The notes below the pieces were generated by a model. That model searched no databases. It was given only the letters and a program-made list of their open reading frames with translations, and had not been told where the DNA came from. Below, in pieces: positions 1-45,970 of a stretch of DNA of 45,970 bases. Within the stretch, counting starts at the first letter, position 1. The number at the start of each line of letters is the position of its first letter. The position numbers and the translations under genes were made by a program. The stretch is taken from the NCBI GenBank assembly GCA_036172245.1, contig JAYWIR010000006.1:5952001-5997970 (forward strand). The letters are read 5' to 3'. This DNA is from Raillietiella orientalis (lineage: Eukaryota).

Positions 1-125
1 CTGGGGCCGCCTGCCGGGATACCTAGGATCGTCGCGAAGCGATCCCAAAGGGATCGGAGGGCAGCAGAGTCTAGCGACAGGTGCGGGAGGGCTTCATTCT
101 CCCCACGCCGCCGCACTGACAGATG
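1..125 (-). mobile_element. Degraded Tx1-like ORF2 C-terminal zinc-finger fragment (runs off window start)
   Basis: Minus strand reads RRGENEALPHLSLDSAALRSLWDRFATILGIP, matching CAERETLPHLLVDCAALRSLWERL in copy B (33798-34232). Confidence 0.8.
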
Positions 126-189
126 GTGGAACTCCTCTTGGGGGTTTCTCCGTTTTCCCTGCTTTCCTTCCAGATTTTTCTTCTCCAGA

Positions 190-265
190 AAGTAATGAAA
201 ATACATTGGTGTGGTAATAAGAAAAATACATTGGTGTGATAAAACTCTCGTTCCTGCCACGTGCT
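190..265 (-). repeat. Piece of the Tx1-like 3' UTR with a local duplication
   Basis: Reverse complement GCACGTGGCAGGAACGAGAGTTTTATCACACCAATGTATT resembles GCACGTGGTAGAACCAGGGGTTCTACCACACCAATGTATT at ~15494-15533. CACACCAATGTATTTT occurs twice here. Confidence 0.65.
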
Positions 266-299
266 ACCCCAAAGAGCGGTTTTCTGTTTTTTGGTTCGC

Positions 300-955
300 T
301 GAGGATGAAACGTTCGCTCCTTTAGAGGGAACTCACGGAGCTCTTTGACGCCGTCCACATCACCCGAGGATGCGTATCAATCTTCCAGTTAGGAGGCAAC
401 CTTGGAGTGACCGCCCTATGAGTCCAGAAGATCCTGGAGGATGGAGTTCGTTCCTCTCACACGTGGGAGAGAATCCCAAAGATAATTCTTTCTTGCTCTC
501 TCCAGAGGGATGCCTCGGAGGGGATCACTTCTCTGGAGGGAGCCCCGCAAGGGAACTACTCCCTGTTTCCTCCTCCTCCGAAGAAAACGCCGAAGGGGCG
601 CTTCCCAATTTCTCTGAAGGGCACTGCCCGAAGGGAGCAGCGCGCTTCTCCACACTCTGGAGAGGCGATTCCTCTCTCCCCCCCTAGGGGGTTGTCAAGC
701 AGCTTAAGGTGTGGCTTCCTTTTCACGACCGGAGGGGGACCACGAAGGGAATGGACTCCTTGATTCCTGAAAGGGACCTCGGATGGTCGACTTCCATTCC
801 CGACCACTCATCGGAAGCGCGCCGTACCCGAGTGTAGGTCAACCAGGGTCATTCTGCGGGGGTGACTCGAGACCCACGACGCCTCCCCTCCATTTCTCGG
901 TGTCGACTCTTCGTCCCCCACGGGCGGGATTCGAACCAGCGCCTGGCTCCCGGCG
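300..955 (-). repeat. Unclassified repeat X, copy 1
   Basis: Reverse complement aligns by eye to 12430-12655 and 14145-14510, and to 4250-4640. Shared translated pieces include PFREIGKRPFGVFF versus PFREIGKRAFGVLF. Confidence 0.8.
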
Positions 956-1009
956 CCTCAGCTCAGGAACAAAAGAGTCCCAAAGATCGGCGAACGCGGA
1001 CCCAAAGAG

Positions 1010-1350
1010 TCTGGGAGTCAAGGAGAGACCTTTCAGGGCTTCAAAAGTTGATCGGTTGAACCACGGTCAGATGAAAGTCTCGCAGAGTTGCGCAAGCAGC
1101 TGGAATGCCGAATTCAGGGACTCCGAAAACGTGCTGCAGGCCGATCGTCCCCCCTCGGTGGTTCGAAACCCACGGATTTTGCTCCTTTCGTGCTGCAGCC
1201 CTCCTCCTCACCTGCCAGCTTCACTGGGGCGCGTCCTCATGGGTGGCCTGGAAGCGAACAACTAGGAGCACAGGGAAGCGCCGTCTTTTGAGCGGTAGGC
1301 AAGCACTCCGTGGAGGCTCTGGGGATGCATCTCTGCGTGCTGCTGGCGAC
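1010..1350 (+). mobile_element. Highly degraded Tx1-like ORF2 3' fragment
   Basis: AAGTTGATCGGTTGAACCACGG resembles AAGTTGATCAGCGGCTGGTCCACGG in copy B. AALLL..LHWG resembles SALLLLHWG. Confidence 0.4.
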
Positions 1351-1520
1351 CGTCTCCTGTTTCGTTCGTAGGCGTTCATCCCTTTCCCAAGCCCTAGCCT
1401 GTTTGCTCCCTCGGAGGACAAAAGCGTCCCTTTCCTCCTGCGTCCTCTCTTTGATTAACCATTGAGGAAATGCCACAAATTAAAGGTTTCTTTTCCAGTG
1501 CAAATCAAAATCCCAGAAGC

Positions 1521-2889
1521 CGAAATCCCAAAAGATCTTAAAAATAAATGCACATGTTTAATATATATATGTATGTATATATATTCATATATATATTAAT
1601 GTATAGACAAATATATGCTTTATGAATTATAAAAAGTAAACATACCGTCATATTGTGTATATTACTGAGTATATATTTATAAATAGATTAATATACAGAT
1701 TCATTATTACATTATTAATATTTATTGATATGCCTATTATTAATGTAATATTCTTTTAACATATGTGTTTACTAATATTTATCAATGTACATATTTCAGA
1801 TATAATTTATAATATGTTCATTATTTATAGATATGCATATTTGCATATAGATAAATGAAAGGATGTTGTAAAAAATTATAAAAAACCATGAAAAAATATT
1901 TTGTTGCACAATTCAAGATAATTAATAACATGTCTGACACATATATTAGTACATGTATTTGTATGCACTGTGAAGATCATAAAAATAAATACGTGTGTTT
2001 ATTGTATATATTAATACGTACATTGATATATACATTAATATATGGATTCATGCGGACTCTAAAGATTGAGGAATATAAATATATATACCTATTATGCATA
2101 CTGCTATATGTATTTATGTGTAGATTAATGGACAAATTTATTTTACATACGTATTTTTAATATAATTAATAAAATTAATTTATATGTATTCTTAATATAT
2201 ATATTCAAAACTAAAAAATATATATGTATTTGTTTATTATGTATATGAAATGTATTCATACACACGATGAGTATATATGAAATAAATACATAAATATGGA
2301 ATCCGAAACCGTTTGTCGAACGATGAAAAACCCGAAATTCGAATTCGCCATTTTCTGAAGGCGCGCCCGCCATTCGTCGAGTGTGGGAAATGGCAGGAAA
2401 AGGAAAATACCAAAACTCCTTTTTGTTCTTCAGATTTTTTGCCACAGTTTTTTATCACCACCATTATTTTTTTTAATATTTTTTGCACGCTAATATATTC
2501 TTTTAATATATACATTTTCATTGTGTACATCAATACACATCAATTTTCCTAAAAAAAGCACATATATGTTCATACAAAACACACATTTATAAGAACACAT
2601 ATATTTTACAATCTCTCACATACACTGATACTGTGTTAAAATATATTATTAATTATATTTGTAATACATCTTGACAAATATTAATAAATATGCTGCTAAA
2701 ATAATTCGTATCTTTATTTACACATATATAAATCTATATATTATTCACATACATTAATATACAGATACATTAGTATAATAGGCATATATAAACTTGCCTT
2801 TTTATGATTTTGATAAATGTATGATTTTACGTATACATTAACTGTATAACAAACATATGAGTTTGTTATAAAGATCTTTCGGGATATCG
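1521..2889. mobile_element. AT-rich non-coding foldback/MITE-like element with inverted ends
   Basis: 1521-1559 and the reverse complement of 2851-2889 match at 31/39 positions. Further internal inverted similarity (e.g. ATATGCCTATTAT at ~1729 versus its reverse complement at ~2774). Abrupt AT/GC transition at both edges. No credible ORF. Confidence 0.65.
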
Positions 2890-3869
2890 AACCGAACGCT
2901 TTCTCTTCGATCCCGACTGATGAAGAAAGCCCTTGTTGCATCTCAAGAAGGAAGGATTGCCGTCAGCTTTTCGTCTCGCCCTCACCCTGAATCAGCTGCC
3001 ACCTGAGACCGAAACCAAGGCGACCCAGAGCAGCTTGAAAGCAGCACGCGCCTCACCAGGCGCTCATCTTCCTCAGAGATTCTCGATGAGGGAAGTTCCG
3101 CTTTTCTGAAGCTTCGGATTCGCGACCACCACCCGCCACCACGGAACCTACCACTGACTTCTTCACCGGGTGACGTCAGGGGAAGCTGCTTCGGGTACGC
3201 TGAGCCAAGCAAAGCTGGAATTCCGGCGACTCCTTTTGGTATCGGCTGAGGCGATCTTTCAAACTCAATAGGGTCGTTCAGTCAGATCACGGAAGTAGGG
3301 ATGTAATCTGCTCCCGCGGGATTCATCACGAGCAGACCCTGCCGCGCCCCAGTTCGGGCTTTCGCGTGCGATCATCGTCCAGCCCTGGACACGGAAACTG
3401 GCCTTCCATAGGGAGTTCGGCGGCGTGGCTGCAGAGCCCTGAAGTTGCGAAGCCAGAGCTCCGCTCCCGGGATTCTTCCTCGTTTCAGTATGCGCAGATG
3501 CTATGCAGAGTGCGGACTCCATCGGCTTCGCAGCACTTTCCTCCTTCACGTCATCCTGTGCATGCAGATAGCGACTTTTGGACTGATCCAACGGGCGTTG
3601 CTCCCTCTCTGCTGGACGTGCTTCCGCAAAACGACTTCCAGGAGAGGTCCGCAGCTCCTCCTCGAGGGTCCAGTGTATTCCCCTTACATCACCGGATCCC
3701 GCCCCGGAAGGTACCCTAATGCTTCTCTCGAATCGCCCAAGAAAAGCAACGCGTTGGTGTTGAAGGATGATGATGACGGTTCCGGGTGTGGCAGTGGCAG
3801 AAAGTCGGATGCCCCCCGTTAACCGGCCTGAATCGAAAGTCGACCGTCCGGGGCCCCCTTCCAGGACAT

Positions 3870-4105
3870 TGAGGAGTTGGCGGCGTTCCTATATCCAGGC
3901 TTCCGTGGTCGCGGTTTCCCACTGTCACGACTCCTTACCGTGATCGCGGCCGGGGGTGGCCCGTGAAGAAGCGTCTTGGAGTGCCCTGAACAAGACAATT
4001 GTCTTGTTCAGAAACGCGACCAAACAAAGACACACCCTGGTGCCAGGTGCGGGAAGATTTCCCTTCCTCTCATTGTATTCGCCAGGGTCTGGAGACGCGC
4101 CCCCC
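3870..4105 (-). repeat. Unclassified repeat Y, copy 1
   Basis: Reverse complement aligns to 16575-16810; shared words include CTCCAGACC, CTGAACAAGACAA, CCAAGACGCTTCTTCA, GGAGTCGTGACAGTG and GGAAGCCTGGATA. Confidence 0.8.
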
Positions 4106-4212
4106 TCCTCCCCCTCTCCGGTTCAGTAGTGACTGTATGCGTAGCTTGGGACGGACCACGGCAGCCGGAACCGCAACAAGAGGTGAACCACGAAGGCGCT
4201 GCGGAGAAGGAA

Positions 4213-4710
4213 CCCTCGTCGCGTATCATGGAGCTGGTAAACTGATATCTCTCCAGAGTGTCAAGAAGCTCGCCGCTTCCTCCGGGTAGAGGCCCTTTAG
4301 GGAAATCGGAAAGCATCCCTCCGGGGTTCTCTTCAGAGGAGGAAACAGGGAGCGGATCCTTTCCGGAGGTCCTCCCGGAGAAAAAACAAAGAAGCCGTCC
4401 CCTCTGGGGAGTCCCTCCGGAAAGAATAAAAGACAGGTTTCCTTTGGGGTTCCCTTTGGAGACAACCAAGACGCAGATACCATTCGGGGTTCCCTCTCAA
4501 GAGTAAGAGGAGGGACTCCTTCCTCTGGAGCTTTCCTGGATTCATGGGGCGGTCCTCACGGGGTCGCCCTTCCACCTTAACCTGAAGAGCGACACGCGCC
4601 TCCAGGTGGTATGGACAGCTTCAAAGAGCTTCATGAGTGCCGTAAGGGGGAGGCGAATGGCTCTTCAGTACTTAGCGAACGAAAAAAAGGAAAAGCACGA
4701 ATCCAGAGAA
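4213..4710 (+). repeat. Unclassified repeat X, copy 2
   Basis: Colinear with 14112-14600; shared words include TTTAGGGAAATCGGAAAGC, GTCCCTCCGGAAAGAATAAAAGACA, GGGACTCCTTCCTCTGGAGC and CCTTAACCTGAAGAG. Confidence 0.85.
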
Positions 4711-4889
4711 ATTCGTGGTCGCTGAATCCGTGAAGCCGTAGAGTTCTCAAGAAATCTCATAGATTCAGTTCCCATCATCGTCATCTTCCTGCGAAAGGTC
4801 ACAGAGGTCTCCTGAAGCCGAATGAAACATCAAGCTCACCGGCGAGGGAGGCCCTCTCAGCACTCCTTAATCTCACCTAATTTCTTCGT

Positions 4890-5362
4890 CCGAAGGAACT
4901 AGGTGATTGAACCACGGGACAGCTCACAGACGCTGCGACCCTATGTACCTCACCGAAAGGACTACTGCACTGGGGTGAGCTGCTGGGAATCCCGCGGGAA
5001 GACCTCGAGTGGCCCTCAAAGCTGAAAAACAACCGGCAGTGGCAGGAGTCGGCACTTCTGCTGTTGCACTGGGGTCTCCCGTGCAATGCCCGCCGGTCTC
5101 ACTGGACCTGGGGGACTGTGGACCCCAACTACTGCAGGTGGGGGGAACGGGAATCCCTCCCACACCTGCTTGTAGACTGTGTTGCCCACCGGCCCCTGTG
5201 GTTGAGTTACACAACGGACCTTGGTGCACCGACGGACAATCCCAGGGACATCTCTTTCGTGAGCGAAGCCCTTTCGCCTGCCGCATCCCCAGCAGCTCTT
5301 GGATGCTACCTGTGCGAGCTTACGGCGGCCTGAGCTACTCGAGGGGAGCACGGCACGATAGG
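4890..5362 (+). mobile_element. Degraded Tx1-like ORF2 3' fragment
   Basis: Reads GLLHWGELLG..WQESALLLLHWGLPCNARRSHWTWGTVDPNYCRWGERESLPHLLVDC, homologous to copies A and B. Confidence 0.9.
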
Positions 5363-5366
5363 TTTG

Positions 5367-5830
5367 AACCCGGTCACGCCGGGACGTTTATTCCACAAAA
5401 CAAAACACAAACTTGAAGGGATCCGCCCAAGACACAAGAAACGCCCATACAAAAAGTTCAACCCGGAAAACCACCAGCACGTAGGCCGGCTTCAAAAAAG
5501 AAGGGAGCGGAGGGACAGGACACAAAATAAACAAAAAAACAGGAAAGGGTGGAAACAGGGTTCTTTGTTATGAAACAGTCCTCTTCTTCTAGAAGCGCCG
5601 CTTGACGATGGCGACTTTTCTGGGAAGATGAAGCTACCTTGCAACTGTCTTCATAAGGCTGGCGGCTATCCTTTCTTCGCGAACTTCCTTCGACCTTTCT
5701 GCGGGCCGTCACGATGGCGCGGATGCAACAGATTGCTGCGACCACAGCGCCTTTGGCGAAGGACTCGCAGCCCTGTTTGCCGCCGGCTCCCATCCTGCGG
5801 CTTCCCTCTCCGGTGTGTCGCGACTCTGGT
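5367..5830 (-). mobile_element. Degraded Tx1-like 3' end
   Basis: AAICCIRAIVTA motif, T-rich UTR and terminal AATAAACGTCCCGGCGTGACCGGGT on the minus strand. Confidence 0.8.
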
Positions 5831-5837
5831 GAGGGTG

Positions 5838-6963
5838 AACACGTGGATTCGCTGCCGCCCTGCAAATACTCCGGCCTGGCGGCAGGAGAAAGTGAGAACG
5901 TGGGTCCAGATCACCCGAGCCCCGCCGGAAGCTACCCGCTGCCAAGAGTTTCAGGAGAACAGAGGAAGAACACTGGAAACAGTGGGTAGTGAGCTGACCA
6001 TGTTGGCCTACCCACGAGCCATCCCCTTCGCCGCAACTGTGCCCTCCGCTGTCCATGTACATGGCACCTGCCTACCGGGGAAGTGGGAGGTTTCTTGCGA
6101 GATCTCGGCCTGCAGAAAGCCTATCAGTGGCTGGACTCCGCAGCAGCTGGTTGACGCGGCAACAGCAAGAACCGTCTCCAAAGGACTGGAACGTTGGGGA
6201 GAACTCTTCTCCATTCAGCCCGAAGAGTTGGAAGTGCCACCGTGTTCATTGACAAGAATCTGCCTCCCCTCAAGTGGGAGCAATCAGCGCTGATGATACT
6301 GTAGTGGGGTTTTCCGTGTAATGCGCGCCGGCACCACTGGATGAGGGGAAGCGCATCTCCAAACTGTGCCAGGTATGGAGAGAAGGAGACTTTCTCCCAC
6401 CTCATAGTGCAGTGTGTCGCCCTCCTGGAACTGTGGGAACTGCGTCCCTTCCTCACCCTGCGGACGATCCCAAAGACTCTTTGAGGTTCCTCTTCGTGTG
6501 GGACGCCATAACGCCTGCAGCCGCAATCTCAGCTCTGTGCTGCTTGCGCGCTGTCGTCGCGGCGAGGTGCAACGCCGAGGGAGGCCAGAGCGACGGGGGA
6601 ACTGTCCCGCACGTCATCCGCTTCCTGCACATAGCTTTGGGATGGCCCCACCTGGAAAGGGAGAAGGAGGAGCTCGCCAGCATCCTTCAACGGATGCAAA
6701 GGCCTCACCCACCACGAAATGTGATCCCTTCCCTTCCCCCCCAACTAATTTTTGTTTTTGTTTTATTTTTTTTTTTTTTTGAGGGGGGATGCTTGTTATA
6801 GTTTGTTTTCATTTTATATTTTGTTTCATCCTCCCTTCCCATTCGTGGATGTGATGGACCTCTCCGGCTGCCTCCTTCTTTCTGGTATAACAATGGGATT
6901 TGATGGGCCATCGGCTCCATCGATTCCTGTAACAGAATAAACGCCCCGCCGTACCCGTGTGTG
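5838..6963 (+). mobile_element. Degraded Tx1-like ORF2 3' part plus 3' UTR
   Basis: Reads WIRCRPANTPAW..KWEVSCEIS..GWTPQQLVDA..ALCCLRAVVAA..WPHL, followed by TGATCCC, a poly-T tract, AATAAA and a degenerate terminal hairpin. Confidence 0.9.
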
Positions 6964-7925
6964 AAATCACAGAGCCATTCTTCAGTCCGCCTTCGCTGAA
7001 GAAGCGTTGTAGCAGGTTGATGGCAGTGTCCTGGGGACGACGAAGTGCCGAAACAAGTCGCCGCCATAACTGCCGCAAGTCACTGAAGTCCAGAAGTAGG
7101 TGCGGAAGCGATTCTATCGCCCCGCACATGAGGCAGTTCGGGGAGGCAGCTTCACCGGAAACCAGGTTTCTCGCTGATTGCACTGGAAGCCCCAGTGCAG
7201 GAATGGCAGAACATCCTGTTCCCAGCGAAGCGGGAACGCACAAAGAAGGGACCACCAGTTCTTCGGGGGGTACACCAAGAAGTTCACTTCACTGAAGGAG
7301 TCCATTTGCACGGTGATGAGGAGTGGCAGCATCCACCAAATCGCTCGTTTTGCAGCCGCTCAGGAGATTTTCGACTCCTGCAATCCTGCAGGAGAACTCC
7401 CACCCTACCGGTTGGCTACTATCGTTGTTTGCCCTGAGGGCAGATAGCGCTGCGGCCAGGGGTGAGACGGCTACCCAGGACCAAAGCGCCCCGTCCTGTA
7501 GGATGACTCCTAGCGGTCTGCGTAGGAACCCTATAGAGGTCGCAGTTGCTCTGGACACACATCCAAAGTGGAAGTCCACTGTTCCAGAGCTTCCTGCTGC
7601 CATGCATTCCAGTTAAAGGGGCGTCAGGTGATCCAGGAATGGGCTAAAAACAGCGAGGACAAATGCCTCAGAGAATAGCCAAATCCAGTCCTCCGGCGTA
7701 GGTTGAGTGGCAACAACGAAAGAAGTCCTGCACTGCCGACGCATCGCTGGAGGATATGGCGAGCCGAAGCACACCAGTGAGATGACCACAATTTCCGACA
7801 TAGGGAGAGAAGCCGGAACTGTACCTGCGGTCCAATCTTCTCGATGGTCAGGATGCCCAAGCCAGTTTCCTGGAGTGGCGCCACCAAATCTTTGAGGAGA
7901 ATCCGGGATCGTGCAGCGCCCACAA
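6964..7925 (-). mobile_element. Degraded Tx1-like ORF2 internal/3' fragment (divergent subfamily)
   Basis: Reads RILLKDLVAPLQETGLGILTIEK and CLMCGAIESLPHLLLD; cut off at the 3' terminus of the plus-strand copy. Confidence 0.85.
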
Positions 7926-7929
7926 GGTT

Positions 7930-8327
7930 TTACGGTGGAGACGCTGCGCCCGGAGTTTCACCAAATAGGGGGGGATGGCACGATAGGAACGCCATCTGCT
8001 TCGCTTTGCGCTTCCTGCAGACGGCAGCAAGAAGGCCCCATCTGGGACATACTCAGATGGAAATCGCCGGCATCCTGGAAAGGATGTTGAGGACGCCCTC
8101 CAGCTCCCGGTGACCTCTTCCCTAACCCTCCCAATTTTTTGTCTACATTTTTTTGTTTATTTTTCATTTTTTGTTTGCCTTCTCCCCTCCTCCGCTGCAG
8201 AGGAGAACCTTGCTGGCCTGCATGTCGGTTACTCGGCAGGTTCCGAGCATTTTCGGACAACGTAGGTCCAATGGCCTTACAAATGCATGTTTATTTTTGA
8301 TAACAAATGTCCCGGAGTGACCAGGTG
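7930..8327 (+). mobile_element. Tx1-like extreme 3' end
   Basis: Reads HDRNAICFALRFLQTAARRPHLG..GILERM then a stop, a T-rich UTR and terminal CCCGGAGTGACCAGGTG. Confidence 0.85.
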
Positions 8328-9039
8328 ATAAACCTTCTTGGAACGCTTGTCAGAATGGATCATGTATTCTAGGTCACGGACAGTTCAACTGAGGTCTTCT
8401 GTGAGCATCTTTCATCTGCCATCCAAATCAAGCACGTACACACTTTCATCTTGACAACGTTCTCAGATATCCAGAGGGCCTTCGAGTTCTCCGCAGTTCC
8501 ACCAGCACTCGTGGGGGTAAATTTTGGTTTCACGATGAAACCGTTCCGTTCTCCACGTGACCAAATCTTTTCCCTGGGGAGTTGATCAAGGCACTCCTTA
8601 AACGTGTGGTTCTCTGAAGCATCCAGCTCACCTAATAGGTGAATGTTGAGTCACTGCTGTTTGCTTGGTACACAATCAAATTTTCACCGATAAAGGACAC
8701 ACAAACCAATGAATTGCATGTGTCCTTCATTCCCATCCGTGGTTTCTATCTCCCTGTGCTAAGGACGCGAAATGGACGGCATCAAAAACGTGCTTAAATG
8801 ACTCTTTAGGGGATGTGTTTTAATGGAGAAGACAACAAGAAAGGCATTCGATTTTCATGGCTTCAGAAAGGCACCAGAGAATTTCCTGCTCGCTGGAAAA
8901 CTGCAATGCGGTTTCAGAATTCTGCATTTCCTTCCCATTTATTTGTTCTTGAAGTTCTCACTTTTAGGCACGTCTCCATTACAAACATCGCAGCCCAAAA
9001 GAGAAAAACTTCAATAAGACCAGCCACTCTTCTCCCTGT

Positions 9040-9990
9040 TTGCTTCACGCTACCAATGTTTCCAACTTTACTGAATGGCAGAGCAACCTTCTAAATCCCA
9101 GCAGGTTTTTCTCTTCCAAACATCAGACTGTCTTTGTGGTGAGCGAACCCATGAATGCTGCTCTTTACGAAGAGCTGCCGGCTGATAAAAGCAGGATGAA
9201 CATCACGGTCGCCAGTTGGACTGCCATCGTGCAGGTTCCTTTGATCGGAACGTCAGTAAGAACACTCGCTCAAAGTGTTGAAAGATGTGCTGACCCCGTT
9301 GCCCGAGCCCAACTTGCCCAATCTTGTGCATGTCTCGGTAGTTCCGAAGTCGAAAAGAAGACAACTTGCGGAAGACTCAGCACCATTTCCCTAGAAGCAC
9401 CGGAAACAGCGAATCTGTTGAACGGGTTCCGTGTGTATCATGCTGTCATGGAAGTGCGCATCAATAACTGTATGGACTCTGGAAATAGCCCAATGAAAAA
9501 CTCATGAAAGGAATGCTCGTAATAGACTCACTTGGTGAGAATTTTGGTTCACTTATTCAACAACAGTTCACCCTTTATTACTGCGCTGAAGAAATGCAGG
9601 AAAATTGTTGAGAATGTCTTGTCGGTGATATCAGAGGCGGAGGGTTTGGGAGGTTTTGTTTTGCTTGCTTGCTTTTCGCTTTGCTGGGAATCCTTTCAGA
9701 TCCATCGAAGGGAGCTTGCGGAGAATTCAATTCTTTGTCTTCGTGGAGAAATTCAAGAGCGAAGGAATATTTTCGATTTTTGAAAGAAACTGGTCTTCTT
9801 CCTTGGACTCTAGGAAGACAGAGAACATCCAATCTAAACTGGCTGCAAAGCTTACTGCAATCTCGAGTTCTGGGGTAGCGTTGGAAACCGTAAAGACGAT
9901 GGAATCTGGCAGTCCCTGCTGTCGTTTACAAGAAGGAGACCAAAGCTGCTCTTACAAATAGTATACCTTTTCATGTTACGACCGCAGAAC
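9040..9990 (+). pseudogene. Possible degraded coding sequence of unknown origin
   Basis: ORFs 9040-9507 and 9532-9783 share one frame, and the frame continues protein-like through a few stops. No family recognised. Confidence 0.25.
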
Positions 9991-10089
9991 TGATCGTCCA
10001 ATAAGATAGGAGCTTCAAAGCTTTAGGCTCGGCTCATCTTCCAAGACAAGACGTCGATTGCTGAAATCCTAACTGGTATTCCAGAACTG

Positions 10090-10445
10090 CAACTTGGATA
10101 ACGCCCCTATCTTTTTTTCTTCGGACGCCTTTCTCCACGCCGCCACAATCCCGCAGATGCAGCAAAGCGCTGCAAGGGTTGTGGCTGACTACAGAGCGTC
10201 CCGCACGAAGAGGAGCCGTAAAACATTCCTGGAGGTGCCAATCGGGATTCCGACTGTCGTTCCGAAACGTCCCCATAGGGGCCGGAGGGCAAAGCAGTCC
10301 ACGAGCAGGTGCGGAATCCCGTTGCCCGCACCTGCGACTCGCGCTCGCCCTTCCCAGCGTCCAATGGTGTCGCCGTGCGTTGCAAGGAAGACCTCAGTGC
10401 AACAGCATAAATGACGCCTCCTGCCAATTCAGGAAGAGCTCTCGA
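10090..10445 (-). mobile_element. Degraded Tx1-like ORF2 zinc-finger fragment
   Basis: Reads WQEASFMLLH*GLPCNARRHHWT..PHLLVDCFALRPLWGRF..LAALCCICGIVAAW. Confidence 0.9.
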
Positions 10446-10619
10446 CTGCATGCGCATTGGGAACTCACAAGCGACTCCAACACGACCACAACTATGTTAC
10501 TAAGAATCTGACGTGAAATCTCAGTCTAACGAGTCTGTAAAAAAAGTCAGTCCACTGAAATTGTCGGACATCATCACATCCACGGATACCTGGCTCAACC
10601 GTGCGATACTTACCTGGCT

Positions 10620-12240
10620 TTGACGCATTCTCGGTGCAGTTGAGTCAATGGAGAAGACACTAAGCTTGAAGATCAATTCCCGGAAGTCGCATCTGTTGCT
10701 CATCGGCACCCTGCACCTCTCCGCGATAACGGAGAAAAGATACCACGAGAAATGCGACGTCGAATATCTGGGCATCCCCATCGGTGGCGCCTCATCTTTG
10801 CAGCTGTTGTGGACAGAATCCTGGAGAAAGCACGGGAAGAAGCAGCGAAGTGCGTCCGAGTCGACATCAACGTGAAGCAGAGGGCTAACTGGTAGTACGT
10901 CATGATTCTTCCCAAACTACTCTTCGGGGCCGCCTTCTAGCGCGTGGACAAGAAGACAAGAACGGAAGTAGAGCAGCCGCAGAAGAAGAACATCTGGCGG
11001 GGGCTCCAGCCGCGGGTCGGGCTCAAGGTGTTGTGCCACCCGCGAGAGGAAGGTGGGACCGGGATGAAGTCGCTGTCACAAAGTGACCACGTGGATGCGC
11101 GACAAATCTTGGTTCTCACTATCGAAATGGGGCAGTGGCCTTAAGCACCTCAAAGAGCTTACTCAAAGCTGGTTAACAATTCGAGTGACCTGATGTCGGC
11201 GCTCATAGGCAAGCATGGAGAATGGGAGCAAGAAGGGAGAAGGGAGAAGGGAACAGGCACCGGTGGGAAAACACCATCTCAAGATAGTGCCGCGAAGCAA
11301 ACAACTGTGGAACTGGCCATGGTCATCCCGTACTTTGCACCGGTACCCAGGGAAACCTGGAAGTGGATATTTCAGAGACCAGCAATGACCATCCGCGACT
11401 GCGAACAGTTTGCGACCAGTAGCAACTAGTAGTCCACAAGATGCAACCGTTTCGCTACGGGCGAAGTATTAGAGGAAAATTCACCTGCAAAAAGCGAGAG
11501 CTTTGGAAACATCAGGCAGCCAACGCCTGGATCCTGGCAACCAAAGTCAACATCCGCGACATAATCATGGACAACTACCGGGAAGTAGATGTCCTCGTCA
11601 CGGCTGCCAATCGCTACGGGACCAGAATGGCGAATCTGCATGCGGCTGGAACTACAGTCTCTGAGAGAGACTTACCACCAGACACTCAGTAATGTTATAC
11701 CATGGAGGTATTCTTAGTGAAGCAGCATGAAGTACTGAACGGAAAACATGGATGAAGAACTCTGCAAGGCGTGTGGCAGCAAGGAAACCCATCTCCACGT
11801 CCCCACCTGCCCGACCCTGCGCCAGGATCGGAGCACGCTGAAGGCGACGACTGGCCTGCAGAGAACCACAAGAATGTAGATTTTGGCGAGACTGTTCCAT
11901 GGGAACGCAAATGAACAGCATTACAACCCAGTGGCTCGGACCACCATCTTCCTCTTCACCATGAGCGCCGTGTTAAGAAGGGCAAAGATGAGCAGCACGG
12001 GGGATACAGCTCCTACAGTCAACATGCTACAGGCACTGATCGAACGACAAACGGGGACCAGAAACTGCGGCAGCATAACCGCCTCGACGTTCCGTTACAA
12101 TCTTGAAGGAGATAGTGGACGTTGCTCAAGCGAGTGAATTGCCCTCTGACTCCCAGCAACCCTAACGAAACTTTGGATCAAGTATGTGAATCAGTATGCC
12201 TGAATTCGTTGTGTAAAAATGTGTTGATCAATAAATTGAT
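10620..12240 (+). mobile_element. Degraded 3' half of a second, distinct L1/Tx1-clade family
   Basis: RT thumb motifs LKINSRKS and EYLGIPIG, then LCHPREEGGTG, zinc finger CKACGSKETHLHVPTC, and AATAAA near 12230. Many stops and frameshifts. Confidence 0.75.
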
Positions 12241-12429
12241 CTTCCCTCTGGTCGGACTGGAAGAGTCACAACCGCACAGCAAGCGTCTCGAACTCTTGTC
12301 GTGAGAGCTACTCAGGCGCTGCAAGAGTGCAGCGGGCAACTCATCTACTGCGTAATCGCGAGATCAAGTCAAAAAAAAAAAAAAAACAAGCACAGGAAGT
12401 CGGCCACCGTGTGGCTGCGGCATCCGCTC

Positions 12430-12695
12430 GTGGCACCAGGTGCTTCAGGTTCGAATACTGAGAAAGGGTCGACGCCAAGAAGGGCGAGTCCCTCCTGCAA
12501 GATGACGCTGGTCGGCCTTATAGAATTCGGGTGCTGCAATCGCCGAAGTCGAAAACCAAATGCCCTCGTTGAGTGGCCGAAGTTGGAAGCTCACCCTCCG
12601 GGGTCCCTCAGGAGTCAAGGAGTCAACTGCCTTCAGTGTCCATCTCTGGTTGTGACTCTGGAGCTGTCCCCATCCCCTCGATGAGTACCATGGAG
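12430..12695 (+). repeat. Unclassified repeat X, copy 3, left part
   Basis: Aligns to the reverse complement of ~722-950, e.g. GGTCCCTCAGGAGTCAAGGAGTC versus GGTCCCTTTCAGGAATCAAGGAGTC. Confidence 0.75.
12645..12695 (+). repeat. 51-bp direct repeat, left flank of the bacterial mosaic
   Basis: 46/51 identical to 14084-14134. Confidence 0.9.
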
Positions 12696-12698
12696 GGT

Positions 12699-12851
12699 TC
12701 TGTACTCTGTTAGTAAAATGGAGGCTATGAGAATCATGTACAGTGTAACCATAACAGTGCTTTTGCTGTACCCAAGAAAATGCTTTGCGTTGAGCTCCTG
12801 CTTGATAAATTTAAAGGACACTTCTATTGACCAACGTTTTTTATAGAGATC
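12699..12851 (-). pseudogene. IS4-family transposase fragment (bacterial)
   Basis: Reads DLYKKRWSIEVSFKFIKQELNAKHFLGYSK, containing the IS4 Y-R-E-K signature. Confidence 0.8.
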
Positions 12852-12864
12852 ACAGATCTCTATA

Positions 12865-13080
12865 GCCGGTAATTTCAGCTATAGCATCTATAGAGACACC
12901 GGCCTTAAGTGAATTTTTAGCCACTTCAATCTTTCCCTCATCAAATTTTTGTTTAAGATAGGATAAATTATCATCTTTACGTTTCTTACCTTGATCATAC
13001 GTAAAACGCTCTTCTTCACTCCAATTACATTGGTTCAACTCATCATAAGCCTTGCCAATAATCTCATCACTTCCTATTAC
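12865..13080 (-). pseudogene. Rpn/PD-(D/E)XK nuclease-family C-terminal fragment, Wolbachia-like
   Basis: Reads [47 protein letters not shown], which I recognise as the typical Wolbachia Rpn C-terminus. Confidence 0.85.
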
Positions 13081-13084
13081 ACCG

Positions 13085-13183
13085 GTAAATCTCGGTCACG
13101 CTTATTATGCTTCAGGTGATTCTCAGAAGGCAAAAGAGTTGTTTGAACGAGCTTTAGCAATTCAAGAGAAACGTTGTGAACCT
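13085..13183 (+). pseudogene. TPR repeat fragment, Wolbachia-like
   Basis: Reads [29 protein letters not shown], one kinesin-light-chain-type TPR unit. Confidence 0.75.
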
Positions 13184-13192
13184 TATCGTCTG

Positions 13193-13399
13193 ATGTTCCG
13201 TGCGAGCCCAAGGCAAGCGGACGTTAGGACTGCCGCCGCCACTAACAAAATGGCAGCGGCATTGCGTAAGGTATACGACCAAATGGCAGATCCAAAGTAC
13301 GTTGTTTCTGTGGGAAGTTGTGCAGATGGAGGTGGCTATTATCATTACTCTTATTCAGTAGTTCGTGGTTGTCATAGAATTGTGCCAGTTGATGTGTAT
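13193..13399 (+). pseudogene. nuoB: NADH-quinone oxidoreductase subunit B fragment (alphaproteobacterial)
   Basis: Reads [64 protein letters not shown]. Conserved residues are altered (MIVAGT lost, MGSCANGGG changed) and both ends are missing. Confidence 0.93.
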
Positions 13400-13545
13400 G
13401 ATATCACTACTAAAAATGCGGAAGGGAATACAGTTTTACATTATGCTGTAAAATTAGATGAGAGAGCAAAGTATGAATTTACTGAGCTTATACTGGAAAA
13501 AAACAAAGAGTTGGTAAATACACTGAACAGAAAGGAGCAAACACT
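13400..13545 (+). pseudogene. Ankyrin repeat fragment
   Basis: Reads [38 protein letters not shown], with the GxTxLHxA ankyrin consensus. Confidence 0.75.
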
Positions 13546-14083
13546 CCTCTGCTCTCTTGATCAAACGTTTTACAACTCTTTCTTTATAGCGTTTCATAAT
13601 ACTCAATTCCTTTTTCTACGTATTCCCACCATACTTGAGCATACTATAAAATATGCATGCTATTTTTCTTGCAGTGGCTGTTATTGCTTTTGGCGCTCCT
13701 AATCGTTTTTTTAATCTCCTGTAGTATGCACCCAATGAACTTTTACTATTGCCTACGGAATTAGCAACCATTCGTAAGGCATTTGCAGCACGGTTAATGA
13801 CTTTACGCGTTCTTGTATTAAACACTTTTTCCCCTGTAACTTCGTTAGTAGGGCTGAGTCCCAACCACGATGAAAAGTGCTTTTCTGGCCATTTATTATG
13901 GTTCACACCAAATTCTGAAATTATGGTTTGTACAGTTACTACATCAAGTCCAGGAATTTTAGTAAAATCCATACCAGTTATTCGGTACAATTCTTCATGC
14001 AAAGCAAAGCTTGGCTTACTTTTTCTCTGCTTATTCTTTTCCTTACTCAGCTGTTTACTTTTGCCAGATTATGTTTCAAACGT
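13545..14083 (-). pseudogene. IS110-family transposase C-terminal half, Wolbachia-like, with stop and frameshifts
   Basis: Reads [62 protein letters not shown], then in shifted frames [11 protein letters not shown] and [16 protein letters not shown]. Confidence 0.9.
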
Positions 14084-14600
14084 TCTGGTTGTGACAGTGG
14101 AGCTGTCCCCATCCCTCCGATGCGTACCATGGAGCGGCTCGATACTTCTCCAAAGTGTCAAGAACCGCACTGCTCCATCAGGGAAGCGTCCATTTAGGGA
14201 AATCGGAAAGCGTGCCTTCGGGGTTCTCTTCAGAAAAGGAAACAAGCAACGGATCCTTTCCGGAGGTCCCCTCCGGAGAAGAAACAAAGGAGCGGTCCCC
14301 TCCGAGGGGTCCCTCCGGAAAGAATAAAAGACAACCAAGACACAGGTTCCATTCGGGGATCTCTCCTAAGCGTAAGAGGAAGGGACTCCTTCCTCTGGAG
14401 CCTTCCTGGATTCATCGGGTGGTTCTTCCGGGTCGCCCTTCCCCCTTAACCTGAAGAGTGACACGCACCTCCAGGTGGTGTGGACGATGTCAAAGAGCAT
14501 CGTGAACCCTCTTTCCTCACCCACCCACTTCTTAAGAAGGAAAATGGCCCTTCATCACTTCGCGAACCCCAAAAAAAACCCGAAAAAGAATCCAAAGGGA
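14084..14600 (+). repeat. Unclassified repeat X, copy 3, right part (starts with the second 51-bp repeat, 14084-14134)
   Basis: Colinear with 4213-4710 and with the reverse complement of 300-660. Confidence 0.85.
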
Positions 14601-14624
14601 TTTCCATCATCCATGAGCCGCCCA

Positions 14625-15574
14625 CAGAAGATGCGATGGGCCTCGTCTACCTTTTCTTGCATCGGTGCTGCCTTCCTTAAGGGACGCAGAGGATAGAGTA
14701 ATCCTAGCGAGGTGGGAAGTGACTTGCTTCATAGCAGCAACGAAGAAACTATGAAGGGCGTGCACAACTGGAGAAGTGACGAACGCTTGGACCTCGAATG
14801 TCCTATCCCATGAACTTGTACGCTGGTGAGACCTGCTCGACAACATGAACATTCCTTCAAGGAGGTGAATTGGTCCCCAGTGTGCTGGAACAGTGGCGCC
14901 CTCCCCCCTCAAATGGCAGGAGTCGGCGTTGCTGGTGCTGCATGGGAGAACCCCTTGCAAGGTGCCCCTTCACCACTGGATACGGGTGATCAGTGAACGC
15001 TCAGAGTGCGACAGCTGCGGGAAGAATGCATCCTAATGCACCTGTCGTTGGACTGCACTGCCCTCCGACCCCTTTGATATCGCTGCTTCGCAACGTCCCT
15101 GGGTATCCTGGTGAGCAGCCCCAGGGACATTCTCAAACAACTCTTCGTGCGGGGTGCCAACCGCACCCCTTGAAGTTCTCAGCTATATTCGTGGGATCTT
15201 GGCGGTCTGGAACGCTAGAGAAAGAGGCCCAAATGGCAGGCACGCCATCCACTGGGCGCAGATCTTTCTGAAGTCCGCCTCGAGATGAGCCCGCCGGGGC
15301 GAGACGAAGGAACTTGCCAGTATCCTGAACAGGATCCAGAGGACGCCTGGCCTCGTACTGTGATCCCCTCCCCATGTATAATTTCCCCTCCCCTGTTTTT
15401 CCATGTTCTATTTTTTTTTGTTTTTGTTTTCCTCTCCCCTATGCCGCCGAAGCGGACCTTGCGGTCTGCGTGCCACTCTTCGGCAGGTTCCATGCACGTG
15501 GTAGAACCAGGGGTTCTACCACACCAATGTATTCTTATTGCTTTATGTAATGAATGCCCCTGCATAACCGGGTG
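14625..15574 (+). mobile_element. Degraded Tx1-like ORF2 3' part plus 3' UTR
   Basis: Reads ASVLPSLRD..RWEVTCFIA..LKWQESALLVLH, followed by TGATCCC, a T-tract and terminal CCCTGCATAACCGGGTG. Confidence 0.85.
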
Positions 15575-16574
15575 ATACTCGTTCACGAGCAGCCTATTTT
15601 GATCAGAGAGCATTTCGTCTATGGCCCAGCAATCATGAGAGAACACAAGAAAAAGCAGCACCACATGAGAAGAAACTGCATTGCTGTATGGAACGGACTG
15701 CAAATCACTCCTTAAGAGACCTGAGCGAACACAGCAGCGTTGCTCTCTTTGTGCCGGTGAAGCTTCACAGTAACGGCGAACACAGAACGAGTTTCTCTCC
15801 CTGTGAGCAGCAACTAGTTGGAAAGATGGAATGAAGATGGCAGATGGACCGAGTATTGGAATATCTCTGTGCATCGTTGTGTTAGAATTCCGTCTTATAG
15901 ATGCAGCTTCACTTGAGAAGGCCGGGCTGCATATCGAAGCCAGTAGAAACAAATCCTTCCCTTCCCCCAACGTGTTCAGCTGTGAAGCCATTTGCAAAAG
16001 GGACCATTTTTATGGAACCGATCTGGAAGGCTGATTATTCAGCGATTATTCAGCCTCCTTTGCTCATCAGCAAATTCCTATGGAGTCACGTGCCAACTAA
16101 CGCGGCAACAAATAAATAGAACCTGGACTGCTGAGACACCGAAATCACCCTGTGGATTCAACAAATGGTGATTCGATTCCCAGGATGGAGTGCATTAGAA
16201 TTGCCTTCGGCTATGAGTAAGTGCTCACGACCGAGACAGTCAGTAATCTGGACATCATCTCTCACCTGAAAAACCTTCCGTCCTCATGGAATACATACGC
16301 TTCTGAAATGCACGACCGACTCGCAGGACGGGGCGCGACCGGAGGGCTGGCAGGAAGCAAGGAGACATTGGCTTGGTGAACGGCTCCTCAACTTGCCGAC
16401 TCTGTCAGCTCAAAAGGAATTCTCTCGGGGGCACTTCCTAGGAAAAAACCATCAGAAGAAGTGAAGGGTCTCTGCGGAGTCTTTGAACAGCTCCGTGTAC
16501 TTCTCTTAAAGAGTCAAGACTCGGCGTTGCGACAACTGCAGGGGGCTGTCCTATGCTACGCACGTCGTCACTAC

Positions 16575-16810
16575 AGGGGGAGTGTGGCTCCAGACCGTGG
16601 CAAGTGCATTGAGAGGAAGGACAACCTTCCTGCACCTGGGACTAGGGTGTGCCTCCCTTTTCGTTCGGTCACGTCCCTGAACAAGACAACTCAGAGGGCA
16701 TTCCAAGACGCTTCTTCATGGGTCATCCGCGGCCACGATCATTGTTTCCGTGGAGTCGTGACAGTGAGAAATCACGACCCTGGAAGCCTGGATACAGGAA
16801 GGCCACCTTC
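16575..16810 (+). repeat. Unclassified repeat Y, copy 2
   Basis: Homologous to the reverse complement of 3870-4105. Confidence 0.8.
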
Positions 16811-19800
16811 TTCGTCTTCTCTTTCCTGGAGATCACGCAGAAATGGACAAACCTGAGGCATTACAAAGAGCAACTTTGCCAGCTCATGCTGCCAACAACT
16901 AATTGCTGAAAGCAGATCCTTCTCCTTTCAAAGCTCAGCGAAAAATGGGAGCTGCTCCCTCGAGTACATGCCATTTGAATCAAAACACAAATTTTAATTT
17001 TTGATCCAATGCTCTAAAGATTCAACGATGCATAGATTGAAATTAAAGCTGGGATATAAGACTTCTTCACTCGTTCAAGAGGAGGAAGGAATTTTATCGA
17101 CAACTTAAAAAGTTCGAGCTGTGGATGAAGACAAAGATGCTTTAAAAGACGCAAATGAATGGAGATGAATTCCACTCTCAGACCTTTAAGAGTAGAGATA
17201 ATCACCAAGACTTCCAGAACTGGAAGTCTTCGTTTTCCAGACTTGGAATTCTGTATCCCGTGGTGATGTTGCATCATCATGGGCTCTATATGGATCCATC
17301 TACAAACCTAAACGATGTGATTTCAAGAAACCTGAGAGCCTCGAATTTCTTTTTGTGTGACCATTCCCGTCTAAAGAAAGTAAAGATAAGTTCAATGATT
17401 CCATACTTAAGCTGGAAAGGCATTCGCGCAAGCCGAGATGCCGAGATGCACATCAAAGCTGCAAACTTCCTTGAATCATAGTAACTCGTGCAAAATTCAA
17501 GAAATTAAGCTGTGTTCACCCGGAAACATCAAGAAGCAACTTTTCTGTTATGCCGTATTTTTATTTCAGATGGCATTTCTGATTGTAAAGCAATATTGGA
17601 TTTTGAAATGGAAAACAGAATGAAGGCCGGTAGCTTAAGCTTAGTTGAGGACCACAGTCATTTTTTAACGAAGGAAAGAATGTTTTCATTTCTTTGAAAC
17701 TTGGTACATGCACTTATTCCTAAAAAATTCATACACAAAAAGATGACTAAAAGAATTCAAATCATTTAATACTCTTCAAAAGACTACACAAGCCACTCTT
17801 GAATAATAACCGTTTCGTAGAGTGATTTCTTTGGAAATGATAGTGATTTCCTTATCAAGTACATGCCATCAAAAAGTTCATGCTTATTTCGTACGTTAAA
17901 AAATTAAATTGAAAATTGGCCTTGACAGAGAAGAATGTTGCTCAGAACAAACAGAATTCGAAAGAGCAGATAAAATATCCATCAACTCCACTGTTCAGTA
18001 AATAGAGTGGCTAAGTTTCGAAAAGAGAATTGCAGGCACAATTTATGAATCGTTCATTATCAACTGGTAGGTCCACAACCTTGTCCTTCCCATAGCAGTT
18101 GAGCATTTGAGTACTGTTTGCACTAAGAATTCAACTCACAATCTTGATGACAAAAGGAACCTTTAAAAGCATATTACTAAACGTGCTTTGGAGTTTTTTC
18201 TGTTGATACCTTTGATAAAAGTCAGTGCTATTCAAAAATATATGCTTGTGAAGAATGTTAGCTACAAGAGAAAAATTTGATTTCGATCACATGAATGTAA
18301 GGCTGAAACAAAAGTGCCCCTCATCTACTTGATTATTCTGAACAGATATCGCATTTGCATAATTGATAACATCTCAAAGGCTCCTTAAAAACGGATTGGA
18401 ACTGTTTGACAAGAAACCAGCCTACGTCCGTATGCATTAATTTACAAGTCCCAGTAGAAGCAAGTCCAAATTCTTATGGAAATGTGAATCTCCTATTAAT
18501 GCTTGAGATAGAATCTTGAATGGGCACCTCAGCTGTTTTCAAAGAGCGATAGTAATGGTTACATTGCTTCTTCAATCTTAGGACGATTTTCTGAATCTTA
18601 ATCATTTCTATCTTGTTTGTCCCCTATTATACGTTTAGAAGTGAAAAACATACACAGACTTCTCGAAGAGTTGGGGTTGCACAAGATGTGTCTGCACGTC
18701 GAATTTCCAGCCACTACCCCAAATCCTGTTTTGCATACAAACTTATGTTCCAAATCACCGTCGTGCTCGGTGGATTCAAGAAATGGAAATGTTTTTGTTC
18801 GGCCCTCACTCCAAAGAGAGGTTCACGGTGACTAATCTTTGAAAAGAGTTAAACGTCAAAGTAAGCTCCGTAGGAAAAACAGTTTGCTCCCCTAGACACT
18901 TCTTGTTGGAAAAAAAAAAAAATCGCAAGGAAACTAATGTGAGAATCATATCTTCCAATTTCCTGTTTCGAGGAAAGACAAAATGATACTTTAAGAAATA
19001 AACAGCATTTTCTGGGCGGTGTGAGAGCTTTCTGAAACGTTCCTCATTGCAATAAATGAGCGAGGTTTTCAGCAGCTCGTTCCATGCGGCTGCAACGGCA
19101 CGGAGCAGATGAAAACTCACCATTTCGTGGACCCTCCCCCTACTCGATGAAGAAACCCCTGTGGTGCCCAAGGCTACCTGCTTCCCACACACGAAAACGG
19201 CTCTCAACATTTGTGCAGCAGGCCACAACCATTCCAACGGTAAAGAAGAAAATCACCTCCACGGAGATGATTCTGCAGCTTGAAGAAAATCGAGTTGGTG
19301 CAAGATGAGCACGAAACCGAAAAATCGGCGAAGTGGGACATTCGGTCCGACCCGGGGTCGATTTTTCTTTTTCGACCAGCATTCTCCCTCAATGGAAACC
19401 ACCGGTGCTAGTCCGATGCCTCCACGAATGCCCGCAGCAAGTTGGCTGCTGCCTTGCTGCATGCTGAGGACGGAAAACCGAAGACCGGACGTGCCCGCGT
19501 GTACGAACAGGAAGCTGGCATGTGCAAGTGGAACTCAGTGTGCTCCACAGAGGTTTTTTTCTGTTTACAACTCCAGCTTACAGGATGTCACGTCCACAGG
19601 GGACTTCCGCCACCATGTCACAGTCTCATGTGCTGACCTTAAGGAGCCCACTGGGCAACCCTGGGTGTGGCAGTTCGGCCGTTCCGTCCAGGACGTTGGA
19701 GCGGTGGACCGCTGAGTTCATCGAGCAGCGAAGAAATCTTTTGGTACACGGATGATGGGAAGAACTCAGATCGAATGCTGAATTGTGGTATGTGCTGAGT

Positions 19801-22800
19801 TGTGCTACTCGCGGAAGCATCCAAAATCTGTTATTGTAAGGTACTCAAAACAAAAAATGTAAATACCATTATTCTTTTGTGATAGAAATAACCACACTAA
19901 ATTAATATGCTTGCATTTTTTTGCTTCAAACGTAAAGATTTCAAGGAAAAAGTGCGGAAAAATGGAATTTAATTCAGGGTTTAATATCATAAGACTTTAG
20001 TTTTACTTTCCTGGTAAGCATTAGCCAGGGGAGTGTCCATGTTTTTGAAAACCCATCTCGTATGTAGAGAAAACTATTGCAGTTTCAAAATTTCAAAATT
20101 TCCTTGTGTTGAGATCATCTCTCTATACCTGAACCTTTAATGTTGTTATTCGCAAACCTGTGTTTCTGTTTTCGTGTTTTAGTTTCAGAGACTTGCCCAA
20201 GCAAACAAAGGCTTATTTTCAGGCTACAGTTTTGTATTTATTTCTTTTTGCCATAGATTCTTGCCTTTTTTTTAAAGATTATTTAGTAATCGAGAATTGG
20301 TAATCAGTTCTCAGATTCTGAATATTGCTGATATCCGTGTTTTGTGGTAGATTTGAATGCACATATCATTCTCACTTTGAACAGTTTGAAGTAAGAAAGA
20401 ATGAAAGTGCCATCCTATAAATGGTTTATGCTGCGTAATAGAAGTCCTTTGGAACTTTGAATTGTTCCTTGTAATTCAGGGAATACGATTGAACACTGTC
20501 ACTTAGGAACAGTTTGAGGGTAGTATGCAAATATGAAAGTTAAGTAATAGTTCTTCATCTGCATGCTATACAGCCCCTTTTATGGAACCTTCTGAATGAA
20601 TGTGAGCATAAAAGAATTCAGTTAATAAACAGAACTCAGCTTCAGTCATTTTTAATAAAAGAAGAGCTTTGGAAATTGCATCACAAAGATTTTGTGACCG
20701 ATAGTGTGTAATTTTTTAGGTGAATTATGTAATGTACATTGCTAAAGCTTTTAAAACTTTTTTAATTTCAGCAAACAGAAGGTTTGTTGTTTTATCATGG
20801 AACAGTTTTCCTTTCAATTTCAGTTTTTTTTTTCAGAAATGTTCACATGATATTGTGTTTCTTGTTTTTTTGCTGGAGTTCCGAAATTTGTTCTGTAGTA
20901 TTTATGAACTGTGTTCAGAAGCTTTTCTGCATTCTCCAGTAATATGCTCCTTTAAAAAGAGGACAGGGTTTTTATGTCACAAAAATCACACATATATGAG
21001 TAGAGGGAATTATTTCACATTATATTCATTTACTTACTTTGAATGTTTAAAATTCCATGTTTTCTTTCTGATCTATTAGCTTTTGGGGGGTTTCATATGT
21101 GCATCAACTATGTATTTTTGACAATATTGACCATCTGTTTAGCAGAACTTCTTTTCAATGTATGTTATTAGGGTTAATGGTTTCATTAAGTAATATGAAT
21201 AACCCTCTGTGGTAGTCATCCTCTGATTAATTAGATGAAATCTCTAGTTTTTGTAAACTGCTGCTCTATGTCACAAATGCATAAAGGATTCCTCCAAAAG
21301 AAGAAACAAGACTTCACAATTGTGCAACACAAGAGAAGTGGTTACAATTAATGGTGCAGGAAACCTTTGAAAGAAATGAACATCAATTGTTAAACTTTGG
21401 GACATGCGTCATGCTTGTCTTTCTAGGTGACTCTTCATTTTGTAGAAATGTGGAACTTGTGAAAACATGTTTTGGTTGTTCAGAAATAACAACAACATAC
21501 TTATTTAGAAATTGTGATGATAGACAAAAAACGTAATCATAGATTGCTTCAAAAAGATGCATTTTCAGCATATGCTTTACTGCTTTGGTTACGAAGGAAT
21601 GCTTGAAAAGTGAGATCATATTTGCAGTTCTCTACACTGTTTTCTAAAGCAAGTATTTTTGCATCTTATGAAAAAAAGAATTTGCTTTATTCATTTTATT
21701 GGACAGTATTACGAGATATTCTTGCATGACAAAATGAATGAAGTAAATTAGCATAGCTGATCTGTGAAGCAGTGATGAAACGAAAACAAGACATAAAGTC
21801 CATACAAAAAATTTAAAACCACAAAAATGTGTGCCTTAATCCAGACAGTGAACATGTTCTGTGAAATTGGAAATTTGTAAGAATTGTACTTGCTAGGAGT
21901 ATAAGATTTGCTTACTGGGAAGTTTTGGACTGCATTGCTAATCACTGATTCAGCATGATTATTGGTCATCCAGAAAAGTACTCTTATCGGGTATATAGGG
22001 GAAGTCAACATGTGAGCTTTTAATAAGTTGATGCATGTTAGCATTCTAATTGGCGACAGGTGTGCAATTTAGTGTTTAGAAACTTTTTTTCTTGATTTTA
22101 ACACCTTTTTTAAATCATACATCAACTATGCTTTATAAGCTTGCAGATGATGTCTCATTAGATAAGGTTTTTCAACGTTAAATAGGATGGATTTTTCCTC
22201 AACAGAGTGCATATCTTATCATTAGAAAGTTTCTTTTATCATGTAAATTTGAAATCTTTGATATCTGAGATGCAAAAATATTTTGAATCTTCTTCAAGAA
22301 ACAAAGTCAGTGCAGTTTGTGATGAAGTTTAGTTATGAAAATAGCAAGTCTGTTGGGGTTAAGGAGTATTCCTTGTATCTCTTACATTATGTTGCAATGC
22401 ACAGTGGAGTAACAACATAACTTCGAGTAGAGGAAATGTGCATTTCATGCGCAAAGTGTGCATGCAGCTTGCAAAATGTTAACATGATATGCCATAAGTT
22501 TTTCTCGTAAAAGTATAAACTTAAATTAAGATTGAGAAAAGAGATTAAATGTTTTTCCAATCATATTAAGGTATATGTATGAAAATAGAATTTGGGATTC
22601 TTATTGGCAATTAACTGGTAAATTACTGTGTCCCTATGTTGAAAATTACCTGGTTAATTTCAAAAATAAACTACATAATATAACAAACCACACAAACAAT
22701 GGAAACTGGAATTTTCCATTTGAACTGTTGTAGTGGGCACATCTGTGAAGTTCTTTTTGTGCAATTTCATAACTGTGTAAGTTTTTTTCAATGCATTATT

Positions 22801-23642
22801 AATATGATTGCTAAGCCTCAGATCATACTTGCATGCAAAATGTATAAAAATATGAAACCTCATGTACTTATTCCTGAAAAGATTAGTTTGCTCAAAGGTG
22901 TTTCATATGTACAATTGTCAATTCATAAAAGATTATTTCATTTGGACTAGCTTATACCTGTTTTTATGTGTATGCCCACGCTTGCAGTCATGCATACCTC
23001 CATTCCAAAGTAAAGAAATACTCTGCTGCAGCAAATGATTTCCTGAAAACATGTATGGTCTAGTGGACAGTGGAAAAGAGATTCATGAAAACTGTGTTTT
23101 TCAGGACTGTGTAGTTTTTTATCGATGGTGCAGTTTTGTTTTCCTTGAAGAGCATAGGGATAATGATGGGCAGTTGTCGTTATGTATTTGAAGTATTGCA
23201 ATTGCCATACAGATTCATTCCATATTGTTTCTGTAAATTCTAATTTTCATGACTTTGTCTTCAGTTGTTGTTGGTATTTCCTTTTCATGTATTTTCCACC
23301 AATGTCCTTGGGAAAACTGTAAGCCTTCTACTGCTGATGAACTTTTCCAGCATTTGTTTTCCCCAACATTGTCGCCATAAAATGCCTTGTTAATTTTTGA
23401 TGTAATCTTCAGAGTATGAAAAATAATCTACTTTGGAGCATATGGAGCAAGTGATCACTACCTTTTGAAGCAAGATTACATACAATGTGGTATTTTTCTG
23501 GTACTAGGGTCTTTGTTATATATTTTCTGCATATGAGTTTACAAGCTTGAGTATGAAACTTGTATCACAATTTAGAAGCAACTTTCACTTCAAGGAAACA
23601 TCAGGATTTTTTTTTTTTTCGCACATAGTTTAGTTAGCACTT

Positions 23643-23706
23643 TTTCCAGTCATGGAGGCCATCGTTCTGGATCCTCCAGCATGATGATGGTTTCCATGAC
23701 TGGGAA
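23643..23706 (+). ncRNA. Candidate pre-miRNA-like hairpin 1
   Basis: TTTCCAGTCATGGAGGCCATCGT pairs with ATGATGGTTTCCATGACTGGGAA at all 23 positions (4 G:U), with an inner CTGGA/TCCAG stem. Confidence 0.3.
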
Positions 23707-23926
23707 ATAGAAGATGAATTCGTTGTCGTTTCTGTTAGCGGGACCATTGTTGGGCGTAACCTCCAACCATCCTGGCATCCTGGTAGTATCTCTAGTTCTG
23801 GAAGTGGCTTTTTTTTGTTGCTGTGCTCTCTAGGTATGTTATTATGCTGTCTTGTGCTGCAGAATCCTTCTCTAGGGAATTTCCTGTTGTTCGAGGCCTA
23901 GTTTACTGCTTTTAAATTTCTTTTTT

Positions 23927-23984
23927 ACACTGGTCTTGTATGAGCCTCCCTCTGATCACTGAGAGGTTCATGTGAGACTGGTGT
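23927..23984 (+). ncRNA. Candidate pre-miRNA-like hairpin 2
   Basis: 23927-23948 pairs with 23963-23984 at all 22 positions (16 Watson-Crick, 6 G:U), with a 14-nt loop. Confidence 0.3.
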
Positions 23985-26099
23985 TTCAGTGACCAGTGTA
24001 TTTACCTTAATGAACACTTCTAGAGTAATAGTTCCAGTCAAGGTGGCTCGTACATCAGCTTCTATGCTGCAATGAAGGTTTCTTTGTGAATTCAAGGAAA
24101 GTGACTAATGATTCTGAACAATCACCAGCTCATGAAGTAACCAGCATGATAAAATGGCACAGCGTACTAATTTTGTGGCAGCATGCTTGAATGCTTAGAG
24201 TAGACTTGTGTGTTTGGCTTCAGTGATCATAAGCTTTAGCAGTATATGGTTTCGCTAAAAAGTTTTTACATTCAGAGTGCACTCAATTGCTTGCTTTATT
24301 TATGTGACTTAGTGAAACTTCAGTTTGTAATGGCCAGTGATGCTTATGTGAATATTCGAGACTACCTTGATGCTTATCTTAAGCAAATCAAGCTAATTGT
24401 TTTATTGGTGGAGTTTGTTAACCTGATAAATGAGCTTGTTTACCAGATACTGATAATTAGGCTACGTATAACAAAGTAGGTATTTATTATTCGGAGATTA
24501 GTGTTTGTTTCGAAGTGTTGAGTGCTCAGAAGTGGAAAAGTGCATTTATTATAGTGAGTTCTTAGTGTTCGTTCACCTGATGGCTTGTGCGAGAGGACTG
24601 CAAAAGCATGATCACAGGAGAGCATTTTCTAACACACATCTGCATGACAAGATGCTTTCAGGCAACAGAGAGTTTATTGTTTCTTCATGAATTTCTCTGT
24701 ATTCTTTTGTGAGTACTGTTCGTAACGGTAAAACTTTACCGATGAAGGTGGTGGCAGTAAATCCAAGTATGATTTTGCAAAAGATACTGTTACGGAAGGT
24801 CATCGAGAAATTATGGAGTTTCTCCTCACTAAAGGGGTTAATGCAAGAACTTTTTTCATAAAGAAATATTACTAACAACCTGAACATGCGTTTCGTGATT
24901 TTGTGAGAAACCAATTCCAAAGTGTCCGTTTATACTAACTCAGTATCAGAGATCCAGTTCAAACCTAAAGAAGTTTTGTGGATCATTTGTAGGCATCAAG
25001 GTGACAGCTTGTTGGGTGTGTAGACTTTCATAGGACCTTGTTTCACACTCCCTACCATATTGATTTATGAGCGAGCGTACCGCTCTTGTAATGCGGTTGC
25101 AGCTCCTTTTGGTACACAAAGCGTGTCATTATTTCAGACAACCAGGTATTGGCTGCCGTGGCGCCATTGGTGGAGACATGTCTTGAATTCTATTTTGGAA
25201 TTCATTAGTAAGTTACTTTTGCTGCTTCAACAGCTGTAGCCTTGTTATGAAAGCTTGTTTCTGAAATCATTCCCATTCCACGTAAAAATCTCAAATGTCG
25301 CAAGCAGTGAAGTCGCACTTTTGTGAGACATTCGTTTAGGAATGCGAATTTGCAGTTTCCATTTCTTATTTAAAAGTACTAAAAAGTTAAAAAGCACTGA
25401 GCTAAGCATAAGAGATCATCGAAGTTTATCAACTTGTTCATCAGACGGCTGTCTGCATTAAAAATTTTATTCCTTGTAAAAACTCATATCCAGAGCACAT
25501 TTGTTATGGATGCTGGATACGATGTTACGTTGCATGAAGAAAGTCAGATTACGAAGAAATTTAACGTAGTTTGCAACGTAGTGCTTTTGCATTTACAAAT
25601 GCGCCTCGATTGTCCCACGAGCTTTTTACTGTTTGAAACTTAAGCTGTTCGCCAAACGAGATTTGGCTTTCCATTTACTCTGGGTTTAAGACTTGATGTG
25701 CACCGAATGTTTTCCCAGGAAGCCCTTGTGATACGAAGAGAGATGTTCCGTCGGTATTGAGGAGAGCAGGTGGGCAAAGGTAATTCTGTGAATACTTTCA
25801 CGACTACATCTGCTAAGCGAAATTAATCAGCAGCATTATGTAAGAAAGCACAGTTTGCAGCAAGCCTTGGGTTCACTGTGATTTCCACCCGGATAATCCC
25901 GGGGCGTTTATTAAAAAACATTCCACAAACCCCAGGCCAGGTACCAGGCCCCACTAACGGCCACACAACGCCGGACCTGCCGGGACGCCAAGACGCAGCC
26001 CGACGTGGCTCTCCTCGGCAGTGGAAGGGATGGGGGAGAAAACAAAAAGAAAAATAAAAAGTAAGGAAAACAAAAAGTTGGAGGGCTGGGAAGGGATCA

Positions 26100-29000
26100 T
26101 TATGCACTGGGAGGAGGGCCCATCCTTCGAAGGAAGCCCTTTAAGTCCATTCGAATTGTACCCAGCTGGGGCCATCCAGAAGCTCTCGTCAGGAACCGAA
26201 CAGCATACGGGATGACGTCCCTCTCGTTCTGGTTCACATCTTCGCGGGTATCACTCCACGCCGCCACGATGCCACGGATGCAGCATAATGCTGCCACGGC
26301 TGCGGCTGGCTGCAGGGCATCCCGCACGAACAGAAGTCGGAAAACGCCTCTGGGCGCGCTGCCCGTAGGGAGCCCTAAGGTCGTCCCAAACCGTTCCCAC
26401 AGAGGTCGGAGGGCAGCACAGTCAACAAGAAGATGGGGAGCGATTCCCGCTCCCCACACCGGGCACACTCAGGATTTACTCTCCCCCGGGTCCAGTGGAA
26501 GCAGCGCGCGTTGCAGGGCACACCCCAATGCAACGTCAGCAGCGCCGACTCTTGCCACTTGAGGGGGAGAATCCTGGATCCAATTAAAACCGGGGGCCAC
26601 TTCAGGTCATCCGTTGGCATGCCGAGCAGCTCGCTCCATCTTGCAAGTCCTCGCGGGAGGGCACTCGGGGTCGTGGCATCCACCAGTTCTCGCGTGGTCC
26701 AACCGTTTAACATTCTCTCGTCCTGAGTTCCGGCAGGAGACTTGCCACTTCGGCGTCCGGCCGCTGGTAAGGACCCTATACAGAAAGGGCAGCGCCGTAG
26801 CTAAAGGGGTGGTCTCCGCCCACATGCTTCTGGCGGGACACAGCAAAGTGGACCGCAGAGTGCAGCAGGCGTTACTGCCGAATCGCAGGCGGTTCCAGTT
26901 TTCATCTCTGGTGTTGTTCAGCTTTGCCCACGTTCCAACGGTTTCCTCCAACCAGGCGGAGGAGTTGGCGGGGCTGCATGCTATCCAACCGTTCTCTCTC
27001 ACCAGGGCTTCCATGCGTCCGAGGAGGAGGCCGCATCTTCTAACTTTCCGGCAGCGGCACAGAAGATAGGACGCGAGCCCTTGCGTCCTGGAAACACGGC
27101 TGGCAAGGAGGTGGGCCGGAACGCACCAAGGGGTGTTCCACAACTTCGCTGCGATGGCCAGGGTGCGCCATCGCAGCTGGATCTACAAGCGCTCCAGCGT
27201 CAGGAGGCTGAGACCGCCGTCCCGACGAGGAGAGCTTATGTCTTTCAAATTCATTCGGGGCCTTCCGCTGTCCCAGAGGGCGATGCAGAGTAGGTCTTTA
27301 GTACGTTTTTTCAACTGGGTGGGGACGGGGCAAACAAAAAGCAGGAGGCGGAGGATGGGAGCCGCGAACGCGTTCCACACCGCGGCTCGTTCCGGCAGAA
27401 GGAACTTGCCTTCCAGGAACGGGCCGATTGCCAACTCTACCTTTTGGAGACGACCTGACCAGGCTTCTGCGAGGCAGAAGTCCCCCAACGGGACACCCAG
27501 GTACTTCAGGTACCTGTCCGCGGGGATCCCCAAGCGGATCCAGTCAGGCCGTCCGACCCACGTCGCACCCACCGGTACGACCGACGACTTCGCCTCGTTT
27601 ACCCGAAGTCCAGTCCCACGACTTAGCAGGTCGAAGAAATCCTCGACTGCGGCTGCCGGGGCGGACATGGGAAACATGAGCAGAAGGTCGTCGGCGTATG
27701 CTGCTACGGCGGGCGTGCCGGGGCACGAGCTGGGCAGGGCAGCCAAAGTCACCCTGTACGCTCTCAGCACCAACTCAAAGTAGGTGCTAAAGAGCAGGGG
27801 ATTGAGGCTATCGCCCTGCCGTATGCCCCGCCGCACCGGCACGCCGTACACCTGTTGGCTGGGAAAGCAGATGTTAAGGATGGCGTTGCGCCAGCAGAAG
27901 CGCAGGAAGGAGAGAAGGGAGGGTGGGAAGCCCATGCGACCCAGGAGCTCCAACAGTAGCTCCTGGTCAACGCAGTCGAACGCCTTATGGAGATCGACCG
28001 CGATCGCTACGGCCCCCTTCCCAGACCGGGTGTCCATTCCCAGCCCAGCTGGCGGCCCCAAAGTGGGGTTGCCAATCTTTCCGCCAGTTTCATTTAGGCA
28101 GCGCTGCACATGGAACCATGTGCTCGCGAAGAACAGGTTGGCATCCATACTTCGTCCGGGAACAGCGTATGTCTGCTCCGGGCTAATTATGGAGTCTGCC
28201 ACCTGTCCTAGACGCGAAGCCCACAGTCCAGCGACCAGCTTGGCGTCCGTATTCACAATTGTGATCGGACGCCAGTTGCCTAGGGATCTCAGGCCTCCTC
28301 CCTTTGGGAGGAGCCTCACACGGGCTGACCGAAACGAGGCGGGAACGTCGCCTTCGTCTCGGATCAGCCCGGTCAACTGGAGCACCAGGGGGGCAGCTCT
28401 GTCGCGAAGCATTGAAAAAATTCCGTAGGCAGGCCGTCCTCCCCTGGCGCCTTACGCCTCTTGAGCCTTTTAATACCGGCGAGAATTTCACCGGTAGAAA
28501 AAGGCTCGTCGAGGCTGATCCTCTCCTCCTCCCCTATTGCCGGGGCTCCGTCCGGAAGCAGGAGTCGCGATGCGTCCCGCTCTGGGGGTGCCCTAGCGTA
28601 GAGGGAGGGATAGTAATGGCGCACGAGGTGCCTGATCGCAGGTGAGGCCGATGGCTCCCGGCCCTGGTCGTCCAGCAAGCTGGCCGACCCGGATTGCCAG
28701 GCTTGGCGCTCGGCCCCGGCTCGATATTCGGCCAGGCGACGGACATTGGGGGTCCTCTCGTACCGGCGGGCCTGTAAATAGGCCCTATGGTTCCGAGCCC
28801 CCTCCCCAAATCCGGGGAGCAGGCGGTGCAGGAGGAACTCCTCGCAGAACTCGCGGACCGAGGCCTTGAAGAGGTCCCAATCTTTGAGACTGCGGAGGGT
28901 GACGCCTCTCAGGAATTCGCGAAGGTGTTCCTTCGCAACTGAGAGCCGCGTCCAGTCCCCAGGCAACCGCCACGCCCTGGCCAGGGGTCCTTTATCGCGC

Positions 29001-29686
29001 GGGCATACCGCGGCGATTAACCTGGAATGGTCCGACAGCGTCGACGCAACTTTTCCCAGTTTGCCGACCCGCGAGCACAGGTCGACACCCAGGAAGAAGT
29101 GGTGGATGCTGCGGTCCATTCCCTCCGCGTCCGCCAACAAGTTGCGCGTGCGCATGGCAGCGCACAACTCGTTGGCCGTGCGTTCTTGTGCTTCGTGCTC
29201 ACCTGACAGCAGACGGAGATTAAAGTCCCCAGCTATCAGGTGTGCCTTCCGCACGTTCGTATCGGCCATCCAGTCGCGCTTCAGGGTTTCCAGCAACCTG
29301 GTACGGTCGCTGTATCCCCCTTTCCCGCTTGGGGCGTACACGTTCGTGACGATCAATTCGATCGAGGCGGACCAGCTGAGAGCCAGCTGACCGACCCGAC
29401 CGTCGTTATCGAAGCGTACGCCCTTCACGGCAGCGTCGATGGCCGGTTTCACGAAGAACGCGACCCCGCAAGTGTTGCGGAGGCCGCACCGCCAATACAG
29501 TCGACCCCCCGCGATCGCCTCGATCTCCTGGACGTCTGCCTAGGTGATCACGTGGATCTCCTGCAGCAGGGCCAGCTCGAGCTCACGCAGGGTGTCGGCC
29601 GTATCTCGCCTGTTACCGTCGTCGCGCAGCCCGTTGACGTTCCAACAGGCGGCCCGAATCCGACGGCGACTGGCGAGACCAGGTGT
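26100..29686 (-). pseudogene. Copy A ORF2: APE endonuclease, reverse transcriptase and zinc finger
   Basis: Motifs WNVNGL, LQEIH, NVYAP, AGDFN, SDH, KAPGEDG, WRPI, DLHKAFD, RQGDSL, YADD, KYLG and CPVW/CGE..PHL..C. Stop near 29540 and several frameshifts. Confidence 0.92.
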
Positions 29687-31437
29687 TACTCCTGGGAAGA
29701 TGGCGATGCGGCGTCCGCCACCTGTTGGGGCGGGACGCTAGGTGGAGGAGGAGGGTCAGGTGCTGCGTGCACCTGGTCCCCCTCCCCCATGGGTAACGGC
29801 GCGTCGAGCGGGTCACCCTCAGGTGGGGTCGCGCCTACCTGTTGGCCCTCCTCCATTGGGGTGGGCTGTTCAGGCTCGGCGACTGCAGGGAGGACTTCGC
29901 CCTCCTGCTCACCCTCCTCCATGGGGGTGGCCGGCTCGACGGCTTCCGAGCGTGGGAGTTTCCCTCCGGGATTCCCACGCTACCGCTAGCTTCCTGCTTC
30001 TCCTCCTCGCTCGTGGAGGGGAGGCGCCTCCTCGGCTTTTGGGACTTGCGTCCCGACTTCCTGGGGGTGCCTCCGAGGAGGAGGATGCACTTCCGGCCCC
30101 CAGGTCCGACTCACCTGTGGGGGCCTTTTTCGCGGGAGCCGGCCTTCGCACGGCCTTGCGTGAGGGGTTCTCACGCTCCGCCAGCGTGGCCGCGAGCTCC
30201 TCCGCCGCCTTTGGGAACGCGGCGTCCTCGGTTTCCACCGGCGCGTCGCGCGGCTCACCCTCTGTTTGCACAGAGGGTTCGCCGTCACGAACTTCGGGCG
30301 CGACGGAAACGGCGAGGGGAGGCTCGTCGCCCCGGGTGGCATCTTCCGGAACGACGATCCGTTCCAGTGCCACCGTGAACTCGCGTACGGTTTTCGAACG
30401 TGGTCCGGTTTTTTTTTCCTTACCGGCCGGCTTCTCTTCTTTTTTAAAGGAGCTTTTCTCTCTTTTCTGGCTGCTACAAGTTGCCATCCCTCTTCACCTT
30501 CCGCCTCTTGGTTAGTTTTATCCTCCGCCTGCTTTTGTTTGCAAGTCCTTTCTTTTGGAGTTTGAGGATCTGGCAACCTCAGCCGGCCAGCGTCCGCCTT
30601 AGGTCTTGTGACCTTTAGTGCGCGTTTCCCCTGCGCCTTTTTCGCGGCAGGAGGAACCGGGGTGGGGCGTTTTGGGCACACACGTCGAACGTGGCCCTCC
30701 TCCCCGCACATGTGGCATTGGATGTTAGGACACCTCTTGCGAAGGTGTCCTACGGTATCGCAGTAGCCGCAATACCGGGGCTTTCCCACGTACCAGGGGT
30801 CCACGCTCTCTTGCGCGACCTCCAGCTTGTGGGGGAGCCCACAGTCCTTATTCACGGTTACCCGCGCTGCAGCCTGGCCTCCGAAATGGCTATTGAAGCC
30901 TTTGAAGATTGTTGGCTTAGGCCATAGCGTGTGCACCTCGCCGAACTTCTGTAGTTCTTGTGCTACCGCAGAGCGAGTCATACGGTTCGTTATTCCAGTG
31001 AGATGGACCACTACGGAGCGGTCCATCGTCACCGGCAAGATCTTGCGGCCGTCGACGTTCAACGGGTTGGTGATTAGAGTCTGAGCCAAGGTGATCTGCT
31101 TGCACACCACCTCGACTCGCTGACCTCCGCTGAGAACGGACAAACCGTCTAGATCTTGTTCGTTTACTCCGGCGTTTTGCAGCGCTTTCGAAAACGCGCG
31201 TGCCGTTTTTCCATCAAATAAGGGGCCTACCTGGTATACCAAGCTGGGCTTGTACCCAGCTGCCCGGTAGGCCGCCATCTCCGTTACGGTTTCCGCGCTC
31301 GGCGCGGCCACCATGGCGCTCCAGCTCCTCGCCTTGGGCGGCAAGGGCGATTCCGGGGCGGACGCCCCTGATTCTGTAGGCTGTGGAGGTGGGCAAGCCT
31401 CCCCCACACCTACCTCCATCGTGGTGTCCTCAGGCAT
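29686..31437 (-). pseudogene. Copy A ORF1: gag-like nucleic-acid-binding protein with two CCHC knuckles
   Basis: Reads CGYCDTVGHLRKRC and CHMCGEEGHVRRVC. The start (GCGATGCCTGA) is conserved with copies C and G. Frameshifts near 30420 and 29985. Confidence 0.88.
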
Positions 31438-31533
31438 CGCTGACATCGGACACCAACGATGTTCCACACGAACACACACAAAGTGAAAAGCGCTTTCTGT
31501 CGACTCACTCGGGAGCGAAGAAGAAACACGTCC

Positions 31534-34436
31534 TTCCGTAACGAAAGAGCGTCCTTGTATGGCCGTCGTTACGCGAGGACCCCCAATGTCCGTCGCCTGG
31601 CAGAGTACCGAGCCGGGGCCGAACGTCAAGCCTGGCAATCCGGATCGGCCAGCTTGCTGGACGACCAGGTCCGGGAGCACTCGGCTCCGGCTAGAATACG
31701 GCACCTCGTACGGCGTTTTTATTCCTCCCTTTACGCCAGGGCGCTCCCGGACCAAGATACATCTCGGTGCTTGCTTCCGAACGGTGCCCCGGCAATAGGG
31801 GAGGAGGAGAAGGAAAGCCTCGACGAGCATTTTACCACCGGCGAAATTCTCGCCGGTATCAAAAGGCTCAAGAGGCGGAAAGCACCAGGGGAGGACGGCC
31901 TGCCTGCGGAGTTTTTTCAATGCTTCGCGGCAGAGTTGGCACCCCTGGTGCTCCAGTTGACCGGGCTGATCCGAGACGAAGGCGACGTTCCCGCCTCGTT
32001 TCGGTCAGCCAGAGTGAGGCTCGTTCCGAAAGGAGGAGACCTCAGGAAACTCATCAACTGGCGTCCGATCACAATTGTGAACACGGACGCCAAGTTGATC
32101 GCCGGACTGTGGACTTCGCTTCTGGGGCAGGTGGCCAATTCCATAATTAGCCCGGAGCAGACTTACGCTGTTCCCGGGCGAAGTATGGAGGCCAACCTCT
32201 TCTTCGCGAGCACATGGTTTCATGTGCAGAGTAGTGAAGAAAAGGAAGAAGGAAGGATTGGCAGCCCCGCTTTGGGGGCGTCAGCCGGGCAGGGACAGGA
32301 CTCCCAGGTGGGGAAGGGAGCCCTAGCGATCGCAGTCGATCTGCACAAAGCGTTTGACTGCTTGGACCAGGATCTCCTGCTGGAGCTCCTGGGACGCATG
32401 GGCTTCCCTCCCTCCCTACTGACCTACCTGCGCTCTTGCTGGCGCAGCGCGCTGATCAATATCTCTTTCAGAGGTCAAATGGCGTACGGCGTGCCGGTAC
32501 GGCGGGGCATACGGCAGGGCGACAGCCTCAGTCCCCTGCTCTTTAGCACCTACTTTGAGTTGGTGCTGAGAGCGTACAGGGTGACTTTGGCCCCCTTGCC
32601 GAGCTCGTGCCCCGGCACGCCCGCCGTAGCATCATACGCCGACGATCTTTTGCTTCTGTTGCCGATGTCAACCCCGGCGAAGGCGGTCGGGGATTTCTTC
32701 GATCTGCTTAGCCGCGTGACCGGACTTACGGTGAACAGGGCGTAGTCGACGGTGGTTCCAGTCGGTGCGGCTTGGGCTGGGCAGCAGGACTGGGTCCGCT
32801 TGGGGATCCCCACGGCGAGGTGCTTGAAGTACCTTGGTGTGCCGTTGGGGGACTACTCCCCTGCGGAAGCGTGGTCTGGCTGCCTCCAAAAAGTGGAAAC
32901 GGCGATCGGCCCGTTCTTGGAAGACAAGTTTCTCCTTCCGGAACAAGCCGCGGTATGGAACGCGTTCGCGGCTCCTATCCTCCGCCCCCTGCTTTTTGTT
33001 TGCCCCGTCCCCAGAGAGTTGAAAAAACGGACTAAGGACCTCCTGAGAATTGCCCTTTGGGGAAGAGGGAGGCCTCGATTCCCGTTGAAGGACTTGTGTG
33101 CTCCACGTCGGGATGGCGGTCTCGGCCTCTTGACGATGGAGCGAGTAGAGATTCAGCTGCGGTTGCGAACCCTCGCCATCGCAGCGAAGGTATGGAGCAC
33201 TTCTTGGTGCGTCCCGGCCCGACTCCTTGCCAGCCGTGTATCCGGAACGGAGGGTCTCGCGTCCTATCTTCTCTGCCGTGGCAGGAAGATCAAGAGATGC
33301 GGAGTTCTCCTGGGACGCATGGCAACTCTGGCTAAGGAAAACGGCTGGATGGTATGCAGCCCCGCCAACTCCTCCGCATGGCTGGAGGAGACAGCTGGCA
33401 CGTAAGCGAAGAATAATGAAAAAAATGAATAGATATGGAACTGCCTGCGACGCGGCGCCTGTTCCTGCTGCACTCTGCGGAAGATACTCCAGTGTCCCGC
33501 GAGGAGCACGTGGGCAGAGACAACCCCCCTAGCTACGGCGATGCCCTTCCTGAGGAGGGCGCTCTCCAGCAGCCGCAAGCCTAGGTGGCAAGTCTCCTGC
33601 CGCGTCGCAGGCAAGGAGAAGTTGATCAGCGGCTGGTCCACGGGTGAACTGCGAAAGGCAGTACCCCTAGTGTCCAGCCGAGAAGACTTCAGAGATAGGG
33701 CGATCTACTCGGCATACAGCCGGATGACCTGAAGTGGCCCCCGGTATTAATTGGATCTAGGATCCTCCCCCTGCAGTGGCAGGAGTCGGCGCTTCTGTTG
33801 TTGCATTGGGGTCTACCCTGCAACGCGCGCCGCCACCACTGGACCAGGGGTCGAGTAGATCCTACCTGCAACAGGTGTGCGGAACGGGAAACTCTCCCCC
33901 ACCTCCTTGTTGATTGTGCTGCCCTCCGATCCCTGTGGGAACGTCTTCGTCCCTCCCTACGGATCCAGGAGGGCAGCCAGCCCAGAGACGTTTTTCGGCT
34001 TCTGTGCGTGCATGATGCCCTGCGTCCAGCCGCTACCCTGGCTGCACTTTGCTGCGTACGCGGGATTGTGACGTGCTGGAGCAACGTCGGAAGACCGAGC
34101 CACGACAGGGATGCCGTCGTACTTGCAGTCCGCTACCTGCGGATTGTGACCAGATGGCCCCACCTGGGTATTGTACGGACGGACCTCGAGGGCATCCTAA
34201 GGAGGATGGACCCTCCTCCCAGTGGTCAGTGATCCCTCCCTAACCCTCCCAAATTTTTTTTTGTTTTGATGTTTTATTTTTCTTTTTGTTTTTTCTTCCA
34301 CCCCCTTCCGCTGCCGAGGAGAGTCGCGCCGGTCTGCGTAACGGCGACCCGGCAGGTCCAGTTGAGTTGGCCGTAGTGGGGCCTCGTACCACGAATCAAA
34401 GAGAATTTTTAATAAACGCCCCGGCGTGACCGGGTG
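31534..34436 (+). mobile_element. Copy B: 5'-truncated Tx1-like element (ORF2 from RNERA to the 3' end)
   Basis: RT motifs WRPI, KAFD, QGDSL, YADD and KYLG; zinc finger; stops at 32743 and 33403; terminus AATAAACGCCCCGGCGTGACCGGGTG. Confidence 0.93.
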
Positions 34437-37400
34437 GCAACTATCAACTTGTAATCCGCATGCACTATTGTGATGGGACGCCAGTTGTTAATGCTCCTCA
34501 GATCTCCTCCCTTAGGGAGAAGCCGCACAATTTGCCGAACGAAACGAGGCAGGAACGTTACCTTTTTCGCGTATCAGCAAGATGAGTTGATGTACCAGGG
34601 GGGTTAGCTCAGGCGCGAAAGTTTGATAAAACTCCGTTCACGGGCCGTCCTCCCCTGAAGCCTTGCGCCTCTTGAGCTTTCCGATGGCCGAGATGATCTC
34701 GCCCATCGTGAAAGGCTCGTCAAGGGGCTTTTTCTCCTCTTCCCCGATCCCACGACCGCCTTCCGGAAGCAGGAGTCGTGAGAAATCCCGCTCGGCAGGC
34801 GTTCTTGCGTACAGTGAGGAGTAAAAACGTCGCAGCAGACCGCGAATCTGAGCGGGTGTTGAATGCTCCTGGCCCTGATCTCCCAAGAAGCTGGCCGATC
34901 CTGACTGCCAGGCTTGCCTCTCGGCTCCCGCTTTGTATTCCAGGAGCCTGCGGATGTCGGGGGTCCTGGCGTAACGGCGAGCATGCAGATAGGCTCGTTC
35001 GTTACGTACCCCGTCCCCAAATTCCGCAGGTAGGCGGTGTAGAGGGAACTGGTCGCAGAACTCCTGAACCGACCGTTTGAAGCTGTCCCATTCCTGGAGT
35101 GTCTGCATCCTGAAGCTCCGTATAAATGTGTTGAGATGTTCCGTGGCGCCCGAGAGCTTCAGACAGTCCCCTGGCAAACGCCACGCTGACGAGGGGGGCC
35201 CCTGTCGCGCGGATGGATTTCAATCACGATTGGTCGATGGTCGGACAACTCGTACGGTAACTTCCAGCGCTTGCCCACACGAGTGCACAGGTGCTCGTGA
35301 AGGAATACGTGATCGAGGTTGTCCTCCATCCCTGGTACACTGCCAACAAATTGCAAGTGTGCACCGCCATGCACACCTCGTTGACCAAGTCCCGCTCGTA
35401 ATTCGGCCCATCCGGTTTCAGACCAGCGTTAAAATCGCCCGCAACCAGATGGGCATTCCGCACGCCTGCCTCGGTCAACCAGTCGCCTAGGGGGGCAAGG
35501 AAAAATTCTTTCCTGGCCCTCCTGTTCGTCAGGTCTTCTCCGCTCGGGGCGTAAACGTTCGTGACGATCAGGTCGATCGAGTCGGACCAACTGAGATTCA
35601 GCGGTCTGACACGACCGTGATCGTCGAACCGCACTCCACGGGCAGCGGCCTCGATGGCGTGCCTATGCAGGTAGGCGACACCACAACTTCTCGATGTTCC
35701 ACACCGATACCACAGCCGCCCTCCTGAGATGCGTTCGATTTCCTGCGCTTGTTCTGCAGAGATCACATGGATCTCCTGCAGCAGCACAAGGTCAAACGAT
35801 CCTAGAATGGCGGCCATGTCTCGTCTCCTCCCGGCGTCTGTCATGCCTTTCACGTTTCAAACGGCGATGCGCAGACGATGGCGGGAGGAGATACACGGCA
35901 TTACTGCCGGGAAGATGACGGTGTGGGGGAACCCGTCTCTTCCGAGGCGGGTGAGATGACCATTAGGGTTTCGGACTCCTCGGGCACTTTGGGTACCTTT
36001 CCGGCTTCAACCCTCTCCATCTCCTCCGTGTCTGTGCGTGGTGGTCTCTCGGGTGACGATTCCCGGGATTCTCCCACGCTCATTGCACCCTCGCATTGGG
36101 AAGTGAACACCACGCCTTCGACCTGGAGAGGGGCTTTCCGGGGTTTGCTGGACTTCCTTCCAGCCTTCCGGCTGGGTGCCGCGGAGATGGAAACTTGGTT
36201 TCCGGCCTGCGCTTCGGGGTCGGAAGTTACCGACTCCTCGGTGGAGGCCGGACGCCTCACTGCCTTTTTGCCAGCCTTGGAGGATTCTGGCTGCAACGAT
36301 GCAGCCAGCTTCTCCGCCGCACGCTCGAAGGCGGCGTCATCGATCACGGTCTCGATGACGGACGCTTCCGCCGGTTCGCTCCCCATGCTGTTGACATTTT
36401 CAACAGTTGGTTGCTCGTCGGTAGCAGCCATTTCTACCTTGCGGCGTTCGGCGGAGACGCGTTCCACGACGACGCTGCATTCTTTTAAATTCTCGCTAAC
36501 CTGCTGTTTTTTATTTTGGTAGGCGAGCTTTTCTTCAATTCCTCGTTCTTTCTTCGACTTTTTCTTTTTCGCTGTAGCTTCTTGCCATTCCGACACCTGA
36601 CCGCTTTTGTCGATCTTTTCGGCATTCGTTACCGGGGTGTCGGCTGACGCCTGGACCACGGGAGTGGGTGGCACAGCTTGAGCGGCAGCCTTCGCCGCCA
36701 GTTTTTTCTGTAGCAGCCGCGCGCGTTTTTTGAGGTTCCTCGCGGAAACCACGCGCACAGCCGATTGTGGACACACTTCCTTCGTGTGAGCCATTGTCCA
36801 GCATACCAGGCACTGTACGTTGGGGCACCTCCTTTTGAGGTGTCCCGACGTGTTGCAGAAGCCACAGTATTTGGGCTTCCCACGTAGCAGTGGTCGACGC
36901 TTTCTCCGCCGACCACCAGTTTGTGGGGAAGGGTAGAGCCCTTCCGAACGGTTACACGGGCAGCCGTGAGGCCGCTCTGAACTGTGGTATAGTCCTCGAA
37001 AGGACTAGGCTTGTTCCATACTGCATGGACCGTGCGTTCTTTTCCCAACGCGGCGCTTAACTGTTCTTTCCGCATCCGCGCGGTAACTCCTAAAAGGTGG
37101 ACCACCATACTGTGGTCCGCCGTAACGGGAAGGAGCCTGCGTGTCCCCATTACCACGGGGGTTTTAAGCAGACGTTGGGCCAGATCTGCATGTTTGCAGA
37201 TTACCTCTACGTACTGCCCCCCGCTACGAATGGTCATAGCGCAGAGCTCCTCCTCTTTAACATCGAGAGCGCGCATCCCCTTCGAAAAGGCGCGCGTACT
37301 CTCAGAAGAATACAAATTTCCTACCTTGTAGAATAGTGCTGGGTTATACCCCTCTTCCACATAGGCAGATAATTCCGCCGCGGCTGCAGGCGATGGCGCC

Positions 37401-37708
37401 GACACGACGGCGCTCCACGCCCGCGCTGCAGCGGGGACCGGTTTTGTGGGGGCGGACGCCCCCACCTCCTTCGCCACTGAAGGCGACGTTGCCGCCGCCT
37501 CCTGGCACTCCACCTTCTCTAGAGGCGACGTTGCCGCCTCCACCTGGCACTCCATTTCTTCAGGAGGCGACGTTGCCACCGCCCTTGACTCGTACCGGTG
37601 GTCGCGTCAGGCATTGCTGCCTGATCTACCACCACCACAAACGAAGCCTACACCTAGGGACGTTTCCCGGCACGAGGAGCACCGAGGAAACACGTCCGCT
37701 CTAGCCGA
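34437..37708 (-). mobile_element. Copy C: 5' part of a Tx1-like element (ORF1 37614-35901; ORF2 from 35901, cut after WRPITIVHADYKLIVA)
   Basis: Leader GGACGTGTTTCCTCGG, CCHC knuckles (frameshifted), TAATG junction, endonuclease motifs LQEIH/NVYAP/AGDFN/SDH. Confidence 0.92.
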
Positions 37709-39850
37709 CGTAAAGCGTTCGACTACGTCGACTAGGAGCTCCTTCTGGAGGTCCTGGAACGCTTGGGATTTCCGGCCGTCTTCCTAGCCTACCTGCGCTC
37801 CTGCTGGTGCTTCGCGCTCATGAAGATCAATTTCAGCGGCCGGCACGTGTTCAACGTGCCGGTTCGTCGTTGCATCCGGCAGGGTGACAGCCTCAGCCCC
37901 CCGCTCTTCAGCATCTACTTTGAGTTGGTGCAGAGAGCATACAGGGAGACTTTGGCAACTCTGCCGAGCTCGTTTCCCGGCACGCCTCCCGTGTCGGCCT
38001 ATGCCGACGATCTTCTGCTCCTGCTTCCCGGGTCCACCCCGGCATCGGCGCTCGAGGATTTCTTCGAGTTGCTATACCGTGGGACAGGCCTCCAGGTAAA
38101 CAGGACGAAGTGGTCGTTGCTTCTCACCGACTCGACGAGGGCCGGACGGTCGCACTGGATCCGCTTGGGGATCACCACGGGCCGGTACATCAAGTACCTT
38201 GGCGTTCCATTGGGGGACTTCTGCTCTGCAGAAGCCTGGTCCGACCGTCTACAAAAAGTGGAGCTGGCGATCGGCCCGTTCCGGGACGGCAAGGTTCAAT
38301 TGCAGGAACGGGCCACGGTATGGAACGCTTTCACGACCCCCCTCCTTCGCCCCTTTCTTTTTGTGTGCCCTATCCCGTACCAATTCAGGACACGGACTAG
38401 GGGCCTTATACAGAAAGCCCTCTGGGGCAACCGGAGGCCCCGCGTCCGGCTCAAAGACTTTGGCGCTCCACGCAGGGACGGTGGACTTGGTCTACTGACG
38501 TTGGAGAGCATGGAGCGACAGCTCCAATTCAGAAAACTTGCCCTTGTGGCAAAGTTTTGGACAGCACCCTGGTGAGCACCGGCAGGACTCCTTGCTCACA
38601 GGGCAACCGGTTGCTTCGGATTGACTTCAATCCTGGTAGCCAACGAACGCAGCCTAAACCATTGTGGTTATCAGCAGCGGGATTTGTTCTCCCTTCTGAG
38701 AGACAACCCTTGGATCTTCTGCATCCCAGCGAACTGGAGTACCTGGCTTCAGAAGTCCGTTTCCGCATGGGCGAAGATCAATGGCACCAGCGATGAGAAC
38801 TTCTCCTGCCTCCGCAGAGGGAGGCACGCTGGTCAACCACTCCAGGAGATCGTTTACAGCCCAGGGAAACTTCTGTGGGCTTCCTTCACCCCCTTGCCTC
38901 AGTGCTGCGCTCCCTCAGGGAAGTTCGGGACAGCTACCAACAGGCATCGTGGGAAGTGTCCTGTCTCATCGGAAGCAGGAAAAAATCACTGAAGGCGTGG
39001 ACGCCGAGGGAACTAGCGGACGCTAGTACCCCGAGTGTACCGCCGTACGGACTTTTACGCTGGGGCGCGCTGCTCGGTATACCTCCGGAGGAGGTGAAGT
39101 GGCCCCCAGCGTCATGGGACAACGGTACCCTTCCCCTGCAGTGGCAGGAGACGGCGTTGCTTCTGCTCCACTTGGGACTTTTAAGCAGAGCACGCCTATC
39201 TCACTGGACAACGGGGAATGTGGATGCTAGTTGTGCAGAGTGCGAGGAAAGGGAGACCATCCCTCACTTGATTCTGGAGTGTGTTGCCCTCCGCAAAATG
39301 TGGGACAGAATCTCGTAGTTTCTCAGCATTCCGGAGGGTGACCCAAAAAATTTATTCAGACGCCTACTGACGCGAGACGGCTTGCCAGCCTCCGGGAGTG
39401 TAGCAGTGCTCTGCTGCATACGCGGTATCCTGGAGAAGTGGACCGCGTCTAGGAGAGGAAGGACCAGCCGGAATGCCATCCACTGGGCAGCGATCTACTT
39501 GGAGAAAGCGTGCCGTTGCGCCGACTTCAAAAACATTTGCCGGCACTTGTTCGCATCCGAAACCGGATGCTAAGACCTGCACACGGCGCACCGTGATCCC
39601 CTCCCTCCCTCCCCCTCCTTAAAAACATTTCCCTCCAGGCGTTTTTTTTTTTTGTTTTGTTTTCTGTTTATTTTCCCCGTCCAGGCGCCAGTGAAGGACT
39701 TCATCGGCCTACGGGTCGAAAAAGACAAGTGCTACGGAACTTCAATGAACGTCTGACGTCCGAAAAAGAAAAATTTTAAAAACATCGACCTTATTACAAA
39801 ATTTTGTGATGTCAAAATTTTAGTAATAAAAGCCCCGGCTTACCCGGGTG
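37709..39850 (+). mobile_element. Copy D: 5'-truncated divergent Tx1-like element (from RKAFD to the 3' end)
   Basis: Motifs QGDSL, YADD, KYLG and CAECEERETIPHLILEC; distinct 3' UTR; terminus AATAAAAGCCCCGGCTTACCCGGGTG. Confidence 0.92.
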
Positions 39851-39869
39851 AAAAACCTGCGCCAATGCC

Positions 39870-42470
39870 GCACGCGTTTTTGGTCAGCTCCCGTGAGCGA
39901 CGCCAAAACTAGGTGTTGTGTGGATTTCAAGTGCGGCCGTTGGAAGGCAGAAATGCCTTAAGACGCCGCAGTAACTGCGTCGGGAGACGTGAGACCCACG
40001 TCTCCCCAACCTATGAAAGTGGGGTCATGGCCCACCACAAAATTAGCACCCGCCACCCTGGCGAGGGCGTGGAACAAGGTGACCGCGGCTGCTCCGCCGG
40101 ACGTGGCCGCCGAAGTGCAGGCCTACATAAAGGAGGGCTTCATCCCTGCCCTCCTTTACAAGGTAGGAAACCTATATTCTCCGCTTACAACGCGGAAATT
40201 TGGAAACGCCATCCGTAGGATGGGAATCTCTGACTAGGAGATACTTTGCTTCTCGATTCAGAGCGGCGGGCAGTTCGCGGAGCTGATCTGCGGAGATGCA
40301 GCGCTCACACACAAACTGCTCTGCACAACCGTTCCGTTCGAAGGGCGGAATCTCCTCCCACACACGGTGGATCACTCTATGGTGGTCCATCTCACGGGTA
40401 CAACGGTGCGGATGACCGATGAAGCCATCCGCACTGAAATCAACAAGTTCGCGGAGATATACGCGATGTGGTCAAAGCCCGACGCCTTTACTTATCGAGG
40501 CGCATTCAGTGGGCGAGTGGCTGCACGCGTAACTCTCCGCGAAAACAAAGAACTTCCCCACAAGCTTGAAGTCAACGACGAGCTCGTCGACCTCTGGCAC
40601 GTGGGGAAGGAAAAATACTGTGGGCTGTGCAACACATTCGGGCATCTTAAAAAGAGATGCCCGGATGCCACATGCCCAACCTGCGGAGCGAAGGGCCACA
40701 CTAGTGCTGTGTGCCCGAAAACCGCCGCGACAACGCCTTCTGCCCCTTCGACAAACGAGGGGAAGAAGGCAAAATTTAAAGCAAAGAGCGATGGAAAGCC
40801 GACTTCAGAAGAAGTCGTGCACAAGGAGCAGGAGCCTCAAAAGGAGACTTCTGATACAAATGCCGACGAGGTAGGCTGGAAAATCGTCTCCGGCAAAAAA
40901 CCCAAACAAATTAAAAACTAAACAAAAAAATTCCCCACAAAAAACTCAAAAAATCAGAACGCGAGCGTTTCGAAAAAACCCGCGGTCGGCAAACCAAAAA
41001 TTCCGCGGCGCGAGTGCATAAAGGAATGCCGCGTTACAATCGAGCGCGTTCCGTCGATCGAGCGTCGATCGGCGAACGCGACTCCCGCAACCGTCGCGAA
41101 CGCCGCCGAACCGCCGCAGGAATCCTGCGACAAACACGCGAGCAGCAGCGACGAGAAAAACTTCGCGAAGGCGGCGGAGGAACTCGCGGCCACTTTAATG
41201 CAGCCGCCTAAGGCTGCAAAGAAGGCCGTCAGACGTCCGGCGGAAGTTAAGGGCTTGGAAACTTCCGGGTCCGAGGCGGAAACCGGGAACCCTCCCTCCG
41301 TCGCCCTTCCGAAGAGGAAGGCGGTCCGGAAGTCGCGCAACCCTATGCGCGTCGCTCCCCCTCAGGCTGAGGAGGAGGAGATGCGCTCGGATAGCGAGGA
41401 GGCGATGTCCGCGAGGTCGCGGGATCCCTCCATCGACAGCATCCGGTCGGTCCTTCCTATCGACCTCAGTCCGGCTGCAGACGTTCCGGTCGTTGCCGAA
41501 ACGCCACCACCGCAGATGGACAACGACCAGCCGCCTCCCGAACAGGAGGCGGCAATACACACGCCACCACCATCACTAGTATGATGCGTGGAATCGCCTC
41601 TTGCATGCAGCTGCGTATAGCCTGTTGGAGTGCCAACGGGCTGCGTAGCGAAAGCAAGAGGCTTAGCGTGGCCGACAACCTGCGACCTTTCGATCTGGCA
41701 CTTCTTGAAGAGGTGCATGCCCTCAGAGCAGAGGACGTCCAGGAAATCGAGAGGCTCACAGGGGGGAGGCTACTTTGGCGTGGTGGAGGAGACCACTCCC
41801 GCGGAGTGGCCTTTCTGCTGAAGACGGCCGTCGCCAATGCGGTGCGCAGTGCACAGTTCGACGAGGAAGGTCGAGTAGGACAACTTGTCCTTAAGTGTTC
41901 CGAATCGATCGACCTCGTAGTCACGAACCTGTACGTGCCCTGCACCAGCCACAGTCGCGCAGAACGCACTGCGTTCTTCGAAGCCCTGCGGCGAGACTGG
42001 CTGGCCGGAGCAGGCGTGCGGCGGGCGCATCTGATAGCGGGAGACTTCAACGTCCGCCTGCTGTCGGAAGCGCCCGACATACAAGCACAATTGGGCAACG
42101 AGTTATGTGCGGCTATGAACACACGCAACTTGTTGGCCGATGAAGCCGGAGCGAGAAGCAGAATCGACCACGTGTTCCTCGATAACCACTTGTGTACGCG
42201 GGTGGGGACTCAAGGAGCAAATGCGTCGGAGCTGTCCGATCACCCTAGGCTAGTGATCAACATTCACCCGCGCGACAGAGGTCCACCCTCCGAAGCGTGG
42301 CGCCTGCCGGGGGACTGGTTGCGACTCGCTGGAGCGCGCGAACATCTGCGCGCATTCCTGCGTAGTTGCGAACTGCAGACTCTCGCTGACTGGGACAAAA
42401 TAAAACGCTCAGTCCGAGACTTCTGTGACCAGTTTCCCCTCCATCAACTTCCTCCAGGTTTGGGCGATGC
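39870..42470 (+). mobile_element. Copy E: 5' part of a Tx1-like element (ORF1 39953-41584 disrupted; ORF2 endonuclease 41584-42470)
   Basis: Reads CGLCNTFGHLKKRC and CPTCGAKGHTSAVC; TGATG junction; LEEVH, NLYVP, AGDFN, SRIDH, SDH; cut after GLGDA. Confidence 0.92.
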
Positions 42471-44583
42471 CACCCGGATACGCCGGGACGTTTATTAAAA
42501 ACATTTCAACGGTCAATACAGAACGTGATACAAGGCCCCACTGACGGCCAAGTAATACCGGAACTGCCGGGACACCGGGACGCAGCCCGGTGTGGCTCTC
42601 CACGGTATTGGAGGGGGATGGGGGAGAAAACGAAAATAAAATAAAAGAGAAAAACAAGGCACAAAAAAGAGTTTGGAGGGCCGGGAAGGGATCACAGAAG
42701 ACTGCTGGGAGCGCCCATCCTTTGCAGGATGCCTTCTTGTTCCATTTTCAGTTTTCCTAGATTGGGCCATCGGGTAGCTCTCTGTAGGAAGCGAGAAGCA
42801 TACTCGATGACGTCCCTCACGATGCAGTCTTCATCTTCGGCATCACTCCAGGCCGCCAAGATACCACGAATGCAGCAAAGTGCTGCCAGGGCTGCGGCTG
42901 GACTGAGGGCGTCCCGTACGAAGACAAGACTGAAGACACATCCAACATTGCTACCATCCGGTATCCGGAGAACCGTTTTCAGACGATCCCATAGAATCTG
43001 GACGGTAGGGCATTCAACTAAGAGGTAGGGGAACGACTCCCGCTCCCCACACCTGGCACACGCAGGATTTACTCTTCCCCGCGTCCTGTGGAAACGGCGC
43101 TCGTTGCAGGGTAGATCCCAATGCAGCCACAGAAGCGCCGATTCTTGCTACTTCAGAAGAAGAATCCTGGATCCAAGCGGAAACGGGCGCCACTTCAGGT
43201 CATCCAATCGAATTCCGAGCAGCTCGCTCCATCTTCTTAATCCACGCGGCTGGAGAGTAGGGGTCGTTGCATCTGTCAACTCTCCCATGGTCCAGCCGCT
43301 CATCAACTTCTCTCTGCCTGCGATACGGCAGCAGACTTGCCACCTAGGCTTCCGGCTTTCGTGAAGCGCCCTTTGGAGGAAGGGCATCGCCGTAACAAGG
43401 GGTGTGCCTTCCGCCCACGTGCAACTCGGTAGAAATTCAAGAATTTCACGGAGAGTTCGGCGGGCGTAAAAGCCGACTCGCAGGCAGTTCATCCGGTCTT
43501 CGCACCTGTGGTTCTGCTTGGCCCAGGTGCCAGCAGTCTCTTCCAGCCAAGCGGAGGAGTTGGCAGGGCCACAAACCATCCAGTCGTTCTCCTTTGTTTG
43601 GGTTGCCATGCGGCCGAGCAGTAGACCGCATCTTCGAATCTTCCGGCCAGGGCACAGAAGAAACGATGCGAGTCCTTCGCGGCATGACACACGCCTGGCC
43701 AGGAGGCGGGCCGGAATGCACCAAGCGGTGCTTCACATCTTCGCTGCGATGGCGAGGGTCCGCCATCGCAGCTGGATTTCCACGCGCTCCAGCGTCAGGA
43801 TGCTGAGACCGCCGTCCCGACGCGGAGCGCACAAGTCCTTCAAAGGGACTCGGGGCCTCCCCTTGCCCCAAAGAGCTATGCGGAGGAGGTCCTTCGTCCT
43901 CTTCTTCGATTCCACGGGGGCGGGGCCAACAAATAGCAAGGGGCGGAGGATGGAGGCCGCGAAGGCGTTCCAAACCGCGGCCCGTTCCGGCAAGTGAAAC
44001 TTGCCTTCCAGGAACGGGCGATCGCCGTCTCGACTTTTTGGAGGCTGCTGGACCACGATTCCGCAGGAGATAATTCCTCCAACGGCACACCAAGGTACTT
44101 AAAGCACCTCGCCGTGGGGATCCCCAGACGGACCCAGTCCTGCTGCCCTGCCCACGCCGCACCCATTGGCACAACCGACGACTTCGCCCTGTTAACCTGC
44201 AGTCCGGTCCCGCGGCTGAGCAGATCGAAGAAGTCTCCGACCGCCTTTGCCGGGGTGGACATTGGCAACAAGAGCAGAAGATCGTCGGCGTACGCTGCTA
44301 CGGCGGGCGTGCCGGGCTACGAGCTCGGCAATGGGGCCAAGGTCACCCTGTACGCTCGCAGCACCAGCTCAAAGTAGGTGCTGAAGAGCAGGGTGCTGAG
44401 GCTATCTCCCTGCCTTATGCCCCGCCGCACCGGCACGCTATACACCTTGTGTCCACTGAAAGAGACGGTAATCATCGCATTCCGCCAGCAAGAGCGCAGG
44501 TAGGAAATCAGGGAGGGTGGGAAGCCCATGCGAACCAGGAGCTTCAAGAGGAGTTCCTGGTCTACACAGTCGAATGCCTTGCG
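42471..44583 (-). mobile_element. Copy F: 5'-truncated Tx1-like element (from RKAFD to the 3' end)
   Basis: Motifs QGDSL, YADD and KYLG; B-like C-terminus; terminus AATAAACGTCCCGGCGTATCCGGGTG. Confidence 0.92.
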
Positions 44584-45970
44584 TGCTGCAGGGTGGACGT
44601 GTTTTCTCGGTGCTCCTCGTGCGAGGAAGTCTCCCCCAGTGCAAGCGTCGTATGGTTCGGTGGTCGATCAGGCAGCGATGCCTGACGCGACCACCAGGGA
44701 TGGCCAGGGGGCAGCGGCAACGCCGCCCCCAGAGGCGATGGAGAGCCAGGGGGCGGCGGCAACGTCGCCCTCGAAGGCGATGGAGGTGGGGGCATCCGCC
44801 CCCACAGAATCGGTCCCCGCTGCAGCGCGGGCGTGGAGCGGCGTTGTGTCGGCGCCATCGCCTGCAGCCGCGGCGAAATTGTCGGCCTATGTAGAGGACG
44901 GGTACAACCCCTCATTATTCTACAAGGTAGGCAATTTATATTCTTTAGAAAGTGCGGGCGCCTTCTCGAAGGGCATGCGTGCTCTCGATGTGAAAGAGGA
45001 GGAGCTCAGCGCTATGACCATCCGCAGAGGAAGTCAGTACGTTGAGGTGATCTGCAAACAAGCAGAGCTGGCACAGCGACGGCTTAAAACCCCCTTGGTG
45101 ATGGGGACGCGCAGGCTCCTCCCTATTATGGCGGACCGCAGCATGGTGGTCCACCTGTTAAGTGTTACCGCGCGGATGCGCAAGGAACAGGTTCGCGCCG
45201 CGTTGGAGAAATACGGAACGGTCCACGCGCAGTGGACGAAAGTTAGTCCTTTCGAAGACTACACGGGGCTGCAACACGGCCTCACTGCTGCGCGCGTGAC
45301 CGTTCGAGGGGGCTGCACTCTTCCCCACAAACTGGTGGTCGAAGGCGAAACCGTCGACCTCTGGTATGTGGGGAAGCCGAAATACTGTGGCTTCTGCAAT
45401 GCGTCGGGCCTCCTCAAAAAGAGGTGTCCCAATGTGCAGTGCCAAGTATGCGGCACAATGGGCCGCACGAAGGAGGTGTGCCCAAAAGCAGCAGTGCGGG
45501 TGGTTTCCAAGAGAAACCTTAAAAAACGCGCCCGGCTTCTGCAGAAAAGGCTGGCGGCAAAAGCTGCCGCGAAGGCTGTTCCAACCGCGCCCAAGACCCA
45601 GGCCGCACCCGAGACCCCGGCGACCAGCGCCGAAAAAGTTGAGGGAGCCGGCCAGGAGACTGGGTGGCAAGTGGCAACGGCCAAAAAAACAAAGAAGGAG
45701 AGGAGGATGGAAAAGAAAATCGCCTACCAACAGAAGAAGAATGAGCAGGGAAGAGCGATAATTAAAGAGTGCAGCGTCGTTGTCGAACGCGTTCTCGCTC
45801 CCCTCTGTTGACACTGTCAATAGCGAGGGGAGCGAGCCGGCGGCGGCGTCCGTCATCGACACCACCATCGATGACGTAGCCTTCGCGCGAGCCGCGGAGG
45901 AGCTGGTAGCTTCGTTGCAGCCAGAACCCTCCAAGGCTGGCAAGAAGGCCGTAAGGCGTCCGGCCTCCCC
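44584..45970 (+). mobile_element. Copy G: 5' end and ORF1 (ATG 44678) of a Tx1-like element, continuing beyond the window
   Basis: Leader GGACGTGTTTTCTCGG. ORF1 closely resembles copy C; the knuckle histidines are substituted (CGFCNASGLLKKRC, CQVCGTMGRTKEVC). Frameshift near 45800. Confidence 0.9.

Follow-up and report, generated by a model that had tools for sequence, protein, structure and literature searches.

Composition of the mosaic

In the window, i.e., the whole 45,970-nt stretch of DNA analysed, positions 12698-14084 are occupied by six internal gene fragments that abut without spacers (Table 1). They follow in the order IS4 (-), Rpn/PD-(D/E)XK (-), NB-ARC/TPR (+), nuoB (+), ankyrin (+) and IS110 (-), with piece sizes of 100-540 bp in a concatemer of 1,387 bp, and the GC content of this cassette is 0.38 vs 0.52-0.53 in the flanks. 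The piece limits were set by blastn against the best Wolbachia donors, and the family labels were given by profile matches of the window's own translations, to which profiles of the donor ORFs were added for the weak ones. E-values per piece in the search of 60 Wolbachia genomes range from 1e-44 to 6e-191, far beyond chance. The sequence-only reading, which had described a six-piece patchwork, is confirmed in this respect: order and strands are as it gave them, and the ends lie within 1-2 nt of its own. The near-absence of spacers reported there also holds, because nothing lies between the pieces and the sole extra bases are the GG at the left host junction, and so does truncation at both ends, since all six pieces are internal to their donor ORFs.

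Table 1. Features of the cassette and its flanks (window coordinates; a dot marks features without strand; TSD, target-site duplication)
Feature	Position	Strand	Evidence or remark
Host dispersed repeat, left flank, same family as right	12567..12655	.	matches 813-723 at 74%
Left TSD copy	12645..12695	.	host sequence; agrees with 14084-14134 at 46/51; inner end abuts cassette
GG, two bases at left host/Wolbachia junction	12696..12697	.	no match to IS4 donor or to sequence beyond right TSD copy
IS4-family transposase fragment (DDE domain, C-terminal part)	12698..12866	-	DDE_Tnp_1 E 2e-7; NF033592 E 6.5e-16
Rpn / PD-(D/E)XK 'transposase' fragment (C-terminal part)	12866..13079	-	TIGR01784 E 9e-4 (weak)
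Stop-free frame, 217 codons	13049..13702	+	TPR, nuoB and ankyrin (ANK) pieces in a single frame (ORF list)
One TPR unit of Wolbachia NB-ARC/TPR protein gene	13080..13183	+	TPR_2 E 5e-6; limits fuzzy
nuoB internal fragment, decayed	13184..13400	+	NuoB NF005012 E 1.3e-29
Wolbachia ankyrin-repeat protein gene fragment	13397..13544	+	94-95% nt identity to G037:C10, G038:C25
IS110-family transposase fragment (C-terminal half)	13545..14084	-	NF033542 E 6.9e-25; nonsense change, broken frame
Right TSD copy	14084..14134	.	host sequence; 51-nt repeat partner of 12645-12695
Host dispersed repeat, right flank	14122..14505	.	matches 4221-4636 at 78%, 663-333 at 67%

The IS4 piece is 95% identical to its donor (G014:C1:395322-395489) and spans about amino acids 176-231 of the donor ORF, and the IS110 piece, corresponding to amino acids 276-459 of 475, is 87-88% identical to six copies in each of two genomes (G016, G057). 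The nuoB piece, with 84-86% nt identity to Wolbachia, holds 72 of about 173 codons (donor amino acids 75-146 of 173). The Rpn piece corresponds to donor amino acids 204-279 of 291 and is 89-92% identical over sub-stretches (G055/G014/G045) and 71% contiguously. The ankyrin piece (donor amino acids 426-475 of 806) does not by itself give a significant match (Ank_2, E 0.089). The labels of these last two pieces are secured by the strong domain profiles of the matched Wolbachia donor ORFs: PDDEXK_2 at E 4e-50 for Rpn (L114) and Ank_2 at E 5e-22 for ankyrin. The TPR similarity may start at 13071 (or 13085) and may end at 13191; it amounts to 73-84% with tandem TPR units of one donor ORF (L095 of G001) and 85% with G014:C1:1076235, and the donor ORF carries NB-ARC and TPR_10 (E 3e-26).

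Wolbachia as donor

Matches to the cassette were found in all of the 60 Wolbachia genomes. Identity at the nucleotide level is 79-95% across the six pieces, with best values of 95% for IS4, 89-92% for Rpn, about 84% for TPR, 86% for nuoB, 95% for ankyrin and 88% for IS110. In an order-level sample of Rickettsiales (251 genomes, two candidates scored in each), the matches listed outside the genus set cover nuoB alone. At the protein level, the nuoB piece (residues 34-105) is 81-85% identical to most Wolbachia-titled records and 76-78% to two divergent ones, and records under other titles reach at most 79%, except for one 'Rickettsiales bacterium' at 82%, which itself falls within the Wolbachia clade of the nuoB tree. 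In this tree the window sequence lies inside a 22-row Wolbachia clade with support of 97/96. Judged by these similarities, all six pieces are assigned to Wolbachia, and the donor genus that the sequence-only reading had taken from motifs stands on the genus-wide matches and on this clade. The nuoB phylogeny proposed there as a check on the supergroup succeeded for the placement within Wolbachia and failed for the supergroup: the 217-nt piece adjoins Tettigetta, C61_2, Mansonella ozzardi and G014 with support of 88/67, too weak for such an assignment.

In the Wolbachia genomes the donor loci are scattered, as had been expected. Their coordinates in one single-contig genome (G014) are 395 kb (IS4), 304 kb and 77 kb (Rpn), 1,076 kb (TPR) and 540 kb (nuoB); the loci are likewise scattered in two others (G043 and G050), the closest pair being 17 kb apart, in G050. 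Distances therefore range from 17 kb to several hundred kb, and the loci are non-collinear in all three single-contig genomes. A contiguous bacterial counterpart, which had been named as counter-evidence, was not found: no match spanning two pieces is listed for the 60 Wolbachia genomes, the internal junctions are absent from 50,697 phage and 72,556 plasmid records, which hold single pieces only (a copy of IS110 occurs in WO phage records), and the 23-mers across the nuoB/ANK and ANK/IS110 junctions gave 0 matches each in metagenome contigs. The donor strain itself is not among the 60 genomes compared, and some Wolbachia may carry part of the arrangement. These results support the view that the pieces are unrelated and were concatenated at or before capture.

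Junctions and insertion site

Four junctions are well placed: IS4/Rpn and IS110/host each have 1 nt common to both sides, nuoB/ANK has an exact 4-nt TATG (13397-13400) common to both, and ANK/IS110 is blunt. The Rpn/TPR and TPR/nuoB junctions are placed only to 8-9 nt, the TPR donors being merely 73-84% identical. No filler is present at any junction except the GG at the left host end. Neither cassette end carries poly(A) or a LINE 3' tail, and Wolbachia sequence directly meets the duplicated target; the closest run of A (12371-12386) lies beyond the duplication, at a distance of about 310 nt.

The cassette is bracketed exactly by an imperfect 51-nt direct repeat that the sequence-only reading had not reported, the two copies of which are identical at 46 of 51 positions and differ at five. 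A paralogous copy of the host repeat (860-520, reverse strand) crosses both flanks with a single 51-mer; its spacing is 60 nt, where 52 would be expected for one copy of the 51-mer and 103 for two. From the 51-nt repeat and the single-copy paralogue it follows that the mosaic was inserted as one unit into an old member of a host retroelement family, that is, by a single insertion event with a 51-bp target duplication. With the scattered loci and the lack of a contiguous counterpart, this duplication bears out the concatenation of unrelated Wolbachia fragments in a nuclear-type context that had been proposed. The flanks, the TSD, the paralogue and the LINE ORFs within the assembly support the view that the cassette is embedded in host chromosomal DNA.

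ORFs for LINE-type APE endonuclease and reverse transcriptase (RT) lie at 27183-29539, 31444-32745, 37736-38575 and 41395-42498 of the window, and one LINE RT ORF has matches only in generic eukaryotic RT clusters. Neither the Rfam scan nor the tRNA scan gave a match in the window. In comparison with five Wolbachia genomes, other Wolbachia DNA is absent from 1-12695, 14084-16850 and 26201-45970, and the low-GC blocks at 1400-3000, 17000-19000 and 19800-25800 are not Wolbachia-like. A second micro-mosaic is present at 24674-24887, where four Wolbachia-like pieces of 39-67 nt each abut.

Decay since insertion

At 964 sites conserved among the donors, the window sequence has 45 substitutions of its own (4.7%), a value in line with half the 9.8% by which the two TSD copies differ. 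Changes from AT to GC number 31 vs 9 in the opposite direction, a GC-ward bias with p 7e-4 against a 1:1 expectation and p 0.09 against equal per-site rates, and the codon changes comprise 26 nonsynonymous vs 19 synonymous ones. The IS110 piece has a lysine-to-stop change at 14069-14071 and its reading frame is lost before 13616. The nuoB piece has a 6-nt deletion and seven replacements at positions where 19 donors agree; N>D and D>H fall on residues invariant in Wolbachia, the former inside the SCANGGG motif, and its end branch is 0.2 long vs a median of 0.058. At 5% divergence, 430 codons should contain about 3.5 stops, and about two events are seen, both in IS110; the other 279 codons have none, a deviation from expectation that is not significant either way. 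The pieces have decayed and are evolving as host DNA. An intact NuoB is ruled out, because only 72 codons are present and the N-terminal CC and C-terminal GCPP motifs of a reference protein (P0003) lie outside the piece; we take the CC, SCANGGG and GCPP motifs to be the Fe-S ligands of NuoB (cluster N2).

The stop-free frame of 217 codons that runs through the TPR, nuoB and ankyrin pieces is probably fortuitous. Constraint on it is disfavoured by the replacements at invariant NuoB residues. No protein of TPR-NuoB-ankyrin architecture was found among 8000 scored candidates of 119-380 amino acids; all matches are plain NuoB, and the top one in this search for chimeric proteins (P0001) is a NuoB with an internal duplication only.

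Origin of the mosaic

We favour, as the probable explanation, a decayed, complex nuclear Wolbachia transfer, in which DNA shards were joined by end-joining and captured once, without function. The end-joining repair of the host, presumably NHEJ or alt-EJ, would have linked short double-stranded pieces of DNA (100-540 bp) that came from six or more separate places in a Wolbachia genome; the concatemer would then have been captured at a staggered break in the old repeat of the retroelement family, fill-in of 51-nt overhangs would have produced the target duplication, and the insert would have evolved since as junk, with about 5% change in the GC-ward direction. The blunt or 1-4-nt joins at the four well-placed junctions, the mixed orientations and the absence of a poly(A) or LINE tail make the joining of DNA shards preferable to template jumping by RT, suggesting that the shards were DNA and not RNA. 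When organelle DNA is captured by classical NHEJ, the target is usually duplicated little or not at all. A duplication as long as 51 bp is unusual for such capture, so that either a staggered break, which we suppose here, or a replicative mechanism is needed. Under this explanation, the correctness of the assembly and the copy number are judged from internal evidence alone.

A replicative mechanism is an unlikely alternative, in which a host DNA end, broken or stalled, would copy short stretches of several Wolbachia DNA molecules in turn (MMBIR/FoSTeS or templated insertion of the polymerase-theta type) and then return to the chromosome 51 bp upstream, thereby duplicating the target. The short segments in mixed orientation, microhomology of 0-4 nt (possibly up to 9), lack of filler and flanking duplication all fit it, and the 39-67-nt pieces at 24674-24887 are easier to obtain by copying than by ligation. 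However, in replicative switching every switch is usually accompanied by microhomology, whereas ANK/IS110 is blunt and two junctions share just 1 nt; nothing in the sequence separates this mechanism from end-joining.

Very unlikely, in our judgement, is an RNA-templated origin, in which a host LINE RT would jump between Wolbachia transcripts and the chimeric cDNA would be integrated by target-primed reverse transcription. The window is rich in LINE RT and endonuclease ORFs, the insert has a target-site duplication (51 bp, 46/51), a hallmark of target-primed insertion, and all six pieces come from coding regions, with which the sequence-only reading had considered RNA templates and RT template jumping compatible. 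These are not favoured: a chimeric cDNA of mRNAs would be expected to have a single sense, but the sense of the pieces is - - + + + -, so that half of them would need antisense RNA, and neither end has a poly(A) run or a LINE 3' tail. Wolbachia genomes are about 80-90% coding. For this reason the coding content is weak evidence, an all-coding draw of six random pieces having a likelihood of about 0.3-0.5.

Still less credible is a remnant of one large contiguous Wolbachia insert, most of whose length would have been lost by at least five internal deletions and inversions. Deletion junctions can show microhomology, and very large inserts occur in other hosts, as passages on the azuki beetle (PMC4046930) and Drosophila ananassae (PMC4299567) describe, but the donor loci are separated by tens to hundreds of kb, without collinearity in the three single-contig genomes, the flips in orientation need inversions too, and only pieces of 100-540 bp, or 39-67 nt in the second mosaic, would have been retained.

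The last two possibilities we hardly entertain. An assembly chimera or contamination by a live symbiont has in its favour that the window is known from the assembly and not from read-level data, but the duplicated 51-mers differ at five sites and the paralogue has one copy, the pieces are interrupted by nonsense and frame-breaking changes and an essential gene is altered at invariant residues, all 60 Wolbachia genomes are only 73-95% identical to the pieces, and assemblers do not join six internal fragments of 100-540 bp without overlaps. A mosaic pre-assembled in a bacterium or WO phage (e.g., as a scrambled IS-rich region) and moved as a contiguous piece would accord with the origin of five of the six pieces from mobile or repeat families (IS4, IS110, Rpn, ankyrin and TPR), which cluster around prophage WO regions, and with the IS110 copy in WO phage records, but it has no junction in the Wolbachia, phage or plasmid records searched, its joins lie between gene interiors and not at IS ends, and it would require a cut through the essential nuoB.

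Relation to known insertions and significance

LINE-mediated chimeric retrocopies formed by template switching, such as U6-L1 chimeras, are known. The cassette resembles them in being a chimeric insert with a TSD in a LINE-rich neighbourhood, and differs from them in its mixed sense, bacterial donors and lack of a poly(A) or LINE tail. Complex NUMT, NUPT and 'numin' insertions, for which NHEJ joining before or during integration is described as established (PMC6215612), likewise contain several non-contiguous fragments; their joins are blunt or have a few nt of microhomology, as is the case at the four well-placed junctions of the cassette. The cassette differs from NUMTs and NUPTs in that its donor is a bacterial endosymbiont, not a mitochondrion or plastid, and in its long 51-bp TSD, and it is therefore best regarded as an analogue of these insertions, not a member. 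As far as the passages on nuclear Wolbachia transfers (nuwts) or Wolbachia 'genomic fossils' in Brugia malayi, Dictyocaulus viviparus and Sirex noctilio describe them, these too consist of Wolbachia DNA that has become pseudogenised in a nuclear setting of invertebrate type. In its genes the cassette is typical of such nuwts, the Sirex remnants being described as including IS4 transposases and TPR/ankyrin genes (PMC8962096), and for Brugia a pair of neighbouring nuwts that derive from separate parts of the wBm genome is reported (PMC3849323). In comparison with the nuwts described in those passages, which hold no comparable base-level description, the cassette has six spacer-free fragments bracketed by a 51-bp TSD, and this joining and bracketing fix it as one event.

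The cassette is a complex nuclear Wolbachia transfer, a clean yet ordinary case of captured endosymbiont scrap, and reveals no new kind of element and no function. It gives a base-resolution view of the entry of bacterial DNA into an animal-type chromosome, here in the form of tiny shards already joined into a patchwork, and the divergence between the two copies of the target duplication provides an internal date for this single event. It is also of value for the annotation of bacterial-like 'genes' in eukaryote assemblies, where the TPR-NuoB-ankyrin frame of 217 codons could easily be mistaken for a chimeric gene or for contamination, and for tracing earlier Wolbachia infection and the lineage involved. 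The second mosaic in the same 46-kb window, with its pieces of 39-67 nt, allows the tentative and rather unlikely reading that endosymbiont DNA shards are recurring filler or templates for germline break repair and not a one-off. If this is true, many animal genomes once infected by Wolbachia would hold numerous micro-mosaics below the usual detection limits; lysis of bacteria close to germline nuclei could have produced them in bursts, possibly through polymerase template switching, which would also generate long target duplications.

Composition and junctions of the cassette

The sequence-only reading had described six abutting Wolbachia-like gene pieces in one nuclear cassette, each truncated at both ends, and this description is borne out by family matches and by blastn limits. 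The cassette (12698-14084; 1,387 bp) has 38.3% GC, against 53.1% and 52.3% in the adjoining 2 kb on either side. Its own translation matches IS4-family DDE transposase (Pfam E 2e-7; NCBIfam NF033592 E 6.5e-16), TPR (E 5e-6), NuoB (NF005012 E 1.3e-29) and IS110 transposase (NF033542 E 6.9e-25), together with a weak match for Rpn (TIGR01784 E 9e-4) and a sub-threshold one for ankyrin (Ank_2 E 0.089). These last two labels are secured indirectly, because the DNA of the pieces matches Wolbachia ORFs that are clear PDDEXK_2 (E 4e-50) and ankyrin-repeat (E 5e-22) proteins; the match of the TPR piece is a tandem TPR array within an NB-ARC/TPR protein.

Features of the window, with piece limits from blastn against the best donors (G numbers denote individual Wolbachia genomes)
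Feature	Position	Strand	Donor ORF residues	Best nucleotide identity
Target duplication, left copy	12645-12695
IS4 piece	12698-12866	-	176-231	95% (G014)
Rpn piece	12866-13079	-	204-279 of 291	89-92% (G014, G055, G045)
TPR piece	about 13071/13085 to 13183/13191	+	501-536 of more than 582	about 79-85% (G001, G014)
nuoB piece	13184-13400	+	75-146 of 173	86% (G020, G047, G023)
Ankyrin piece	13397-13544	+	426-475 of 806	95% (G037)
IS110 piece	13545-14084	-	276-459 of 475	88% (G016, six copies)
Target duplication, right copy	14084-14134
Stop-free frame	13049-13702
Micro-mosaic piece 1	24674-24740			89% (G001)
Micro-mosaic piece 2	24741-24794			94% (G037/G014/G032)
Micro-mosaic piece 3	24795-24833			87% (G040)
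Micro-mosaic piece 4	about 24840-24887			81-89%

All six pieces map inside donor ORFs; both ends of every piece are therefore truncated, and none of the joins lies at a natural IS terminus. On ungapped extension of the donors, similarity ends abruptly past the junctions. One nucleotide is common to both sides at the IS4/Rpn and IS110/host junctions and an exact TATG at nuoB/ankyrin; ankyrin/IS110 is blunt, and the left host junction carries two unassigned bases, GG. Both junctions of the TPR piece are placed to within 8-9 nt, because its donors are divergent. The Rpn piece appears as two sub-pieces against some genomes; we counted it as one, giving six in total, because in G050 and in another donor-side sequence, L090, both halves lie within one gene, with a variable repeat linker between them.

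Wolbachia as donor

Matches to the cassette were present in 60/60 Wolbachia genomes, these being reached by a protein-guided scan, and in an evenly drawn sample of 251 genomes of the same order (two candidates scored per genome) those matches listed that fall outside the genus set cover nuoB only. At the protein level, identity of the nuoB piece (residues 34-105) is 81-85% to the majority of Wolbachia-titled records and 76-78% to two divergent ones. It is at most 79% to records titled otherwise, apart from a single record (82%) whose title is just "Rickettsiales bacterium" and which lies within the Wolbachia clade of the nuoB tree. That maximum-likelihood tree of 30 segments places the window within a 22-row Wolbachia clade (support 97/96), on an end branch of 0.2 (median 0.058). 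The sequences from Tettigetta, C61_2, Mansonella ozzardi and G014 lie closest to it, with support of only 88/67, and we name no supergroup. The proposed Wolbachia donor is thus upheld by genome matches of all pieces and by nuoB phylogeny.

As had been anticipated, the donor loci are scattered. G014, a genome in one contig, has its best IS4 match at 395 kb, its best Rpn matches at 304 and 77 kb, and those of TPR and nuoB at 1,076 kb and 540 kb; G043 and G050 are similar, the closest pair being IS110 and nuoB, 17 kb apart in G050. Among the matches listed in the 60 Wolbachia genomes, which do not include the true donor strain, none spans two pieces, and the contiguous arrangement was found in none of these genomes. 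The phage collection matched only part of IS110 (two WO phage records, 76%), the plasmid collection gave only distant nuoB matches, and two junction 23-mers were absent from metagenome contigs. No TPR-NuoB-ankyrin architecture occurred among 8000 protein candidates scored; this search also returned P0001, a 220-aa NuoB (ENA contig of 881 bp) in which an internal stretch of about 40 residues is repeated in tandem; the protein is unrelated to the window.

Insertion into a host repeat and decay

The cassette is exactly flanked by a 51-nt direct repeat (46/51 identical), a 17-mer of which occurs only at these two sites in the window (chance expectation 0.08 matches). Both host flanks belong to a dispersed repeat: the right flank matches 4221-4636 (14122-14505, 78%) and, on the other strand, 663-333 (14147-14505, 67%), and the left flank (12567-12655) matches 813-723 (74%). 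In the copy at 860-520, left-flank homology leads into one 51-mer-like segment, after which right-flank homology begins; anchored positions are 60 nt apart, where one 51-mer predicts 52 and two predict 103. From this paralogue and the flanking repeat it follows that the cassette inserted as a single unit into a host repeat already in place, duplicating 51 bp of target. Each window copy has different states in common with the paralogue from 4221 onward, which fits independent decay after duplication.

Where Wolbachia donors agree (964 alignment sites), 45 substitutions (4.7%) are private to the window, in agreement with half of the 9.8% between the duplication copies; the two values fit one insertion followed by neutral drift. 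AT>GC changes number 31 and GC>AT 9, an excess against a 1:1 expectation (p 7e-4) with no clear difference from equal per-site rates (p 0.09). Private changes are distributed 14:12:19 over codon positions, 26 being nonsynonymous and 19 synonymous. The nuoB piece has a 6-nt deletion, and residues that 19 donors conserve are replaced in it (M>R, I>T, V>A, G>A, M>V, N>D, D>H); the IS110 piece has K>stop at 14069-14071 and loses its frame before 13616. Contamination from a living symbiont is therefore ruled out by the stop, frame loss, deletion, conserved-site replacements and concordant divergence.

A stop-free frame of 217 codons runs in phase through TPR, NuoB and ankyrin. For three pieces on one strand, both joins would keep phase by chance in about 1 case in 9, and invariant residues are lost in the NuoB part. 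About 3.5 stops are expected in 430 codons at 5% divergence, and about two disruptive events, both in IS110, are observed. We treat the frame as fortuitous, with no sign of constraint.

Other features of the window

Several LINE-type endonuclease and reverse-transcriptase ORFs lie elsewhere on the stretch, which marks the surroundings as a eukaryotic chromosome region rich in repeats. At 26000-45970, one LINE family is present in nested and inverted copies (72-89% identity; for example, 26877-28082 against 32251-33456, inverted) that carry APE endonuclease, RT and a zinc-knuckle ORF, and the cassette-receiving repeat has segments in common with this family (14904-14980 matches 33767-33843 and others). 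A 16-nt A-run at 12371-12386, about 310 nt upstream of the cassette and outside the target duplication, probably belongs, as its tail, to a host retroelement insertion of greater age and not to the Wolbachia event.

Low-GC blocks (0.19-0.40) at 1400-3000, 17000-19000 and 19800-25800 break up repeat-rich DNA of about 0.55-0.6 GC. At 24674-24887, four further Wolbachia pieces abut in a second mosaic that is much smaller; its second piece comes from a phage-WO HK97-type major capsid gene. This mosaic sits within one such block, the rest of which does not resemble Wolbachia, and no direct repeat was found to flank it. Apart from this micro-mosaic, the blocks matched none of 5 Wolbachia genomes and the 6 ORFs tried had no Pfam match; the blocks could be host unique DNA, another repeat class or another donor.

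Mechanism of formation

In weighing mechanisms we relied on the usual features of NHEJ, MMBIR and LINE chimeras and on the coding density of Wolbachia genomes. The simplest reading is that double-stranded DNA shards would have been joined by end-joining and captured at a staggered break. Its main rival, replicative template switching, is strengthened somewhat by the second micro-mosaic and the long target duplication, and on one locus the two are inseparable. The RNA templates and reverse-transcriptase template jumping offered as a possibility by the sequence-only reading are not favoured: such an origin predicts that all pieces share one transcriptional sense and that an A-tail or LINE tail adjoins the duplication, and the cassette reads - - + + + - with neither tail. 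Target duplication is the only RT-like trait. We consider it unlikely that a large Wolbachia insert was reduced by deletions, or that the cassette was pre-assembled inside the bacterium or a phage, the donor loci being scattered and not collinear and the joins all lying between gene interiors.

Relation to known transfers

End-joining is the accepted route by which NUMT, NUPT and "numin" insertions of the complex kind form (PMC6215612). There is ample documentation of Wolbachia fragments in nuclear genomes, IS4, TPR/ankyrin and phage pseudogenes among them (PMC8962096, PMC3849323, PMC4046930, PMC4299567 and PMC12693587); two adjacent nuwts from different parts of wBm are mentioned in PMC3849323. 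Within the portions of the literature searched, we found no base-level account of a Wolbachia concatemer made of six pieces and accompanied by a long target duplication, and we claim no priority. The cassette is a well-resolved new case of an already known type of nuclear Wolbachia transfer.

Follow-up and report, generated by a model that had tools for sequence, protein, structure and literature searches.

Introduction

Several LINEs with an APE-type endonuclease are target-specific, among them the Tx1 group, R1, and TRAS/SART. A different route to unusual arrangements is L1 twin priming (5′ inversion), in which an inverted 5′ segment adjoins a direct 3′ segment. Clusters of LINEs that nest within one another are already known, and nested transposons are likewise known to show hotspots and an orientation bias. 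The Zepp and Zepp-like L1-clade LINEs of green algae are described as GC-rich, self-targeting elements that form clusters of nested, mostly 5′-truncated copies (PMC3446292, PMC8226300), these clusters being tandem arrays of 3′ ends (PMC8226300). For human insertions of one transposable element into another, a further report describes hotspots and an orientation bias, for which its authors invoke the distribution of endonuclease sites, and gives an approximately 2.2-fold bias towards the sense orientation for L1 inserted into L1 (PMC2836564).

Here we describe a 45,970-nucleotide stretch of DNA from Raillietiella orientalis (the window, to which all positions refer) in which members of one LINE family lie nested within each other. 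The locus resembles Zepp, as so described, in that a GC-rich L1-type LINE has entered its own older copies and formed nested clusters. It differs in that all nests are antisense, full-length copies are nested, and the 3′ end forms a hairpin followed by short A-rich tails; the two are likened by behaviour, not by kinship. With the human insertions, it shares a concentration of nested insertions at hotspots and an orientation bias, but here the bias is antisense rather than sense, and a candidate nick-site motif does not account for it. A full-text literature search, a weak negative with subscription papers mostly outside its reach, found no antisense-only self-nesting LINE. On balance, and with confidence only somewhat better than even, we favour the reading that a single GC-rich L1-group LINE built the two nests of this locus, by ordinary nesting with a preference for the antisense orientation and for hot regions, and with no fixed target sequence.

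Results

The element family

Over its rightmost 20 kb, the window has a G+C content of 57–63%, compared to 33–43% in the DNA farther left, and this part is made up of seven copies (A–G) of a single non-LTR retrotransposon family. Copy A (25886–31533, minus strand, 5648 bp) served as the ruler, with the element coordinate of window position w defined as e = 31533 − w + 1. The map rests on self-blastn, tblastx of copy A against the window, and nhmmer profiles, and all three agree on the order. Observed/expected CpG ratios are 0.87–1.15 in the seven copies (25886–45970) and 0.61 in the AT-rich flank (16000–25885, 38% G+C); the elements, unlike their surroundings, are without CpG depletion.

Copy A is full-length and carries a putative CCHC-type ORF1, an APE endonuclease, a reverse transcriptase (RT), and a putative C-terminal zinc domain. 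Its ORF1 has 515 open codons, and its ORF2 is spread over several frames in tblastx. ORF1 has two candidate CCHC-type knuckles, with CX2CX4HX4C motifs seen in ORF1 translations; the Pfam zf-CCHC score in ORF1 falls just under the cut-off (19.4 versus 20.8 bits), and the zf-RVT match at the C terminus of ORF2 is weak (19.4 bits; cut-off 27.5). Matches to Exo_endo_phos in copies C (6.5e-10) and E (3e-11) place an APE-type endonuclease at the N terminus of ORF2; the corresponding match in copy A is weak (0.0026, below cut-off), and the nearest solved structure for this domain is APEX1 (8.6e-4). RVT_1 was found in copies A, B, and D, and the RT is nearest to human L1 ORF2p (5e-22), with R2-type proteins at 2.6e-14.

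The intact 5′ terminus reads GGACGTGTTT, and all three exact matches to GACGTGTTT in the window (3/3) fall at junctions with an intact 5′ end. The intact 3′ terminus consists of AATAAA and a short hairpin ending in ..CCGGGTG, which is followed by an A-rich tail of 0–6 nt and not by a long poly(A). Because of its domains, the likeness of its RT to human L1 ORF2p, and its termini, the family appears to be an L1-group (L1/Tx1) LINE, the RT comparison resolving no finer than the L1 group.

A protein search returned 17 matches, with a single close relative (P0001, 68% identity). The named matches were hypothetical proteins at most 29% identical, one aphid match carrying domain labels only, and no LINE clade was named among them. 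An atlas search yielded nothing beyond generic RT clusters, and Rfam gave 0 matches. Scanning metagenomes with a degenerate 3′-end motif recovered 40 loci, 0/40 of which matched either family profile; these loci are chance matches. One sequencing run, X1, contained 8% of the sampled words, and 711 of its contigs matched at 80% likeness, including 21 at no less than 99% and 72 at 95–99%. The X1 contigs show that the family is multi-copy, and most of their joints are hops between paralogues.

A complete nest in the left part of the window

The nhmmer profiles revealed further family fragments at 4898–8327, which together form a three-level doll, HL{IK{J}}, in which host halves flank each insert and coordinates are contiguous. 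The outermost host, HL, is represented on the plus strand by its left half H (4898–5367, positions 1281–1768 of the 3′-region profile) and its right half L (~7952–8327, with its 3′ end at 8327). Between them lies copy IK on the minus strand: its 3′ part I (5368–5752) has an intact 3′ hairpin end at 5368 adjoining H, and its 5′-ward part K spans ~6975–7978, the start being approximate. Inside IK, and antisense to it, sits the 5′-truncated copy J (5756–6961, plus strand, 3′ end at 6961). Both nests of this cluster are antisense. Target-site duplications (TSDs), looked for in these simple nests, took the form of TSD-like repeats: for HL, a 20-nt repeat between the end of H and the start of L is equal at 17/20 positions, and for IK, the end of K (AATGGCTCTGTGAT) and the start of I (AAAGGCGCTGTGGT) are equal at 11/14. 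Inserts thus lie within older family copies with host halves on both sides, as in Zepp-like self-nesting, and since the doll is complete, with both halves of each host and TSD-like repeats, ordinary nested insertion is the process that built it.

The left part of the window also contains a second repeat of ~330–420 bp (333–663, minus strand; 4221–4636 and 14122–14505, plus strand). It always lies 115–260 bp upstream, in element orientation, of a 3′-region fragment of the LINE (P at 6–109, H at 4898, and N at 14620). Its ORFs have no Pfam match; one possibility is an element, non-autonomous or highly divergent, that has the tail of the LINE in common. At 13049–14068, the minus strand carries an IS110/IS116-type transposase fragment (Transposase_20, 9.5e-09), and the plus strand carries an NADH-dehydrogenase 20-kDa-subunit-like piece and a TPR repeat in one open frame; these pieces are probably pseudogene or mobile-element debris.

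The right array

In the right array, copy A (e5648→1) is the innermost insert of a first series, its 3′ end lying against AT-rich non-family DNA and its 5′ end against copy B. We interpret copy B (31534–34436, plus strand, e2735→5648) as the right-hand remainder of a host into which A was inserted. The 3′ end of B in turn adjoins copy C (34437–37708, minus strand, e3307→1) and cuts it at the start of the RT. Copy D (37709–39850, plus strand, from e~3530/3547 in the RT KAFD region to e5648) is read as the right half of the host that C split. A second series begins at 39851 with a 19-nt spacer (39851–39869), which separates the 3′ end of D from the point at which copy E begins to align with the 5′ ends of A, C, and G. 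With this spacer, copy E extends to 42470 (plus strand, e1→2734) and is taken as the left-hand remainder of a host interrupted by copy F (42471–44583, minus strand, e5648→~3536/3548). Copy F, inserted into E, is itself split by copy G (44584–45970, plus strand, from e1), which comprises a 5′ end and ORF1, is the innermost copy visible in this series, and runs off the window.

The sequence-only reading that preceded this work had described five antisense junctions (31533, 34436, 37708, 42470, and 44583) at which an intact terminus meets a broken opposite-strand copy, and we recovered each of them within a few bases. It had also named D/E as the sole tail-to-head contact; this contact lies at 39850/39851, and this only same-strand contact of the array is an adjacency across the 19-nt spacer. 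Its statement that the broken partner is always cut in the linker or RT region proved true of the five right-array junctions, where the cut sites are e2734/5 (between endonuclease and RT), e3307 (RT start), and ~e3530–3548 (RT KAFD motif), but not of 2 of the 7 nests: J into IK and IK into HL cut the C-terminal/3′ region.

The nesting order likewise agrees with an alternating Russian-doll array, but only in part. A|B|C|D supplies only the right side of a doll with four levels, D{C{B{A}}}. The left halves that nesting predicts for B, C, and D are missing from the window: a profile of e1–3547 has no match left of 25886, and the 16-mer left of A, the candidate TSD of the A-containing unit, has no second occurrence within the window. 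E{F{G follows the same grammar as the left cluster and represents the left side of a doll that is cut off by the window's end. Given the missing left halves, one further event at or inside A is needed. Two A-type copies may have recombined ectopically or been joined in the assembly; alternatively, the event may have been an insertion-mediated deletion, or a read-through transcript that ended at the 3′ end of A may have been retro-copied.

Divergence among the copies

Nei–Gojobori comparisons gave Ks of 0.45–1.78 and Ka/Ks of 0.14–0.55 in 13/13 pairs. In a frame control covering five pairs, pN/pS was 0.36–0.63 in frame versus 0.79–1.46 in the two shifted frames. From these two results, most of the divergence arose in functional lineages, the copies not being decayed duplicates of each other; they are diverged lineages kept under purifying selection, which upholds the earlier description of them as separate subfamilies. 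The copies group as {A,B,F} and {C,G}, with D and E each alone. Over e3548–4347, A and B are 82% identical (Ks 0.57, Ka/Ks 0.33), F is 84% identical to B and 80% to A, and D and F are 71–75% identical; D falls outside A/B/F, with an identity of 74%. C and G are 79–84% identical (Ks 0.57), and Ks is 1.08 for both A–E and D–F. The hosts and inserts of the nests are different lineages.

The lowest Ka/Ks of the 13 pairs, 0.14 over 166 codons, was found between B (31537–32034) and C (34509–35006). This stretch, unusually conserved across lineages, lies between the endonuclease and the RT, just downstream of the cut site at e2734/5, and it could act, next to that site, as a functional element of the protein or of the RNA.

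Several arrangements of shared ancestry were considered. That E and B are the two halves of one host is unlikely, Ks being 1.08 for A–E versus 0.57 for A–B; E and B as halves of a single mosaic element is possible. A tandem 16.6-kb unit (A through E, then F) is out, A and F being 76–80% identical with a signature of selection. An ancestral composite, C|D = G|F, that was duplicated later is also out: Ks is higher for D–F (1.08) than for C–G (0.57), and we reject it further because both of these pairs are under selection too and F groups with A and B.

The same divergence bears on whether the head-to-head pairs (A|B, C|D, and F|G) each arose in a single event, by convergent twin-priming-like priming, by inversion, or by misassembly. 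Such an origin would fit the fact that each 5′ end faces a 5′-truncated copy on the opposite strand, and the 3′ end of A in unrelated DNA has the look expected of a priming site. However, A and B differ by 18% over e3548–4347 and carry a signature of selection, and therefore were not copied from one RNA; nor are their coordinates contiguous, as those of twin-primed arms from one RNA would be, since the two overlap over e2735–5648. At 65–84% identity, the arms also exclude palindromic assembly artefacts. Unlike the products of L1 twin priming, the arms here are different lineages, and the left cluster, which has the same grammar, consists of true nests in which each insert is flanked by the two halves of its host and by TSD-like repeats. 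We consider single-event pairs very improbable.

Orientation and position of the nested insertions

Returning to ordinary nesting, all seven nested insertions in the window (7/7) are antisense to their hosts, for which a one-sided binomial gives 0.008 by our arithmetic, the window having been picked for the pattern. Two regions were each struck twice. At e2734/5, copy E ends (e2734) and copy B begins (e2735); the inserts, F and A, belong to one group (A/F), and E and B, into which they went, come from separate lineages, with Ks to A of 1.08 and 0.57, respectively. At ~e3530–3548, copies D and F both begin at the RT KAFD motif, and their breaks each face the 5′ end of a C/G-group insert (C and G). 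A single blastn HSP spans both KAFD junctions, and the host break points coincide or lie ~10 nt apart, depending on the reading of 13–16 nt at the joint. The hits in each hot region are independent events; for the KAFD hits, this is indicated by the fact that D and F are not closest relatives (D–F 71–75%, F–B 84%, F–A 80%). By our arithmetic, ~0.15 event pairs within ~20 nt would be expected among 21 pairs on a 5.6-kb element, and two disjoint ones were seen.

These figures count against chance as the explanation, that is, against a transposon graveyard under weak selection in which the run of orientations and the coincident breaks reflect luck and the choice of window: an antisense run with a probability of 0.008 and two disjoint pairs where ~0.15 are expected would both have to be accidents. 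The sample is small, though, and the window is repeat-rich throughout, with family fragments M, N, O, and P in addition to other repeats, so we regard chance as rather doubtful but give it some weight. The preference for the antisense orientation and for hot regions is apparently real; with seven events in one window, it is a lead and not a result. One X1 contig joint, which runs from the 3′ end of B (34436) through 10 letters to 35744 in the antisense copy C, would add an eighth antisense nest, at a further site; its shorter side has only 23 letters, and we treat it as a lead only.

Search for a fixed target sequence

The flanks of eight 3′ junctions (A, B, D, F, I, J, L, and N) are unrelated, with no common target sequence among them. 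The only 10-mer shared between 3′ junctions is that of A and J. This sequence, CTGTGATTTC, has two exact occurrences in the window (25876–25885, plus strand; 6963–6972, minus strand), both of which sit directly at the 3′ junctions of these copies, and an X1 contig joint has a similar tail (AGAAAT..). Some lineages may add it as a templated tail, or the two junctions may share a micro-target. T-runs at the junctions are insert tails, and the A-rich tails are not host sequence where a TSD partner permits the check (I and J). A candidate nick-site motif, G[GA]TTT, occurs 36 times on antisense strands and 20 times on sense strands; being commoner on the antisense strands, it cannot explain the antisense bias.

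The family is also present outside itself: the 3′ end of A is embedded in non-family DNA, as are HL, M, N, O, and P, and B, which belongs to the group of A and F, was inserted at e3307 and not at e2734. The locus resembles the target-specific APE-type LINEs in its endonuclease and in the recurrent positions within a repeated target, but differs from them in having no conserved target at independent 3′ junctions, several sites, and insertions outside the family. Of the earlier proposal that the family's own ORF2 in antisense is the target, what stands is that the element's own relatives are hit, in antisense in 7/7 cases; a common sequence at the 3′ junctions is lacking, and non-family sites are used too. 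Judged from the junctions, the preference does not appear to be recognition of a fixed target sequence.

The same observations weigh on homing, by which lineages would recognise sites in the ORF2 of their rivals, in antisense, with the A/F group directed to e2734/5 and the C/G group to KAFD, and a relative disabled each time. The coincidence of e2734 and e2735 in hosts of different lineages, with inserts of one group, speaks for homing, as does the finding that C and G, of one group (79–84% identical), meet their hosts, the unrelated D and F, in the same part of the RT, with one blastn HSP across both junctions. Against it, B went to e3307 in spite of its kinship with A and F, the 3′ end of A lies in AT-rich non-family DNA, and the flanks of the 3′ junctions share no sequence. 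Each site has just two events, and the 5′ junctions facing D and F may be ~10 nt apart, given the ambiguous 13–16 nt at the joint. We therefore think homing unlikely. The form that it might take, with the A/F group homing to the endonuclease–RT linker and the C/G group to KAFD, pairing of element RNA with resident copies as a possible guide, and the displaced sense strand as primer, is a similarly speculative proposal to which we give little credence.

Discussion

Under the reading that we favour, ordinary nesting with an antisense and hot-region preference, the locus would have been built by target-primed reverse transcription, with several co-active, diverged lineages inserting into older copies of the family. 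In each nest, the sense strand of the host would have served as the primer, which would leave the new copy antisense to its host. In every nest, the 3′ junction shows the host sense strand passing directly into the first-strand cDNA of the insert. The preference itself could arise if the two strands of resident copies differ in accessibility or in how readily they are nicked, for instance where the sense strand is displaced in copies that are transcribed or form R-loops. Better survival of inverted than of direct nests may contribute.

If it is a true feature of this family that insertion is exclusively antisense and returns to particular coding regions of rival lineages, this would indicate targeting by something other than the sequence preference of the endonuclease. 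Such a targeting principle, if true, might involve, for example, strand access, R-loops, or RNA guidance, and would bear on the competition of co-existing LINE lineages. Should homing, which we consider unlikely, turn out to be true, each insertion would both disable a competitor and make inverted repeats, and the locus would be an instance of inter-lineage warfare among retrotransposons.

Follow-up and report, generated by a model that had tools for sequence, protein, structure and literature searches.

Head-to-head junctions in a LINE cluster of Raillietiella orientalis suggest a preferred insertion site inside related elements

The window, by which we mean the whole 45,970-nt stretch of Raillietiella orientalis contig JAYWIR010000006.1 that was analyzed, carries at 25.9–46 kb a cluster of seven pieces (A–G) of one APE-type LINE family, surrounded by AT-rich unique DNA. 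The GC content of the LINE pieces is 56–63%, versus 33–45% in the AT-rich host DNA. The best explanation of the cluster is that its copies are nested and come from at least three subfamilies (A/B/F, C/G and E), with D probably belonging to the C/G subfamily. The pieces, and the short spacers between those that face each other, are arranged as follows:

25883..31533, minus strand: element A, full length, with leader, ORF1 with zinc knuckle, APE, RT and 3′ stem–loop
31534..31536: spacer of the A–B junction, TTC, 3 nt; B–C homology extends to the CGTAAC at 31537
31537..34440, plus strand: element B, 5′-truncated, beginning with CGTAAC in the APE–RT linker (site w); 3′ end complete
34441..37697, minus strand: element C, with leader, 5′ UTR, ORF1, APE and RT N-terminus
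37698..37708: spacer of the C–D junction, GCTCTAGCCGA on the plus strand, 11 nt
37709..39855, plus strand: element D, from the Arg codon of RKAFD to the 3′ stem–loop (39843–39851) and a short A tail
39870..42468, plus strand: element E, with full 5′ end, variant leader GCACGCGTTTTT, ORF1 and APE
42469..44583, minus strand: element F, from the Arg codon of RKAFD to a complete 3′ end; A/B subfamily
44584..44594: spacer of the F–G junction, TGCTGCAGGGT on the plus strand, 11 nt
44595..45970, plus strand: element G, with leader, 5′ UTR and open ORF1; subfamily of C; continues past the window end

Apart from these junctions, each of the seven pieces is colinear with a full-length copy. Element A has its leader at 31524–31533, a 3′ motif at 25885–25892 and Pfam matches to RVT_1, Exo_endo_phos and zf-CCHC, and its 3′ end adjoins unique AT-rich DNA, a left flank in which tandem repeats are absent. 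The start of B at site w lies 807 nt upstream of the His codon of B at 32344. Element C has no 3′ end of its own: it stops 242 nt before the R/H-KAFD codon, and the 3′ end of B is attached there. Element E terminates in ...GGCGAT, 6 nt upstream of the position at which B starts, with the 3′ end of F attached, and its leader is separated from the 3′ end of D by a gap of 14–18 nt. D itself represents a divergent subfamily, has a zf-RVT domain and is AT-rich in its 3′ UTR. Lesions (stops and frameshifts) occur at ∼1–2 per kb in every copy and thus give no relative order of ages.

The elements are APE-type non-LTR retrotransposons (LINEs), having an RT, an APE domain N-terminal to the RT and no LTRs. 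Matches to RVT_1 lie above the curated cutoff in A (E 6.7e-20), B (2.7e-17) and D (1.8e-09), as do matches to Exo_endo_phos in E (3e-11) and C (6.5e-10), while the Exo_endo_phos match of A is weak (0.0026) and below the cutoff. The truncated copies B, D and F have all lost their 5′ parts and have the 3′ end in common, and four copies terminate in AATAAA-CCCGG-loop-CCGGGTG(G) without a long poly(A). Penelope-like elements are characterized by inverted upstream copies and a GIY-YIG endonuclease; such an identity was rejected here, as the endonuclease is of the Exo_endo_phos (APE) type and the profile search gave no GIY-YIG match. An HDV-like self-cleaving 5′ ribozyme at the leader was likewise set aside for want of Rfam support, bearing in mind that the models can miss minimal HDV-like folds: the Rfam search returned no family at gathering score in the window and nothing relevant at E<=10 in 44400–45000, and the only structure found in the ribozyme check was a conserved hairpin, AGGCAGCGATGCCT.

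Two of the junctions share the same geometry. At both, an exact leader GGACGTGTTT stands 11 nt from the Arg codon of R-K-A-F-D (37688–37697/37709 and 44595–44604/44583), in agreement with the sequence-only reading, which had placed the starts of D and F at this codon and at this distance from the leader of the opposite-strand element. On the plus strand, the leader of C appears as its reverse complement AAACACGTCC at 37688–37697 and D opens with CGT AAA GCG TTC GAC at 37709, while at the other junction GTC GAA TGC CTT GCG of F ends at 44583 and the leader of G occupies 44595–44604. The RT homology of D and F breaks off abruptly at the Arg codon, a position which we call site z; compared by eye across four sequences, the stretch of 11 nt on its upstream side agrees with the AVDL codons of A and B at 0–1 of 11 positions, and an origin of the spacers as AVDL codons was therefore rejected. 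The two spacers are identical to each other at 4 of 11 positions. With such a junction preference, the antisense RT sequence expected ∼11 nt ahead of C/G-type leaders would be ...GTCGAAYGCYTTRCG. The leader 10-mer on its own is unremarkable, occurring exactly three times in the window (the third at 31524–31533 on the minus strand) and with <=1 mismatch at five sites versus 2.97 expected; it is the context which is remarkable. The chance that two independent 5′ truncations fall at the same nucleotide of a ∼5.6 kb element is of the order of 1/5000, leaving the equal spacer length uncounted, and this coincidence is more than chance.

We compared the two sides of the junctions for signs of common descent. 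C and G are close relatives, as had been proposed (1090 of 1363 aligned nt, 80%), while D and F are distant also in their 3′ UTRs (637 of 899 or 71% in the first 900 columns, and 620 of 1199 or 52% beyond). The D–F comparison gives a dN/dS of 0.27 (bootstrap 0.19–0.38; dS 0.81; 265 codons) and the C–G comparison 0.23 (bootstrap 0.17–0.33; dS 0.63; 375 codons; differences by codon position 54/44/131), showing that both sides have diverged under purifying selection; the neutral D–F divergence, equal to that of C–G, which the sequence-only reading had named as the mark of a single duplicated junction, is seen on neither side. Over the first 900 nt, identity is 84% for B–F, 80% for A–F and 71% for D–F, which places F together with A and B and leaves D as the outgroup. 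Since the divergence of both pairs is not neutral and D and F are not sister copies, the two junctions formed independently.

One duplicated junction, arising either by an inverted segmental duplication or by a bidirectional composite retrotransposed as a unit and then decaying, would account for the equal 11-nt spacers, and both a single blastn HSP (36243–38514 versus 45968–43779, 2280 nt, 74.8%) and an ungapped repeat pair pass through both junctions. That HSP reflects family-level conservation on each side, not common ancestry of the junctions. Strongly non-neutral divergence on both sides (upper bootstrap bounds 0.38 and 0.33), the absence of a closest-relative relationship between D and F, their unalignable 3′ halves and a D–F identity that does not rise beside the junction (0.67 in the first 150 nt, versus 0.77 for A–F and 0.78 for B–F) all argue against duplication, which we consider extremely improbable. 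The composite that spreads as a unit, raised earlier as an alternative, thus fails on the relationships of D and F.

The head-to-head arrangement extends to a third junction, between A and B, which has a spacer of 3 nt and lies within the APE–RT linker. In all three head-to-head junctions the truncated partner opens with CGYAA (CGTAAC in B, CGTAAA in D and CGCAAG in F); the old degraded copies at 1–17 kb have 5′ boundaries too eroded to be placed for this comparison. Element E is cut after ...GGC GAT by the 3′ end of F, and B, joined to the leader of A, begins with CGT AAC; in copy C, which is intact here, 6 nt lie between the two positions (GAC/GGGGTA/CGTAAC, slashes marking them). The end of E and the start of B resemble the left and right flanks that insertion at another recurrent site, w (GAYGGGGTACGTAAC), would leave, with a small target deletion and in two targets. 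They were rejected as parts of one split element, B being ∼80% identical to A and E ∼65% in nucleotides (37–55% in amino acids). Each site is thus used twice, z in D and F and w in E and B, antisense throughout, in a sample of only 2 + 2. The earlier proposal of independent insertions accordingly stands as far as independence is concerned, with the dN/dS values and the closer kinship of F to A/B behind it, but not in its restriction to one subfamily or one site, given site w and the A–B junction.

All five element-in-element adjacencies (F/E, G/F, C/D, B/C and A/B) are antisense, and the invading elements with a visible 5′ end are full length in three of three cases. ATC follows five of the seven recognizable 3′ ends (A, B, F and old copies near 6964 and 5350), corresponding to a primer strand ending in ...GAT, and the RT motif upstream of z is GTCGAT/CTN. 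The motifs GAT/ and CGYAA were derived post hoc from 3–7 junctions, and the combination GAT(N2-7)CGYAA has 0 occurrences on either strand of the seven pieces. Not all copies sit in such a target: the 3′ end of A lies in unique DNA and that of B at a third position in C (z-243). For that reason specificity is not strict, and we speak of a site preference.

In the reading that we consider best, and to which we give roughly even credence, full-length elements insert by target priming, in antisense orientation, at recurrent sites that are defined by sequence and lie within resident relatives. Among these sites would be GTC-GAT/CTN/CGY-AAR at the catalytic Asp, for which GTCGATCTNCGYAAR is the candidate target sequence for APE nicking. 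A C/G-type complete 5′ end would here be joined, via 11 nt, to the antisense strand of the RT gene of a resident relative, directly 5′ of the Arg codon in AVDL/RKAFD. The first nick would fall on the sense strand of the target after GAT, which at z encodes the catalytic Asp (GTC-GAT); the second strand would be primed from the antisense-strand 3′ end ...TTRCG, just before CGY-AAR, and the few target bases between both nicks would be lost. The sequences show the geometry of the junctions, the independence of the two events, the double use of site w with complementary halves and the CGYAA starts. Insertion as opposed to cDNA joining, the positions of the nicks and the origin of the spacer are points that we infer, and insertion into a specific site beside the catalytic Asp is the reading that we favor.

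The 11-nt spacer may not be fresh filler but a 5′ extension that C/G-type elements have inherited, which would explain its equal length at both junctions. The 4 of 11 matches are compatible with neutral C–G divergence, where synonymous identity is ∼58% (P=0.13). The 8-mers of the C–D spacer do not recur in the window beyond a single chance-level match (31688, minus strand), and those of the F–G spacer, which is CTGCAG-rich, recur many times, as expected for GC-rich DNA. The other half of the targets, in which ...AVD would be followed by the 3′ end of the inserted element, is absent from the window, as G runs off its end and C is cut by B. To the left of the 3′ end of A there is unique AT-rich DNA and not the predicted remainders B′, C′ and D′. 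Since these are missing, the nested model needs one insertion-associated deletion of several kb.

The main rival, which we regard as unlikely, is the joining of convergent cDNAs, a two-RNA relative of twin priming in which two target-primed reverse transcriptions start from opposite-strand nicks and the one that reaches the leader adds a few nucleotides and joins the unfinished other. The common breakpoints would then be recurrent stops or RNA breaks just 5′ of CGYAA and not DNA target sites. Each of the three head-to-head junctions indeed consists of a complete 5′ end and a truncated copy with 3–11 nt of filler, C and D together make up one element minus 242 nt, and the 3′ ends of A (on unique DNA) and B (on C) fit a dimer with its tails outward; one report describes non-LTR RTs that jump between templates and add non-templated nucleotides (PMC8857657), and another describes twin-priming intermediates and L1-mediated rearrangements (10.1101/2024.12.14.628481). 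What convergent joining leaves unexplained is the identical stop nucleotide in two subfamilies (D and F) and the stop of B only 6 nt from the DNA nick that would have primed F in E. In a reading of the sequence by eye, no stable structure or G-quadruplex-like block is evident just upstream of z or w, and the same host/C boundary would have to serve twice.

Twin priming on a single RNA, with C and D on the one hand and G and F on the other each being one element whose 5′ part was inverted on insertion, is a further rival. The 242 nt between the end of C and the start of D, together with the similar distance of C and D from A (63% and 65% amino acid identity), speak against insertion and would be equally expected from such a 5′ inversion, a known class of L1 products in the parts of the literature consulted (PMC2912911, PMC2837659). 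However, G is C-type (80% identical to C) and F falls within the A/B clade (84% identity to B and 71% to D, with 3′ D–F identity of 52%), so at most one of the pairs could stem from a single RNA unless subfamilies recombined, and why two events agree in breakpoint and in spacer length would be unexplained; for both junctions together, we give this explanation only a slim chance. An assembly artefact, in the form of chimeric joins between repeat copies, is hardly more credible: the cluster is dense in repeats and one sequencing run holds only 0.11 of the sampled words, in short diverged contigs, but mis-joins are expected within common homology and not from a terminus to an internal codon through unique 11-nt spacers, twice and in different subfamilies, and each of the seven pieces is colinear with a full-length copy. 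At 80% likeness the run yielded short diverged contigs of the family, none of which, among the matches listed, bears on 37697/37709 or 44583/44595.

Outside the window, a metagenome scan with the leader pattern gave 42 loci, all of them chance matches, since blastn detected homology to the window in 0 of 42, and the RT protein pattern matched genome contigs and viral contigs 108 and 5 times, respectively, with 0 relatives. A protein search with a 422-aa RT query returned 17 matches, of which only P0001 is close (68%), and the 116-aa ORF spanning the junction of F had one match among 12 candidates, an intact RT fragment without the junction. These searches found no further copies, and the junction set is that of this window only. 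The literature on self-targeting or head-to-head LINEs yielded no recurrent leader-to-RT-codon junction, which is not proof that none is in print.

Sequence-specific LINEs have been found to target rDNA, telomeres, microsatellites and one DNA transposon, the site-specific APE-type members being R1 in 28S rDNA, TRAS/SART (including SART1) in telomeric repeats and Tx1L in the Tx1D transposon. As in these systems, independent insertions here share the same nucleotide and orientation and have precise full-length 5′ ends, with a small nick offset (6 nt) that is suggested at site w. The present elements differ in that the target would be the coding sequence of the family itself, namely the antisense strand of the RT catalytic motif and of the APE–RT linker. 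Three or more positions are involved, unique DNA adjoins one 3′ end, and no insertion in the window shows both junctions.

The junctions also resemble L1 twin priming and 5′-inverted insertions, as far as the consulted portions describe them (PMC2837659, 10.1101/2024.12.14.628481), in their head-to-head 5′ and 3′ segments with filler or microhomology at the joint, and the L1-mediated insertion-associated deletions described there could account for the missing left halves. Twin priming uses one RNA and leaves scattered breakpoints, unlike the present case, where F and G stem from separate subfamilies and the breakpoint is repeated with nucleotide precision. Extra nucleotides between a complete 5′ end and the upstream DNA are likewise a feature of R2-type template jumping and non-templated 5′ addition in the sections available (PMC8857657, PMC8594491); unlike such random addition, two events here have an equal 11 nt, for which an extension inherited in the C/G lineage is as likely. 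The Zepp LINE of Chlorella and Coccomyxa, as described in the accessible parts of two accounts, is GC-rich (61%) and forms nested clusters that stand out as a GC peak against the genome (PMC3446292, PMC11005252). The likeness is one of cluster form, GC-rich copies piling up in nests, and the host DNA here is AT-rich (33–45% GC); those parts report nesting and, unlike our data, no nucleotide-precise recurrent site or antisense rule.

Taken together, the junctions suggest that LINE copies insert at a preferred site inside each other. If this is true, a LINE aiming at the catalytic motif of related LINEs adds a case of transposon-against-transposon targeting and explains how GC-rich LINE islands of the Zepp-cluster type can grow in a compact AT-rich genome with genes spared. 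It would also provide a short DNA target (GAT...CGYAA) with which to study an APE-type endonuclease and 5′-end joining, of all steps in target-primed reverse transcription the least understood. If the junctions are cDNA–cDNA joins instead, the recurrent stop at CGYAA would indicate a defined RNA break or RT block.

A further proposal, which we advance tentatively and hold to be rather doubtful, is that the family recognizes, on the antisense strand, short motifs within the coding regions of related elements, for example GTC-GAT-CTN-CGY-AAR, such that new copies land in and inactivate residents or competitors. Self-targeting of this kind would offer a ‘safe haven’ and at the same time serve the elements in competing with one another, and variants that have lost the motif would escape. 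A and B, both intact at z, carry CAY in place of CGY, while the intact relatives P0001 and P0018 natively have CGY (Arg) and read AVDLRKAFD.

With 56–63% GC against 33–45% in the AT-rich DNA around it, the last 20 kb of the window (25.9–46 kb) is made up wholly of pieces belonging to a single non-LTR retrotransposon family, an APE-type LINE. Self-blastn, together with blastn and tblastn searches that used full-length A and its reading frames, respectively, delimits seven colinear pieces, A to G:

A, 25883-31533, minus strand, full length
B, 31537-34440, plus strand, APE-RT linker to 3′ end
C, 34441-37697, minus strand, leader up to a point 242 nt before the R/H-KAFD codon
D, 37709-∼39855, plus strand, R/H-KAFD codon to 3′ end
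E, 39870-42468, plus strand, variant leader to APE-RT linker
F, 42469-44583, minus strand, RKAFD codon to 3′ end
G, 44595-45970+, plus strand, leader onward, continuing past the window edge

Pfam places RVT_1 in A, B and D, and Exo_endo_phos (APE) above its curated cutoff in E and C and weakly in A; zinc-knuckle in ORF1 and zf-RVT at the C-terminus of D are weak, below-cutoff matches. At its 3′ terminus the family carries a conserved AATAAA-CCCGG-loop-CCGGGTG(G) stem–loop, followed by a few A's at most. A 5′ UTR hairpin, AGGCAGCGATGCCT, is kept with five nearly invariant pairs in all four full-length 5′ ends of the window (44670-44683, 37609-37622, 31432-31445 and 39945-39958), and no Rfam family matches it. 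At least eight old, degraded, 5′-truncated fragments of the same family lie on both strands of positions 1-17000 (for example 4887-5252, 5781-6975, 6908-7936, 10049-10447 and 14656-15371), some of them tail-to-tail. The 3′ end of D and the variant leader of E, GCACGCGTTTTT, stand head-to-tail with 14–18 nt between them (39856-39869); 8 nt before the leader this linker has CTGCG, which is similar to the TTRCG in front of the three other leaders.

As the sequence-only reading had noticed, D and F both start, to the nucleotide, at the Arg codon of the RKAFD motif (CGY AAR GCN TTC GAC) beside the first catalytic Asp of the RT, and in both cases 11 nt separate that codon from an exact leader, GGACGTGTTT, on the opposite strand. 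RT homology stops abruptly at the codon, and the 11-nt spacers, compared by eye, share 0–1 of 11 positions with the AVDL codons of A and B. Between themselves the spacers share 4 of 11 positions, which is unremarkable given the ∼58% identity of C and G at synonymous sites (P = 0.13) and surprising if judged by their 75–80% overall identity (P = 0.008–0.002). On the insertion model preferred below, the spacers may be equally long by coincidence or because a 5′ extension was passed down in the C/G lineage.

Both junctions could descend from one event, and the same reading had offered as its alternative a bidirectional composite that spread as a unit. C and G are close relatives (80% identity, 1090/1363) and D and F distant ones (71%, 637/899, in the first 900 columns; 52%, 620/1199, past them; their 3′ UTRs differ). 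The divergence comparison it had proposed, made by the Nei–Gojobori method with bootstrap, gave a dN/dS of 0.27 (0.19–0.38; dS 0.81) for D and F over 265 codons, and of 0.23 (0.17–0.33; dS 0.63) for C and G over 375 ORF1 codons, neither of them neutral; by codon position, the C–G differences number 54/44/131. It follows that divergence on both sides accrued mainly while the elements still functioned, and not in dead DNA after a duplication. F shares 84% identity with B and 80% with A, neither of which is truncated at the RKAFD codon, and D is an outgroup to A, B and F, so that D and F are not sisters. Nor is D–F identity elevated near the junction (0.67 over the first 150 nt, versus 0.77–0.78 for A–F and B–F). 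On these grounds we reject a duplicated junction or jointly retrotransposed composite, and conclude that the C/D and F/G junctions formed independently; the long blastn match that runs through both is family conservation on either side.

A third head-to-head junction, between A and B (31524-31545), joins the exact leader of A (31524-31533, minus strand) through a TTC spacer to B, which by alignment to C begins with CGT AAC in the APE-RT linker. The motifs at these breakpoints were recognised post hoc, from very few junctions. All three truncated partners of head-to-head junctions (B, D and F) start with CGYAA; A and B, intact at the RT site, have CAY at that codon, and Arg (CGY) is the native residue in P0001 and P0018, intact relatives that read AVDLRKAFD. 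E ends in GGC GAT precisely where the 3′ end of F attaches (42455-42477), and by homology in intact C this cut lies 6 nt upstream of the start of B at 31537 (GAC/GGGGTA/CGTAAC). A single linker site therefore displays, in two unrelated targets, what resemble the 3′ (left) and 5′ (right) junctions of an antisense insertion that cost the target 6 nt. Of the seven 3′ ends that can be recognised, five (those of A, B, F and of two old copies, near 6964 and 5350) are followed by ATC, and hence the priming strand would have ended in GAT; the RT motif directly upstream of the recurrent codon reads GTC GAT/CTN/CGY. All five element-to-element adjacencies are antisense, and every invading element with a visible 5′ end is full length. 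An identical 9 nt, AAATCACAG, follows the 3′ stem–loop in two unrelated copies, A (25876-25884, minus) and an old degraded one (6964-6972, plus); it represents either a tail of the subfamily or one preferred target word hit in both cases (CTGTGAT, then the cut).

The explanation we prefer, at about an even chance, is that full-length copies insert antisense, by target-primed reverse transcription, at a few sequence-defined sites in resident relatives. A first nick would fall after GAT on the sense strand of the target, second-strand priming would start at the ...TTRCG 3′ end of the antisense strand, and the 3–6 nt between the nicks would be lost. The RT catalytic block GTC-GAT-CTN-CGY-AAR would be one site, struck twice by C/G-type elements in D-type and A/B-type targets, and the linker another, struck by A and F. 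Of the earlier proposal of precise insertions beside the catalytic Asp, independence thus stands, insertion itself is our preferred reading, and the linker would join the Asp motif as a site. Both junctions of a single insertion are seen for none in the window, and the 3′ junction of B in C, at a third position apart from the RT and linker sites, counts against the model. The other halves of the B, C and D targets, predicted left of A by nesting, are absent and unique AT-rich DNA starts there; nesting therefore needs one insertion-associated deletion of several kb, an outcome documented for L1 (10.1101/2024.12.14.628481).

The main rival, less probable than insertion, is that two cDNAs converged and were joined by their 3′ ends. 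This would account for the pairing of a full-length with a truncated element at each junction and for the tail of A in unique DNA, but would leave unexplained the identical stop in two subfamilies and the 6-nt coincidence at the linker. Twin priming of a single RNA would fit the C/D junction, where C ends only 242 nt before the start of D and the two are equidistant from A, as an inversion would give, a point that weakens the insertion model; it cannot hold for F/G, since the C-type G and the A/B-type F belong to different subfamilies. That the junctions are assembly artefacts is unlikely given their precise termini and unique spacers.

In its behaviour the cluster resembles site-specific APE LINEs, and also the Zepp clusters of trebouxiophyte algae, which are nested and GC-rich (PMC3446292). 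Searches of open-access text found no recurrent antisense junction, precise to the nucleotide, at the RT catalytic motif of relatives; the pattern is striking but comes from a single window. None of 42 loci from a leader-pattern scan of metagenomes was homologous to the window, genome_contigs and viral_contigs contained no relatives, and protein databases yielded only two close ones, both intact RT fragments, so the family is barely represented in the collections searched. A low-depth contig from sequencing run X1 connects an RT position (43899) that has the recurrent codon ∼680 nt upstream with a point 30 nt inside a C-type leader (37667), across 26 other letters; it may represent a family derivative with an internal deletion.

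Elsewhere in the window, the AT-rich DNA at 20000-25000 is unusual for the strength of its positive GC skew (+0.09 to +0.12) and has a negative AT skew, with no tandem repeats and no match to the LINE family. At 13049-13702 (plus strand), an open frame with a partial match to the NADH-ubiquinone oxidoreductase 20 kDa subunit (Oxidored_q6) and one TPR repeat could be either an exon of the host or a fragment of organelle origin.
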